Source: Corallochytrium limacisporum Hawaii
Lineage: Eukaryota > Protista > Pluriformea
Reading direction: 5' to 3'
NCBI GenBank assembly: GCA_002811645.1
Contig: PDIP01000122.1
Coordinates: 34,098 to 98,097, forward strand
Length of the DNA stretch: 64,000 bases
The notes beneath the pieces are model-generated. The model ran no database searches and was not told the DNA's origin. It saw only the letters and a program-made list of their open reading frames with translations. Below, piece after piece: positions 1 through 64,000 of this stretch; position 1 is the stretch's first letter; the number at the start of each line of letters is the position of its first letter. Both the position numbers and the translations under genes were made by a program.

Positions 1-691
1 TAAATAATCATATAAATCACGATCCGGTATATATTTTCGAACGAAAATTTTGGTTGGATACGGAGTATACATTCAACTCAGAGGATAGTATATAAATGTA
101 GTCTTCCCCCGTGGATTTTTTTCTTTCCGGGGCCAAAGGGAAAGAAAGGGGTGTGGACCCGCGTAAGGGCTCAGAGGTAAACAATGCGCAGGCTGCTGGG
201 GCTTAACAACTGCCGCCGACGGAGGGTATGAGAATACGGGTCAGCTCCGGCTTCCTTTCTCGGTTTCGATGCGGGGAGAATTTCACTGTGCGCCAACAAA
301 AGGTCCGATCCGATTGCACAACAGTCTCCTATCTCCGCATGACACGGACACGCATATGTTACAAAGGCAAAGAACCGTGGGGGAGCTCATGAATCTGCCA
401 TGGAGTCCGCCAATGTCTCTCCCATCCTCATTCTCGTGACGTGTACAATCGTACTTAGAGTAGAAAGGTGTATTTTGAATGCCCAAAGGTGGGTAAAGTG
501 TTTGAACCGTCGTACTCTCTCGATTTACTTGGCATCAGGGCTGGCACTACGGTTCCGCGTGTGGCGAGATGGTGGTCCATCAATTTGGGGGTGCTGGTCG
601 ATGTGCACTGTCCAAATGTTACAGTGTAGAGTTCAGACTGGAGAGGGTGGAATTGAGCATGTGTACGTCGTTCAAGCTGCCGGTGATGCTC

Positions 692-2875
692 TCACTGTTG
701 GTTGAGTGTATTGTCTTGGTCGTCCATGGCGGTATCCTCCTCGTCTTCCTCGTCGGCCTTATCGGTGGTCTTCATGGCCTTGAGTTCAGAGATGAGGTAG
801 TTGAGCTCCTCGTCAGCTTCGTCCTCCTTTAGCTTGGTTTTTGTGCTCGCCAGACGGGCCAGCGACCCACTTAGCGTACCTAAAAGTTCGGCGCTGACGC
901 AGCGGCGCATGTCGGCCTTCGTGCTCTGTGCACGACTTACAGATGTTTTGCCTTGCATTTCGGCCGGGACACAATCCCCTTCGATGCCCACACGGCTGAG
1001 GCTTTCAGTGCTCCGGGACTCACGCACATTGTCACATTGGTTTGAGCCGTCATTCGACCACCCCGCACGCGCAAGAGTGGATCGATTGACATTCAAGGTG
1101 TTCTGCAGGTCCGGGTTGCGCTCAAGGTAGTTCTGCCGGATGACCAGAGCAACCTCTCTGTGGTCCTTAGCCATGGCCAGTCCGTACGCTGTCATGCGGA
1201 CATTATTGCGGAGCAGAATTTGGTCTGTATACGTCAGGAGCATCTGTGCGGCCCTGGCCTGGCCGTACAGGGCACAGACATGCAACGGCGTATTCCCCCG
1301 AGCGTTTAACTTGTTCACGGCTGCACCGGCCTCGCAAAGATAGTGGAGAAGTTCGTTGTGTCCGTATCGGGCAGCGACATGGAGCGGAGAGTGTCCATCA
1401 GCGTCACGCATGTCAAGAATAGATGGTGCCATAGCAAGGCGGAGCATGGGAGCGTGTCGCTTGCGCGGGGATAATGCAGAGCTGGCGGGTGAGGTCGTAC
1501 TTGGTGGTGGTGCGTCCAGAAGCGTACTCAAGGAGCCAAAGGACTGGCTCAGATACATATTCCTGCGACCCATTCCTGGGCCAGCGTTGTGCTGCTTGAC
1601 CTGGTCAGTCTGGATGGTGTACATGCGCTCGACAAGCTCGAGCTTGCCCTTGAATACGGCGTAGTGCAGGGAAGTGGTAATACCAGCGCTCGTACCTTCC
1701 ACGCCTGTGATACCGTACTTAAAGAGCAGGTCAGCGAGGCTAACACTGGTCTGGTCACGGAGCACGCACAGATCAAGCGCGGTATAGCCGTTTTGGTTGC
1801 GTGCACTGAGTAGGGCACCCACTCGAATAAGCATTTCCACGACCATGCCGTTACCGACACGACAGGCGAGAATCAGCGGCGTATCCCCACAGTTCAGCAC
1901 ACAATTTACGTTAAAGTCAGGGACGGTAATGATCTGCTTAACCTCATAGACATTGCTGGTAAGGATTGCAACCTGCAGTCGCTTACACCGCCGGCGCTGG
2001 TTACTGATCTTGGAAAATTGCTTTGAGTATGGCAAGTTCTTGAACAAAATCTGCACCGCTGGTGACGTCACGCCACAGTCTGCGAGAGTGCGTCGCTCCG
2101 GCAAGGGCCGGAGGTGGAGTAGTGTGTTAGGATGGCCGTAACTTTGCGGTGTGGCCACATAAAGGAATGCGTTTGCGTATTCCACACTGTAGCAGCGGTC
2201 CATGGAGCAAAGAATAGCCTCCTTAGCCTCTGCAACGGTCATAGCCGGACTTAGAGTGACCTCTTTGTAGGAAGTCATGCAACCAAGCAGGACACGGAAG
2301 GAAAACCGAGGGTGAATGGCGTCTAGGCACCGTTTCAGTTCGGGCACCGAGTCAAAGGCAACACTGGAAATCTGGGGGCGGGAAGACGAACTACGGTTTG
2401 CCCCAACCGCCAACGACTGTTGGGAATGTCGCCATGCCTGGTGCTGAGAAAGAACCCCGCCAGATTGTGCCGATTGCAAATACTCTTGTGACCCAAGTGG
2501 GGACACACTGCCATAGCTGCGGCGCATGTCAACCTCGCTGCTGCGATTCACAGGAGGCTCTGCTGAGACGGCCCGGCGTTCTTCGGGCGCTGGAGCGTCA
2601 AGCCCATCTGTAGACCGGGTAGAGTAGTTTGGCAGATCTCCCGTGCTCTGGCGCAGCGAGCTTGAGGACGTTGTGAGTGACTGATCGGACGCCCGAACAG
2701 TGGGCGGACTCGGTGATCTCACCCTCTGCATTTCCTCCTGGCTCTTGCGCAAACTGCCTCTCTGAGAAGCGCGGGTGATGGGCATATTCTGACTTCCTCG
2801 GTCATACTTTATGCTGCCAGATTGGACGATCGACCCCACACCGTAGGGCATACCCACACCGGCGGCGTGGCGCAT
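692..2875 (-). CDS. Shank-like protein: SPN (ubiquitin-like/FERM-F0) domain plus ankyrin repeats, without SH3/PDZ/SAM
   Basis: ATG at 2875 (the ORF track starts at an upstream TTG). AEAKEAILCSM and KQFSKI resemble Shank SPN (WAAKQRVLCAL, KQFAKL). The ankyrin segment NARGNTPLHVCALYGQ resembles Shank NASGNTALHICALYNQ. Confidence 0.8.
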   Translation of the reverse strand: MRHAAGVGMPYGVGSIVQSGSIKYDRGSQNMPITRASQRGSLRKSQEEMQRVRSPSPPTVRASDQSLTTSSSSLRQSTGDLPNYSTRSTDGLDAPAPEERRAVSAEPPVNRSSEVDMRRSYGSVSPLGSQEYLQSAQSGGVLSQHQAWRHSQQSLAVGANRSSSSRPQISSVAFDSVPELKRCLDAIHPRFSFRVLLGCMTSYKEVTLSPAMTVAEAKEAILCSMDRCYSVEYANAFLYVATPQSYGHPNTLLHLRPLPERRTLADCGVTSPAVQILFKNLPYSKQFSKISNQRRRCKRLQVAILTSNVYEVKQIITVPDFNVNCVLNCGDTPLILACRVGNGMVVEMLIRVGALLSARNQNGYTALDLCVLRDQTSVSLADLLFKYGITGVEGTSAGITTSLHYAVFKGKLELVERMYTIQTDQVKQHNAGPGMGRRNMYLSQSFGSLSTLLDAPPPSTTSPASSALSPRKRHAPMLRLAMAPSILDMRDADGHSPLHVAARYGHNELLHYLCEAGAAVNKLNARGNTPLHVCALYGQARAAQMLLTYTDQILLRNNVRMTAYGLAMAKDHREVALVIRQNYLERNPDLQNTLNVNRSTLARAGWSNDGSNQCDNVRESRSTESLSRVGIEGDCVPAEMQGKTSVSRAQSTKADMRRCVSAELLGTLSGSLARLASTKTKLKEDEADEELNYLISELKAMKTTDKADEEDEEDTAMDDQDNTLNQQ

Positions 2876-3447
2876 TGTTCTGTTCAATTAGTACTATTAG
2901 AGTGCCAATGCTTGCTCGCAATCTCTCGAGTTTTATCTAATCACCGATATACAAACTATTACTTTCTACATCACACAAACACTGCCACCATGGCCACATA
3001 TGCGAGGATCCAATCCCCATTGAGGGCGACTTCGAATACCTTTTCCGTCTGTCTATTACCAAGTGGTTACGTCCAATTCTTACTGCACGCGCACAGACAT
3101 TGGCACAGCACCGCATCTTCACGGGAAGATGAAGAACGATGAGCATGACCTGGGGAAGCCAATGGTCCGTGTGCGTTCGGTTTGCGCACACCACAGGGAT
3201 ACCACCCAGCGCAATGCGACTTGAGTCCTCCAAGAATACTTTAGTCTGGGGCTTCATTCTTCTTCACTAAGATGCAAGCCCTGGGGCGACCACAGGGAGC
3301 CGCCGTGCAATTCGCAACTGCCACCCCCCCCCCCCTAGCTTNNNNNNNNNNNNNNNNNNNNNNNNNNNNNNNNNNNNNNNNNNNNNNNNNNNNNNNNNNN
3401 NCCCCCCCCCCCCCCCTAGCTTTTCGCCCCCTTCACCCTCTCGCTCC

Positions 3448-3492
3448 CTCGCTCTCTCGCTCTCTCGCTCTCTCGCTCTCTCGCTCTCTCGC
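3448..3492. repeat. (CTCG/CT) microsatellite next to an assembly gap
   Basis: Tandem ctctcg-like units seen directly. Confidence 0.85.
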
Positions 3493-4212
3493 TGACTCGC
3501 CCAGCTGAGACCCCCCTCCGTCCGAACGAGCAAGTGCCGCCAACCCCGGCAGCAAGGGAAATGAGACCCCGACGAAACCGGCCCTTACTTGGGCACGGAC
3601 CCTCTCTCTCTCTCTCTCTGTCTCTCTCGCTCTCGCTCTCCCTCTATTTTTTTTTTTTCTTAGAGTTTCTGTGTTTCCTTCTGCCTTTCTCGACCAGAAA
3701 GGCGGGTTCTTCATTTCGCCTTCAACGGCGTGGGGTGGGAGGGGAGGGATCGGTCCCGGGCCAACCTTTGGCCATTTGCTGTGCCCCCCTATCCAAGTGG
3801 CCGAAGATACGTCCCGGAAGTCCAAGCGTTGTACAATGCGGTAATGAATTCTCTACCGATTCCACTCTACGCATTGTATTTTTAGCGGAACATGTGTGCG
3901 TTGGGAAGAGCGGCAGCAACCCTTGCCGGTCATTTTCTTTAGATTTTGACTGAACTCGCCCACACCCGCTCCCAACCCTCTTCCTTGCAGGGGAGGGAAA
4001 CTAACCAATCAAAGCCAAGAAATTTGGCCCCCTTGGCGGACAGTCCGGAGGCGTCGGTCCAATGGCTACCCAGCCGTGGGCCAACATTTGAATGCTTTTT
4101 CTCTGCGCATGCACAGGAATGTACGTCACGATGATGCGGTTCCCTTGTACCTTGCGTACCATGACCCTGATTCTGAGAAAATGCTTAAGTATGTATTTCA
4201 TCACTGTTGTTT

Positions 4213-5844
4213 CTATCCGACCTGGGCATCACGGTCCAGAGCTTCGCGGATGATGACGTTCGTGTTGGAGCCACGCGGATCGAGGTCGCGGGCCCACGAG
4301 AAGTTCATGGTGGCCTCCTCCGGCCGGCCTATCTTCTTGTAGATGCGACCCTTGAGAATGTAAACGCTGGATTCCATGGGGACCTCTTCCTCGAGCCGAC
4401 TTAGAACGGCCAGGGCCTCCTCATCCTTGCCGTTCGCGGACAGGAGGATGGCGCGGATAAAGACGACCAGTGGATTACCAGGCTCGGCCTCTTCGGCCCT
4501 GTCCAACTCCTGCAGTCCCTTTTCAATCTCTCCCCTGCTCTTCAGGCATAGCGCTACGTGCACGTAGAGCAGTGGGCTCTTGTCAAAGATTTGAATGGCT
4601 TGTTTAAAGAAACCCTCGGCCTGCTCGAAGAGTTCCTTGCGATAGTATATTAGACCCAGTCCATACCATGCATTGTAGTGGCGCGGACTGTTCTTGGTCG
4701 CGGACCGGAAGCACGTTTCCGCCTTCGCGTAGTCCTCGCTTAGAATGTACTCGTAGCCCAGTAGAGAGTATGCGTACGAGAAGGTTGGATCGCATTGAAT
4801 GGCCCGCTGGAAGAACTTGAGGGCCATATTGTGTTGATTCTGTAGATTGTAGCAATTACCGAGGGCACACCAGGTCTCCGCACTAAACCGGTTCCAAGTA
4901 TACAGGTCATTGCAGAGATAGCTCAGTTCCTTGTCGTCTTTCAGATGCCACAGTACAGTAGAGTAGACTTCCATGAGCTCCACCTCACTGGCATCACCTG
5001 GATGACACTGGCGGGCTTTCTTGAAGGCTTTCTGGCTATTTTTGTAGTCCCGCAAATCGTACCAAGCCCGTCCAGCCCGTGTATTAGCCCAGTAGGTGTC
5101 CTGCAGGTGTGGGGGCAGCGACTTGAGCAGTTCCAGTGCTGCCCTTGACTCAAAGGCCATGAGTTTCTCATAGGCTGCGTACAAGGTGGTAAATTCCTCA
5201 GTAAGATCGTCATCGGAAGTCATTGCCGCCGCTGCTTGGCTCTTGCGTGACGATCGTGTGGCCGGGCCTCCGCTGGAGCTGCTTTCCTGCGCAATGTTCC
5301 GCACGTCCTCTGCGCCTTGGAACCCGAGGTCTGCCAGGGCTTCGTAAGCAGCCCAGCACTTGGGATTCTTTTTCAGGGCAAGCGAATAGCATTCCGCCAC
5401 CTTGCCTTGCCAGGTTGGTACTTCAAGTTCCAAGTGCTGAAACAAATCACCCAGCAGCAGATACACTTCTCCTTTCCGGTCAGGAATACGCAAGACTATA
5501 GACTGCTCCGAAAAATCCTCCACAAGTGCATTGATCGCCGTCTCCCAGCGGCCTATCTTCAGAAGAAGCTGTGCGAATACGTACACTATGCTCCATTCTG
5601 TGTCCGTTGGTTTCGGCGACAATGCTGGGTTGTTGGCGTACTGGGCCAGGACGTCGACGGCCTTGTTGTACTGACCGTCTCCCTTTAGAGCGAGAGCATA
5701 CTGCAAGCCGATGTATGCGTCAGAGGGATACAGATGGTGCACCTGGCCGGCCAGAAACTTTGCTGATCTGTAGTCCTCGACTGTAATCATGTACTCCACG
5801 TCCTTGAGGATTTCATTCTTCGTCCAGCCCGTGGACCCCGGCAT
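4213..5844 (-). CDS. CDC27: APC/C subunit 3 (Cdc27), TPR protein
   Basis: 543 aa. Motifs MEVYSTVLWHLKDDKELSYL, ETWCALGNCYNLQ, YAYSLLGYE, PRHYNAWYGLG and MNFSWARDLDPRG are typical of Cdc27. Confidence 0.93.
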   Translation of the reverse strand: MPGSTGWTKNEILKDVEYMITVEDYRSAKFLAGQVHHLYPSDAYIGLQYALALKGDGQYNKAVDVLAQYANNPALSPKPTDTEWSIVYVFAQLLLKIGRWETAINALVEDFSEQSIVLRIPDRKGEVYLLLGDLFQHLELEVPTWQGKVAECYSLALKKNPKCWAAYEALADLGFQGAEDVRNIAQESSSSGGPATRSSRKSQAAAAMTSDDDLTEEFTTLYAAYEKLMAFESRAALELLKSLPPHLQDTYWANTRAGRAWYDLRDYKNSQKAFKKARQCHPGDASEVELMEVYSTVLWHLKDDKELSYLCNDLYTWNRFSAETWCALGNCYNLQNQHNMALKFFQRAIQCDPTFSYAYSLLGYEYILSEDYAKAETCFRSATKNSPRHYNAWYGLGLIYYRKELFEQAEGFFKQAIQIFDKSPLLYVHVALCLKSRGEIEKGLQELDRAEEAEPGNPLVVFIRAILLSANGKDEEALAVLSRLEEEVPMESSVYILKGRIYKKIGRPEEATMNFSWARDLDPRGSNTNVIIREALDRDAQVG

Positions 5845-6312
5845 TTTTTGTAGCCTCGTTGTTTTAGAATCTATCCAACGCTAAAAGATCTCTGCGTCAG
5901 GTCCCTTCACGTATCGTTGTTACAACCAAAAGTTCATTGCTATGAATCCCTGTTTGTCCTTTGATAAATATGTTGTGTTCGTTCTCTACTTTGGAACTTT
6001 TCACTGTGGCAGACTCTGATTTCCCGTTTGCTTTAGATAGGTGCCTTGGCAGGGTCTCACCGTGTGTCGTCTGAACGAACTGGTACGGCGCCCGGTGGCA
6101 GTCCCTTTTTTCGCGCCCAAAAAATGACAGAGCCCCTCCCCCACAAGGAGATCCAAACGGGGACCCGGCCCCCCTCCCTTACCAATATAAAAACACACAC
6201 AACCTCATTTTCACACACAAAGTATTGTGTTCCGAAGTCAGACGGCTCCATTCCCCCCCACCTTCGCAGGGGCCAAAGGCTGAATTTCCCAGCCCAGCCG
6301 AAATGGCGAATT

Positions 6313-6401
6313 CTATACTGAATATACTGTATGATTTCAGGCTTGATTCTTAATACTCAAATTGAGCGGAGAAATGCTATACTGAATATACCGCATTTCT
6401 C
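6313..6401. repeat. 15-nt direct repeat CTATACTGAATATAC; second copy sits inside a 9-bp inverted repeat
   Basis: Copies at 6313-6327 and 6377-6391. Arms GAGAAATGC (6369-6377) and GCATTTCTC (6393-6401). Confidence 0.8.
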
Positions 6402-6904
6402 AGCCTTCTGGCCAGCAGAGGGTGAGGAAGGGGGTGGGCCTTCCAACACAGCCTCTTCCCCCAATACTAAATGTACCTACGGCCAGGTCGTTTGCCCGGT
6501 TGCTTCTACTTGTCCGCCCCCAGCCGGGTTGGGGGTCGTAGTGCAATAGTGAATGTACCGTGCCGTCCCGGCTGCAGATGGGTTCTCCACACACCCCCTA
6601 ACCCGGTATGCAACCCTAACACCCTTGGACGGTTCCACCCGGCGGGAGCCCATCTGTGCCGTACTGAACAGACCGAGGGTTATGTACGCTTCCCTGGCGC
6701 CTTCTCACTTTGGGTTGGAAGTGCGAACACTTGTCGACACGCGCCAAGGGGTAACACACATGCCAGCTTGTGGCTCATTGGTTTCGTCCCTCGTGTCTTG
6801 CAAGCGAAGGTATTTTGGTGGATGTCATGCTTTGCAAGGAAGAAGGAGAGAAATGTACCAGTATTCTCTTAGGTCTGAATTATTTCTTATTGGAATCATT
6901 CAAT

Positions 6905-6982
6905 ATGAGGGCTAAGTGGAGGAAGAAGCGCATGAGGCGCCTGAAACGTAAGCGCCGTAAAATGCGTGCACGCTCCAAGTAA
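6905..6982 (+). CDS. RPL41: Ribosomal protein eL41/eS32
   Basis: MRAKWRKKRMRRLKRKRRKMRARSK, 25 aa, the essentially invariant eL41 sequence. Confidence 0.98.
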   Translation: MRAKWRKKRMRRLKRKRRKMRARSK

Positions 6983-8112
6983 ATGAGCAATTTAGTTTCC
7001 CAAGCACATTGAAGGGAGGTTGAACATGACGCGAGACATTGATCGCATACCGGGTGCATTCTTTGTTGATGTTGAGCTGCGTGAAGGGCTTTAGTGGTTC
7101 CGAATGCATATCTTTTTATCATGTTCGCATTGTTCGACGGCATGGGTTTTCTCTTGCCAGTCTTGACGCTCCCGTGACTATCTGTCCATTGAAGGATTGA
7201 GTGTCTCTTCTTTTTGGAGATCTCATATACTATGATCGACCTATCAGAGCTCGTGACGCCTTCAGAGGACGATGGTTCGGCCGCAGGATTAACGGATACC
7301 GTTGCAGGGCGGATGTTTTGACTCTTATAATCATAACCGGTCACTGAGGAGTTGAATGTTATCTGTTCTGTGTACTGTTCTGGGATGTCATGTCAGCCGC
7401 TTGTGCAGTTGATATCACTCTCCATTCTTGCTAGGTCCGGGTGTGTGTGTAGGTTTTTAGAACACATCTCTTTTCCCTTGATGTGGTCAATATTCATACT
7501 TATTCTCTATCATTTAAATAAATCATGTTATAGCCATTATCATCGGAAACCGCAGGTCACTTTTGTTTGCTTCTACCCACTGCCAGTAAGGTCTATATGT
7601 TTCAAAACGATGGATGTGACACAGGTGTCCGTGTTCCGATGGCATCCGTTTCGTCTGGCCGACATGTCAAATCCGTGACAAGGGGAGGTAGAATTCATTT
7701 CAGTGTGAACTATGTATATTTCGGAAAAAAACGAGTGAAGTGGGTGTTCTGGAGCGCACATCACACCCAACCGATTGATGTTCCGGGCCTTCCATTTTCA
7801 AAAAATGCGTCACTGCTTTCATGCATGCCACAAGACTAACAGACTTGTCAAGACCAACAAGGTATGTCGGCACAAAATTTGCAGAAATGATGGTCACAGA
7901 TCTGTCCCACAGGCCACGGGGACAGTTCCGTGTCATGGACATAACAGACAGTCACCAAGCCCTTCTTCGATCTAATTTCATACGAACGACGTAGTGCGCA
8001 AACCTTTGCCAAACAATGCTCCCTTTAAAATCTCTCCAGGGACACAAGCACTGCTGTTCCGGTGGCACGATTGGACCTTTGGCGTTGCCAATTCCTCCTT
8101 ACGTTCCTCTTT

Positions 8113-8739
8113 TTAGCAGCATCCAGCCTTCTTGGTCTCCTGGTTTCCCGCAGCGACCAGATCAACCTTGCCAGCGTTGATCTGGCCCCGAGTGTCAGTC
8201 TTGGGCAGCTTCTTGGCAATGGCCAGGAAGACTTCGTTGACATTCTGTGCAGTCTTGGCGCTGGTTTCCATGAACAGCAGGGAGTTATCGTCGGCGTAGG
8301 CCTGGGCCTCCTCAGTCGGAACTGCCCGCTTGGCAGCCAGATCGCTCTTGTTGCCAGCCAGGGCAATGATGATGTTGGGAGAAGCCTGACGCTGGAGTTC
8401 CTTAACCCAGATCTTTGCGCGAGTGAAAGTGTCTGGGCTGGTCACGTCGTACACGACAATAGCAGCCTGGGCACCGCGATAGTACATCGGGGCCAAACTG
8501 TGGTACCGTTCCTGGCCAGCAGTATCCCAAATCTCGAACTTGACTGTCACGTCATCCAGAACAACCGTCTGTGTCAAAAATGCGGCACCAATGGTAGATT
8601 CCTGGTACTCGTGGAACTGACCCTTCACAAAGCGCAGCACCAAGCTGGACTTTCCGACGGCGGACTCACCGAGGAGGACGAGCTTGAACTGGCAAATCTT
8701 CTGACCGCCGGTGCCGGCTGCGGCTGCGGATTGCGCCAT
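8113..8739 (-). CDS. RAB5: Rab5 GTPase
   Basis: [48 protein letters not shown] and a C-terminal CC prenylation motif. Confidence 0.97.
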
Positions 8740-9326
8740 GGTTTCTGTTTTCTCAAGTAAATTTGGGTTCTTTGTCAGTCACAAAAATAATATTACAGGT
8801 CCGAAGGACTCCTTCTTTTTGTCACAAACACAATGTAATTTGCTGTTTGTAAACCGTCGCTTAAAGGCAGGATCCCAACCTACTGTGTTGCAACCTGCCG
8901 TATTTTTATGCTTATTTTGGCTGACGTTTTGACCTAAAAAAGGCAGTGATGACCATTCCTGCCCCAAAATACCCTCAACGTTATCTAAAGCATGTTACGT
9001 GACACCACTACAAACCTATTTTTCTGTCTTAGTATATCATGTTTCGGCGAACCACCGGAGGCATAGTGCTTTTGGGTTACCGCCGTGGGTGTGTGCTGTG
9101 TGCATTATCACGAAAGGCAATATTCTCTGCCGAACTACCAAGTTCCGCTGGTTCCCCCGGTTTGCCCTCGGCACACACCCATCCCCACCCCACTCTCACA
9201 CACCCCCCTTCCTCGAAAGGACAAAAGAAAAAATCACAAGTCATACCCAAACTATGAAAAAAAAAGGAAAGAGAACGATAAGGAAAAGAAGGAAAACATT
9301 GAAAACGAAACTAGCACCACAACACG

Positions 9327-9329
<3 letters not shown>

Positions 9330-9363
<34 letters not shown>

Positions 9364-9391
9364 GCCCGGACTGTCTATTAGTCTTAACCCT

Positions 9392-9430
<39 letters not shown>

Positions 9431-9554
9431 ACCCCGCAAGGGACTCACCCNNNNNNNNNNNNNNNNNNNNNNNNNNNNNNGTGTGCTTGCTTTGCCATCC
9501 GTCTCTCTCAGTGGGTATGTGTGGGTGTGTGTGTGTATGTCAGGCGGTGCTCCG

Positions 9555-9627
<73 letters not shown>

Positions 9628-9650
9628 ACCCCGCAAGGGACTCACCCACT
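9330..9650. repeat. (CA)n/(CT)n microsatellite cluster with duplicated flanks around an N gap
   Basis: (CA)n at ~9333-9360; (CT)n at ~9394-9422 and ~9555-9618. The sequence tctcaaccccgcaagggactcaccc occurs on both sides of the gap. Confidence 0.85.
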
Positions 9651-11939
9651 CGGACCCCCAAAAAAGAAAAACGAAAGAATATAACAAATAGACATGCCAG
9701 GCGTCGTTGCTGACAAAAATCCTAAGCGAATAAGCGCACAATACGCTCTCTCGCCCAAACGTAACCAACCAAAAAGAGGAAAGGAAAACTTGGTTCTTTT
9801 TTATCCCCTTTTCCTCTCTCCCGTTCTGCTATTTCTGCTTCTCTGCTATCGGTCCCTTCTCACCACCCCAGCACCCTTCCACACCCACAATCTCCCCTGT
9901 CCTTCTTTTTTTTTTCTCTCTCTCACTCACTCACTCTCTCTTCCCTTTCTCCCTGTTTTTTTTTTAATTTGTCCGGTCTGCTGATATACCGGGAAAGGGG
10001 CACGACGACGGCGGCACCCCACACGCGCAAACACGCCCCAGAGACACAGAGAGAGAGAGAAGAAGAAGAAGAAGAAAGAAAAAAATACAAGAACCGACAC
10101 ACCCCTCCAACGCGAGACAGAGAGCCAAAGGAGGGATTTTAAGGTCGGTGGTGTGTGTGTGTATGTCAGGCGGTGCTCCGTCTCTCTCGCTCTCTCTCTC
10201 TCTCTCTCGCTCTCGTTTGATCCGCAACCACCACCACCAAACCCACCCAAACGAAACCTTGCCCCCGAGAGCGAGAGCTCACAGGGGAACACCCCAAGGG
10301 CGAGCCCCCCCCCCTCCCCGGGGAAAGAGCTACTTGGGCCTCTCTCTCTCTCTATAGTATATCTCTTTCGCTCTCTCTGTGACTGTCACTTGCACAGACA
10401 ACACTGTTGCTGGCACTGGCACTGTCGTCTGTGCTGTGCTCTGTGTGTGTGTGTGTGTGCTTACCGCAAACGATAAAGAAAGGGAAAGATGAAATGGGGA
10501 CTTGGGGAGGGGGGGGAAGGACGGGGTGGGTGAAGGGAAGTGTATGAACCTGAAGCGGCAAGGGCAAGGAGGTGCGGGGTATTGAGTAGTAGTAGAGTAA
10601 GACTGCGGGTTTTTCCCTCGGGCCCCTTTTGGGGAGAGGCCGGGAGGCCTCTCATCCGCCATGGCCAAATGAATGTTCTCAGCACAATAGAAATAGGGCC
10701 CATGCAAAGGAAAGAAGAAATATTTTCAATTTTTTTTTATTCGGAGTTGTTGGCTTGTTGGGCCCAGACACCCAAATATTTTTTTTTGTCCATCCCTCTC
10801 CCTCTCTCTCTCTTTCCTGCTTCCCCGCCTGCTCCGCACCGGAGGAGGGCTGAGAGGGGCGGACGGGCGGGAGGGGGGTCGAAGCGGGCTGACGCAAAAA
10901 TGGAGAGAGAGAGAGAGAGAAGAAAAAAAGTAGCCTCTTCGGGACCGTTGCTCGAGCGAGAGAGAGCGAGGGTGGAATTACCATTTGTGACAAGAATGGA
11001 TACCCATTGTTAATACTGCGGTACCCGCACTCAGGAATTTCGGGAGGTATCTCTCCGTGCGTCGGAACTGCGAATGCGATGACCAGGGTGCGGCTTGTAT
11101 CTCCTCTGTTGTGCTTGCTGAGGCCCCGCGGTGGAGGTGGTGGGGTGTCTTCTGTCTGTGCCGTGTGCCGTGTGCGTGTGTGTAGGGCTTTTGAATGCCT
11201 CTCTCTCTCTCTCACTCTCTCTCTGCCACACACACACACTCTCTCTCTGTGTCTCTCTCAGTTCCTGACCGTCAGCACGGAAGGACTCACATACCCGGAG
11301 CTCCCCCGAAATGGGCATCGGGAGGAAGTCACCTTTTTTTCAGATAGCTCTCCACTTCCTCAACAAAGACATAGTCTATATTAATTGTATTGATTAAGCG
11401 CAGATATTTTCGTAAATTTGGTTTTTGTTGCCACCCGTCGAAACGGTCTTCTCTCTCTCTGTCTCTCTCTCTCTGTGTAGGTCTCGTCCCCCAAAGAAAC
11501 CCGGACCAGCCGCCGTGGAAAAGGGACCCGCCGGTCACCTGAATAAAGATTAGAACCTACGGTTCGACTATAAAAAAGATAGATTTTTTCAAAGCGACTA
11601 AATCATCGTGCTTCTGTCTCCGTCCCTACCCCGCCTTTTCCATCCCCGTTTTATCGCTTCACAATTCCCCTCCCCTCCCTTCCCTTCCCTTTTACCCGGG
11701 GACTTTGCTCCACTCCCCTTTTCCGCAATACAAAATGTTAGGGGAAAATAAAGAAGAGAGAGAGGAGAGGACAGCGGGGGAGTGAGCGAGAGAACCGCCC
11801 CGGGGGGGGGGGGGGAAATGAAGACCAAACAGCCGAAAGACGGGGCGCTTATAGTGAATAAACCGGGGCGGGATGCCGCCCGTGGCTTGGTCGAGGTCTT
11901 TGGGACACATCGAAATAAAACTGATACCCTAATAAGACT

Positions 11940-12758
11940 TTAATCTAGTTTACGGAAAAACCTCCTCCTCACGACTCGTAGCTGGGAGGGGGGTCGACGT
12001 TCGACTACCGCAAAATGCCAAGCTGGATCGTTCGGACTAGCGGCCTGCAGTTCTTCCTTGGCATTGTCGCGTCTCCGCTGCTCGGCCTCTCTCTTGGCCA
12101 GCAGTGCTCGAGCCGCTTCTCGACGCTCCCGCAGCTCGCGCCCGAATTTGGACTCCACCTCTGCGTCTCCCATGGCACGAAGTTCATCGCCGTAGAGCGA
12201 TACAAACACAAAATACATGCCGATACGGAAGATCACTGTCCCCAGGATAAGCCCCAACCCAAGTTTGATCTTGGGGTGCCACTGCGATTCGGTCCGTCGG
12301 TCCGAGTACGTGCCTTCCCGCCCATGGAATTCATCCCATGCCTTTTGGTGTTCATAGGCATAGTTCGGATTTCTGTGCTGGTACGCATAGGCCGACCCTC
12401 CGCCTGCAGAGGAGGCCGCACTGTGGTAGCGGTTCCCGTATTGGTCATACTGCGACCGACGTAGCGGATCCCCGAGCACCTCGTAAGCCTCAGTGAGGCG
12501 CTTGAAGTGTTCCGCGTCACCACCCCGGTCCGGATGCGCACTACGGGCCTTCGCGTAGAAGGCGGCCTTCACCTCAGCGGAGGTAGCGCTACGGGAGACA
12601 CCAAGGAGGGAATAGTGATCTTCTGACCTACTTACGGCGTAAGATCTTTGCTGAGGGAAGAAAAGAGTGGCAGCCGCATTGCGCGGCACCGTGAACCGGC
12701 TAATGGATAGATATGGCAGGCCCCGTCTGCTAAGTAGGCTGCTCATCATTATCGCCAT
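11940..12758 (-). CDS. J-domain protein with probable mitochondrial presequence and one TM helix (DNAJC4/DNAJC30-like architecture)
   Basis: Arg/Ser-rich N-terminus; J domain DHYSLLGV...HPD...AYEVLGDPLRRSQYD; hydrophobic segment LGLGLILGTVIFRIGMYFVFVSLY. Confidence 0.85.
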   Translation of the reverse strand: MAIMMSSLLSRRGLPYLSISRFTVPRNAAATLFFPQQRSYAVSRSEDHYSLLGVSRSATSAEVKAAFYAKARSAHPDRGGDAEHFKRLTEAYEVLGDPLRRSQYDQYGNRYHSAASSAGGGSAYAYQHRNPNYAYEHQKAWDEFHGREGTYSDRRTESQWHPKIKLGLGLILGTVIFRIGMYFVFVSLYGDELRAMGDAEVESKFGRELRERREAARALLAKREAEQRRRDNAKEELQAASPNDPAWHFAVVERRPPSQLRVVRRRFFRKLD

Positions 12759-13899
12759 GACTTCATTCTTTACTTAGTCTATCTGATAAGATCAAAAATA
12801 AACCTTAGTCACCTCGTCTTCTTGTGGTCAAGTTCTGGTCCTGTGACGGTGAACTCGGGAGCACCTAGGCCACGGAAAACATCAGCAAATGCTCGCATTC
12901 GTCTGGTTTCCGGATTTTCTATGCAGCGTGATCTCAACAGCACGTTCTCTTATTCATTGCAACAAGAAAGAAATTCATCTGTGCCACCGCTACACTGTAT
13001 GGCAGTGACAATTGTGTGCGTTCCTCGTCGGTCTGAAGTACCCTGAGCAAAGTGCTTGAATCTTTTGACCTCGCACCGAGGCCCGTCAACGGCGGTTTGG
13101 GGGGTGCGCCCGGGGGGGNNNNNNNNNNNNNNNNNNNNNNNNNNNNNNNNNNNNNNNNNNNNNNNNNNNNNNNNNNNNNNNNNNNNNNNNNNNNNNNNNN
13201 NNNNNNNNNNNNNNNNNNNNNNNNNNNNNNNNNNNNNNNNNNNNNNNNNNNNNNNNNNNNNNNNNNNNNNNNNNNNNNNNNNNNNNNNNNNNNNNNNNNN
13301 NNNNNNNNNNNNNNNNNNNNNNNNNNNNNNNNNNNNNNNNNNNNNNNNNNNNNNNNNNNNNNNNNNNNNNNNNGGGGGGGGGGGGGGGGGGGGGCCTTGA
13401 GGGGGCCCCCCCCCCCCCCGGCGCAGGGCAGGAGGTCGCTGTTTTCTTGGCCGGGTCGGGGTAGGGTAGGGGTAGGTAAGCAGCCCGGTCGGAATGCCGG
13501 TACGTTCACCGTTGCAAAAAGCCAACCTCCTGCTTAGATCCGCAGCCTATTTTTACTATACTTCTTTTTCTTTGGGTCTCCCTCCCTCCCTCGCTGTTAT
13601 ATCTTTGCGCCTTAATTTTTTTCATTTTCCAATCCCTGGTGTCTTTGAGCCTGGGTGTGAAACACCAGACACCGGGGCGGTGGTTCCATGTCACGGTTAA
13701 TTGCGGACGACGTCCCGAGGCAAGAGTGGCGTGCTTTTGGACAGTTTCAGTGTTGTTATATATACATATTGATACTATGGAGACAATTTATTCTGTTGTT
13801 TGGTTGCCAATATGAATGGCCTTATTCCAATGCGCTGTGATTGGGGGCCTGAATTGTGCATGATCTGCGTGTTCATGCCCTTTTGTGTGTAGCACGGTC

Positions 13900-16032
13900 C
13901 TACTTTCTCATGCCCGTCTGGTAGCGACTAAGCAGGAACATGAACACCATCCGCCAGAAGACAATCATGGCGATGATGATCAAGGAATTACGAAGACGGA
14001 TGTCGCTGTCGACACCGTACAGCGAAGATATGTACTCATCACCGGACATCTCAGGAATGACGCCCGTGGCGGTTTCCACGTTGGTCAGAGTCAGTCCACT
14101 AAAGTCGTTGTACAGGAACGACTGGAAGATGTAGTTGTGGAAGGAGATGTAGTAGCCCCAGATCCAGTAGTCGGGAATGTCCGATTTGACAATGAAGAAT
14201 CCGGACATGAGCATGAAGAAGCCAAAAATCATGGCAGCAATGGCAATGCCGAGCAAGGCAAATGGAGCGACCACACTGATCGCAATCATGAAGCTCTCCG
14301 CCGTGTACAGGGCCAGGAACAGGTTCAGCACGAAGAAGAAGTACTGGCCGGCGCCGGGGTTCAGCTGGACCATCCAGTAGACCGGAATTGAGGAGCTAAG
14401 CGCGATCAGAAAGACCCAAGGGATGGAGCTCAGGGTGTTGGCCAGAGTGTACGCAGCCGGCCGATAGCAGCCAGAGGCCCGCTCGCGAACAAAGACGGCA
14501 CGCTCATCAACAAAGGCTGGCACAGCGGCCACAGTCATGAAGGTCATAAAGGCCGCCACGAAGAAGAGAATGCTGACACGATCATTGATGGCGTTACCGT
14601 CAGTGCCCACGTCAAAGAAGAGAGTACCGATGACGATACCAAGGATGAAGTACATACCCACGCGAAGCCAGTAGACGGCAGGGTTGCGCATGGCGTCCTG
14701 GAAGTTGCGCTTGACCAGGACCTTGGTCTGGTACCAAGTAGAATTGGCGAACTTGGAGGACAGGCCCAGTTTGGTGGCTTGGATATCGCAGTAGTCGTTC
14801 TCGTAGCCTTCCTTAACCTCCTTGATCTCGTCGGCGACGTGCTGGAAATAGTCAGAGTCCTTGAAAGCCTGCGCCAGTTCAGCAACGTCGACAGCTGTGC
14901 GCTGCTTATGATGGGCACGGCTCCGGCTGCCGCTGCTCTCCTTAGTCTCATCGCTATCATCAGTTTCCTCAACGATGTCGTGATCGTCCCCGTCGATATC
15001 GTCAAATTCGGGGTTGACTTTGGCCAGAAAGAAGTCTGGCGGATTCACATCCTCGGGACAGGGCAGACCGCGGTCAGCAAAGAACCGGACGCTGTTCTCT
15101 GGTTTGCCAAAGTACGCCATGTGGCCCTGACTCAGGATCATGACCTTGTCAAAGAGCTGGTACATCTTGTTGCTCGGACCGTTCAGGGTGGTCACGATAG
15201 TGCGGCCTGTGCGGGTCAGTGCGCGCAGGCTTCGGATCAACGACATGGCCGCGGTGGAATCCAGCCCACTGGTGGGCACATCGAGGAAGAGTATGCAGGG
15301 TTGTGCGACCAGCTCGACACCGATGCTCACGCGGCGCTTCTGGCCACCACTGATGCCCCGGATGAAAGAATTGCCAATTTTTGTGTCCGCGGCAATACGA
15401 AGGCCGAGATCATCGATAGTGTCTTCCACAATCTTTCGCTTCTGCTCATCGGTGAACTGGTCGGAGGGCAAGCGGAAATGGGCGGCATACATCAGGGTCT
15501 CGCGCACAGTTAGGGTAGGCAGCAGCGCCTCGTCTTGCTTGACGTAGGCACTGACACGCTTGAAGAAGCGATTTGGTTTGCAACTGTTGACGCGTACGAC
15601 ACCTTCGTAGGCCTTGGGCCTCATCTTTTGCGCGAGGATGTCCAGTAGAGTGGTCTTGCCGCTACCAGAGGGACCGAGGATGGCCAGGAGCTCGCCGCTC
15701 TGCACCACACCGCTGACGGAGTCGAGAATCCGGCGTTCCTTGTGGATTCTCTCCTCCTCGCCGCGGGCGTTGGTGTAGCTCATCTTCACATCGGCCTTAT
15801 ACGTGACATCCTCGAACGTGAGGTTCAGTCTGCATCCGACGTCTGCTGTCTTGGCAGCAAAGTCGGTGTTTGGATCAATGGTTGACTCCCGCTGAGGCAT
15901 GGTCAGGGTCATCTGTGAATCCCGAGCAGTGCTGACCACTGAATTTGTAGCAGTCTCATTATGCTCTTCAGACCGAAGGACCTTAACGTCGATGTTGTTG
16001 ATGTGTTTGGTTTCTACGGCATTGGGTGGCAT
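13900..16032 (-). CDS. ABCG/White-family half transporter with degenerate Walker B and H-switch
   Basis: NBD-TMD order. Walker A GPSGSGKTT and signature ISGGQKRR are canonical, but Walker B reads LFLDVPT and the switch reads TLNGP. C-terminal multi-pass TMD. Confidence 0.95.
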   Translation of the reverse strand: MPPNAVETKHINNIDVKVLRSEEHNETATNSVVSTARDSQMTLTMPQRESTIDPNTDFAAKTADVGCRLNLTFEDVTYKADVKMSYTNARGEEERIHKERRILDSVSGVVQSGELLAILGPSGSGKTTLLDILAQKMRPKAYEGVVRVNSCKPNRFFKRVSAYVKQDEALLPTLTVRETLMYAAHFRLPSDQFTDEQKRKIVEDTIDDLGLRIAADTKIGNSFIRGISGGQKRRVSIGVELVAQPCILFLDVPTSGLDSTAAMSLIRSLRALTRTGRTIVTTLNGPSNKMYQLFDKVMILSQGHMAYFGKPENSVRFFADRGLPCPEDVNPPDFFLAKVNPEFDDIDGDDHDIVEETDDSDETKESSGSRSRAHHKQRTAVDVAELAQAFKDSDYFQHVADEIKEVKEGYENDYCDIQATKLGLSSKFANSTWYQTKVLVKRNFQDAMRNPAVYWLRVGMYFILGIVIGTLFFDVGTDGNAINDRVSILFFVAAFMTFMTVAAVPAFVDERAVFVRERASGCYRPAAYTLANTLSSIPWVFLIALSSSIPVYWMVQLNPGAGQYFFFVLNLFLALYTAESFMIAISVVAPFALLGIAIAAMIFGFFMLMSGFFIVKSDIPDYWIWGYYISFHNYIFQSFLYNDFSGLTLTNVETATGVIPEMSGDEYISSLYGVDSDIRLRNSLIIIAMIVFWRMVFMFLLSRYQTGMRK

Positions 16033-16779
16033 TGTGTCTGTGTTTCTGTGGTTTCCGAAATTGCCTTTCTGTGTATATCCAATGCTAACCGGCTATTCAC
16101 GGGATCTTGTTTAGATCAATTCCTGTTTCTATAATACCATACGATTTCTTTCGCTTGAAAGCGCTAAGGGTTTCACTGTTTTATACTTGTCAAGTTCCAT
16201 CCTTCCCATGGGTTGGGTCCGTACATTTGTTTCCTTCTTCTACCTTGGCTTACAACCCCGATTGTCCGCTCGTGCCCACTCTCTCGACTTCTGACGAAAC
16301 GAACATCACATCACATCCTCACAGCCACCCACAACACAAGGTAACCAACCTTGCGTTATCCTACACAGTCGACAGAACCCCCCATAACCCCCAAAGGCCT
16401 GCTCTGACGGTATTGGCACTTCCTCGTTGTCCCCTGTGCGCGCTGTGCTTGCGTGCATTCGCTTCCCCCCCCCAGAGTTTCTCGCCGTCCCCAACCACCG
16501 GGTCTTCCCCCCCCCCCGGGGGGGGAGGTCCTCTCTCTCCCTACTCCTCCCCCGGTGTAAATGGCCCGTCGTTTCGAGGCGTGAAGAAGGAGAAAGGGGG
16601 GGGGGAAGGGGGGGTGGTGTTGGTGTTTGAGTTTCCTTGGTCGCGCCAAATAATTCCCGGCCGGCCCCGTGGCCTTGCTCCCTCCCCTCTCATCGTACAC
16701 AACGCGCCACCACCAAATAATCTCCCCCATCAATTCCGGGTGAGCACACTCACTCACTCAGACAACGCGCCGCGGGACT

Positions 16780-16782
<3 letters not shown>

Positions 16783-16845
<63 letters not shown>

Positions 16846-16949
16846 GTCTGTAGTCTCTGCGTCTGTCCTAACAGCCAGTACCCATCTCTCTCTCTCTCTC
16901 TCTCTGTCTGTCTGTAGTCTCTGCGTCTGTCCTAACAGCCAGTACCCAT
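16783..16949. repeat. (CT)n microsatellite plus a ~64-nt tandem duplication
   Basis: tgtctgtctgtagtctctgcgtctgtcctaacagccagtacccat at 16841-16885 and 16905-16949, each preceded by (CT)n. Confidence 0.85.
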
Positions 16950-18537
16950 CCGTAATTTACCCCCCAACCCAACCCAACGCCAGGCCGTGCGTTCAATTCC
17001 GTTTTGCACAACTTTTTGATTTCCCGGTGCGCCGGGTGGGGTAACTGCGAGGGGACACGCAGCCCAAAAAACTAAAAAAAAAAAAGAAAAATCAAACAAA
17101 AAAGAGAACTACTAAGAACCGCACGCGCCCTCTCTCCGTTCCCTTTCCTTCCTCGCCCAAGGGTCCCCCTTCCCGGGAGACGCGAGGCCATTGTTTCATC
17201 ACACAGAGAAAATGGAGACGGAGGGCTGCCGCCGCGGCGGGGTGGTGAGTAACCCCTCTCCAGCGAGAAGGAACCGGCTCGACCGCCAGAAACGGTAGCG
17301 TGGCGTGCAGTAGGGAGAGATTCGGACTCGAAGGAAGAGCAGAAGAGTGGAAAACCGAACGCGACAAGCCCTACGTGTGCCGAGCCAATAATGACACAAT
17401 AGAGAGAAAACAAAGGCAAAGAAACTCGAAGGCGTTCCCTAATATTGTTTTTTGGGCCGTGGAGAGCCCCGCAGGTGCAGAATGAAAAGCCAATAGGAAG
17501 ACAACCCCCTACAAAACAAAGGCAAAATAAAAAGGAAGGAAGGAGAAGGAGAGAGATTGGAACGAAGCGGAAGAGACGCTGTGGTGTGGGGAGGAAGGAA
17601 GGAAGGCAGAGAATCAAACAGAACAAAATTTAAAGAGTGAGCACCGAACTTGGGAAGTGAAAAAGTCATCAAGAATCCCACTTCCCAACAGAACCCCCAG
17701 GGAAAATTATAGAGAGAGAGAGCGAGAGAGAGAGAGAAATGAAAAAGCAAGGTAAAGCGCGTCACAGTTAGAGTTGTGGCAGAGAGAGACAGAGATATTT
17801 TGTGAACCAAGGGCACCCGAAATGAAACAAACGACAAAGAAAATTCAGCAACGGTGCGGTACCCAGAAGAAAAGGGGGCGGAATTCGCCTAATCTACCCC
17901 AATCTACCGATGTGAGGTTTTGGCCGCTCCCCCCCCCCTCCCCCTTCTTCACTCCCTTCCGTCGTTTTGCTGGGCCAACAGAGAATAATTTCGACAGGGC
18001 CCAAAACGCCGGGACCGGACAGACGGACAGGAAAAGTCATTCTTATGAATATCAACGAATTTTTTCATCACAAAGCCCAGAGCATCGAAGGTTGGTGTGG
18101 TGGGAGAGGAGAGAGAAGAGGGGGGAGGGCTTCAGATTGGCCATAGAAATGTATACTAGAACTTCGGCCGCAAAAACCGGCGACTACCAATAAATATTTT
18201 TACGCTCTGCTGGCCGTTCTTTTCACTTCGACCCGGTCGCGTGTCTTCGGGATTCATCTCACTAAAGCCCCGAAAAGGGAACGCGACAGGCCGTCCTGAC
18301 GAGGACGAAAACCGAAAGTCATAGTAAAACACCGTGAAAAATATAAGTACAATTTATATAGATAGACGGGCTAAGGTGGGAGACTGGGGGACGAACGGAC
18401 GACTCCGATTAAAGAAGAGAACGGAGCCGGCTCAATCCCGTGCCGTGAATACTCCCCGACCGTGACTTATTTTTCTTTTCCGTGACCATGCGCGCGCTCT
18501 CTTGCTCTCTCTGGGTCTGTCTGTTGTCTCCATCTCT

Positions 18538-18540
<3 letters not shown>

Positions 18541-18578
<38 letters not shown>
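18541..18578. repeat. (TG)n microsatellite
   Basis: Seen directly. Confidence 0.9.
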
Positions 18579-18579
<1 letters not shown>

Positions 18580-21201
18580 TCAGCCGCGGAGTTTGGGTGT
18601 GTGTGCTAACCGGGCATGGTAGCGAGCATCCTGTAATCTTCATTTGGGAGCTCCTTCCCATCACACCATCAGTGATGTCCGTTTGCCTGTTATATCTTTC
18701 TTGATTTGCTGTGCAGAGAACACACATGTGTGATCGGGACGGGCACGGCCGTTGCAAAACATTGGCATCGATGAGCCGCGCTCGCAAGGCACGGCACGCA
18801 CACATACACACAGACAAACATGACAATCATCGATACCGGGATTTAACATGTGGCCGGTATGCACACCGCAATCCAATAACGCAATGCCGTTTATACCATT
18901 GATGGCGGGGCATGAAAGACATTAACGATTTAAAGAAGGAGTGTGTCCTGCTTTGCGGACATCATTTGAAATTCTTTCTTTTCGTCTGCTGATACACACC
19001 TGAGCTGTTTGTCAGTGGCCCCGAGCGCACACACACAAACAGCTGCTTGGTGTGTTTTAGTTCGGAAGTTATGAAACTAACTAGTATGACATACATCTCT
19101 GGTGTGTTGTTCTTTTGGTGCCTTCTAGAAGCTCTGGTGGACACTTTCACGTCCATTTATCCTTGGTGATAGCCATCGTGGGGGGCTAAGTGCATGAACT
19201 GGGCCCAACATTGCCCAAAACATCCGCAGCCCCAGGCACATTGATATCGAATCACACTCATGGTCTTGGCATGATTGAGGACACGGCTGGGAAACTTGCC
19301 ATCTGCCCGTGCTTACCATGCTCGCTATGGTGAATACCTATGCCATACGATGTCAATGGTGTTCCTCGGGTACACCACACACACACACACAATTCACGCG
19401 GTACCCCGGGGATTTTAAGGTCCAGGCAATTTCCTATCGATCGTGCCCGGTGATAGCGTTGTCATAGTCGTCCCTTCTTCGTATAAGAGTTGGTTCTGTA
19501 TACATAAACACTGATGGAGAGGCTACGGACCGTTCCATTATTTCGTATATTCACCACCACCAACACCCACCCACCGAAACGCCAACCACACCCTCCACCC
19601 CCCCCNNNNNNNNNNNNNNNNNNNNNNNNNNNNNNNNNNNNNNNNNNNNNNNNNNNNNNNNNNNNNNNNNNNNNNNNNNNNNNNNNNNNNNNNNNNNNNN
19701 NNNNNNNNNNNNNNNNNNNNNNNNNNNNNNNNNNNNNNNNNNNNNNNNNNNNNNNNNNNNNNNNNNNNNNNNNNNNNNNNNNNNNNNNNNNNNNNNNNNN
19801 NNNNNNNNNNNNNNNNNNNNNNTCTCTCCCCTTCTCCTGCTCCTCCTCTCCCTTCTCCCCCCCCCCGGAAAAGATCAGCAGCCAGCAGCTCTGGCACATT
19901 TAATCATCGGCAGTCATTACGGGCCCAACCCGACGCCCTTCCTTCTCCACACGAACACCGGGCCAGCCAAAAGGAAAAGAAAAAAGAAAGGAAAGGGAAA
20001 GAGGCAGCGGCCCTTGTGAAGAGAGAGAGAGAGAGAGAGGAGAGAAGGGAGAGAGCGGTGTGATCTGCTGCTGCTGCTGCTGCTGCTGTGGCCGCCTCTT
20101 TTTAACTCTCTGTCTCTCTCTCTCTCTCGATCGAATCTGCCACTCTCGACCTTTCTGCTTGCCGGAACATCGCAGTACATTCAGTACTAATTCTGTTCCC
20201 ATCGGGAGTCATAGAAGAAAAGTATTTTTTTTTTGAAGCGGAGAGGTGGGACGCGAAATCAAGAATTAATGTGTGACCGAGAGACCCACCAGGGGCAGAA
20301 GTCAATGGAGCCATAAAGAAAAGTCCGAAGAGGAGCGAGGAAAAATTCCCCGAACGTTGGTTATCGAAAACGGAGGGCGTGAGGGACGAAGAGAGAGGAT
20401 CGCGGCAGCTCGAGGGTGAGATTTGGTTGCTTCGCCTTTCTTTCTTTTTTCTTTTTTCTTGTTCTTTTCTTTGCCTTGGGTCGGTCGCGCGCGCTCCCTC
20501 TTCCCCCACCCCGCCCGCTGGCACTTTTTCGCCTGGTTTCCAGGCGCCTTTCTTTTCGGCCGATCGCTCAAGTGCGCGTTCAAAAGGGGTCCCCCTTTGT
20601 CATAACTTTTTTTTTAAAGGGGGCCAAAGGAAGGGTCTCCCCCCCCCGGGGAGGGGGGGGGGAAGCCGGAAGAAAGGGAAGGAGGGGAAGGAGCAAGCCA
20701 GTGCGAAAGGAACCCTCCTTTTGCTCTGCTGCACACACAAAACGCACGCACGCACGCACGCACTCACTCACAGGGGCGATGCGCAGTAAAGGCACATCGC
20801 AACACCGCACCACCCACCAGCACCCGAAACGGTTTGGTGTCCGGTACGGCCCATCCGAACTGACAACAGATCATTCTCGGGGACTCGCCATCGAAACCAT
20901 CCTGCTGTGATGTAATGTAGGATGGGATGTGGGATGAGAACTTTGTAGTCTGCTCGGGACTCCGGTGGGCAGGAAAGTATTGCACAGGAAAGGTATGTCA
21001 AAGCCGGTAGGATCTGTGTCCCAAAAATCAACAATCAGTAAAGCAGTAAACTAGAAAAGCGATCAATCACGTATTTAAAGCAGCGACTGGGTCTGAACAA
21101 CATAGACCGTACGTATGGGAACATAGAACTAAAGATCTACAGCCTAGCCCACGAACAGAACGAACAGGGTTCATTGCGGAACTCAACACACACATACCGC
21201 C

Positions 21202-23040
21202 ATGGACATTAAGACTACCACACAGAATAACAAGAACAACCATCAGCGCCAACCGGTCCACCTGGAGTGGAAGGACCTGGTCCTGGAAGTTGATATTAAG
21301 CCCAAGGATGGCAGCAAGCCCTATGCCCGCAAGATTCTACAGGGCCTGACCGGATCAGTACGTCCCGGAGACTCCCTCGTGGTCATGGGACCCACCGGTG
21401 GTGGCAAGACAACCTTTCTGGACACTCTCGCTGACAAAATGGCCAGTGGTCGTCAGAGTGGTACCATCACTTTCAATGGACAGCCCCGTGACAAGTACTT
21501 CAAGCGCTTTGCTGCCTACGTCATGCAGTTTGACAGTCTCAAGCCCGAACTCACTGTGCGGGAGACGCTCGAATACGCTCAGAATCTTACCCTCGACCCA
21601 GACGAGTTCACTGACGAGGAAAAGGAAACTTATTTAATTAAGATTTTGCGCCAACTCGGACTGGAGTCTGCAGCCAACGAACGTGTCGGGGGTGGCTTCT
21701 TTAAGGGCATCAGTGCTGGCCAGCGCAAGCGCCTGTCAATCGGTGTGGAACTGATGAAGATGCCATCGCTCGTGTTCCTAGACGAGCCCACCACCGGCCT
21801 GGACAGCGCAACGGCCTATCAGGTCATGAAGACCATCGACGGACTTGCAAAGAGCGGTCTGACAGTCATCTCCACCATTCACCAGCCCAACCCGCAGATG
21901 TACGACCTCTTTGACAAGATTATGCTCCTCTCCCAAGGCCGCCTCGCTTTCCTTGGCCCCGCCAAGGCGGCGCCTGGATTTTTCAAGCGCGTCGGCTATC
22001 CGATTCCGTCTTTCGTGAATCCGGCAGATCACTACATGGACGTCGTTAATGTCGACTACATTGGTGACTTTGGCCAGGTCGACGTTCAGTCTATTGTCGA
22101 CGAATTTGCAGCCACTCGCAGCCAGTACGAATTCGATAGCGAGGCAACGGAGGCACGGAAGCGCCGTTGGGCCCCTGAACGCAATCCCACGCAGCCAGTG
22201 ACATTCCAATCCACATTTGCAGTGCCCGCTACGAAACAATTTGGGACGCTACTGAAACGAAATATTATCTCCGCCTGGCGCAACCCGCTTGTGTACTGGG
22301 GTCGCGTGGTCATGTACTTCATGCTGGCGGTGGTCATGGGTACGCTCTACTTTGACATTGGGGACAATTTCAGCAACATTTTGAATCGTATCTCTGTCAT
22401 CTTCTTCGTTGTCGCGTTCTTCACGTTCATGCAGGTGTCCGCCATGCCTGCCATGCTCGAAGAGCGCGATGTCTTCACCCGCGAGCGTGGCAACGGTAAC
22501 TACGGTGTCATGACCTACTCCCTGGCCAATGCGGTTGCAGCTGTGCCTTGGGTCGCCCTGACCGCCGTGACCAGCTCGGTGCCTGTCTATTTCATGATTG
22601 GACTGAACGATGATAACGGACGGTACCTTTACTTCCTGCTCATGTTCTTCCTTGCCCTCTACGTGGCAGAATCCGTTGTCGTCGTCACGTCCGCGGTCGT
22701 GAATATTGCACTAGTCGGCATCGCGGCCGCAGCAGCCTTCTTTGGCTTCTCTATGCTCACTTGTGGCTTCTTCCTAAGTCCGGGCAACATTCCGGACTAC
22801 TGGATCTGGGCATTCTACATTTCTTTCCACAAGTATGCCTTCAACGGCCTGATCTACAATGACTTCAGTACCATCACTTTCGAGGACGGCACCATTACGG
22901 GCACATACGTCCTAGACAGCCGTTTTGAGATCACGAAGGACGAGCGCTGGCTGGACGTCGGTGTCATGATCCTCCTCATCATCTTTTACCGGATGCTTTT
23001 TGCTGGACTCTTGTGGAAGTATCAAACAGGTCGCAAGTAA
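21202..23040 (+). CDS. ABCG/White-family half transporter with variant signature motif
   Basis: Walker A GPTGGGKTT, signature ISAGQRKR, Walker B FLDEPTTGLD, switch TIHQP. The TMD is similar to the neighbouring paralog, and both end in YQTG(M)RK. Confidence 0.95.
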   Translation: MDIKTTTQNNKNNHQRQPVHLEWKDLVLEVDIKPKDGSKPYARKILQGLTGSVRPGDSLVVMGPTGGGKTTFLDTLADKMASGRQSGTITFNGQPRDKYFKRFAAYVMQFDSLKPELTVRETLEYAQNLTLDPDEFTDEEKETYLIKILRQLGLESAANERVGGGFFKGISAGQRKRLSIGVELMKMPSLVFLDEPTTGLDSATAYQVMKTIDGLAKSGLTVISTIHQPNPQMYDLFDKIMLLSQGRLAFLGPAKAAPGFFKRVGYPIPSFVNPADHYMDVVNVDYIGDFGQVDVQSIVDEFAATRSQYEFDSEATEARKRRWAPERNPTQPVTFQSTFAVPATKQFGTLLKRNIISAWRNPLVYWGRVVMYFMLAVVMGTLYFDIGDNFSNILNRISVIFFVVAFFTFMQVSAMPAMLEERDVFTRERGNGNYGVMTYSLANAVAAVPWVALTAVTSSVPVYFMIGLNDDNGRYLYFLLMFFLALYVAESVVVVTSAVVNIALVGIAAAAAFFGFSMLTCGFFLSPGNIPDYWIWAFYISFHKYAFNGLIYNDFSTITFEDGTITGTYVLDSRFEITKDERWLDVGVMILLIIFYRMLFAGLLWKYQTGRK

Positions 23041-23198
23041 ACGAGTCCTGTAAAGCTACCGCAGCAGCTCATTGTATAGTTTAGATACTACATTACATGT
23101 ACATAGAAAAGTAAAACCACACCATCACCTCATGGGCAATGCCCTATCTCTATCGCCAGTGTTTATTTGGCTGTACTCACTCTCTAGGTAGTGTGACA

Positions 23199-25733
23199 TT
23201 ACTCAATGACAGTCGGCTGCGGCAATGATGTACCAGCCAGAGCCACAGTCACAGTCCTCTCGGTCACTCTACGCGGGGTCAACTGCCGCCCCTTCGACCA
23301 CGACTTGGAGCGTATTTGGTTCTGTGCGGTCGGTTCACCGCTTGGTTTACGTGGACTTTGAAGAGGCAGTGCAATCGGTTCTATACCGGTGTCATTAGCA
23401 CTGCTACTGCCACTGCCACCGTTCTCATTGGGCGCCTCCAACTGCGGCACGGACGGCTCGTCTCCCGTCTCAACGGCTTGCATCGACAACTTCGGTATAA
23501 TCTCTGAGCGCTGCTCCTGCTGAAGGTTGGTCGGTGCCTGCAGTTCCTTCGAGTTTGGGTCCCGGTGGTGTTGGTCCATTTGTTGCTCGTCGGTCTGATC
23601 CTGCATCTCCTGTACGCGGTTGAGCAGCTTGCGGACTGAATTCAGGTACAGCTGCTTGACTTCCACGAGCAAATCATTATACATGCCAATATCTCGTTCC
23701 TTGGCATCCACCATTGATTTAAGAGTGTGTTTGAGCGTCTTGATCTCGTTCGATTGCAGCTCAAAGTGAATGATCAGATCCTCCCGGCTAAGTTCCTTGA
23801 GATTGTACATCTTTTCCACGTCTGTAGCACCCCCGCCTGGCATTGCCGCATCCAAAGACTTAAGCGTCCAGGTTACTTCACGATTGCGCTGCTCCGATGC
23901 TGTCAGTCGGACCCAGAGTCTCTGCAGGTCTTTCTGCATAGCCGGAATGATATCATTTTCAAGTTTTATGCAGCGTTTACGCATAGCTTCTTCGTTGACG
24001 CTGACGTATTCCGTTTTCAGGAGATCAACGAGGCTGCTCCCGGTTGAATTGATACTACCATCGCTCACTCCTTCTATGGATGCATTACTTTTGTTCGACT
24101 TCCCGCCGGCAGCTCTGTTACGTCTCTCGAGTTCGTGAATGATCGCTTCGTACCGCTTGAGCCGTCCGTGAGCTGCGGTCAATTCGGCCTCCAAGGCCAC
24201 AATGTTGGACCGGTCCTTATTGCGGTGATGCGGGCGATCCAAGCCGTTTACGGCAGTACGTTTGTCACCCTTGACCAGGGATGGACGTTCGTCCGTGGAC
24301 AAGCCAGTCATTTCTTGTGGCAACTGGCCTAGGGCCTCCAGCTGGTTACGCAGCTTTTTGATGCGGCGCTGCTGTTCAACATTTTCCTGTTTAAAGGCCA
24401 ATACCAAGTCATCGTCATGATTGGCTTTGTCCATGAGCATCTGCATGTGCTGCTTAAGACGCTTGTTCTCCTCCCTTGTGACCTTCAGTTTGGCGGAGGC
24501 TCCAACGTATTTCGCACGTGAATCCTCTAGCTCCTGCTTCAGTGCATCCGTCTCGTGCTTTAAAGCATCCAGCTGCGCTTGCTTGGTTTTCTGTGCCTTC
24601 GCAATTCCTGACCTTTCGTTATAGTTTGCATTGCCAATGCTTGCACCGCTGTTGGCATTACCAGCGATGTCTGTGGTCGAAGGGTTGCGCGCAACGGCGA
24701 GCTCTTTCTCCAACCGGGCGACTTTAACTTGCAACACTTTGATACGTTCCGCCCGACCACGCCAGGAGCTCTGCCGGATCTTTTCCAAGTTCGTTCCACC
24801 ACTACTGCTCAGCCCCTGGGCGGCATCTTCGCCAACTTCGCGGAAAAGCAATGTCTTGTACCGCTTCGTCTCTGCCTGGCTACTCTCCAGGCGCTTGTGC
24901 ATATCCTGTAGCTGCGCCTTGAGCAACTTCATTTGGCTCAGGTTCGGCAGGACGACGCCTTCGTTACCGCCAGTCTCCGATTGGATTCCAGTCTTCAAAG
25001 GGCTGGCGCCACCGCCGCTGCCCGAACTCGCAGACCGTAGCCTTTGCTGGTGATGCTGGGTCTGAGCGACGCCCGATTTGCTCTGCTGCCACGCGAGCTC
25101 GGTTTCTGCCTGACGAAGGCGCTGCCTGAGTTGGCCGTTGCGGCCCCTTTCGGCCTCGTAAGCCGCCTGAACTTCCCGTCCACGCTTAGCAAGTTGCTGG
25201 ATTTTGCGTTGATACTCAAGCCCAACGTCTCCTGTACTACCGGTGATGTTGGACAAAGAGTCAAGATTTGGCTTCGCGTCTATCCCGTCCTTGACATTAA
25301 TTCCTAGCTTGCTGCCTATCGTGGATGAAGGATCACTGAAGTCCATCCCTGTGTGGATCTGTGGTGCGATTGAACCGGTGGCGATCTGATTGCTCGGAAT
25401 TGTTCCCCCTGTACTATAATACCGGCGGCCTGTTCTCCCATGGGGTTTATTGGTCATGGATTTCGGCCTCCTTGGCGCACCAACGCTTGGGAGTATGTCA
25501 AGCTCCAGTCCAAGATCTTCATCGTCTGGTACTTCTGGTGGTGCGTCCACTGATCTGTTGTGGCTGAGGCCGGTAGATTCGAAGACTGCATTGGTGAAAC
25601 TTTTGTTCTGACCTCCGCTCATGTCCTTCAAAGGTGAAGACCGCATATTCGTGTATGACGAATGCCGAAACGCAGAGCTCTGCAAGTGCAGAAACCGATC
25701 CCGCAATTCCGCTGTCCGTTCCGCTTCCGTCAT
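23199..25733 (-). CDS. CCDC13: CCDC13-like coiled-coil protein (centriolar satellite/ciliary)
   Basis: Long coiled coil containing LFREVGED, SWRGRAERIKVLQVKV and LMDKANHDDDLVLAF, matching CCDC13 motifs (WRGRAQQI.VLQ.KV; K..HDDELI.AL). Confidence 0.75.
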   Translation of the reverse strand: MTEAERTAELRDRFLHLQSSAFRHSSYTNMRSSPLKDMSGGQNKSFTNAVFESTGLSHNRSVDAPPEVPDDEDLGLELDILPSVGAPRRPKSMTNKPHGRTGRRYYSTGGTIPSNQIATGSIAPQIHTGMDFSDPSSTIGSKLGINVKDGIDAKPNLDSLSNITGSTGDVGLEYQRKIQQLAKRGREVQAAYEAERGRNGQLRQRLRQAETELAWQQSKSGVAQTQHHQQRLRSASSGSGGGASPLKTGIQSETGGNEGVVLPNLSQMKLLKAQLQDMHKRLESSQAETKRYKTLLFREVGEDAAQGLSSSGGTNLEKIRQSSWRGRAERIKVLQVKVARLEKELAVARNPSTTDIAGNANSGASIGNANYNERSGIAKAQKTKQAQLDALKHETDALKQELEDSRAKYVGASAKLKVTREENKRLKQHMQMLMDKANHDDDLVLAFKQENVEQQRRIKKLRNQLEALGQLPQEMTGLSTDERPSLVKGDKRTAVNGLDRPHHRNKDRSNIVALEAELTAAHGRLKRYEAIIHELERRNRAAGGKSNKSNASIEGVSDGSINSTGSSLVDLLKTEYVSVNEEAMRKRCIKLENDIIPAMQKDLQRLWVRLTASEQRNREVTWTLKSLDAAMPGGGATDVEKMYNLKELSREDLIIHFELQSNEIKTLKHTLKSMVDAKERDIGMYNDLLVEVKQLYLNSVRKLLNRVQEMQDQTDEQQMDQHHRDPNSKELQAPTNLQQEQRSEIIPKLSMQAVETGDEPSVPQLEAPNENGGSGSSSANDTGIEPIALPLQSPRKPSGEPTAQNQIRSKSWSKGRQLTPRRVTERTVTVALAGTSLPQPTVIE

Positions 25734-27008
25734 TATATTAATGAAATTCTTCTAATTTGCCACATTCGTGCTCAATTCCTACATGATTGCTGCATCGAGT
25801 ATTCTTGATTACCATCAATTTACGGGTTTCTATGTCCCTCCTCTCTCCTTCTCCGCTGCTCGTCTCGAGGTTCTTTTCCTCTTGATTACTAAACTAATAT
25901 TAACTAAACTGTCAGGGCCTCGTGCCCAAACATCTAGGCCTTATGAAATCGCGGGCTACAGTTCTATTGGACGGAATGGTGTGTAAGGTATTGGTAGAGA
26001 TTGTAAGTGCGAAGTACCTGTTCTATTGATCTCAATCCAGGCTCATACTACGACCATTTGCGAAGCTGTTCAAGTCAGATTCCGACAAGTACAGAAAACC
26101 GTATCACTTCCCGTCACAGACCGGATCAGAAAACAAATACTGATATCACACAGCTCCGATCCCGAAGAAAGGGAAAACATACTCTCGCTCTGCGTCCGTA
26201 CCCACCGCCGTCTTCCCTGTCCGTTCTGGTATCAGTGTTCCCAACACGGGAGGGAGGGCAACAGGGCCGCCCCCCCTTTCCTAACCCACCAAACTTTCTC
26301 CTCTCCACCCTTCCTGACGCCTTCCCCGCGCCCGTTACATTCCCCGGTTACCGCCCGTTCCTGTGGCCTCCCCCCTCCCCCTTGTCAACCCCCCTCCGTT
26401 CCCGGTCTCCACAGCAAACAAAGGGCACAATCTGGGCTCGTGTCCCCTCCTCTCTCTCCCCCCCCCCTCTCTGCTATACTACCGGTACAACGCAACCGCT
26501 TTTTTGCGTCACTGTGGGGCAAGAAGTCAGAAGGCGGAGGAGGGTATAAGGGGAAGGGGGGAAGGGAGGAGGCCCCAGGGGGTAAAAACCCGGGGAGGCG
26601 GGCGATGGGGGGGGGGAGGTATTTAAAACCAAACAAAAAAAAAAAAAGAAAATAGCCAGAGGGAACGCGCCTTTCTTTTGGTGGCTGGGCGGGTGGTGGG
26701 GAACCCCCAGAACCGGCGGGTTTTTCCAAATGCTCGCGCCCCGAGGGGCCCCCTTCACCCTCCCCGGCCGTCCCCCCCCTCCTCCCCTGCCGACCTCCCT
26801 CCCGCCGTTTCACTTGTAAATAGGCCCCCTTCTCAGCGGCCTCGCCCACGATCCCACCGGCGGCGGGGCTCGCGACGGCGAGTAGGCACTCGGGAAGCAA
26901 AGGTATACTTGATCAGACTCGTTTTGACGAAGGAGTTTGGGATTCACACATTTTATGTAGATAGGGATCGGCAAGGACAAGCAGTCATTTCGCAACAAAA
27001 ACCGGCTA

Positions 27009-27473
27009 ATGGGCTCAGAAGACCGAGCCGTCAAATGGGTGCAGCAAGTCCTGGAATGCTCTACCTTGCTCGTCGCACAATGCCGGTCGTATGCGCAATA
27101 TCGAAAAGCGGCTTGGGAACCAGCTGAAATGCGCGGCAGTGCGGAATGGCACAATTACGAACAGAAGATCAGAGCCAAGGCCAACCAAGTCAACGCGACC
27201 AAAGCGGCCGTTCAGGACCAATTGTCGGCTCTGTCAAGAGTGATCAGTGATCCGCCAGTAGACGTTTCCGTGTTTGCCCTAACGGGAGATGTCGATTCGT
27301 TGCGATCTTTGACGTACGAAATACTAGCAATTGTTTCCGAAGTTGTGCAATCAATTGACCTGAGCTGGAAGCACTGTTCGGACCTAATCGGAGACCACGG
27401 TTTGGGGGGACGGCTGCTTATCCTTTCGCAGTTGGGCCAAAGCATGCTGGACCCGCTGGATTCGGGTCAATAG
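27009..27473 (+). CDS. Hypothetical helical protein, weak resemblance to C1orf109/AIRIM
   Basis: 154-aa ATG ORF with protein-like composition, convergent with ITPR. The pattern W...C..LL......Q...A...E.KIR.K loosely recalls C1orf109. Confidence 0.55.
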   Translation: MGSEDRAVKWVQQVLECSTLLVAQCRSYAQYRKAAWEPAEMRGSAEWHNYEQKIRAKANQVNATKAAVQDQLSALSRVISDPPVDVSVFALTGDVDSLRSLTYEILAIVSEVVQSIDLSWKHCSDLIGDHGLGGRLLILSQLGQSMLDPLDSGQ

Positions 27474-27609
27474 ATTGTTGGAGACCACTCGGATTTGAAC
27501 GAAGATATTAAATATGTTCGCATAGTGCATTTTACTACATTCTAAATGACAAATAGGGTTTGATCTCAAAACATGAAGAGCTAAATGATCTGAGGGAGCC
27601 ACACTATTT

Positions 27610-30600
27610 CTATTGTGCGGGTCTCACAATTGTAGGGGAAGTTATGTGTGTCAGGATCCGTTCCAAATGCTCTAGCCGCTGATCATGATCCTCTGCCTGC
27701 TCCGGAATGGACAGCGCACGGTTGATCGGGAACAGTCGCTCCTCTATACCGCTCTCCAATGACTCAGCCACGTAGCTCTCGTGTGCAGTATACTCCTGCG
27801 GATCCTTGTCCTTAATGTGGATGAAAAGTAACAGATAGCCCCACATATTGTGTTCTTTCTTGACGTGGTACTCAAAACCGCGGGCTTGGCGCTCAAATTC
27901 ATAGCTGCGGATCGAACAGACAAAGCAGCGACCCTCCATGTCCTCCTGCACACGCCATTTTTCGTCACGAAGTTCCTGGAACGTGTCGACGATGATACCA
28001 AAGACAATGTTCAAACCGATGACACTAACGATGACGAAGAAGGACAAATCAAAGACAACACGCATAGTATCTATGCCCTGGTCGGATGGTGGGTACAATT
28101 GTTCACCCAGGCCACCACCGCTGCGGACACCATACGAAATGGAACTGACAAAACATTCACCCAGCGTGGCACAGCGCATACCACTGGTGTAGTCAATGAT
28201 GGACCGGAAGACCGAGAACATCCACACCGAATACATGTACGTGACCACAATGGTCAGGAACGCCACCAACAACAAACTGCGACCGTTCTTGGTCACAGCC
28301 TGGATCACTCGGCGCAGCAGGTCATTGTTGTGTACAATGTGCGTCAAGTGCCAGCAGTAGAAAGCTGGATTCACAACCAGGCCCATTAAGGACAGCACGA
28401 CGCAACTAAAGTGATACATGAAGCCAAAATCGGTAAGGAGCTCGAGTACGCCCTCAAGGAACATAGTCTTGAGCTCAAAGGAGCGCATGGCATCCATCCG
28501 AGCACGATACCACATGCGGAATCGGCGACGGCTCAGCACGTACTCGATTTCAATAAAGATGCACAAAATCAAGTGTGGAATGCCCAACGCAAAGACAACC
28601 GGGTGGTACCAGTCAGGTGTGATCGGCCGTGGGTCAAACATATCCTCTGGTGCTTGCCAGGTACACAAGAAGATGAGATTGATCAAGAAACTGACCAGAG
28701 TCATGCTACGACCCCACGCATTTACGTGACCGACAAAAAAGCGAGTGAACTTGTTTCCTTGCAGGAACTCAAGGTAGAGCATATCGTTTTCGACTTCCTT
28801 AGATTTCAGCACAAAGTCACGAATTTTGTCACTAGGACTGGAGCGATCAACGGACCATAGCAATTCGTCTTTCATACGGCCGGTCAGCAGATTGCTGCGG
28901 ATGGCCAGGAAGTGGATAACTTGCAGAGTGTCGTCAATGATAATCTCGACGCTGGCACTGCGCTTCTCAAAGAAGCGAATGACGTCCTGGTAATGAGACA
29001 GCGTGTTGCGGGCAGTCTTGTGGACGTGTTTTTGGCTTTGGCCCTCGGCAGTACTCTCAGATTCCGCATTCACTTCTTCCTTGGACATTGGCTTCATAGG
29101 CTTCAATTCCTTGTTCAAGTTCTTGGACGGCTTGATGAGCCCACAGTCAACAAGTTTGTTGCGAATTTGAGGAGTCAAGGCTCTCATATCTTTTCTCAGC
29201 TTCGAGGCATGTTCCGAGTCCTCGTCATCATGGTCAATTTCGTCAAACTCATTGTGGTGGTGACCATCGTCAATTTCTAGGGCGTACGTAGCGCCCAGCT
29301 CGCGAATTCGTAGCTGCAGGACATAAAGACTGAACCCCATTTCGATGAAACTCTTTTTCAGGGCCTTGTCCTGGTCCTCGATAGTATCTGCCGCATCTTT
29401 GAACATGGCCATAGCACGGAACACGAGCTTGAGGGGCAGAAGCAAACTGAGATCCTGAGCCAGACGCCTAGAGGCAGTGGTGTTTGATTCCACCATGGAC
29501 AACAGCAGCTTGGCGCAGCTGTGCTTTATCCGTGCCTCTGCCATTAAAGTCTCAACATCGAGCTGCACAGGGTCCAGGGGCCTTGCAATGATCTGCAGAA
29601 TCGGATCCAAGATTTTGGCATCGAAAACCGTGATCTGGTTCTCCTCATTGCCCTGGCAGAATTCAATGAGAGTCTCAAAGGCCTGCGTGAGAAGAGCGTA
29701 GGTCCACGTGTTGATCTCATCACTGTGCTCCGTAACATAACTGACAATGATAACCACGAGGTTAATATTTTTGAAGTTGTCAGCCTGCGTGCGTAGGTAG
29801 TCCTGCAGGCCTTCAAAATGTCCCTCACACAGCAGCTGTATGATGCGCAACGTGATGCGGTCCTTCATATACAACTCGATCTCCCCCTCGCTCGCTGGTC
29901 GCGCCTCGCCTGCGTCAGTGCCGCACAGAGAATCATGGTCTGTGTGGCGAACAATATGAATATGCTTATGGTTCTTGTTGCTGGAGTGGTGGACAGTGCG
30001 ATGAATCTGCAGGAGATCTTCGATTTGCTGTGCCCTGGATATCTGTCGATCGTGAAGATTCAGATGACCAACGCCGTGTGTATGGGTATGGTTCACTGGG
30101 AAGGGATCGTGGCTCTGATTGCAGTCGAGCTGGTGCTGAATGGCTTCGAGCATACGATGATCCCTTATGAGTTTCTTTGTGCGCATCAGTGCATCCTTTG
30201 TGTCCTCAAAGAATGGCTCGACACGACTCATATGCCATTCGTGAAGCAGTGCCTCCTGTACAGTGCGGTTGCCACCTTCAAGCAAGGCGAGCAGGGTCAA
30301 CGTGGCCTCGAAACTTTCGTCGGTGGGCCTGAAGCGGGTGTGCTTGATCAACATCTTGGGTACCTGCAAGGTGACCAGGTCGTTCTGCACCCGTTCTACT
30401 GTGGCCCACAGCTCTCCGCGGTGGTCCGGATCCTTGAAGGCCCGTGTGGCCGCCAATTCGTTGTGGATCAGGGCTCTGATCACATGGAGACATCGCAATG
30501 CCACCTTGGACTCCTTCTCCGAGTCCGGTCCCTTGCGTTCGAGGTGTTGAGTGGACTGCAGCATCTCCACTAAAATGGACGCTTCCTGAGGGATGTGCAA

Positions 30601-33600
30601 GTACTTGTTGTCTTTATCCCAGACGCGGAAGATGGACACAAAGCGACGGAACTCCTCTCCAAGTGGTAGGGTTTCTTCCCGGGGAACATAGGGAATGATA
30701 CCGTCCTTAGGGATCTGAAGCGGTCCAAACTTCTTCATCAACTCTTGTCGGGATGGCAAGTTTAACTGGTGCTTCAGCATGTTTGGACCAGCACAACACT
30801 TGGCTAAGAGCTTCCGATCAAATAGCAGGGACTCGTTCAGACGGTCCTCTCTTTCTGCATATTTTGGATTGCGCACAATCAGGTTGGTTATTGACGAATT
30901 CCGACGCATGCACATGGGCACAAATTTCTCAGCCCGGGATTGCTGCTCCGTAAGCTCCTCCAGGCTGGTCTGCGTCTGGTACGTATTCAGAGAACTATCA
31001 TCGGAATCCGATTCCACGTCGCCGTAGCCACAAGAGAAGGACATGAACTTGTGGATGTGATCGAGGGATTTGCGCGCGACCGCGGGATTCACGCCGATGC
31101 GATGGCACAAACTCATTAAAGACGCAGGGTCTTCTTTCACGATCTGACGGATGAGCGCTACATCACTCTCTGGACTGCCGATGGTGATTGGAAGCATTTC
31201 CTCATTGTCCTTGTAGGCAATCTCGATGATCAGCTCACACAGCAAAGCAATGCCGCGGATCTTGTCAGGGTGGGCAAATTCTTGGGCAATCCTTTGCATT
31301 TGCAGAGTATCTACAGGGAAATCCTTGGGTATGGAAATGGCTTTGCTCAGTAACTTCTTGTAGAAGTTAACGAGCCCAGGGTGGTTCAGGGCTTCTTCCA
31401 CAGTCCGCATGACCCGCACCGTACCAACCAGGAACGCCTCAATGGTAGCCAGCGCAACATCGTTCGCGCGTTCTGCACGGAAACTGTGGGTGAAGTATGA
31501 CGCCAGCAGCGGAAGAATCTCCGAGTCAAACTCTTCCCAGTTCGTAGCCAAAAAGTAGAATCGCTCCAAGCACTCTGGCGCATCGGGACCCTTCTCGTCC
31601 AGTAGCGCAGTCATGTCCGTAAAGGCCTCAGCAAATTGACCACCTTCCCCGTTTATGCCACTAACCAGGCGCCAGAACTTGGGGTTCTCTTGCAGATCAG
31701 CAAGACCCGTGTCGTCCGCATCAACCGCAGATTCCAGGAACGCCCAGCGCATGAGTTGGAAGTATGGAATCTTACACTCCGGAGGAATCTCCGGGTGGCA
31801 GAGCACGTCAAGTACATCCTCCAATTCGACAAGGCCGGTCACCACGGACTCGATGAACCGGTTCTCCCCCTTAGCGCAGGTAGCCAGTAACCCGACGGCA
31901 GCAAGGTGGAATTTGAGCTTCCTGAGCTCGCGCGCTTCATGAGTGGCGCCCTCGGTCTTGCGCAGTTGGGTCTCGCTCGTGAATGCCTCACCGTAGAGTT
32001 CCTGGAAGTCTTCGACTGCGTCAGAGCCAGCTTCCGAGGAAGCACTGGAATGAGTCGAGTCCTGGCGGGAGGACATCGTCGGGCGCGTCATCATACCCAG
32101 CATGGTCTTGCGGCCAGAGGCACTGCTGTCGACGCGCAGGCTTGAGATGCCACCGGACCGAATGGAAGAAAACCGGCCCTCTCCAAGCATGGGCGACTCC
32201 GGGGACTCCTCTGGAGCTGGTGTGAAAGGGGTTTCGTTTGGATTCGCCTCTGATGTGTGGAGCAAGAGGTTCATCCGTGTCTTGGTGTACTCCTTCTTGA
32301 AGAGGTTGAAAATATCATGTCTACGCCGTAACATGTTCTTCACAATCGAGTACTGGTTTCGCCGGATGTGGATCCTGCCATTTGCATTGGCCACCATACG
32401 CAGCACATTGAGATAGCCAAAGTAGTGCGTGTCTGCCGCCTTGTCTACAATCATACCAATAACGTGGTCGGAAACGGTGAGACAGAGCTCCAGATTGCCA
32501 GCAAATAGCACGCTGATCGCATCCGACAACTCAGGGTTCATTCCTTGCAGATGTATGACCCATTCCAGTCGCTTAAACAATTGGCGCTGGATACCGTCGT
32601 CTAGGGCACTGATAGCGCTCAACAAGCGGAGTGAGGCTTTTGCAAATTGCAGCTGTGATTTGTATACGGAGAGCAGTGTCAAGTCAATGGGTCGGTTGAT
32701 CAGTGCGGCTAGGTCAAAGATCACTCCATTCGACCTCACAATATTTTTGGCCACCTCACGATCACAATACATGAAATCATGCTCCTCGTATTCGGTCGGA
32801 GTGTCCACAAACAGATGCTCCAGTGTACCGACATATTTGTGTAGCTCCTGTTCATCTTCCTCAGTGAGCTTCGAGTTGAGTGCGCGTTTCACCAGTGGAA
32901 TGTTTTTCCGAATATACCGCTGTAAGGATATGGCTGTTGGATCCAACAGACACATTAGGTACTCATCCCCTTGGGTCAGTACGCTCTCAATCTGGAAATT
33001 CTGAGCATAGAGCAACTTCAGCACCTCAGTTTTCACATTGGCTTTCTTGTAGCGACCGATGCGGAAGAGATTTTGAAGGATCTCGTCTTCTTCCTCCACA
33101 AACTCGGCAAAGCGCAGTAGCTGACTGAGGATGGCGTTCAGGTCGTCCGCCATCTTACAACACCGAAGCGCTTCTGTACGTTTCCGTTGATCCGCGTCAT
33201 CACAGAGGATGATCCCCGAGTTGTCCTTGATGACAGCGTACATTTTTGTGAATTCTTCGATGACACCATGGAAGTACATCCACTCCTCACTGTCTTCTTC
33301 ATGCGATGCGGAGGGCAGCTCGATTGTTTCACAAACATGGAAGTATGCCATCAAGAACAGGTCCATCTGCGCCCGAGCCCGCAACTCAAACATGGCCTTC
33401 GCGACATTCATCGCGGTCAGGCGCATATCAATGACCTCTGAATTGCCCGGATATTCTGGGTTGAACTGTTCAATGGCGGACCATTCATGTAGCAGCTCGT
33501 GATCGGTCACGTCCTTGCTGGGACGATCATGACTGGAATTTAGAATCCGACTCACGGGTGTGATGAGCCGCTTCATGTCCCTCATCTCGCACACCACACC

Positions 33601-36600
33601 GAAGCTAATCAGTTGATGGAGCAGGGACAGAACGCTGTGCATAAAACGATTCGCGTCATTCTCATTTACGACAACACCGGCACCACGATCCACGAGGTAA
33701 CTAGTGATCCATTCCCGCAAATCGATGTACAATTCCTCGTTAGCCACCTCACGGCCATGGTCGGTACCCGGAAGCAAAGACGGCGCGGCCAGGACGGCGG
33801 AGTTCCAGTCCTCCTTCATCTTCTTGGCCTTGTCCTCAAGCTCTGATACAACAAAGCAGTTGGACCGCTCAGTCAATACGTTGGTGTTGGGAGAGACATT
33901 CACGAAAGCATGCTGCAACAAGTTCACATATGCCGTACGAAGAGCATAGGGAGCATCTTCATCAGTAACACAAAGGAACGCATCAAACCAAGGTGCGTAG
34001 TTGAGGTCCTGAGTGATTGTCTCAATGGCAAAGTGATTTCGAGACGCACACAGATTGGCAAACAGACGGACAGTCTCGACATGGTACCTGAAGATGCGAG
34101 GGTGTTTGTCGTGAACGTAGGTCATGAATTTGCCAAAGGAACAGGACTCAGTCTTGAATGATGGCGAATCCTCATCGCCGTCCAGAAGCTTCCTGATCGA
34201 TTTCGGCAAATGAGTAACAAAATTATCCTTGTGGGTGATGACCAAGGGATCCGCACGCTGATTGATCAAGAGATGCGAGACGATAGCCTCCTGATTCCGC
34301 TCAATCGCAAGGCCATTGCACAGACACAGCCTGCCCAAGAAGTCAATGCTGTGGGGGTTGCAGTGCTCAGTTACGTCATCAACAAAGTACGAAATGATCT
34401 TATCGTCAATCCTATCGAGAATTCCTCGGTTATTATCAACGATCTTGCCCATCAATTCGCCAGCACCGATATCCAGAGGCACTAGCCTCTTGAAGAATCC
34501 CAAATGCCGCGCCAGGTACATTTTGCTCTTGTTGCTAGATTCGATCGTTTTGCTCAGGGTTGCCACTGCTCGGGCTGCCAATTGGCGTACCACGGCGTTC
34601 TCTGCCTTTTCGAATTCCTTGGGATCTGGTGACTCCTTAAAGAAGGCCCGCAGAATTTTCACCAACAGATCCAGCAGATGCACATGGCGCATGATCTTCT
34701 GACGATGCCGACGCTTGGCCTTCAGGCTGTTGGTAAATTCGACGATAACATCGAATAGCCGGATCATTGAATAGGCCTCTTTCGTACACATGCATTTGTT
34801 ATGCTTCCGATTGCTGAGGAAGTGCTTTATGGGCGGCGCTGCACTCATTAAGTAGGTGTTGTCCAACACCAACTCCCGATCAACAGAGTCCAGAATAAAG
34901 GCATCCAAGTAATTCTGGCTCTCTGTGGACTGCAGCTCCTTGAGCTCCGCGTGGTCCCAATCCAGGAAGGTCATATCCGTGTCTGCCAAATTCCGTTTCA
35001 TGTTCTTTATCGCATCACTGCTGTGACGCGGACGGTGCTTGGAATAGTTCCGGGACGACCCATGCAACCAACGATCCGTATGAATGTGTCGGATGCGCAC
35101 GACGTGGTTTGTGCCAATTCCGGACGCGGATGCATCGGGATCCAGTGAGATAGGATGCAACTGGAACTGTGTTGTCTCGTCTGGATTCGGACTCAGTCGG
35201 GGCTTCGAATTCGCGCTTACGCTGAGGTACAGTCGAGACGGGAAATGGCGCAGGCGGACCGCATCACTCCAGCTGAGACGCTTCGCGGATGTGGTCGCGG
35301 ACACAATTTCCAGTTGCCAGAAAACGGACGCGCCCCTCGGTTGCTTGTGAGCCACGGTTGGATCGCGCTGCGACTGGCAGCGGAGGTGAACGTTGGTATG
35401 TGGCTTGATACTGTGCGCGTCTGCATCCGCACATACATATGCCTCTCGTTCTTTATGGAAGATTCGTATTACGTCACCCGATCGCAACGTCAGACTGGAG
35501 TCTCCATTGTAAAAGAAATGCGATTCCAACTGCATGGCCCACTTTCGACGATCAATGATCTCGGAACCGCTCTGCAGTGCGCGCAAGGCGGAGCCTTGAT
35601 GCTCAGTCATAAAGAAGTACGGAGCAATGCGGAAGGGCTGCGCCTCGGACGCGAGATCGATCTCCAAACCATTAGAAAAGTCCTCAAAGGTCGACCAAGA
35701 CGTATGAATGTACGAGCCGGGAACGCGTACGCTCTCCAGTACAACCTGATCCCCCGCGCGGACGTTTTCACCCTCCGACCGTAACTTGTAGCGAGGCATG
35801 ATCCGGAACCGTGTGCTAAGGTTGTTCTTGTCCGTAAGACCAATGAGCATGGCCTCGTTGTTGAAGTGAGCCGTCTCATCTGCGGCCACGTAGAGGTAGC
35901 TACCCGAGTTCATGTGCTTCAACTCCACAACATCGCCGTAGACAACCGCCTTACCACTCAACCGTGCTTGCTCGAGGATATTGGCCTGATCCTCATCCTC
36001 TGACGCCTTCTGAGCCTGCCTCAACTTACGATCACGGTAGGTAATGGTCTTCAGCTTTGCCTTGGTGGTCTCCATCTTGATTTTGTTCGCATCTTTCTTC
36101 ATTGCAAAGTCTTCTACCGCATTATGCAGCGCCTGTGCCGCTGTGTACTTATTCGGTACCTGCACCTGGAAAACACAGCTGCGGAAGTCTGTTAGCACCG
36201 GTGACTTGCGCCCGTACTCTCCTCGCTGCAGCGTTACACGAGGCACAACCAGACTCTCGATGCAAACATAGCCGGACTGCATGTCATCGAAGAGAGTAAT
36301 GTACGACCCAAAAGTCAGCGGCGTGAATTCGTCGTGGGTATCATCTGGGCCTGATGTCCCAAGCCAGTGTCCATCGAGGACTGACGGGCGGCTAGACGGC
36401 GTGTCCATCTCGCTTTCAATCGAAGGCCGCTCTTTGCGACCCTCCCTCATAATTTCGACTTCCCGGGCTGCTGGTTTGGTTAGAGAAACCTTCGTGGTGC
36501 TGGGCACGACGATTTCCTCGGCCTCGTTCACTGAAGGGCGCCTCGCACCGGTGCTTTCGTTGCTTTTGCGGGGCTGCAGGAACGTCACTGGGGGAGGACT

Positions 36601-36867
36601 CTCCCTGGGTGACTCTATCTTGCGAATGTATCCCTTGGTCGACTTGTGAACAGCTGGACCGAAGCTATCTTCGTGAACCAGTCTTGCACCAGACGGTGAC
36701 ACCCTTTGGGGCGATCTGTTCGGCCCATCGTTGGCTGAGTGTCCGTTGGCACCATTTGTCTTGTCTTCTAAGGAATCAGATGACTCGTAGCCAACATCAG
36801 TACCGGGGTACTGCGAATCTGTCGCTTCGTCCAAAGCGATGTCCTTGGGAATTTCTTCCGTCGACAT
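27610..36867 (-). CDS. ITPR: Inositol 1,4,5-trisphosphate receptor (IP3R), intronless, ~3085 aa
   Basis: ATG at 36867. Suppressor/MIR motifs (VVYGDVVELKH, FRIMPRYKLRSEGE), RQKIMR, QLLCEGH..LQDYLR.Q, TLIEFCQG, pore GVRSGGGLGE, IVFGIIVDTFQELRDEK and C-terminal CFVC...HNMWGY. Confidence 0.96.
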   Translation of the reverse strand: MSTEEIPKDIALDEATDSQYPGTDVGYESSDSLEDKTNGANGHSANDGPNRSPQRVSPSGARLVHEDSFGPAVHKSTKGYIRKIESPRESPPPVTFLQPRKSNESTGARRPSVNEAEEIVVPSTTKVSLTKPAAREVEIMREGRKERPSIESEMDTPSSRPSVLDGHWLGTSGPDDTHDEFTPLTFGSYITLFDDMQSGYVCIESLVVPRVTLQRGEYGRKSPVLTDFRSCVFQVQVPNKYTAAQALHNAVEDFAMKKDANKIKMETTKAKLKTITYRDRKLRQAQKASEDEDQANILEQARLSGKAVVYGDVVELKHMNSGSYLYVAADETAHFNNEAMLIGLTDKNNLSTRFRIMPRYKLRSEGENVRAGDQVVLESVRVPGSYIHTSWSTFEDFSNGLEIDLASEAQPFRIAPYFFMTEHQGSALRALQSGSEIIDRRKWAMQLESHFFYNGDSSLTLRSGDVIRIFHKEREAYVCADADAHSIKPHTNVHLRCQSQRDPTVAHKQPRGASVFWQLEIVSATTSAKRLSWSDAVRLRHFPSRLYLSVSANSKPRLSPNPDETTQFQLHPISLDPDASASGIGTNHVVRIRHIHTDRWLHGSSRNYSKHRPRHSSDAIKNMKRNLADTDMTFLDWDHAELKELQSTESQNYLDAFILDSVDRELVLDNTYLMSAAPPIKHFLSNRKHNKCMCTKEAYSMIRLFDVIVEFTNSLKAKRRHRQKIMRHVHLLDLLVKILRAFFKESPDPKEFEKAENAVVRQLAARAVATLSKTIESSNKSKMYLARHLGFFKRLVPLDIGAGELMGKIVDNNRGILDRIDDKIISYFVDDVTEHCNPHSIDFLGRLCLCNGLAIERNQEAIVSHLLINQRADPLVITHKDNFVTHLPKSIRKLLDGDEDSPSFKTESCSFGKFMTYVHDKHPRIFRYHVETVRLFANLCASRNHFAIETITQDLNYAPWFDAFLCVTDEDAPYALRTAYVNLLQHAFVNVSPNTNVLTERSNCFVVSELEDKAKKMKEDWNSAVLAAPSLLPGTDHGREVANEELYIDLREWITSYLVDRGAGVVVNENDANRFMHSVLSLLHQLISFGVVCEMRDMKRLITPVSRILNSSHDRPSKDVTDHELLHEWSAIEQFNPEYPGNSEVIDMRLTAMNVAKAMFELRARAQMDLFLMAYFHVCETIELPSASHEEDSEEWMYFHGVIEEFTKMYAVIKDNSGIILCDDADQRKRTEALRCCKMADDLNAILSQLLRFAEFVEEEDEILQNLFRIGRYKKANVKTEVLKLLYAQNFQIESVLTQGDEYLMCLLDPTAISLQRYIRKNIPLVKRALNSKLTEEDEQELHKYVGTLEHLFVDTPTEYEEHDFMYCDREVAKNIVRSNGVIFDLAALINRPIDLTLLSVYKSQLQFAKASLRLLSAISALDDGIQRQLFKRLEWVIHLQGMNPELSDAISVLFAGNLELCLTVSDHVIGMIVDKAADTHYFGYLNVLRMVANANGRIHIRRNQYSIVKNMLRRRHDIFNLFKKEYTKTRMNLLLHTSEANPNETPFTPAPEESPESPMLGEGRFSSIRSGGISSLRVDSSASGRKTMLGMMTRPTMSSRQDSTHSSASSEAGSDAVEDFQELYGEAFTSETQLRKTEGATHEARELRKLKFHLAAVGLLATCAKGENRFIESVVTGLVELEDVLDVLCHPEIPPECKIPYFQLMRWAFLESAVDADDTGLADLQENPKFWRLVSGINGEGGQFAEAFTDMTALLDEKGPDAPECLERFYFLATNWEEFDSEILPLLASYFTHSFRAERANDVALATIEAFLVGTVRVMRTVEEALNHPGLVNFYKKLLSKAISIPKDFPVDTLQMQRIAQEFAHPDKIRGIALLCELIIEIAYKDNEEMLPITIGSPESDVALIRQIVKEDPASLMSLCHRIGVNPAVARKSLDHIHKFMSFSCGYGDVESDSDDSSLNTYQTQTSLEELTEQQSRAEKFVPMCMRRNSSITNLIVRNPKYAEREDRLNESLLFDRKLLAKCCAGPNMLKHQLNLPSRQELMKKFGPLQIPKDGIIPYVPREETLPLGEEFRRFVSIFRVWDKDNKYLHIPQEASILVEMLQSTQHLERKGPDSEKESKVALRCLHVIRALIHNELAATRAFKDPDHRGELWATVERVQNDLVTLQVPKMLIKHTRFRPTDESFEATLTLLALLEGGNRTVQEALLHEWHMSRVEPFFEDTKDALMRTKKLIRDHRMLEAIQHQLDCNQSHDPFPVNHTHTHGVGHLNLHDRQISRAQQIEDLLQIHRTVHHSSNKNHKHIHIVRHTDHDSLCGTDAGEARPASEGEIELYMKDRITLRIIQLLCEGHFEGLQDYLRTQADNFKNINLVVIIVSYVTEHSDEINTWTYALLTQAFETLIEFCQGNEENQITVFDAKILDPILQIIARPLDPVQLDVETLMAEARIKHSCAKLLLSMVESNTTASRRLAQDLSLLLPLKLVFRAMAMFKDAADTIEDQDKALKKSFIEMGFSLYVLQLRIRELGATYALEIDDGHHHNEFDEIDHDDEDSEHASKLRKDMRALTPQIRNKLVDCGLIKPSKNLNKELKPMKPMSKEEVNAESESTAEGQSQKHVHKTARNTLSHYQDVIRFFEKRSASVEIIIDDTLQVIHFLAIRSNLLTGRMKDELLWSVDRSSPSDKIRDFVLKSKEVENDMLYLEFLQGNKFTRFFVGHVNAWGRSMTLVSFLINLIFLCTWQAPEDMFDPRPITPDWYHPVVFALGIPHLILCIFIEIEYVLSRRRFRMWYRARMDAMRSFELKTMFLEGVLELLTDFGFMYHFSCVVLSLMGLVVNPAFYCWHLTHIVHNNDLLRRVIQAVTKNGRSLLLVAFLTIVVTYMYSVWMFSVFRSIIDYTSGMRCATLGECFVSSISYGVRSGGGLGEQLYPPSDQGIDTMRVVFDLSFFVIVSVIGLNIVFGIIVDTFQELRDEKWRVQEDMEGRCFVCSIRSYEFERQARGFEYHVKKEHNMWGYLLLFIHIKDKDPQEYTAHESYVAESLESGIEERLFPINRALSIPEQAEDHDQRLEHLERILTHITSPTIVRPAQ

Positions 36868-39378
36868 ATTCAATCAGATTTGGTAGTGCTGTGCTCTACA
36901 TAGCCAGAACGAACTTGTGGCCTTGACTGAAACCACTGGGATCTGTTCCCGAAGTGTTATTGTGATCTATTGTCCTATCCCGGTATGTAGGATAGGGTGT
37001 TTGGATGTGTTAGAGAAATAACCGTCAACAGTCTGATGGTTGTCGGCCAGCTCTTTCCTACCTGTTTCTGATGAACCGCACATACGGCGAGTACTCTCAC
37101 CTTTAGCGAATGTGGTCGACAACAGCGGTTCTGCTTTCTCTTGAAGACGGACTGATAGGAGAAGGAGCAAGGTAGCGCATCTGGTACAAAAGCAATTAGA
37201 AGTTGACGCCAGTGCTAACCATTTCCTCAGGACACAACCACACACAATCCAAGAAGGTCAACAGCCTCACAACACTGAAAGCCCACCCAAGCGACGGACG
37301 AAATCCAAGACGGGCTGGGCTGACCGGACGCACGTACCACAGGCAAAGACGAGGGAGGGCCAAAGGAGCGCAAACCACCCTCCAGGGCAAGCACACACAC
37401 ACACCGATACAAATCCCCGGAAAACCCAAATGAAAAACAGGTGGACACGATATTTTTCGTTTACGCTTGCGAAATTCGTTGGGGGGACCCCGCACCTGTC
37501 GAAATCATTGCACAGCAGCAGGCACATATCACTTGCTTTACACAATGTTCTAAAACACACAAAAGACCCACAAATATTAAACACGTTCTGGTACACTCTT
37601 TCCGAATAAAGAATAGGTCCTCTGTACGCGTAGGTGTGGGATGTGCGCCGATAGGGGATGGGCGGCACAGCCCCGTCCCGGAAGACAAGAGGGATTACGG
37701 TACATGAGCAATAGCCGGCGGGTGGGACCCTGCGAGTCGGACACGGAGAGGAATTGGAAAACGGGACCAGAGTGGGAAGGTCAGACGAGCCAAGGGAGGG
37801 GGAGGTGAGGAGGGGGGAACGGGATCTATGGGGGGCTTACANNNNNNNNNNNNNNNNNNNNNNNNNNNNNNNNNNNNNNNNNNNNNNNNNNNNNNNNNNN
37901 NNNNNNNNNNNNNNNNNNNNNNNNNNNNNNNNNNNNNNNNNNNNNNNNNNNNNNNNNNNNNNNNNNNNNNNNNNNNNNNNNNNNNNNNNNNNNNNNNNNN
38001 NNNNNNNNNNNNNNNNNNNNNNNNNNNNNNNNNNNNNNNNNNNNNNNNNNNNNNNNNNNNNNNNNNNNNNNNNNNNNNNNNNNNNNNNNGAGGGGAGGTG
38101 AGACAGCGAGAGACAACCGACCACCATCTTGGGACCCCAAGAGCGAACTAGGACGACGAGCCACCCCGGAGGTGTGAGGGTGCGATACCGTGGTGTCGGA
38201 GAGCCACGACAAAAGGGGCGACCAGTCGACCCTTGGGGAAGATGTCGAATTGGAAAAGGCAGCGGTGACAAGTGCACGGTTGGCGAACGAGGGGTGGGTA
38301 CTGAGCCAACCTTCCCCATCCCAACCTACTTGCAACCCCAAAGCCGTCCGTCCGTCTCTCATCTTCCTTAGCTGGCTGCTTTACGTTGGTTGCCGTCATG
38401 CGTTGCCGCCTCCCTTCCCCCCAAACCCCAACGGGTAGAGGACGGGTCCCCTTTGTGTCCCGTGCGCCTCGTTTTTTGTTTTTTTTCTCGGGGTCGGGCA
38501 TGCTTATTGCCTTGTACTTACCAGACTAGTACCACCGCGTTCGTGACTGAAGATTGCTCAGGGGAAATACCTGCGACTTGTCCACCATGTTCGCCGAAGG
38601 AATGTCGCAGAATGAAACTGTGGAAATTCACACATTCGAGTACGAACAGCTACTTCACAGCGGGAAACAGGACCGTCACGGCGGGCACAGACGACACAAA
38701 CTAAACCCTTAAGAAGTATGCGCGTGTGTGCCTTGGGCGGGTGAGACGGCGGGAGGGGGGGGGGGGGGACGGACACGGTCCTCCCNNNNNNNNNNNNNNN
38801 NGGGGGGGGGTGGACGAACACGGTCCTCCCGTCCTCCCGGCTCTGTCCTCTCCTGCCACGGGAATTCTTTCCCCCAGCCCTGCGAACGAACACACCGGGG
38901 CATATTCGCCAAAGGGGCACACACTGCACAACTCAAAAAGCCACATCAGCCCCCAGAGCCCTTCAAAAACTGCCAAGAGCGCCTGGGGAGGGTCCGGGGA
39001 GGAAGGTGCCCTCCTGCTGAGATCGGGGGTCTATTTTCAGAGGGTGGTCAGGTTTGGAACAACAGCGCAAAATGTTAGTCGCGGTGTTCAGATGGCGCGG
39101 GGCGGCTGAGGCTTGTGTGTAGGGAACGTGGTGTGAATGCGGTCCACTGGCCTGGATTGAACTGGCGAATCTTGTTCATGCTCTACGATGTAACGAACAA
39201 TGGTTGACATTAAAGGTATACAACGTCTTCAATTGGTGAGTGTATAACCATTGAATTTGTAGCATGGAGCAAACTAATGTGCTTTCGCTTTGGATTGTTA
39301 CATCACTGCTGACAAGCAAACATGGGCAGAGTGCAAGACCATTAGCCATATCAGTGAACATTTCTTACCAACGGAAAC

Positions 39379-39921
39379 ATGTCGAAAACAGCACCGCGTG
39401 GACAGGACGTCCCCCAGGTGAATGCAGAGCTCTTTATTCTGACCTATGGTGCCCTGGTGGCCCAACTAGTGAAAGACTACGAAGACGTTAAGGAAGTCAA
39501 CGAGCAATTGGAACTTATTGGATACAAAATGGGCACACGGCTGGTGGAGGACTTTCTGAGTAGAACAAATTTTAACAAATGCTCTAATTTTCGGGATACA
39601 GCAGAGATCCTGAGTCGGCACGCCTTCAAAATGTTCCTGGGTGTAGAGGCACAGCACGGGAAATGGGCCAGCAACGACTCCGAGTTTTCGTTGATCCTTG
39701 AGGAGAATCCTCTGACAGAATTTGTGGAACTTCCGGAGGAATACAAGGGTTTGCTGTACTCTAATGTTCTAGCAGGAGTGGTTCGGGGGGCGCTGGAGAT
39801 GGTCATGTGGAAGGTGGAGCTGAGCTTCGTTAGCGACGCACTGCGGGGAGACCCCAACACGGAACTCCGGATCAAGCTTGTACAGCGTTTGCACGACGAT
39901 GTGCCACCTGGTGAGGACTGA
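39379..39921 (+). CDS. TRAPPC3: TRAPP complex subunit Bet3/TRAPPC3
   Basis: [61 protein letters not shown]. Confidence 0.97.
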
Positions 39922-40016
39922 GCGCTTGTAAACCAAATGTATCGTAAGAGTGTCATAGTTGACTAGTATATAGAAAAAAATATGTCAGTAGGTGTTAGTG
40001 TACAGAGAAGTCAATT

Positions 40017-41348
40017 TTAAATCCAGTCACCCTCACGAATCTTGCGCGGCAGAAATTCCTGAGTGAGATACTGGAAGCCAAAGTTACTCAAGGCCTGAAT
40101 CTCAGCCTTTTCTCCAGTGTCCAACATAATCTTGAGCTCCTTAACCCATTCCGGGTTCTTCTTTACGAAATCTTCCTCTAGCAATTCGTAGCCAGTCTTC
40201 CTATCGTGCTCAGTCATGGGCAGTCGACAGGCGGCGGGAATGTTATATCGATTTAGATCCGAGGGTCGTACCCCGAGCCACTTGATGTCTGCAGTCGCGA
40301 GGCTGGCAGAGTCGTAACTCATGTTCTTTGATCCGCTCATGTACACAGACAAGATCTTCAACCCGTACGGATCAGAGTCCACAAGTCCGAGGATGGGAAT
40401 GTTGGCCGCCTTTTTGATCATTTGCAGAAACAGACGGGTGGCAATATCAGGCTGTCCCTTAGCGGTCATGATAATGCATGGGTACTGATTGTAAAACCGG
40501 TCCTCAGCCAGGCGCATAAAAGCGGCATCTTTCTCAACTAAGAGAACAAAGTCAGCATCCGTTTCAATATCTGTGACGCGGGAGATAAGCGCAGGAATGG
40601 CCTTGCCGCCGGATCCTTGTTTCGTGCAGTCGACGAGGTCGCCCATATCGCGGAACTTTAGCCGTCCGACCACAACGCCCTTCTCTGAAGCCACCACATT
40701 GAGCGAATTGCGTGTGCATCCGACCATGCACGCAATGTCGTCCAGCACAGCGTCACTTTCGCTCTGTTTGGAAAAGAGATTGACGTCAGTGTAGAAGAGG
40801 TCACGCTTTGTGATGTGGATACCTTTGGACACGACCTCGTGGATGAGTTCAAGCACTCGAGTTGTAATGGTGGCTTTGCGTACACTGGAGACGTTCGCAA
40901 ACGGACGATTATTCATACCGTCCTTGAGCACAATGCGATCAAGTTCCGGAACGTACAGCTGGTTGGACGCGGCACGGGATGGGATAATGTATTCAAACCC
41001 GAGCTCCGCCAGAATGTTCCGGGCGGTGGCTAGCACGATCGCCTCGATCACTCCCTTGACGTTGTCATCCTCCATTTCCACAACTTCCTTCGCAACATTC
41101 TCAAGGTTCAGATCTTCCAAAACCACGTCCGCTTTCTGTTCGGCCTCTTCGTGGTGCTCCTTCTTCAATTGACGAACTTTCGCCAGGACAGAGGCAGGAG
41201 AATTGCTAACCGGTCCCTTGGTCTTCGCAGCCGCAGAGGATCGCTTAGTCGGCGTCTTCAGCGCAGCTGATTTCTTGACAATTGATGGCCCATTGGCCTT
41301 GGCTCGTGCCTTGGCCTTTGCCCGCGGTACATACTTTGTCTCCGGCAT
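40017..41348 (-). CDS. TOP6A: DNA topoisomerase VI subunit A (SPO11-3/Top6A class)
   Basis: Catalytic Tyr motif [12 protein letters not shown]; [21 protein letters not shown]; TOPRIM LVEKDA and VDSDPYG; SKNMSYDS; KAEIQAL. These match the somatic SPO11-3 type rather than meiotic Spo11. Confidence 0.92.
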
Positions 41349-42023
41349 TTCTTTGTCCGTGTTTTCTTTTTGATTGTGTGTTGCTTTTGCGGACTGGTGG
41401 CTTTGTGTTCGTTACCCTCCCATTCTACGGCTATCAGTGCACAGTCCTATCACAGTAGTTATGTAAATCGTCAGGCTTCACAATAATGTGAAAGCACTTG
41501 GCGCAGGAAACTTGTTGAACCCTGTACTTGAGTAGCAGGACAGGTCTGAACAGCGATGGCCTCAGACTGACACACTATTCCTCATCTGTCAGTCGCTCGA
41601 AGTTTTCCAACAACGGGGACAGACATTTTACGCATTCCCGAGCCAAACCAGAGGCTGCACGGGCTCGACGGGCTGGTGCGGTGTTCAGAATCATGGCCGT
41701 AATTGCCAACGGACACATAGTGGCTGTAGGGAGCCAGCGGTTGAGATCTCCAATCCTACAGCCCAGCCTGTTTGCCATCTTTTCGCGCCCCGCTTAGGGC
41801 GACCCAGAAAATAGACTCCCATATTTTCAAGACTGATCCGGATAAATTTTGTCAGTTTCCCGTGCGTGTCCGGACGAGGTCGCGGGTTCCTGCCCGTGCC
41901 CAGTAGGCCTGTGCCGATGCGCGCAATGATTTGAAGAAGTGGTAGTTTACCGCTAACGGGTATCCAACAGAGCCCAAAACGATCCCTTTATGAAAATTCA
42001 TAAATCCGGCACGCTTGCGGTCG

Positions 42024-42711
42024 ATGCTAGAAGCTCCTGGAGACATTGAACTATTCACGGGTAAGGCGCGATTGAGCTACCTGGACAAAGTCCAAAGTCC
42101 CATCGATGTGGTCGCCGAGAACACGTCAGTAGACCGCCTCTACATTGTAGGCCAACATACAGACAAGACGAAAGAACTTCATGAAATTGAAGAAGCTCTG
42201 CGGAAACTTCACACAGAGGTGGATCCCGAAGGAGGCCAGCTTACTGGTGTTGCAGTGGTCAACCAAAAACCTTTCGTCTTCGTTTGCGAAGGACCGACGG
42301 AAGCGCTGATCACAGTATTGAGTGGTCTATCTATCTACAATGCCACCAAGATTGAGAGTTCCAAGGTACTTAGCTACCATATGAAGACTGCTTGCCGTGT
42401 GTGGCCAGAATGGACGATACAGAAGACAAACAGTATGGCGCAAGCATCGGTACGGAGGAGACGGTGAAGGACCAGGTCGATCTTAAGATGCGTCTAGCCG
42501 ATGTGATCGACTGCGATATTGTAGAAATTGAGAAGGGAATGGAGAGAGTGTGGAGCCAATTCGTCCGGAAATGATAAACTATCTCATGAAACAAAGTAAC
42601 TTGATGTCCGCGAGGGAGTTTCACAGCTTAGCCACCCGAGCGATGTTGCCGACCGTACCGTCGCAGCTGGGATGCCCCGTGCAGAGTGCAGCTAATCCGG
42701 TTGCACTATGA
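42024..42711 (+). pseudogene. DYBLUF/TEX47/MOT7-like BLUF-fold axonemal dynein-associated gene split over three reading frames
   Basis: Frame A: DRLYIVGQ...LTGVAVV...FVCEGPTEALITVL...RVWPEW, stop at 42465-42467. Frame B: EETVKDQVDLKMRLA. Frame C: PEMINYLMKQSNLMSAREFHSLATRAMLPTVPSQLGCP, stop at 42709-42711. The pieces are collinear with TEX47 as recalled. Confidence 0.7.
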
Positions 42712-42864
42712 AAAGTGGCCTATTGAAAACCCATGTGACAGTTTCATTAATAGTACTTAGATGGTGTTTATGTTGCTACAATGTTGTGATGGTGTATCTC
42801 ACTGGCACAATCCCGTATGAAGTTCATGACAGTGAAGTTGCTTATTAGCCACGTTCGAGGAAAA

Positions 42865-43422
42865 CTACTGGATCGCACACTCGTTCTTCCTTGGTGTAGC
42901 ACTCTCTGGTTCCATGCCATCCACAGCCATAACTATCGAGTCAAAGATCTCCGCTACCTGTTTGTTATGCTTAGCTGACGTCTCGACAAAGGCACAATTC
43001 CATTCGTTCGCAAGCTTCTGCCCCGCTTGGGTGGAGATTACGCGATCTCCGACCAAGTCAATCTTGTTCCCAACCAGTACCATTGGCACGGTTGCTGAAC
43101 CCGTGGCGTTAAGGATCTTATCCCGGATGATTCGCACCATTTCGAAACTCGTTCTGGATATTACCGAGTAGACAAGGATGTAGCCATGGATGCCGACGGC
43201 GTAAGTCGATGGAAAGATGGAGAACTCGTCCTGTCCCGCAGTGTCAACAATTTCCACACTATATGTCTTTCCCCGAATGGTCATAGTCTTGTGCCAGGAG
43301 TTTTCGATGGTGGGGATGTAGTTATCGCTGAATTGGTTCTCCACAAACTGCACTGTCAACGAGGTCTTGCCCACGCCCCTGAACCCGAGGATGGTAAGCT
43401 TCCTATATCTCTGGTTTGACAT
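42865..43422 (-). CDS. RHEB: Rheb GTPase
   Basis: P-loop GFRGVGKTS with the Rheb-specific Arg, effector YIPTIEN, DTAGQDEFS, GIHGYILVYS and CaaX CAIQ. Confidence 0.96.
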   Translation of the reverse strand: MSNQRYRKLTILGFRGVGKTSLTVQFVENQFSDNYIPTIENSWHKTMTIRGKTYSVEIVDTAGQDEFSIFPSTYAVGIHGYILVYSVISRTSFEMVRIIRDKILNATGSATVPMVLVGNKIDLVGDRVISTQAGQKLANEWNCAFVETSAKHNKQVAEIFDSIVMAVDGMEPESATPRKNECAIQ

Positions 43423-44504
43423 GATTAAGGTAAATAACTATATCGAATTTGTTCCTTACTTCGTAGTAAAATACTCGCTCCCTGAAGGTATGTGTGGTCA
43501 ATTTACACAGACATTACCCGACTGATTGACACTTCGTATGGCCAGATAATCCCTTTTCTACAATACACAGCTTGAGGTCGCCGCCTACTTCCCTTGTATC
43601 CAGTCGCAGTAAATAGCTTGCTCAACCCAGATGTGCCAAATGTGCAGATTCAGGTACGTTATTGGAAACAAAGAAGATGTCCAACTTTCTGTCCACGTTT
43701 GGCCATTAATTTCACTTTTATCAGGTCTTGGGGTCTCACTTTTTTTTCTTCTTTCTCTCCCTCGTTCTCCTCCAAAAGTACCTCCTTGTCATCACTTCCC
43801 GTGCATCCGAAATAGCCAGTGTGCGTCAGACCCCCGTCCAACTACAACTACCACTCTTCCTCCAATTTTTCCGTTGTTCCCATCTCTCTGTTTGGATTTT
43901 TTTTTTCTTTTTCTTTTTCTTTTTCCTTTTTTTTTTTTAATGGTCTTCCTTTCCTTTTCGTTACCGTCGGTACTCACTGATACCAACGGTTCTCCTCGTC
44001 TTCCCTTCCCCCTTTTGTCTTATGCACTCTGTGCCCTTTCCTTCTCCCAACCCCCGCCTCCCCGCCGCCATATATCCTTGCGATCGTTCAATCGCCCTAT
44101 GTTCAGTCGTCCCACATCGCCTGTCAAATGTGCAGACAACGGCGTGCCGCTGGGGTGGGCCAGTGGAAGACTGGAGAAGCCTTCGGGGCGTACGGGCAAG
44201 GGCGGGCGCCTCGCTGCGCAGTGTCCCGCGAGCGATCTGGGTCGGGGGCAGCCAGCAGGGCGAGCAACGATGACACGGACTATTCGTGCTTTCTGTTAAG
44301 TCAAGCCTTGGACATTACTTTCATCTGGTCAAAACAAGGAGATACTGATACCGCATGATATGACGTGATGGATTTATGACATGATACATAGTGGTGATGA
44401 CGATGGCGATGATGATGGCCGGAACACACCGGCGCTGTTGATTTCCATACATGTCGGCACTAACACATGTTGATGCATGTGGAATCTTACTTGGTGCCAA
44501 TTAG

Positions 44505-44966
44505 TCAGATGTCGTAGTTTTTGAAACGATCCCTGATGCTTCTACCACTCGCGGACGATGAAGAAGAGGGTTTGTGGGCAGTGTCGTTCATATTCATATG
44601 ATGGGTGCCTGGATGATCGGGGTGTTCAATCGTGGATGGACCCCGAGGTTCACGCCAGTGTATCGACATGTGCCCCTCCTTCACCATCTGTTGGTAGGCG
44701 TGAAAGTCCATGTCAAGGTTTGCAGTGCGCCAGCGATCGTAGTTTGCTCTGATCTCTGGGTCACCAAGGATTTCGTAGGCTTTCTTGATCCGCAAGAAAT
44801 CCTCCTGCTTTTCTGGATCTTTGTCTGGGTGGTGTGTGGTGCAAAGCGCTCTGTATTCGGCCTTTATCTGGTTTTGTGTCGAAGTCGGTACACAGTTAAG
44901 GACTACGTAATAGTCAGGAGTTTCTTCCTGCCTTAGATCCTCCTCCTTTTCGATCCGTCTTGCCAT
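44505..44966 (-). CDS. DNAJC12: DNAJC12-like J-domain co-chaperone
   Basis: DYYVVLNC...HHPDK, YDRWR, SIHW and C-terminal RFKNYDI (compare KFRNYEI). Confidence 0.85.
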   Translation of the reverse strand: MARRIEKEEDLRQEETPDYYVVLNCVPTSTQNQIKAEYRALCTTHHPDKDPEKQEDFLRIKKAYEILGDPEIRANYDRWRTANLDMDFHAYQQMVKEGHMSIHWREPRGPSTIEHPDHPGTHHMNMNDTAHKPSSSSSASGRSIRDRFKNYDI

Positions 44967-45727
44967 TGTTCGCCCTTTCAGTGTGACGTAATCGCATGAG
45001 AATCCTCATACGCCTCACGCGAATCCCATGATGACCTATTCAGTCCTCGAGCCATCTACGTCCCTTTTCTCCTGTTTACGTCTCTCTGTCTCTCTGTAAG
45101 TAGCATCCTCAAGTCATCCGCTTCCCCAGTGCGGATCCCTCTTTCCGTGCCGTCTCGGTGTTTTCCTCCTAAACATTTTCGCCAGAACACCGGCAGTCAG
45201 TCGGCCGGAAGGAGGAGATCGAATTTGGGGAGCGCTCGGCTAGGGCTCTTGGGCGCTGGTGAGAGGGCCGCTTTGTTTGAGTTGGGGGGAACCAAACCCC
45301 CCCCCTCCCCGGGGGGGAGGGGGGTTTCCGACGCCTAAGCTGGGCGTGGGCCATGTGAGGGGGGGGGGGTCCCCGCATTTTTTTGAGGCGGGTGGAGAGA
45401 ATAAGAAAAGGGGGGCTCTCCACTGGCTTGGATTTGAGACCTTGTGTGAAAGAGACACAACTATTGGAACTATTTTCCAAGATTGAACAGTTGTTATGAA
45501 CGAATGGCACACCTTGGTGTCACGCATTGCTGACAATCGCCACCACGTATGATATTTGGGAAGGTCATTAAAAACTTGTAAGAATGAAAGGGAATAGGAT
45601 CGCAAATAACCAATCAAACACTTGCGGGTAAACGATCCACGAATAGTGGTGAGACACCATTTCTAGGATATCCTTTCGTGCAATCAAGCAAATAAATAGG
45701 AAAGGAGTTAAAACAAACCAGGTGATC

Positions 45728-46441
45728 ATGAGCAATTGGGACGATTCTGACGAGGAAGTGCCAGTGCACATTCCCAAACCACGCGACGCCTTTGCGGACT
45801 CTGACGAAGAGCAGGAGGACGTCAAGGATGCATGGGATGCCGACAGTGACGAGGAGGAGAAAAAGGAAGAGCCTAAGCCCAAGGCCGCGGTTGAGCCCCC
45901 AAAGCCAAAGTCCAAAAAGAAGGCACTGAAGGCCAAGCTTGCGGAAGCGGACAAGAAAATGCCCACAGACCCCGTCAAAGAATTTGCAGACATGACCCCG
46001 GAAGAGCAGATGCAGGAGAAGTTGCGCCGTCAGAAGCTGGTGGAAGAAGCAGATTACGAGAACACTGTAGCAATGTTCGGATCCTCAGCCGCAGCGAGCA
46101 ATGGTGGTAAGCCCGGTGAAGGAATAGACGATTTCGTGCCCCAGGCGCGCAAGAAGGACGACTTCGTCGAGCTGGCCAAACGCATGATCAAAAAGGTCGA
46201 ACCTTACCAGAACAGCCCTCACTTCGCGCTGATGATGGAGGATTTTGTGCGTGGAGCATGCACAGAGATGGACATTGAGGATTTAAAGAAGGTCTCGAAG
46301 GTGCTGACGGTTCTGCAGAACGAGCGTGCCGCTGCCAACAAAGCGAAGAAGGGCCCGCAGAAGAAGAAGAAGGCCGTTGTGCAGGTCGAGCGCAACGACG
46401 ATGAGGTCTACGACGACTATGATGACTATGACTTTATGTAA
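45728..46441 (+). CDS. EIF3J: Translation initiation factor eIF3 subunit J (Hcr1)
   Basis: ATG at 45728. Acidic N-terminus with DVKDAWD; EKLRRQKLVEEAD; C-terminal DDYDFM. Confidence 0.95.
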   Translation: MSNWDDSDEEVPVHIPKPRDAFADSDEEQEDVKDAWDADSDEEEKKEEPKPKAAVEPPKPKSKKKALKAKLAEADKKMPTDPVKEFADMTPEEQMQEKLRRQKLVEEADYENTVAMFGSSAAASNGGKPGEGIDDFVPQARKKDDFVELAKRMIKKVEPYQNSPHFALMMEDFVRGACTEMDIEDLKKVSKVLTVLQNERAAANKAKKGPQKKKKAVVQVERNDDEVYDDYDDYDFM

Positions 46442-46592
46442 TGGTGAAAAGAGAATAGATCCGATCTCTAGCTTTCTCATTTGTTTCCCTTTTGTCTCGA
46501 CCATCTAGTTTGTTGAAACATATTTCACGGAAGTGCCTCGACTATTTTAAATCTGTATGCTTTATTTAAGAAAGAACTACGATGTACTTTGT

Positions 46593-47470
46593 TTAGTCAG
46601 TGTCCTCTTCCTGTGAGGAATCATAACCATCGTTCATATCTTCGATGGCCTTGATGACTATGGGATCGCTGAAGCCAAAGTACAGTGGACCACTGACCCT
46701 CGTTCCAGGCGATCGACTTGCTAAACACGCGCCTGTCCAAGGATCCGTCGCTGTGCACAAGGAGTGGAAAAAAGAGATTGCCGACATTTGTTAGTACTTT
46801 ACGAACACGAGGCTGAGAAACATACAATTCCCAAATACTTACGGTTAACTCCGGTCCACCGCCGTTCGGAGCCCATCCGAGTGACCGCAAATAGAGGGCC
46901 ATCACCGGCGTCTTCAATGGTCATTCTGTAGCAGTGTCCCTGGAAATAACGGTCCGCAGTATAGCCAATTGGGTACTGATGGCGGTAACGGCAGATGCGA
47001 TTGCTGTAGAACAGTTTGCGGCGGCTCTTGGCCACTAGCTGGCCCAGGCTCCTGACAGTGGTACCCACTGATAGTAGAGTCAGAGGAAGATGGATCTTCT
47101 TCGGAATGTAGTCAGTGACCGGCGTGTAGGGCATCTGACGATACCCTTCCCATTTGAACCGTTTCATTACTACTGGATGCTGTACTTCATATTCTGTGAC
47201 GGTGGAGACACGCAAGGGTTCCTCAATGATCTCCTCCGGATCACTGATCTGTCCGACTTCTGCACTCTCGCCCCGGATCCGACGACTCTGACGAATCCTC
47301 AGTTGTCGCATCTGCATCCGTCGTTTGGGTACACCAGGCGTCTTCCTACGTTTTCCTGCGATGCTTTCAGCAGTGATCTTGTGTCTTTGATCTGTAATTC
47401 CCAGGGACTCCAGGACGGCCCGGTTGGCCTGGATCTGCAGTGCCCGTTGCTGTTCGTATTCACTGGACAT
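46593..47470 (-). CDS. FYRN/FYRC-domain chromatin protein, two exons: join(47470..46843, 46750..46593)
   Basis: N-terminal SEYEQQR..I..N...L.SLGI motif; FYRN TVRSLGQL...YPIGY; FYRC GPLFAVT...SGPLYFGFSDPIVIKAIE. Removing a 92-nt GTAAGT..TACTAAC..CAG intron joins the two ORFs in frame (WTGVN-P-TDPW). Confidence 0.85.
46751..46842 (-). other. Spliceosomal intron (phase 1)
   Basis: Donor GTAAGT (46842-46837), branch TACTAAC (46796-46790), pyrimidine tract, CAG acceptor ending at 46751; contains an in-frame stop. Confidence 0.9.
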
Positions 47471-47986
47471 TTTGCTTTCTTTCGCTGTGTTTGCTCCTTT
47501 GATACGATACTGGATATTGCGCAGATCAACCTCGATATTTCGCATGAAGTATCTGCATGAATGGGGCAAAATGTCGTCTCTGGCTCATGCGCACGAAGAT
47601 AAAAGAGCTGGAGTGCGTGATGAGACCCTTTCCGCCCGTGGAAATCTTCGCGCCTCTTTCGCACTTCTGCTTCTCCCCTCTCACTTCCCTTCCAGGGCCT
47701 TTTTCCACCGTGCACACACAGAGCCTCCGACTATAATCAGGCCCCCCCGGGGGCATCAATGGGCCACCGTCATCGCAGTAAAGAGCAGATCCTTCGTTTA
47801 TACGGTATTTGTTTAATCTATCTAGTTTTGTTGTGTTTGTCATGAATCGAGAATTCATGTTTCATTTGTGGGTGGTTCAAACAAAGAGACCATCAATTGT
47901 GTTTCCTTGTCTAAAATAGTCATGATGGAAATTACAGCTCAAGGTGCTAAAAAATGGATGTAGGTCAATAGTCAAGAATGTTTTGG

Positions 47987-48604
47987 TTACTTACGATACC
48001 ACAGCTGCATGTTCGCCTGAGCCTTGATCTTACGCTGCAGTTGGATCAAACCGTAGAGTAAGGCCTCAGCGGAAGGAGGGCAGCCAGGGACGTAGATGTC
48101 AACGGGCACAATCCGGTCGCATCCCCGCACCACAGCGTATGAGTAGTGGTAGTAGCCACCTCCGTTGGCACAGGATCCCATACTCAGCACCCACCGAGGT
48201 TCAGGCATCTGATCGTACACCTTGCGAAGTGCTGGAGCCATCTTGTTGGTCAGAGTACCCGCAACAATCATAACATCGGACTGACGCGGCGATGCGCGAA
48301 AGATGATACCCATGCGATCCATATCGTACCGAGGAGTGGCAGCGTGCATCATTTCCACGGCACAGCAGGCCAGACCGAAGGTCATGGGCCACATACTACC
48401 GGTGCGACCCCAGTTGACCACATCGTCGAGGGACGCGAGAACCCACTCGGCACCGTTCTTGGGGGTCAGATCATTGGGACCGTTCTCAACCACGGCCGGT
48501 GCGCCCTGTTTGGTAGGGGTGGTTGTGGATGCAAATGCGCTACGCTGCAGAGCCATCAGAGGCCGCGCCGCCCGAATTGCTGGCAACCGACTGATCAAAG
48601 TCAT
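47987..48604 (-). CDS. NDUFS7: Complex I subunit NDUFS7/PSST
   Basis: [55 protein letters not shown]; presequence starting at ATG 48604. Confidence 0.98.
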
Positions 48605-49620
48605 TGTGAAAATATATCCGAACTTTTGGTTCCCATTCACAGTCCAGTTCACAATGGCGATGTATGTCAAAAATCTTTGGTTTTCCGAGCCGTAAACAAA
48701 TCAAATACCTCCGTGCTACAGTCCAGGACAATTCAACCTTACAGGAAAGACAAACATTCCAGTTCTTCATACAACCACACGAGCACAGATGCCACACCAA
48801 ACCGAAACCAATTGCAAACACTGGTTCGAATGGCTTTCCACGTCTCTGAATAAATAAATGTGAACAATCCGAATGCACCCACAGTGTTATGGGTCCCGTG
48901 GGGATACACACACACGGGCACTGTGCCCGCCCTCCCCCCCCCCGGGTCAGCGTACGTCTGCCTCTCCCGGGCTCGTCCGGTTTTGTTTTGAAGGACCGCG
49001 CTGTCAATGTACCGGGAGAGAAAGGGAGACACCACCAACCTCCCCCCACGTCCAGGGCAGTAGTAGCCTTGTCGGAATGTGCAGCGGGGACAGGTTTCAG
49101 TACATTCACTATGAAAATGGGCGGTGATCCGAGCAGCGGCTAGAGGGTTGCAACCAGGCAGGGGGTATTTGCGATCATATGCTCTTGACCGACCAAGTTT
49201 TTTTAATTAATTTGAATTGTGAGGGTATCAGCTAAATTTCCAGCACAAACCCGATGACAGACAGCGAATGCAGTAGGCGTTCAGAGCCATCCTCCGTTGG
49301 AGTATGCAGTGATGCCCAGAATCTTTATCAGATTCTCCGTGTGGAAGCGGTATTCGAATGAACTCTAGATGGCTGAAAGGGGATGCGGAATTCCACCAGA
49401 ACAATCAAGTGGATAGTCTTGGGGATCGAAATGGGAATCCAGTCGGAAACCGTAACGCGGGGCTGCGTCCGGAGATCCTTGGATTGAATAGGTAAGGAAC
49501 ACGGAACGGAATAGACAAAACCCGAAATCGTCATCAGTCGTGGATGATCGAGGATGACACCACGCTTCTGCAATCCTTAGTGGCCATTGGCCAGAAGTAT
49601 GGCTAAGAGATTCCCCAGCT

Positions 49621-49656
49621 CGCTCTGCGGCTCCCCATCGCTCTGCTGCTCCCCAT
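49621..49656. repeat. 18-nt tandem duplication
   Basis: cgctctgc(g/t)gctccccat x2. Confidence 0.75.
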
Positions 49657-52584
49657 CTGGTGCCATCTATCCTATTCATTACAACACACTCGTATCCCAT
49701 GGCCTAGAAAGATGGATGAGATAGAGATACTTGCATAGGATGGTCGTGGAGGCTCTCCTCTGTGCCTCTTTGCGTGCAGCAGCCATCCCGACATCAGATG
49801 AATTAGCACCCGCCAGAAGATGGGAGTGGGCATGAGTAGGAAAGACCCAGAGAGGAACGAAGGCAGGCTCATGCGGAAATGAAATTCGCCATCGTTCGTA
49901 CATACCTCACACACACACACACCCCAATAACCTCCGACCTCATGACGTAGTGACGCGTAGCTCTCACCGTTTCCCATCCGAATCTGCTCTACCGTCGTCA
50001 CAGCAAGGCAAGTCAACGAGGAATGATGTTGAACGGAATATTTTCTGAAAAATGTGATCCGTTGCCCCGAATGCTTCAGAGGATCTATGTCCCACAAGGT
50101 CAGGGACTCGATCTGGATGTTTGAGGATGTCAAACTTCCGTCCCAGACGCAGTAGCGCGGAGAGATGATTCGCACCACCGGATCGATTATGACGGGCGAC
50201 AATCTGGGCACCGTTTGCTTTCGCCCAGGATTTCACAGCCAACATCCCCCCATTTTGTTTCATCATCGATGCAGGGAGTGCGCAAATGAAGACAAGGAAC
50301 TTGTAACGGAGAAGTGGCCGAAAGCCCGCTCTTGCGCGTTTTGGGTTGGGAAGCAGTTGGGAAGGGGACGGTACAAGGCCCCGGCCCCTTCTTCACTTGC
50401 TTCTTCCAGAGTCCTGCAGGACCCGAATGGTCCGTATTTTCCATTTTATCTATGCTGGTATGTATCGTATATACGCATTCCGCAGTGTATAAGCACAAAC
50501 TATGTTACTCGGAACCTTCGGTGCATTTCATCGCAAACCCGGGATCGTTCCCCGCAACTCACATCCCGAACGGAGAATCCACCATAGCGCAACAGACATC
50601 TAATCACCATCCACAAAGGAAATGGCCAAACCACTGGCATTACCTGGAGCCCTGGAAACAGCACACGATCTGAACATGCTTAAGCTGGATCGCAGCCGAC
50701 GTGCACAGTCTCTCCGTATCTCAGACAGAGCTCATTGGCGCTAGCGATAGTTGCTCGACCATTGATCTTTACTTTTCTGAGTTTTTACAGGGAACCGTGT
50801 GCAGGATCCCGGTTTCTTCAATGCGGGATATGGGATTCTGGAGTATGCTGGCATCCCGATGCCGACCAACAACTCACCACTGCTCCATACTGCGGTCCCC
50901 TATGCGTGTGGCTTGAAATGATCACTCGACCGGCTGGCTGGCCCCTGAATTCCGCTGGTGTGGTTGATGATGCTCGCCAGGCGGATTTTCTGGACGCTTA
51001 GGTGTGTTTCTGTCGATGATGACGGCGCTTTTGGGGCGCTGGTGTTCTCAGAGCATTTGAGAAATGATCGATACAGCTCTAGTAATGGCTGGATCGGTTG
51101 AACATGGTAGGTACGAAAGTACTAGAGAACAAGAAGGGTGAATCCGAACAGCACATAAACCATGCGCACCCTCTCTCTGCACCTTGCGCAGAAGTCCGTT
51201 CCGATCCTATATAAGCGTGCCTTTAATAATGGACGCAGAACACCTCGATCCGTGTGCAGGACGTACCCTGGACCTACCCTGTCCCCGTGGTAGACTCTCC
51301 GAAACTCCTCCTCGGACCCCCCCCCTTCTCCTTCCTTCCCGCTCTCTCTCTCTCCCTCTCTCTCTCCCTCTCGCTCTCCAGCAGGCTCTCCCCTGTCCAC
51401 TTTCAAAAACACCGCTGGTTTTTGTTCTCTTTTTTTTTAATTTACTTTTCCTTGGGCAGCAGGAGAGAGGCCAGGTTCAGACACAAATGTTCCCCCCCCT
51501 TCCTCCTCCGGCTCCCGAGTTTTTTTTAATCTACCCAGACAAATCCAAGACACTGAGAAAACGAAAACACCGGAGCAAAAAGACAGTATAAAATATACTA
51601 AAATACAAGAAAGTATGCCCCCCCCCCAAAAAACCCCCCCGGAAGAAAAAGAATGCAGGGCGACACGAAAAGAGACTCCCCGGCCTCTGCAAACCAAACC
51701 ATCTCCAAAATATCAATGCGAATCGTGGAGGTGCCGTCGCCCCTGCGTACATTGTCGGTACTTAGCCTCTAATGGAAATATTTTGCTTTCGGACCTCTTT
51801 TAGGCGCCTGCGCCAGTAGTTACCGGTGACGAAGAAGAAAGACCTCCCGTGGCTTTGTTGGAAAAAGGCCTTTCTTTGTGCTTTGGAGGGGGGGGGGGTT
51901 AGTGTTTGGTATCCGTGTGCCGGTTGTGATTATGTTTTGGGTGAGCCAATTCCATACTCAAAGTATACGATTCCTTTCATCCCGAGAGTGTGCCATACGC
52001 GAACGAGGGGTGTGTCTGTGATCCTTCTTTCTTAATTTTGTGCGAAGATGGGGAGGCGAGGCAAAGTTTGTTTTCTTTTTTTTTTCGCGGCGTCGAACGT
52101 AAGAACTAGCAAAGGGACTAGACACTGTAAAAAAACCAAATATATATACAAACGAAATTATGTGAAATCAAAACCTCGTGGGTTCCGCCGCCTTCGAAGG
52201 TTTCTTCCCTCCTCCTCCCCCTTCCCCCTTTTTCCTTTTCTTTTCTCCTTCACTCTCCCCTCTCCACAGAGGAGGTGATAGGGAAGTGGGAGTGGGGCTT
52301 TCAGTTCACACCATGTTGCACCCTTCGTTTTCCAGTCCATGAAGGATCGTTCGTTTACAGCGATCTCATGTGCAACGCAAGATGCCCACTCCGCTGTCAA
52401 TTCCTTGAGGACATCTTTTGTGTATTCCTTAGCAAATATAAACCAACGGGGCCAGCTAGGAAGCTACGGGACCATCCAAACAGATTCCGCCACCACCATC
52501 TCCACATCTCTCATCCATAGCGTGGATGGCACGCAATCTCGTTGTTCACGACAAGTTTGAAAACAAAGTGTCCATAGAACCACC

Positions 52585-52616
52585 ACTAAATTGGAACCAG
52601 ACTAAATTGGAACCAG
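52585..52616. repeat. 16-nt perfect tandem duplication
   Basis: actaaattggaaccag x2. Confidence 0.8.
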
Positions 52617-55600
52617 TCTCCACAGAAATTGGCCACCTTCGGTGAACCACGCCTGACGCCAAAGGGACACCAATGCCACGTCGCAGGCTCCAAACCCCCC
52701 CCCCTTCTCCCTCCACTTGCGACCTGCCGTGACTCCCGGCGCCTCTACCTTCCGTACACTCAGTACTGGCAATCACCAATTCTCGGGAGTCTGTAATTGC
52801 ATAGTTCCACTGAGATCGAACTTTGTCACAATCCCGGGAACCATGGCGTGATGGGTGATTTTCTCCCACAGTGGTCACACAGTTTGCTCTTAGAAACAAA
52901 AAAAAAAAGAAATACTGGAGCTGTCCGTCGAGTTACAAAAGATACCAAGGAACAATGGGCTCTGCTTGCTTTGCGGTGCAGCGTTGGTGTCGTTCGTTCC
53001 AAAACACCACTGTGTCAGCCAATTTCGTTTTCTTTCCTTCGTCGGTTTTTTTTTCTGTACCCGGCAGAACCCAAAATGGACAAANNNNNNNNNNNNNNNN
53101 NNNNNNNNNNNNNNNNNNNNNNNNNNNNNNNNNNNNNNNNNNNNNNNNNNNNNNNNNNNNNNNNNNNNNNNNNNNNNNNNNNNNNNNNNNNNNNNNNNNN
53201 NNNNNNNNNNNNNNNNNNNNNNNNNNNNNNNNNNNNNNNNNNNNNNNNNNNNNNNNNNNNNNNNNNNNNNNNNNNNNNNNNNNNNNNNNNNNNNNNNNNN
53301 NNNNNNNNNNNNNNNNNNNNNNNNNNNNNNNNNNNNNNNNNNNNNNNNNNNNNNNNNNNNNNNNNNNNNNNNNNNNNNNNNNNNNNNNNNNNNNNNNNNN
53401 NNNNNNNNNNNNNNNNNNNNNNNNNNNNNNNNNNNNNNNNNNNNNNNNNNNNNNNNNNNNNNNNNNNNNNNNNNNNNNNNNNNNNNNNNNNNNNNNNNNN
53501 NNNNNNNNNNNNNNNNNNNNNNNNNNNNNNNNNNNNNNNNNNNNNNNNNNNNNNNNNNNNNNGGTGGAGTTCGTCTTTCTTTTGTTGTTAGGTCTGTGTC
53601 GTGTATTCGGTCCAGTTCTCTCTTTTTCTCAACAGAGAAACTATGAAGACGACGAGTCCAGACTGGTTACAGGGAAGGGGAGGGGAGGAAGCGTGCCGCA
53701 TGGGCAGAGTTGTGAACAATGGTTCTTGCCAGAGAGAGATCGGGGTCTCTCTCTCGTTTCGTTCTTTCTTTCTTTTCTTTCTTTCGTCTGTTTGTGACCG
53801 TGACCCATCACCGATCGTTTGGTTGTCTCGGGGCGCCGACCGCGGTTTGTATTTCCCATAATTAATATAAGGGGATGGGTGGGGGGGGATGGGGAAAAGA
53901 GAGAGAGAGAGAGAGCCCAGAAGGGGACACGGGGAAGTTTATCAAGGGAACGGGGGATTGCCACAACAAACAAAAAGCAGCCCTCAGGTCGCTACTATGT
54001 TTTGAAATAACCGTCACCCATCCCATCGCAGACGTACACCTCTCTCCCCCCCCCTTTGTCCGACAGTTACCCCTCTGTTTTTTTTTCTTTACTGTTAGTC
54101 TTTGGTATCGTTGAACCCGTTTGTTTTTTTTTTTTTGGGCTCTCAGGGAAGAGTAGAAACACGGAACACACCACTACGTCGCGAAGAGCGATGAACAGAA
54201 GACGAGAGAAGCCAATTAACAAATCAAAAAAAGAAACAGGGAAGTTGTACGAAAGGAAAACACACTCATGCAGATTTTACGTGCACCTCCACCCACACTC
54301 TCGCCCACGAATTTCCGTATGTTTATGCTATTTAAAAATCTAGAGAGTCCGTTTGAGTACTGAACATACCACACATCCTTGACATCATCCGCTGGTGTCC
54401 AACAACTTAAATAGGAACAAGTAGAAAGTCCGTACTACCTCACGCAGAATCAATTCTATCTATGAATTCAGTAGTGAACATAAGGGAAAAATTCGAAAAT
54501 GGCTTACTCCGCGATTTTCTGGTTCTTTCCCTAAGACCCGCGTGTCGGATGGGTGTTGCCGGGAACGCACCATGAAACGCTCTCGTTCCATACTGGAACC
54601 ACCGTACCCTTTCAACGGTCCGTTTTCGCGAGGGCAAAGCACGAATGACCAGCAGACCAAAATCACAGTTTAGAGAAAGCGCGAACGCCCTATGGAATGG
54701 ATTCTGGGTCGCATGTTTAGTTTCTGTGTTATTTTTTTTTTCCATTTTCCTCTTTGTTTTTTTTTCCCCTAACCCTCACCTCCCCTCGCCTCCCCACTCT
54801 TCTGTCCTGCTGCTCGGCCCCCCCCCCCAAGCCCTCTCCTTCTCACTCTTGGGGGGAGGGGGGGGGGGGGGCACCGTGGGGTAAGCCGGGAGAATGAAAT
54901 GTAACCGATCGTCCCATCCCCCCAACTTACCACCACAACGAACGGGTACGCCGACATCCTACAAAGATCACTGAGTTTGTATGAACCTTAAAACAATGGA
55001 AATAACAAAGATCCGGTCCCCTGATTTACGTTGTGATGGCCAGGCACTGACCTAACCGCTCTACTGCCATTGGCCGGAGCGGTCAGACGAAACCTTCTCT
55101 AGCTCCCCTTCCCACATTGCATGACGTGATGAAGGAATCAATGACCCATGCTTAGTAGACACTTTGTCTCTCTCACAAGGATCAGGGGTAAACCCAACAA
55201 GGACGGCCTTGGCCAAAGCGGCACACAGCCCAAGAACGAAATCTTGAGCAAAAATGATAACAAAAAATGACGAACGGTAAGATTCTACTCTTTCTCTCTC
55301 TCTCTCTCTTTCGTTTTCTATCCTGCCATTATGAGAAACGCGATAGATTTGGCAGCCATTGGCTGGAATTCAACGCCCCCGTAACCCCACCCTCGCTCTC
55401 CCCTGAAAACCCTCCGCCCCCCCCCTCCTAAGATGTGGGGGGCAAGGGAAGGGCCACAGTCGTTTGGTTTTCTGTCTGTCTCTTGCACTTGTGCTTCTGC
55501 TGGCTTGCTTGGTAGTTTTTCTTTAGTACTCCCCGGGACCTAAATTCGAGATCCCCCCCGGGACTGTCTCCTTTCCGGTTTGAAGACATTCTCTCTCTGG

Positions 55601-58600
55601 TGTCCAGCAGGCAAACATTTTTTCGCGTTGTTTGACTTTCATAATTTCTCTTGAACACAGTGGTGCTGTGGTTATACTGGACGTAAGGAACATGTAGGCG
55701 AACGGGCCCGAAGAAGGAAATGAGTAACCCGATCGACGGAAATTAGTCAACGCTGAGCCAGGAACCAAAAAAAAAACACACACACACTGCGCAGTCGGAG
55801 AAAGGAAAAAAAGCAATGGGGTCCAGAAGGGGGAGCAGATGGCCCGTGATCTTAGGACCGAAAGATTGAAAAAAAACTCCGCACGAGAGCGGTAGGAGTG
55901 AGGAAACGAAAAATGAAGGAATTCTACACAATTTTTTTCCTTGGTGGAATACGAAATTTTCCACCTCGGGCCTCTCACTCTCTCTCTCTCCCTACCCTAC
56001 CCTCCGCAGCACCGAAAGAAATGAAGAGATTTAAATTCATTTCGGTGGTTGGTAGTGTTTCCTTCACGGCTGAGTCGGTAATGACAGGTGCCTGATTCAC
56101 TCACACTTCCACAGGAAGTGTTGCCGAATGCTCGTCGAAATATGCACACGACTGGTGAGGGTGTGTTTCCTTTTTCTTTTTCTTTTTCCTTTTTGTCGTT
56201 TCTGTTAATGAACATGTAACATAATGTACTGTAATGTTACCGCTGCATTTGGGCCAGGGACGGGAAGAGCGGACTTTGAGGACACTGGGGGCTGAAAGAC
56301 AGGGCCTCACACACACGCACACAGAGAGAGAGAGAGAGAGACCAGAGCGAAAGAGAAGCCCCCCCCCCCCTTTCGTGGCCCAGGAGAAGGGCCATATCTC
56401 TCTCCTTGCTCGTTGCTCGCTCCGTACTGATAAAACCAGCCAAACCCCCAAACCCCACAAAAAGAAAAAAAGGGGGGGGGGAATTGAATATACTTTGATA
56501 GGAAATGCTTGTGGCTTTTAACAAGCACGGGGCAGAAAGTTAGAAATTCTTCCCGCCGAGAAGCGCAGGCAAAAAAAAAAGAAAAGGGAAAAACCTAAAG
56601 GGAAACTAAAGGGGGCGAGGGGGAGGGGGCACGAAAAAACATAACAAAATGGCTTCTCTACTGAAACACAGAACAAACGACAACAGGCCCTAGGCGCGCG
56701 CCCAAGGAACCGCGTGATTCTTAGAAATAAAAAAACACCCTCGTTCTGACCAAGAAGATACTTGGGCTAACTCTCCAGCATTCATCGATTTTTCCCATTC
56801 TGATGTGATTACTTTTCTTTTTGGGTGGATAGACTACCGAAGTGTCTAACACGGACATAGGGAGAACGAAAAAATCCACAGAAGACGAATATTTCTAAAC
56901 TGTCCATTTTGGTGTATTTATATTTCTGGCTTTTTTTTGTTCTATTTTTTTTATTCATTTGTTTCCATTTTTTTCCCGGTAGTGTAGTCGTTGCGGCACG
57001 GGACGCGCGTTCCTCTCTCTCTCTCTCTCTCCCTCTGTGTCTCCCCCCCCCAACCACCCCACAAATAATCTAAAAGCACTCAAAAGCAAGTACAAAAACT
57101 ACCAACGCGGAAGGAAGCGGGGGCCACATAAACACACACACACACACATCAAAACACACACAAACGCACTCGCCCCAAAAAAAAATGGAACGAGAGAGAG
57201 CGCAAAGAGAGCAAAAGAGAACGCTGACAACAAACAACAAAGAGTAAAACGAAAAAAAAAAACGGGAACCCCCAGCCAAAGATACCGGCAAGAAAACACA
57301 CAAAAACACCGCATTTTGTATTGTATTCCTTTGGCCTCTTCCCCTGAAGCTTTTTGCTACGGAGAGCAATTAAAAAACAGGAAACAGTGGCGGCAGGGAA
57401 TAGAAGAGAAAAGCCCGAAGAAGAGCCACACGTCTACACACACACACGCGAGGACCGTCCCGCCACGCACGGCCACGCACGCGAAGACAGTTGGTAGTTG
57501 TTCTAAGTATGTGTACGTGGTGGGTGTGTTGGAAGATGAAGAGGAGGCGGTGGGGGAGGCGCGGTAAATAAACCCCAAAGGGGAATAAACAAAGGGGGGA
57601 AAAAACAACAAAAATATCTAAAAGAGAGGGGAAGGAAGGGCAGGAGGGGGAGAGAGAGAAAGAGGCCCTACCACCACCACCACCAAAACTGAAAAACCAA
57701 AAACGAAAAAGATCCGGATAGAGAAAAAGTTAGAAAAGTCCTTCATCAAACTCTGTCACATGGGGTGGGATTATTTCCGACCCGTGATAGCAAACAGGCC
57801 ACCATCGATGAGTTGGAAAGGGGGGAGGGGTGGGCCAAGGGGGAGGGGAGAGAGGAGAACCCACAAAGTAAAGAAAAAGCAAGGGCGAAAAAAAAATGAG
57901 AGAGCTAGCTTTGGACCCAAGGCCTGCAGCAGAAAACAGAAAAAAAAATGAAGCAACCTCAAAGAAGGGAAGAAAGGAAAGGAAAAGAAAGAAGCCGAAA
58001 TCTGCGTGGAGAGGATGGACAACACCGAAGAAAAACTGGAGAATAAAATGTACTGAACAGCAAACCATCTCGGCGCGCCAGAGGGGGGGGGGAGGAGAAG
58101 AGTGCGAGAGAGAGAGAGGGGGGGTCCGCGAGCGGTGGAGGGGGAAGAGTCGAAGGACACTACCGCAGGAGATCACCAGAGATGGACCGCACAACGCCGA
58201 GCCGTCCGTACAGAATATTTGCAACATACCATATGTGCTCCCTTAAATCTTAAGCATTTCAATATGCAATGGGGTCGTATGAAAATGCTAAGTGTGAAGT
58301 AGATGTATCTGGTTACCCACCGTCAGTTGTATTCAATGCCTCACGCCGCTCCCCCCCCGGGAGGGGGGGGAGAGTAGAGAGACAGAGAGAGAGAGGGAAT
58401 GAGAGAACAAAAAAAAATTTACTGTTCTCTTAGGCTTTGACTCCACAAAAGCAAAAAATTTTCCCCATTTTTTTTTCTTTTTTTTTTCTCTCTCTCTGTC
58501 TGTTTCTCTCGCTCTCTTCACGCACTCTCTCGCTCTCCCGGAGCCCCTTCACGCACCAATCTGGCTTAATGGATATATTTGTCATTCATTCCCTTTTTTA

Positions 58601-59299
58601 TTAAATACATTCAATATTAAAATGGGACATGCCAATGATGTGAGGAGGAGTAGTGCCCAAGATGGGAAGGATGGGAGGATCCTGCGGAAAAAAAGGGGAG
58701 GGAAGGGGGGGAGCGGGAGGGGAAGATACGTCACTGAGAACACGAGAGAGTTCACTGTTCAAGACTGGCACGCTGGAATGATGGTTGTGGGCTTCGGCTC
58801 ACGTTTTTGTTTGGGAAAGATGTAGGTAAGGACAAGTGATGTTATTCGCAGTCTGTGAGATGTGTTGTGTCCGGACAAAACGTGTTTGTTTGCGTACAGA
58901 CACGGATATGTCAACCAAACACGTTCGGAACCCTCGCTGTGGCTTTTGGACCCATTCCCGTCTGCGCGCAAAGGGCAACGGGGTACAAGGTACATCAGCA
59001 TCTGGAGGCAATACAATTAAGAGTGTGATTGCCAACTTCCATTAGTGTACGAGGTACACTTAATCCTATAGAACGATAAGCTGTAGTAGCTAAAAAAAGA
59101 ATCTTCCTGTCGCAAAGCGATCGGAAGCCTTTTTCAGTTTAGTTTAGGTACTAGTCTATCTTTTTGTTCTTGTTCCGTGAGAAAATCTAAAAGTACTAGT
59201 ATATTTCTTGCGTAAGACCTTTTTATGGTAGAAAGTTACGGACAGAGTCTACAAAACCTTTGTAGTTTAGATCGGTTAGACACAGAAACACAATTAGTC

Positions 59300-60124
59300 A
59301 TGTCAGCAACACAAGCTGTCAAGCCTACTTCGGTGGTTAGTTCCGATCACGCCGACGCAGAGGTGGTGAAGGGTGTGTGGGGAGGCAAATTGTCTCAACA
59401 CGACTCTTGGGACAAGATTATGTACTCTGAAAAGTTTCCGTACATGGTAGAGGCACGCGACCGCGAAAGCGAATTGCTGCGCCAGATCCTTGACGAACAT
59501 GTCGAGACTTACGGAGAGGTGGCCGTCGTTGATGTTGGCTGCTCGAGCGGGGAGGCCCTGCTCCGCATGCAAGCCAACCATAAAGCCAAGTACTGCTACG
59601 GCATTGACATCAACCCAGCGGCTGTCCAGGCCGGTAACCGTCGCCCTGAATTCGACAGCGCGAATTGCCAGCTCATCCATGGTGACGCCACACGCATGTC
59701 CGAGTACATGCCGGAGGGTTACCAGAAGGACGAGCCTCCGCATATTGTCATGAACCTGGGCAACACCTTTGGCATTCTCTATGGACCAGTCCGCAAGGCG
59801 ATCCTTGAGTCCATGTGCGACTTGGTCGGAGAGAAGGGCACTTTGGTGCTGTCCGTCTACAATGGTGAGAAGTTTGACTTCGCCATGAACACATTTTATC
59901 CCGGCATCCAGGACCTCAGCGGTCCCTTCGACAAAACCAAGCACGCCAATCCCGGCTCCTGCGAAATCAGGAACGACAATGGATACTACAGCCATTGGTG
60001 GCACGAGGAGGAGCTGCGGGACCTGCTAGAGCCCTACGGTCTTGTTGTAGACTACGTCGAACGCTTCTCGACGCACTACATGTTGCTGACCGCGCGCCGA
60101 GTAAAGGCTCCGATGGCCGGGTAA
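59300..60124 (+). CDS. Class I SAM-dependent methyltransferase, substrate unknown
   Basis: Motif I VVDVGCSSG, YGIDIN, HGDA, NTFG; biased codon usage. Likely ATG at 59300, with an in-frame upstream ATG at 59225. Confidence 0.88.
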   Translation: MSATQAVKPTSVVSSDHADAEVVKGVWGGKLSQHDSWDKIMYSEKFPYMVEARDRESELLRQILDEHVETYGEVAVVDVGCSSGEALLRMQANHKAKYCYGIDINPAAVQAGNRRPEFDSANCQLIHGDATRMSEYMPEGYQKDEPPHIVMNLGNTFGILYGPVRKAILESMCDLVGEKGTLVLSVYNGEKFDFAMNTFYPGIQDLSGPFDKTKHANPGSCEIRNDNGYYSHWWHEEELRDLLEPYGLVVDYVERFSTHYMLLTARRVKAPMAG

Positions 60125-60151
60125 ATCGATAGTAGCAGTTCAAACAAATTC

Positions 60152-60178
60152 CACACACACACACACACACACACACAC
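60152..60178. repeat. (CA)n microsatellite between convergent genes
   Basis: Seen directly. Confidence 0.9.
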
Positions 60179-60337
60179 AACCAAAACTAGTAGGAAGTAG
60201 CATGGATGGGTATGAATAACACGCCTTCCCGTAAACAATAAAAGACATCGTCGAATTCTATAGAACCATATCCTCCGAAAAAGTCATGGCATACCTCGCG
60301 AATGGTGATGATGGAACGTAAGCATGTATGTATCTTG

Positions 60338-62146
60338 TTATCTCTTGCCCCCTCCAACGGAAGCATTGTGCATCGACGGGGGCACCCTGAGGAAGACATC
60401 TTCGTCAATATTCTTGGTGCCCTTGAGTTCTTTCATGTAAATCTTGGAGTTCCGTTTGTGGTTGTACTTGGCCCGTTTGGTGGGAGGGAGGTCATCGATG
60501 CCGACATTGCGGTAACCGCGTTCCATGAACCACTGCATCGTCGTTGTGGACAGAGCAAAGATGTGCTTTGCTCCCTGACTCAACGCTCTACGCTCCATGT
60601 ACCCGAGCAGACTGTCACCCTTTCCCAGTTTACGGTAGCTTGGGTGGACAGCCACGGAACCCACCTCAGCATAGTCCTGGTCAAACATGGTCAGGTTCGC
60701 ACATGCCATAATCAGACCATCACGACTGCAAACAACAAAATTGCCGATCTCTTGCTCGAGGTCCTGTCGGTCCCGAGGAACGAGATTTCCTTGCGCTTCC
60801 ATGGGCTGGATAAGGTCCAGTATGCCCGGAATGTCAGAAGTGGATGCAGGCCGCATGCCATCGTACATATCGACTGATATCATGGTGTTTCCGGGCAGTT
60901 CGTCGCGGGTGAATAGTTCGACAAGCATGGCACCGTCCAGGTTGCGGTTGATCAGATGCGCACGGCTCACGCCCCGACGCAGGGCACCGACAGATTGCTC
61001 CATATAGCGCAAGAAATCCGGCGGAATAACCTGCCCATCGCGTTCTTTCGCCTCTCCGGATTTGATCCACTGCAGTACCTTGACCGCGTCCGGATAGTAC
61101 ATAGCCTGGATGATGTTACCCGTCTCCTTGTTCTTCCAACACTGGCCTGAGGCCATGAAAATGAGCTTTTGCGCCTTCAGGGATGCGGCCGTCGCACTCG
61201 CGACCTGCTCGGATGGAACTTTGTAGATCTCTCCCCCAACTGAGTAGCCAAGCCCGGTGAGAACTACGACGTCGCCATGCAGGAGCCTCTCCATGATTCG
61301 ATCATTGTGTACTCGCCGCATGCTACCCGTGTACTGCAGATCGACACCGTCTCTAACTCCGATCGGCTGAGCGGTGAAGAAATTACCAGAGACGATATTA
61401 AAGTCTAAGTTGATTGGTGAGTTCTTGATACCTTTCATGAGCTTCCGTTCGATCTCGAAACGTGTATGCCCGGCTGCGTCCATGCATGCCTGGAGCATGC
61501 GCTGCGTTACCACAGGATAGCCACCAGCGAAATGTTTGGCCTCGCCCATGGAACGCAATTTCTTGTCCGTTTGGTACCCACTGCCCGCAACCAGGACTAA
61601 CCGGACGCCGATCAGGCGCAGCAGAGCCAGGTCCTCCATAACTGAATCCAGAGAAGGGTGCACGAATAGATCGCCGGGTAGATGGACCACTACTACCGAC
61701 CCTTGGTGGGCCTTGATGTATGGGGCACTAGTTCGAAAAAAGTCCAGAAAGACGCCCTGCGTATCATGCAGCGATGCAGTGAGTGAGTGCTGATAGAGTG
61801 GGTTTGCGTGCGACGCTGGCGAGAGTTCCACTTTGGCTGTGTCCAGAGATTCGCTTTGCATTGTGTTGGCCTTGGCAGGTCTGACCTCCTCCTCCCGCTT
61901 TGGAGGGGTTGGTGGCGGTGAAAGAGTTTGATCGCTATCGGAGCTATTGCCATTGCTACTGTTGCTGTCAACTGCGGTCGGGGTGTGGTGGCCACTGTGG
62001 TCATCGCTCATGTTCCGGTGCCACAGGAAGGGCACCACGGCCAGCCGCGGTGATCCGCCTGAAGGGACGGTAGCACCCGCAGCATACTTCCTAGTGGCGA
62101 GACCACGTCGGAACGTAGAGCGCGCTGCTAACCCAAATCGAAGCAT
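60338..62146 (-). CDS. argA: Classical (bacterial/plant-type) N-acetylglutamate synthase, AAK + GNAT domains, with organellar presequence
   Basis: FFRTSAPYIKAH, SGNFFTAQPIGVRDGVDLQYTG, LGYSVGGE, GVSRAHLI, LVELFTRD, AVHPSYRKLGKGD, WFMERG, YNHKRNSK; N-terminal MLRFGLAARSTFRR presequence. Confidence 0.93.
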   Translation of the reverse strand: MLRFGLAARSTFRRGLATRKYAAGATVPSGGSPRLAVVPFLWHRNMSDDHSGHHTPTAVDSNSSNGNSSDSDQTLSPPPTPPKREEEVRPAKANTMQSESLDTAKVELSPASHANPLYQHSLTASLHDTQGVFLDFFRTSAPYIKAHQGSVVVVHLPGDLFVHPSLDSVMEDLALLRLIGVRLVLVAGSGYQTDKKLRSMGEAKHFAGGYPVVTQRMLQACMDAAGHTRFEIERKLMKGIKNSPINLDFNIVSGNFFTAQPIGVRDGVDLQYTGSMRRVHNDRIMERLLHGDVVVLTGLGYSVGGEIYKVPSEQVASATAASLKAQKLIFMASGQCWKNKETGNIIQAMYYPDAVKVLQWIKSGEAKERDGQVIPPDFLRYMEQSVGALRRGVSRAHLINRNLDGAMLVELFTRDELPGNTMISVDMYDGMRPASTSDIPGILDLIQPMEAQGNLVPRDRQDLEQEIGNFVVCSRDGLIMACANLTMFDQDYAEVGSVAVHPSYRKLGKGDSLLGYMERRALSQGAKHIFALSTTTMQWFMERGYRNVGIDDLPPTKRAKYNHKRNSKIYMKELKGTKNIDEDVFLRVPPSMHNASVGGGKR

Positions 62147-62828
62147 CGTATGTGTCTATGTGTATGTGAGGTGATTGCCTGCCTCGTTTGCAAAGTACAC
62201 TATGAGTAGCCCATTCTCCCACTATCGCTTTTTTATAGAGGCTCTGTAGAATTAGCCTAGCGTATCCCCCGTTGCAATCACAATCGTTCTTCTTAGACTT
62301 TGCAGTGATGTGAAGGCGGATGTTTCACAGGTTTCCCGTTTGAAATAGCCCGAAATGGCCAAAAGAAACACAAGCCGACCCGTAGACTTGAGGGCACCGC
62401 CGAGACCCTCCCGCGGTTTTTAACCTTGCACAGCCTGCCGGCCGCTCGTCCCGCCCCATACTTTCACTACCGCCAGGAAAATTTCCCGGGTCAGCAACTG
62501 CCTTCCTCGCTTCGTTTCGTCATTTGCATTGCACCAGCAAGTGATCTGCCATCGCTCTCCCCCGCCACCCCCCTCCTCCCGGGGGCCCCTTTCTCCCTGC
62601 GTCCCCCAACCCCTGCCCCGCGCCGGGCTGTGTGGTGGACGCGGCACCGCACTGCCCATACTGGCCCCTCGGGTGGCAGGCGAGCCGCGCGCGTTTATGC
62701 GCAAGAGGAAAACATGTCGTTTGGGAACTGTGGTGATTGCGCTGCATGAGGGTGGCACGCGTGCAGCGTGTGCTGTCTCGTCTCCAATTTTTGGTCAACT
62801 TGGGCAAAGAATCAGTGTGTACATGGTC

Positions 62829-62836
62829 TATTTAAG
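62829..62836 (+). promoter_or_regulatory. TATA-like element upstream of the snoRNA host transcript
   Basis: TATTTAAG about 130 nt upstream of the first donor, downstream of a GC-rich region shared with divergent argA. Confidence 0.3.
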
Positions 62837-63060
62837 ACCATAACGCGTGGAACTGGACATGCAGACAGGCCTTGGGTCCTTGGGAGATGGAAAAGAAGTT
62901 CTGTCTCCCCACGAGGGTGTCGCAGACCTTTCGTTAACTTGGTCTAACCGATCAAAATTTCAAGGCGTAAGTGTTACATGTGTGCGTAGTAATGTGGATG
63001 AATAGACGATTGGGCCGCTCGTGTGCTGGGGAAGCAGACTTCAGAGATGCTCTCTTTGAC

Positions 63061-63141
63061 CAGGAAGATGATATCGCATATAAACCCAGCTCTTCGAGAG
63101 AACCAGTGAGATAAAGAATTGTATGCTCATAATTCTGACAA
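63061..63141 (+). ncRNA. Box C/D snoRNA, snR69-like (guide for the LSU Cm2948-equivalent, yeast numbering)
   Basis: C-like AAGATGA at 63065; guide TAAACCCAGCTC (63081-63092) complementary to LSU GAGCUGGGUUUA; D' TCGA at 63094; D box CTGA at 63135. The +5 rule points to the C. Confidence 0.8.
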
Positions 63142-63441
63142 GCAAAATTGCAGATCAAACGAAAGCAATCTCCTTTCTGCATCCTTCCTTCATCAGCGTG
63201 TGCTATGCCATCTAGTCTACTTGTCTCTTTCTCTGAATTTGTCAACAGAAGCAACTAACATCCTTTAGCGACGTTTAATCTATTTCAACACACAGTCACG
63301 TCACATTGGTGAGCACAAATCGTAAGGGTCAATGAACTAAGTGTAAGTACACAAAATGTCCGAGCCACTGAAGGGATATTGCGGGCCTTGTCTCGCATGT
63401 AAGGGTAGTTAACGAGGACAAGGAAAGGGTCAACACATAGC

Positions 63442-63712
63442 GCCACAGCTCAGTCAGGGCTTTGTTGTTCTCTTATGAACGTTTTCGAACGTTCATAAGC
63501 AACCAGTGAATCTCAGCCTGTTACCGCTGTGGCAAAGCAAAATCTGTTACTGTCTTGGCGGTGGCCTTTGGTTTTGGGATATTCTTTCCCGCCGATGGGT
63601 TCCAATTCCGCTGCAGTTCGACAGGTGTCCCGCTTGAGAGTTGGATCTCTGTGCTTTTGACCTGGGTGCGTCCCAGTGCATACAGCGATCCTTAGTTGCG
63701 GGATGAACAAAT
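63442..63712 (+). ncRNA. Box H/ACA snoRNA, snR191/U19(SNORA74)-like (LSU helix 69 psi2258/psi2260-equivalents)
   Basis: 5' hairpin GCCACAGC/GCTGTGGC with pocket AGTCA + GTTAC, 14 nt to the H box AAAGCA (63534). 3' hairpin pocket GAGAGT + TAGTT, 14 nt to ACA (63707). Both pockets pair with GUAACUAUGACUCUC. Confidence 0.88.
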
Positions 63713-63915
63713 TTCCAATCCCTTTTTGATGTCAATCGTTTCTTTCTTCACTTCAGTGAAAACGGTGTATTCTCCCTTATGAACCGACAGACCAACTAAC
63801 ATACTTCTCAATCTTCCTCTTCCTCCTCATTGTAACGTACCAGGCAAACATATATGAATGTGTCCCGTACAAGCAGAATGTATAATACATCAAATTCTTT
63901 TAAACCAATTCTCGT

Positions 63916-63999
63916 CTAAACAATTCCTCCGGTGCCAATGGAAAAGTAGGCCATGTTGCCAATAGCCTGGCCCTTTCCACGGTCGAGGTAGTCGCAACG
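63916..63999 (-). CDS. Possible 3' end of a gene entering from beyond the window
   Basis: Open frame RCDYLDRGKGQAIGNMAYFSIGTGGIV* with coding-like codon usage; too short to identify. Confidence 0.3.
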   Translation of the reverse strand, partial: RCDYLDRGKGQAIGNMAYFSIGTGGIV

Positions 64000-64000
64000 A

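What the first reader, a model, noticed from the sequence alone, without database searches (positions are those of the whole stretch)
13900..23040. Head-to-head ABCG paralogs with complementary broken ATPase motifs: predicted asymmetric heterodimer
Seen: the minus-strand ABCG has a canonical Walker A and ISGGQ signature. It lacks the catalytic Glu (FLDVPT; GTG codon at 15277-15279) and the switch His (TLNGP instead of TIHQP; 15178-15183, several base changes, so not one sequencing error). The divergent plus-strand paralog keeps FLDEPT and TIHQP but has a variant signature ISAGQ (GCT at 21715-21717). Known: each ABC site combines Walker A/B and the H-switch of one subunit with the signature of the other; vertebrate ABCG5/ABCG8 are a head-to-head heterodimer with one degenerate site. 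Inference: all three lesions fall into the same composite site in a heterodimer, leaving the other site fully canonical, whereas each homodimer would be defective. The lesions differ from those of G5/G8, suggesting independent evolution of an asymmetric, co-regulated ABCG pair.
Basis: partly seen in the sequence, partly recalled or inferred. Interest (0 to 1): 0.82.

Follow-up and report, generated by a model that had tools for sequence, protein, structure and literature searches.

The report
Conserved asymmetric ABCG transporter gene pair
Two neighbouring, oppositely oriented ABCG half-transporter genes carry complementary defects that would all fall into one of the two ATP sites of a mixed dimer, and the same paired arrangement and defect pattern recur in distant protists, pointing to an old, undescribed two-subunit pump that arose separately from the animal sterol pump ABCG5/G8.

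Summary
G-A (13900-16032, minus, 710 aa) has an intact Walker A and an ISGGQ signature. It has Val for the catalytic Glu (GTG, 15277-15279) and Asn-Gly for the switch His-Gln (15178-15183). G-B (21202-23040, plus, 612 aa) keeps Glu and His but has ISAGQ (GCT, 21715-21717). Both are intact single ORFs. A transcript-like contig from an independent run matches G-A with no differences.

- The two are each other's closest paralogs in this 24-Mb genome, and no other ABCG there carries these lesions.
- Exhaustive search and trees place them in one clade (96/93) with two types. All four A-type members lack the catalytic Glu and keep a canonical signature (window, Andalucia godoyi, Rigifila ramosa, an unnamed Logan organism). 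All four B-type members keep every catalytic residue, and three of them have a non-Gly third signature residue.
- In the unnamed organism the A and B genes are again head-to-head on one gap-free contig.
- A fold of the two membrane domains passes (0.72 against 0.00 for the best control), but this does not identify the partner.

Not shown: physical pairing, co-regulation (transcript starts at least 4.9 kb apart), a defective G-B homodimer, or continuity across the assembly gap. I rate it a new variant of a known kind.

The parts
13900..16032 (-). G-A: A-type ABCG half transporter, 710 aa. It is the subunit with the catalytically dead nucleotide-binding domain.
   Evidence: Single ORF. Pfam ABC_tran 1.2e-25 and ABC2_membrane 1.2e-49. 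Falls in the A-type clade in the trees.
13866..16179 (-). Approximate extent of the transcript-like X1 contig that covers G-A.
   Evidence: a 2314-nt contig with its first 1130 nt laid on 16179-15050 and 0 differences. The left end (13866) is inferred from the contig length. X1 has no cover from 16250 to 21049.
15652..15675 (-). G-A Walker A, GPSGSGKT (residues 120-127), intact.
15340..15354 (-). G-A signature, ISGGQ (residues 227-231), canonical. In a heterodimer it would complete the consensus site.
15277..15294 (-). G-A Walker B, ILFLDV. Val252 (gtg, 15277-15279) replaces the catalytic Glu.
   Evidence: Confirmed with 0 differences by the X1 contig. The A-type relatives have V, T or G at this position.
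15175..15189 (-). G-A H-loop, TLNGP (residues 282-286). Asn284-Gly285 replace His-Gln.
   Evidence: Rigifila P0377 has Asp at the His position.
16033..21201 (.). 5.2-kb divergent intergenic region: low-complexity, CT-rich, with no credible ORF and no Rfam match. It contains the unbridged assembly gap at 19606-19822.
21202..23040 (+). G-B: B-type ABCG half transporter, 612 aa. It is the catalytically complete subunit with a variant signature.
   Evidence: Single ORF. Pfam. B-type clade supported at 100/99. X1 holds 100% of its sampled words.
21388..21411 (+). G-B Walker A, GPTGGGKT (residues 63-70), intact. GPTGxGKT is shared by all B-types.
21709..21723 (+). G-B signature, ISAGQ (residues 170-174). 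Ala172 (gct, 21715-21717) stands at the third position.
   Evidence: B-type relatives have I, Q or G at this position. ABCG5's degenerate ISTGE is changed at the same position (PMC6824678).
21769..21786 (+). G-B Walker B, LVFLDE, with the catalytic Glu195 present.
21874..21888 (+). G-B H-loop, TIHQP (residues 225-229), with His227 present.

Best explanation
G-A and G-B are the two subunits of an asymmetric ABCG heterodimer, a type II ABC exporter with the nucleotide-binding domain ahead of the membrane domain.

The consensus ATP site would be built from G-B's Walker A, Q-loop, Walker B Glu195 and His227, closed by G-A's canonical ISGGQ. This site hydrolyses ATP and drives transport.

The second site would be built from G-A's intact Walker A, Walker B Asp and Q-loop Gln. 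It has Val252 where the catalytic base should be and Asn284 where the switch His should be, and it is closed by G-B's ISAGQ. This site binds ATP but does not turn it over. It would act as a structural or regulatory latch, as in other ABC exporters with a degenerate site.

The pair descends from an old duplication. That duplication predates the split of the window organism, Rigifila and the Andalucia lineage. The pair has stayed head-to-head in at least two lineages.

Shown: the motifs, their rarity, intact and transcribed ORFs, clade structure, type-specific lesions, and conserved synteny.
Inferred: physical pairing, ATP binding without hydrolysis at the degenerate site, and direction of transport. 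The substrate is unknown. The nearest relatives are general WBC/ABCG2-like lipid and xenobiotic exporters.
For: 1. Motifs and codons are verified. An independent transcript-like contig matches the G-A lesion region exactly. X1 holds all sampled G-B words.
2. The two are 40% identical and each other's closest paralogs. The other ABCGs in the genome are 31-33% identical. All nine other half-size paralogs fall outside their clade.
3. No other ABCG nucleotide-binding domain in the genome has these lesions.
4. The exhaustive HMMER search and the motif table give the B-types: P0245 (ISIGQ), Rigifila P0251 (LSGGQ) and P0265 (ISQGQ, with D-loop TNQDS). All have intact Walker A, Q-loop, Glu and His.
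5. The A-types all keep the Walker A Lys and an SGGQ signature, and all lack the catalytic Glu:
   - Andalucia P0005: Glu to Val, Q-loop Gln lost.
   - L031-A: Glu to Thr, Q-loop Gln lost.
   - Rigifila P0377: Glu to Gly, His to Asp.
6. Careful tree: A+B clade 96/93, B clade 100/99. The AU test does not reject a single A clade (p = 0.50).
7. L031 is a gap-free 7.7-kb contig from another organism. It carries an A-type gene (1961-4036, minus) and a B-type gene (4931-6868, plus) head-to-head.
8. Every lesion maps to one composite site and none to the other in all three known pairs. Glu loss: 4 of 4 A-types against 0 of 157 other half-size ABCGs. Non-Gly at signature position 3: 3 of 4 B-types against 12 of 156, p = 0.0026.
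9. Membrane-domain complex prediction: ipSAE 0.72 against 0.00 for the best of three controls. The three runs agree in at least 97% of contacts, and the partner's pLDDT is 79. The mark was reached by 51 of 78 solved complexes and 2 of 108 mismatched pairs.
10. Known biology: loss of the Walker B Glu, often together with H-loop change, plus a changed signature in the other domain, is the hallmark of degenerate sites (PMC7756269). ABCG5's degenerate signature ISTGE is changed at the same third position (PMC6824678).
Against: - No direct evidence of a physical G-A/G-B complex exists. The complex prediction passes for any close family member and may reflect solved ABCG dimers.
- The signature change Gly to Ala is mild. 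The Rigifila B-type has a canonical LSGGQ, so B-types may also work as homodimers, and the signature lesion may be a relaxed rather than a required feature.
- In this genome the two transcript starts are at least 4.9 kb apart. A shared promoter is therefore not evident.
- Adjacency crosses an unbridged assembly gap.
- No B-type partner was found for Andalucia. Its genomic context is not on record.
- Only five organisms are known, two of them from transcriptomes. The A-type subclades are not resolved as one clade in the free tree (73/29).
Confidence: 0.72

Rival explanations
1. G-A is a shared, catalytically silent partner that pairs with several ABCG half transporters, as Drosophila White pairs with Brown or Scarlet. 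G-B works mainly as a homodimer. On this reading the adjacency only reflects an old inverted duplication.
For: - G-B keeps every catalytic residue, and Gly to Ala in the signature is mild.
- The Rigifila B-type has LSGGQ.
- The genome holds at least nine other half-size ABCGs.
- It also holds a second head-to-head ABCG pair with fully canonical motifs. Head-to-head ABCG duplicates therefore occur here without asymmetry.
Against: - Head-to-head A/B linkage is kept in a second organism at about 40% protein identity.
- Relaxation of signature position 3 is enriched in B-types.
- A and B types co-occur in all three organisms where both could be looked for.
Confidence: 0.15
2. G-A acts without ATP hydrolysis as a homodimer, for example as an ATP-gated channel, a receptor-like regulator or a facilitator. 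It has nothing to do with G-B.
For: - Walker A, Walker B Asp, Q-loop and D-loop are intact, so ATP binding is likely retained.
- Non-hydrolytic ABC proteins exist, namely CFTR site 1 and SUR (PMC7756269).
Against: - A-types keep a perfectly canonical signature in 4 of 4 cases. That is expected if the signature serves a working site on a partner, and it would be unnecessary in a dimer with two dead sites.
- The conserved linkage to a B-type also argues against it.
- No ABCG homodimer lacking the catalytic Glu in both sites is known to me.
Confidence: 0.07
3. G-A is a decaying duplicate or an assembly or sequencing artefact.
For: It lacks two residues essential for catalysis.
Against: - The 710-aa ORF is intact, with a conserved membrane domain.
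- An exact match lies in a transcript-like contig from another study.
- The same Glu loss is seen in three other organisms at 36-47% identity.
- The H-loop change involves three codons.
Confidence: 0.02

Closest known systems
Vertebrate ABCG5/ABCG8 sterol exporter
   Same: - Half-size ABCG subunits encoded head-to-head.
- An obligate heterodimer with one consensus and one degenerate ATP site.
- The degenerate signature (G5, ISTGE) is changed at the same third position as ISAGQ (PMC6824678).
   Different: - The G5/G8 degenerate site keeps the Walker B Glu and has a Walker A Lys-to-Arg change in G8 (PMC7756269). Here Walker A is intact, and the catalytic Glu plus His or Q-loop Gln are lost.
- G-A and G-B score higher against ABCG2, ABCG16 and Cdr1/Pdr5 than against G5 or G8. 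They are therefore not orthologues.
- The spacer is 5.2 kb here and 0.9 kb in L031, against 374 bp.
TAP1/TAP2 (ABCB2/B3) and bacterial TM287/288 or TmrAB heterodimers
   Same: The lesion logic is the same. One subunit loses the Walker B Glu and the H-loop His, the other carries the altered signature, and all lesions fall in one site. ATP stays bound at that site while the consensus site hydrolyses (PMC7756269). The exact TAP motifs are from my own knowledge.
   Different: Those are type I (ABCB-like) exporters with the membrane domain ahead of the nucleotide-binding domain, a different fold and a different domain rotation axis. The replacement there is usually a conservative Asp. Here it is Val, Thr or Gly.
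Fungal and plant PDR full-size ABCG transporters (Pdr5, Cdr1)
   Same: ABCG fold, with a degenerate site whose Walker B Glu and H-loop lesions lie in one domain and whose signature lesion lies in the other (PMC7756269). These are the best PDB sequence matches.
   Different: - PDRs are single fused chains.
- They also lose the Walker A Lys.
- G-A and G-B are not specific counterparts of the N and C halves. Both prefer the same half in 140 full-size ABCGs.
Drosophila White/Brown/Scarlet and plant ABCG11/ABCG12 heterodimers
   Same: Half-size ABCGs that choose between alternative partners (own knowledge).
   Different: To my knowledge these have no subunit lacking the catalytic Glu, and they are not kept as head-to-head pairs.

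Membership tests
ABCG (WBC-type) half transporter | Reverse topology: one nucleotide-binding domain followed by one ABC-2 type membrane domain, about 600-700 aa | tested here: met
   Pfam ABC_tran is N-terminal and ABC2_membrane C-terminal in both proteins. The best solved matches are ABCG2, ABCG16, ABCG1 and Cdr1/Pdr5.
ABC exporter with a degenerate nucleotide-binding site (asymmetric heterodimer) | All departures from consensus fall in one composite site, and the other site is fully canonical | tested here: met
   Motif tables for the window pair, the L031 pair and the Rigifila pair.
ABC exporter with a degenerate nucleotide-binding site (asymmetric heterodimer) | The two subunits physically form a heterodimer | tested here: inconclusive
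   Membrane-domain fold: ipSAE 0.72 against 0.00 for the best control. A pass does not tell which family member binds. Conserved head-to-head linkage is indirect support.
ABC exporter with a degenerate nucleotide-binding site (asymmetric heterodimer) | ATP is hydrolysed only at the consensus site, and the degenerate site binds ATP stably | not testable with these tools
   Needs ATPase and nucleotide-trapping assays on the purified complex.
ABCG5/ABCG8 orthologues | Degenerate Walker A (Lys to Arg) in one subunit plus ISTGE in the other, and closest similarity to G5/G8 | tested here: not met
   Walker A is intact in both proteins. The lesions are in Walker B and the H-loop. PDB bit scores: G-A 319 to ABCG2, 238 to G8, 200 to G5; G-B 285 to ABCG2, 221 to G8, 199 to G5.
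ABCG5/ABCG8 orthologues | Head-to-head gene arrangement | tested here: met
   Divergent orientation in the window and in L031. The window's adjacency crosses an unbridged gap.
PDR full-size ABCG | Two half units fused in one chain, with G-A matching the N half and G-B the C half | tested here: not met
   They are separate genes on opposite strands. BLAST against 140 split full-size ABCGs shows no reciprocal preference for one half.

The most novel reading that the evidence does not exclude
The A/B pair is a very old, obligate asymmetric ABCG heterodimer. It arose before the divergence of lineages as distant as jakobids (Discoba) and Rigifila (CRuMs), so close to the base of eukaryotes. It is independent of ABCG5/G8 and of PDR transporters, and it has been kept as a head-to-head gene pair over that whole time. 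That would make catalytic asymmetry an ancestral rather than a derived state within part of the ABCG subfamily.
Probability: 0.35. Interest if true: 0.75.

Novelty: new variant of a known kind. Interest (0 to 1): 0.62.

Why it matters
Degenerate ATP sites are common in ABC exporters, and their role is still debated. Within half-size ABCGs the only well-studied asymmetric heterodimer is ABCG5/G8, which uses a different set of lesions.

A second, independently evolved ABCG pair would be a natural experiment. It lacks the catalytic base outright (Val, Thr or Gly), and it lacks either the switch His or the Q-loop Gln. It could show what a type II exporter needs from its silent site.

Its conservation as a divergent gene pair across very distant protists would also give a rare example of long-lived head-to-head linkage of interacting subunits. 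It would also be a marker for the early history of the ABCG family.

The intronless genes of about 2 kb are easy to express for biochemistry and cryo-EM.

Tried and rejected
1. PDR-half idea. In the PDB search, G-A's best stretch lay on the N half of Cdr1/Pdr5 and G-B's on the C half. This suggested the pair might match the two halves of PDR transporters. I split 140 full-size ABCGs and compared BLAST scores. G-A and G-B prefer the same half, with no reciprocal pattern. Rejected.
2. The word-index search with the eight-sequence A/B alignment returned nothing new, not even the alignment's own members. The G-B word search also missed G-A itself. Only the exhaustive search found the relatives.
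3. The metagenome scan with G-A found only distant bacterial ABC ATPases.
4. Genomic context for Andalucia P0005 is not on record. P0245 lies on a 1.9-kb transcript-like contig with no neighbours.
5. A literature search for the motifs LSAGQ, ISAGQ and LAAGQ gave only unrelated hits. Searches for run accessions, and for ABCG in jakobids or Rigifila, found no description of this pair.
6. I looked for genes or RNAs in the 5.2-kb spacer. There are only low-complexity ORFs, no Rfam family, and only simple-repeat matches elsewhere in the genome.
7. Interface columns from the predicted complex are mostly hydrophobic residues shared by both types. A few type-specific positions exist, for example small in B against large in A at B367/A456. 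These are too few to argue for complementarity.
8. The complex prediction passed but cannot separate hetero- from homodimers. I give it little weight.
9. Pseudogene or sequencing error is rejected.
Its support is the 1.00 word share in X1.

Full report
**What is there**

The window is intron-poor DNA of about 52% G+C from a 24.1-Mb assembly in 286 contigs. Small word shares of the gene turn up in marine and sponge metagenomes, which hints at a marine protist.

Two long single ORFs face away from each other:
- G-A: 13900-16032, minus strand, 710 aa.
- G-B: 21202-23040, plus strand, 612 aa.

Both have the ABCG half-transporter layout, with ABC_tran followed by ABC2_membrane. Their best solved relatives are Cdr1/Pdr5, ABCG16, ABCG2 and ABCG1. 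ABCG8 and ABCG5 score clearly lower.

**Check of the observation**

| Motif | G-A | G-B |
|---|---|---|
| Walker A | GPSGSGKT | GPTGGGKT |
| Q-loop | Gln present | Gln present |
| Signature | ISGGQ | ISAGQ (gct, 21715-21717) |
| Walker B | ILFLDVPT (gtg, 15279-15277) | LVFLDEPT |
| H-loop | TTLNGPS (ctg aac ggt) | TIHQP |

The codons were read directly.

These states are rare.
- In an alignment of about 20 ABCG nucleotide-binding domains from the same genome, only G-A lacks the Glu and the His, and only G-B has SAGQ.
- Among 160 half-size ABCG homologues collected from three searches, the catalytic Glu is missing in three proteins. All three turn out to be relatives of G-A.
- The switch His is missing in two of the 160, again both relatives of G-A.
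- The third signature residue is Gly in 145 of the 160.

**The gap, reads and expression**

The scan's program asked that the gap at 19606-19822 be tested first. It lies in the 5.2-kb spacer between the genes and is flanked by low-complexity sequence. Neither ORF touches it.

Contigs from four public runs were laid on 15050-21049, within the 6000-letter limit.
- None of them bridges the gap. The DNA contigs stop at 19605 and resume at 19823.
- So the two genes are neighbours only on the strength of the original scaffold.
- Run X1, from a different study than the probable source runs, has one 2314-nt contig on 15050-16179 with no differences. By its length the contig runs on to about 13866.
- X1 has no cover at all from 16250 to 21049. 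This is the behaviour of a transcript of G-A with a 5' leader of at least 147 nt.
- It confirms the Val and Asn-Gly codons independently of the assembly.

X1 also holds all sampled 31-mers of G-B. This supports the gct codon and suggests both genes are expressed in the same culture. The runs are contigs and their RNA label is a guess, so expression level and co-regulation cannot be judged.

The spacer holds no credible ORF and no Rfam family. Elsewhere in the genome it matches only simple repeats. The two transcript starts are therefore at least 4.9 kb apart in this genome.

**Relationship of the two genes**

G-A and G-B are 40% identical over their whole length. They are each other's closest paralogs. 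The other ABCG genes in the genome are 31-33% identical to G-B.

**Relatives elsewhere**

The word-index searches were weak for these proteins. One hit of G-A stood out: Andalucia godoyi ANDGO_05083 (P0005). It has LAFLDVPT, the same Glu-to-Val change, and it has also lost the Q-loop Gln. Its H-loop is intact.

The exhaustive HMMER search with G-B found three close half-size relatives. All three share G-B's GPTGxGKT Walker A and QF[DE] Q-loop:
- P0245, from a Logan contig: signature ISIGQ.
- P0251, from Rigifila ramosa: signature LSGGQ.
- P0265, from Logan run SRR15116022: signature ISQGQ and D-loop TNQDS.

The same search found Rigifila P0377, which has LMFLDGPT (Glu to Gly) and MAIDQPS (His to Asp).

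P0265 lies on a gap-free 7.7-kb contig, L031. Its divergent neighbour (1961-4036, minus strand, 691 aa) is another ABCG. That neighbour has LLFMDTPT (Glu to Thr), no Q-loop Gln, an intact H-loop and a CSGGQ signature. It is 47% identical to the Andalucia protein. So a second, distant organism has the same head-to-head arrangement with the same division of lesions.

**Phylogeny**

The first tree held 64 half-size ABCGs, including nine paralogs from the window's genome (IQ-TREE, LG+C20 PMSF). The eight proteins form one clade with SH-aLRT 98, and every other paralog of this genome falls outside it.

A careful run on 35 rows gave:

| Clade | Support (UFBoot / SH-aLRT) |
|---|---|
| All eight A and B types | 96 / 93 |
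| Four B-types | 100 / 99 |
| Window G-A + Rigifila P0377 | 98 / 87 |
| Andalucia P0005 + L031-A | 100 / 100 |

The order of the three subclades is unresolved (73/29). Holding the four A-types together costs no likelihood (p-AU 0.50).

The simplest history is one duplication into an A and a B lineage before the window organism, Rigifila and the Andalucia lineage diverged. Long branches (P0377, P0265) and the small sample are the main caveats.

**The pattern of lesions**

| Type | Walker A Lys | Catalytic Glu | Other loss | Signature |
|---|---|---|---|---|
| A (4 of 4) | kept | lost (V, V, T, G) | switch His (window, Rigifila) or Q-loop Gln (Andalucia, L031-A) | canonical SGGQ |
| B (4 of 4) | kept | kept | none (Q-loop Gln and His kept) | non-Gly at position 3 in 3 of 4 (A, I, Q) |

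All A-types also keep the Walker B Asp.

Each ABC site joins Walker A, Walker B, the Q-loop and the H-loop of one domain with the signature of the other. In an A/B dimer, therefore, every lesion falls in the A-Walker / B-signature site. None falls in the B-Walker / A-signature site. This holds in all three organisms where both partners are known.

Compared with the rest of the sample:
- Glu loss: 4 of 4 A-types against 0 of 157 others.
- Non-Gly at signature position 3: 3 of 4 B-types against 12 of 156 others (Fisher p = 0.0026).

These counts ignore relatedness, so they are descriptive.

The strict retention of a canonical signature in a subunit that cannot hydrolyse ATP is hard to explain unless that signature serves a working site on a partner.

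**Comparison with known systems**

A review of degenerate sites makes three relevant points (PMC7756269):
- Signature changes in the opposite domain accompany all human degenerate sites.
- Loss of the Walker B Glu is the next most frequent change and is often coupled to H-loop change.
- ABCG5/G8 departs from this pattern by combining a signature change with a Walker A Lys-to-Arg change.

ABCG5's degenerate signature is ISTGE, changed at the same third position as ISAGQ. The G5 and G8 genes lie head-to-head 374 bp apart (PMC6824678).

The pair described here therefore works like G5/G8 in layout. Its lesion pattern is the one known from TAP1/TAP2, bacterial heterodimers and PDR transporters. It is not a G5/G8 orthologue by lesion pattern or by similarity. 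It is not a split PDR either: G-A and G-B show no reciprocal preference for the N and C halves of 140 full-size ABCGs.

**Complex prediction**

The membrane domains (G-B 335-612 and G-A 425-710) were folded together.
- ipSAE was 0.72, against 0.00 for the best of three controls.
- The three runs agreed in at least 97% of contacts, and the partner's pLDDT was 79.
- The mark was reached by 51 of 78 solved complexes and 2 of 108 mismatched pairs.

The model gives an ABCG-like pseudo-symmetric interface. ABCG dimers have been solved, and close relatives of a true partner also pass. So this shows compatibility, not partner choice.

**What remains open**

- Physical pairing, ATP binding without hydrolysis at the degenerate site, substrate and location are all inferred.
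- The claim that a G-B homodimer would be defective is not supported. Gly to Ala is mild, and the Rigifila B-type is canonical.
- Co-regulation is not shown.
- Adjacency in this genome crosses an unbridged gap. The same arrangement on a gap-free contig of another organism makes it credible.
- A second head-to-head ABCG pair in this genome is fully canonical (contig C275). It was probably noted by the scan as s1-568546. Orientation alone is therefore no evidence of asymmetry.

**Verdict**

The heterodimer interpretation is the best explanation, at a probability of about 0.7. It extends to a small, old A/B family found in at least five protist sources. I found no paper describing it.

It is a new variant of a known kind, the asymmetric ABC heterodimer. 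It is of real interest to ABC-transporter specialists and for the early history of the ABCG family.

Noticed in passing
own genome G000:C275:201341-202888 (minus) and 209924-211483 (plus); loci L004 and L003: A second head-to-head pair of ABCG half transporters about 7 kb apart. They are sister paralogs on long branches (100) with fully canonical Walker A, Q-loop, signature, Walker B and H-loop. This is probably the pair noted by the scan as s1-568546.
   Followed up: partly
own genome G000:C132:9776-11266 (L008) and G000:C22:99292-100692 (L010): Two unlinked half-size ABCGs, sisters on very long branches. Their signatures are ISTGE and LSTGE (ISTGE is the signature of ABCG5), and both lack the Q-loop Gln. 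By PDB scores they are not specifically G5/G8-like. They may be another asymmetric arrangement.
   Followed up: partly
window 16033-21201: An unusually long (5.2 kb) divergent spacer made of CT-rich and other low-complexity tracts. It has no ORF or RNA family. Logan DNA contigs break repeatedly here, and depth rises about threefold at 16450-16649, so part of it is repeated in the genome.
   Followed up: partly
window 14760-15000 (G-A residues about 345-425) and L031 about 2700-3100: G-A has a 60-aa N-terminal extension. It also has an acidic, Ser-rich, probably disordered insertion between the nucleotide-binding domain and the membrane domain. The A-type of L031 has an even longer Ala/Ser/Thr/Asp-rich insertion at the same place. 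The Andalucia and Rigifila A-types and all B-types lack it.
   Followed up: no
window 23040-23199: G-B's stop and the stop of the convergent 844-aa ORF (23199-25733, minus; noted by the scan as CCDC13-like) are only 158 bp apart. Their 3' ends must nearly abut or overlap.
   Followed up: no
L031:6950-7645 (minus): The L031 contig carries a glycoside hydrolase family 25 (lysozyme-like) gene directly downstream of the B-type ABCG, and a 398-aa gene with no Pfam hit beyond the A-type. Neither has a counterpart next to the window's pair.
   Followed up: no

Follow-up and report, generated by a model that had tools for sequence, protein, structure and literature searches.

In human, the non-coding gene SNHG4 hosts the helix-69 guide U19 (SNORA74A). 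The same gene also goes by the name U19H (PMC7417930). In fungi, non-coding hosts with one snoRNA per intron are described for the clusters of Candida, Yarrowia, Debaryomyces and Neurospora (PMC3596301; Mitrovich et al. 2010). Intermediates in which the downstream introns are still unspliced have been documented for such hosts (PMC3596301). The loss and retention of snoRNA introns has been analysed in yeasts, and yeast snR191 is encoded in an intron of NOG2 (PMC4202332). This RNA guides psi2258 and psi2260 in helix 69, and Cm2948, with its guide snR69, is listed under the peptidyl-transferase centre (PMC8307265). No paper on snoRNAs in Corallochytrium was found in the literature searched.

The locus presented here comes from Corallochytrium limacisporum, whose genome has been published with a size of 24.1 Mb and 0.0 introns per kb of coding sequence at conserved sites (PMC5560861). 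We analysed a window of 64 kb (positions 34,098-98,097 of genomic contig PDIP01000122.1, in an assembly that totals 24,109,830 bases). The locus occupies a spacer of 1.77 kb with a minus-strand ORF on either side, and its features are collected in Table 1. It is a genuine non-coding snoRNA host, with one proven and one predicted snoRNA intron. Similar to the fungal hosts, it combines a short and poorly coding spliced transcript with an intron-poor genome and with yeast-like intron signals (GTAAGT and ACTAAC). Each of its introns, the proven and the predicted one, holds a single snoRNA, and here too RNAs are seen that retain the downstream (predicted) intron. Compared to the fungal C/D clusters, however, it carries one C/D and one H/ACA RNA, it belongs to a holozoan lineage and only its first intron is seen spliced. 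Vertebrate SNHG genes (UHG, GAS5 and SNHG4) follow the same principle of a non-coding host whose introns yield snoRNAs, whereas the present host is very small (about 1 kb, no more than three exons). The arrangement is already known from fungi and animals, and the locus taken alone is what would be expected.

Table 1. Features of the snoRNA host locus and its surroundings. Positions refer to the 64-kb window; LSU positions refer to the organism's own large-subunit rRNA.
Feature	Position	Strand	Details
ArgA-type NAGS (AA-kinase + GNAT) ORF	60338-62146	-	
TATA-like TATTTAAG	62829-62836	+	Candidate core promoter of the host, putative from its sequence
Exon 1	62860-62966	+	5' end approximate; X1 and X2 contigs cover 62888-62966
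Intron 1	62967-63295 (329 nt)	+	GTAAGT donor; ACTAAC branch site 63254-63259; acceptor AG 63294-63295
Box C/D snoRNA, snR69 type	63061-63141 (~81 nt)	+	Inside intron 1
Boxes of the C/D RNA	63065-63138	+	C AAGAUGA 63065-63071; D' UCGA 63094-63097; C' AGUGAGA 63105-63111; D CUGA 63135-63138
Exon 2	63296-63342 (47 nt if intron 2 is used)	+	Observed junction at 63296; contains the ORF stop
Predicted intron 2	63343-63843 (501 nt)	+	GTAAGT donor; ACTAAC 63795-63800; pyrimidine-rich tract (40 nt); first AG 63842-63843
Box H/ACA snoRNA, snR191/U19 (SNORA74) type	63441-63712 (272 nt)	+	Inside predicted intron 2
Parts of the H/ACA RNA	63442-63709	+	5' hairpin 63442-63533; H box AAAGCA 63534-63539; internal domain ~63542-63626; 3' hairpin 63627-63704; ACA 63707-63709
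Pocket 1 of the H/ACA RNA			GUUAC (3' strand) with LSU 2334-2338; AGUCA (5' strand) with LSU 2341-2345; U2339-A2340 unpaired; 14 nt to H
Pocket 2 of the H/ACA RNA			UAGUU (3' strand) with LSU 2336-2340; GAGAGU (5' strand) with LSU 2343-2348; U2341-G2342 unpaired; 15 nt to ACA
Predicted exon 3 or transcript 3' end	63844-63873	+	Approximate; X2 contig ends at 63873, followed by a zero-depth bin
Rad51-family paralogue ORF	63916-64836	-	Stop codon 63916-63918; convergent to the host
Third good intron candidate in the window	46751-46842	-	Intron of a coding gene

Transcript data consisted of assembled contigs from two runs of two different studies (X1 and X2), which were aligned to window positions 61200-65500 (L001:1-4301). 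Rare variants are dropped from such contigs and RNA ends and levels are not readable from them, meaning that they show presence and not absence. Both runs behave as RNA, because the genes are solidly covered and the depth is zero in the flanking spacers (62352-62783 and 64944-65087, in either run). The X2 sequence is identical to the assembly. For X1, we observed a divergence of about 1% in the NAGS gene (10 listed sites over 1087 nt, 61200-62286), from which it follows that this run represents a different strain; another four differing sites are present in the Rad51 paralogue (within 63296-64914). Two strains can thus be compared at the locus. The spacer that follows the NAGS and methyltransferase ORFs on their downstream side contains a (GT/CA)n microsatellite (60090-60200).

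A plus-strand spliced host transcript exists between the NAGS and Rad51-paralogue genes. Its contigs start around position 62888, about 52-60 nt 3' of the TATA-like element, and those covering exon 1 continue in both runs either into intron 1 or across the junction. This junction, 62966|63296 (GT..AG, 329 nt skipped), is found in contigs of both runs, thus in two studies and two strains, and is well covered with contig depths of 50 and 80. In the alignment of the X1 contig, ten letters appear between the two sides, which is due solely to an extra A that this strain has in the run at 62954-62957. An unspliced form containing intron 1 is present as well (a contig of 389 nt). Intron 1 is excised, with the snR69-type C/D RNA inside.

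The initial annotation had placed two canonical introns on the plus strand of this locus. Their signals are indeed all present at the proposed places (GTAAGT at 62967 and 63343, ACTAAC at 63254 and 63795, AG at 63267-63268 and 63842-63843). The first intron had been drawn from 62967 to 63268; it is spliced from 62966 as suggested, but according to the contigs of both runs it extends 27 nt further and ends at 63295, so that instead of a joint 62966/63269 the contigs connect 62966 to 63296. The AG at 63267-63268, which lies 9-10 nt past the branch A (63258), is skipped, and the AG that is used lies 37 nt past it. Measured in the same way (branch A to the last base of the acceptor AG), the distance is 44 nt for predicted intron 2 and 40 nt for the intron at 46751-46842.

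On the 3' side, about 43 nt separate the end of the host transcript from the stop codon of the Rad51-paralogue ORF, which is convergent to it. One X1 contig spans both the host and the paralogue, and the 3' ends of the two genes therefore probably overlap in antisense. On the 5' side, the spacer at 62350-62800 separates the host from the divergent NAGS gene. It is C/T-rich with 64% G+C, has zero transcript depth and is probably a bidirectional promoter shared by NAGS and the host. A scan for bacterial promoters and terminators was set aside, the host organism being a eukaryote.

A search of the whole window with Rfam at gathering thresholds yielded no match, but more permissive settings gave two sub-threshold matches at the locus. 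In intron 1 these settings returned snR69 (RF00475) with 25 bits (E 0.16), where the gathering cut-off is 50, and DdR16 with 24 bits. For the downstream segment snR191 (RF01263, clan CL00043) came first with 20.8 bits (E 0.035 in a search of 1.4 kb), below its cut-off of 46. A snoRNA-like element had been suggested for each of the two intron segments; taken together with the guides and the fold described below, the Rfam matches identify a C/D RNA in the first and an H/ACA RNA in the second.

In the C/D RNA, the C box differs from RUGAUGA by one mismatch (U2 to A), the D box is CUGA and the distance from C to D amounts to 63 nt. The D' box has two mismatches to CUGA and C' is degenerate as well. 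A convincing terminal stem was not found, and the z-score of the fold is 0.0. Like in S. cerevisiae snR69 and Dictyostelium DdR16, the guide AAACCCAGCUCUUCGA follows the C box, precedes a degenerate D' and matches the Rfam consensus; it aligns letter for letter to the snR69 and DdR16 guides. A comparison with the organism's own LSU, SSU and 5.8S rRNAs (contig C219) showed that all 12 nucleotides of the guide (63081-63092) form Watson-Crick pairs with LSU 3024-3035, GAGCUGGGUUUA. We estimate that about 0.005 matches of 12 bp would be expected by chance (guide of 27 nt against 5.4 kb of rRNA). The snR69-like target is the C of GAGC, directly followed by UGGGUUUAG. This nucleotide, C3027, precedes the G-U-U of the peptidyl-transferase ring by four nucleotides, and it is opposite the fifth nucleotide upstream of D' only if D' is taken to be UCGA, with its two mismatches. 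Assigned by sequence context and the family guide rather than by alignment to yeast 25S, LSU C3027 appears to correspond to yeast C2948, the snR69 site. The second guide (63112-63134) gave only G-U-rich matches of chance quality to the own LSU, SSU and 5.8S rRNAs, and it differs from the second guide of DdR16. The RNA further differs from the yeast snR69 model in its length (about 81 nt against 94 nt), its C box AAGAUGA and its intronic location. In the yeast table Cm2948 is not flagged as shared with human (PMC8307265). The presence of a snR69-type guide in a holozoan, next to DdR16 in Dictyostelium, suggests that the Cm2948-type modification may be old and was lost on the human line.

The H/ACA RNA reaches a minimum free energy of -103.4 kcal/mol (z-score -4.6), and none of 200 shuffled sequences folds as well. 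Minimum free energy and centroid folds agree on two hairpins and an internal domain; the H box fits ANANNA, and the ACA lies three nucleotides from the predicted 3' end of the RNA. The design resembles that of S. cerevisiae snR191, which likewise has two pockets for adjacent uridines of helix 69 and, between its hinge and 3' hairpin, an additional internal domain. The yeast RNA is intronic, in the protein-coding gene NOG2; the present one is predicted to be intronic, in a non-coding transcript. Pocket 1 forms 5+5 and pocket 2 forms 5+6 pairs, the distances to the H and ACA boxes are within the canonical 14-16 nt, and each of the bipartite patterns is unique in the own LSU, SSU and 5.8S rRNAs. 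The predicted targets U2339 and U2341 are, to judge from context and the family guide (again in place of a yeast 25S alignment), the helix-69 loop uridines known in yeast as psi2258 and psi2260. The offsets to the yeast numbering are +79 and +81, which is consistent across the three sites. The peptidyl-transferase region and helix 69 of the LSU had both been named as targets in the initial annotation, and both are supported by pairing to the rRNA of the organism itself.

Within the H/ACA RNA, the X1 strain differs from the assembly by a single change. This is an A-to-G replacement at 63475, by which an A-U pair in the apical stem becomes G-U. The 'HSE-like palindrome' at 63472-63499 was rejected as a separate element, since it is simply the apical stem, capped by UUCG, that belongs to the 5' hairpin. 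Just 5' of the RNA and inside predicted intron 2, a stem-loop of about 10 bp is found at 63386-63423 (CCUUGUCUCG...CGAGGACAAGG), possibly a signal for processing or a 5' extension.

The intron signals at the locus are not due to chance. The plus strand of the window contains five copies of GTAAGT and nine of ACTAAC, where base composition predicts about 12-13, and at this locus two copies of each flank the two snoRNAs in the correct order. Based on the hexamer frequencies in the window, we estimate a probability of about 1e-4 for GTAAGT, ACTAAC and AG to co-occur around one RNA by chance. When the window is scanned strictly for introns (GTAAGT, ACTAAC, then AG), two of the three good candidates obtained fall at the locus; this agrees with the earlier count of two out of three confident introns in 64 kb. 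Remaining strict candidates were judged to be chance: 43201-44504 contains an ORF of 222 aa, the branch-to-AG spacing is short in 54075-54930 (-) and 59325-59512 (-), and on L024 (-) three donors are apparently antisense to a coding region.

We also applied the strict scan to 200 kb sampled at random from twenty other contigs, which resulted in one good candidate (L016, 3328-3536, minus strand). This putative intron of 209 nt has GTAAGT, ACTAAC and AG with a spacing of 35 nt and contains a UAUGAUGU motif; no snoRNA-like Rfam match was obtained within it, even at E 5. A scan of 264 kb for rRNA antisense elements combined with boxes proved too noisy: it gave 113 matches, the best of which (on L010) falls within coding sequence, and it missed the present C/D RNA because of the two mismatches in D'.

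Overall, we are fairly confident that the locus is a dedicated non-coding Pol II unit on the plus strand (about 62860-63873) of which the two snoRNAs, and not the exons, are the useful products. After splicing, the lariat of intron 1 would be debranched and subsequently trimmed by exonucleases to the snR69-type C/D RNA protected in its snoRNP. Together with fibrillarin, this RNA would bring about 2'-O-methylation of LSU C3027 (yeast C2948). Judging from sequence and fold, the pockets of the H/ACA RNA would direct Cbf5 (dyskerin) to form pseudouridine at U2339 and U2341 of helix 69. The latter RNA would most likely be released by splicing of the second intron (63343-63843), which has complete consensus signals.

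Results for this second intron are less straightforward. No contig of X1 or X2 joins 63342 to 63844, the junction implied by the initial annotation, and in both runs the contigs are unbroken across 63342/63343 and 63843/63844. In X1, record 5 covers window positions 63296-64914 (L001 2097-3715) unspliced; in X2, records 10 and 11 cover L001 2097-2230 and 2249-2674 (L001:1 being window position 61200). The abundant assembled species is thus one from which intron 1 is removed and in which the H/ACA segment is retained. For the two-intron host that had been put forward, this means that intron 1 stands as spliced, but that intron 2 becomes a prediction, with full signals and no observed joint.

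These contigs could also be explained by a host with a single intron, in which the H/ACA RNA is exonic (part of the last exon or the 3' tail) and is freed by endonuclease cuts and exonuclease trimming, as in the independently transcribed or polycistronic snoRNAs of yeast and plants. The signals around the H/ACA RNA would then be weak or en route to 'de-intronization'. Besides the contigs that cross both boundaries, the absence of the 63342|63844 joint in two runs, at intron-1 depths of 50 and 80, speaks for this explanation. A precedent is available from yeasts, where de-intronization of snoRNA introns is documented (PMC4202332; PMC3596301, citing Mitrovich 2010). However, the missing joint is weak evidence, because contigs drop rare variants, the full product would be no longer than about 180-210 nt and, in X2, the contig stops about 30 nt beyond the acceptor of intron 2. 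A spliced RNA of that length would be poorly captured. Moreover, the signals of intron 2 are intact, follow the consensus and are spaced like those of the proven intron 1, which would arise by chance with the low probability estimated above, and a processing signal of the Rnt1 type was not identified. Taken together, we consider a one-intron host a real but rather unlikely option, and the balance of the evidence tips moderately towards splicing of intron 2. An attempt to obtain a hint of intron-2 splicing from contig depth arithmetic was dropped as unreliable.

For a host with two introns, the RNAs that lack intron 1 and retain the H/ACA segment would fit slow splicing in 5'-to-3' order. Alternatively, the fully spliced product of about 180-210 nt might be too short or too unstable to be assembled. 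The H/ACA segment may also be a deliberately slow or retained intron, which is processed without completed splicing. Turnover of the spliced host through NMD is doubtful, because three of the four EJC components and part of the NMD machinery are reported absent from Corallochytrium (PMC5560861).

The longest spliced ORF comprises 45 aa (MQTGLGSL...GEHKS). It starts with the ATG at 62859, follows 36 codons of exon 1 in phase 0 and obtains SRHIGEHKS from exon 2; as noted in the initial annotation, it terminates before the last junction (stop at 63323-63325, with 17 nt of exon 2 remaining). A frame that passes in phase from exon 1 into exon 2 would be expected if the transcript were an mRNA for a micro-protein and the snoRNAs were passengers in a coding gene. 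We regard this as highly improbable. This ATG lies about 29 nt 5' of where the contigs start, transcription from the TATA-like box would be expected to begin close to the ATG or beyond it, and the next ATG opens only 16 codons. Translations of the exons, scanned separately and not as a joined model, have no match in Pfam, and the stop is placed shortly before the end of exon 2. In addition, exon 1 of the X1 strain has two insertions of 1 nt (after 62937 and in the A-run 62954-62957) that would shift the frame, whereas the flanking coding regions show substitutions only. Because of these two frameshifting insertions we conclude that the host is non-coding, as had been proposed: between the two strains compared, the exons are without coding constraint and a conserved peptide is not apparent. 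The expectation that protein-centred annotation would miss the locus is supported.

That the resemblance to snoRNAs arose by chance, in an ordinary spliced lncRNA or promoter-associated transcript, is equally hard to believe: the Rfam scores are below their cut-offs and three of the boxes (C, D' and C') deviate from the consensus, but three independent guide elements match exactly the sites of the two top-ranked Rfam families, the geometry is correct, neither pocket pattern recurs elsewhere in the rRNAs and the H/ACA RNA folds with a z-score of -4.6.

Summarizing, the locus adds two well-defined snoRNA genes and their rRNA targets for a lineage on which we found no snoRNA paper. It indicates that non-coding hosts in which each intron holds one snoRNA also occur in a unicellular animal relative from which nearly all introns have disappeared. 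This raises the question whether introns that deliver snoRNAs are enriched in what is left after extreme intron loss, a question that to our knowledge has been studied in yeasts and not in Holozoa. It can be proposed, tentatively and as something we consider possible rather than likely, that snoRNAs reside in a large share of the few introns left in this genome, among them those of dedicated non-coding hosts, and that the release of snoRNAs, instead of a function in mRNAs, is a main reason for the spliceosome and these introns to persist. If true, the helix-69 guide (snR191/U19) would have been intron-borne since the opisthokont ancestor, as seen from the NOG2 intron in yeast, SNHG4 in human and the present host.
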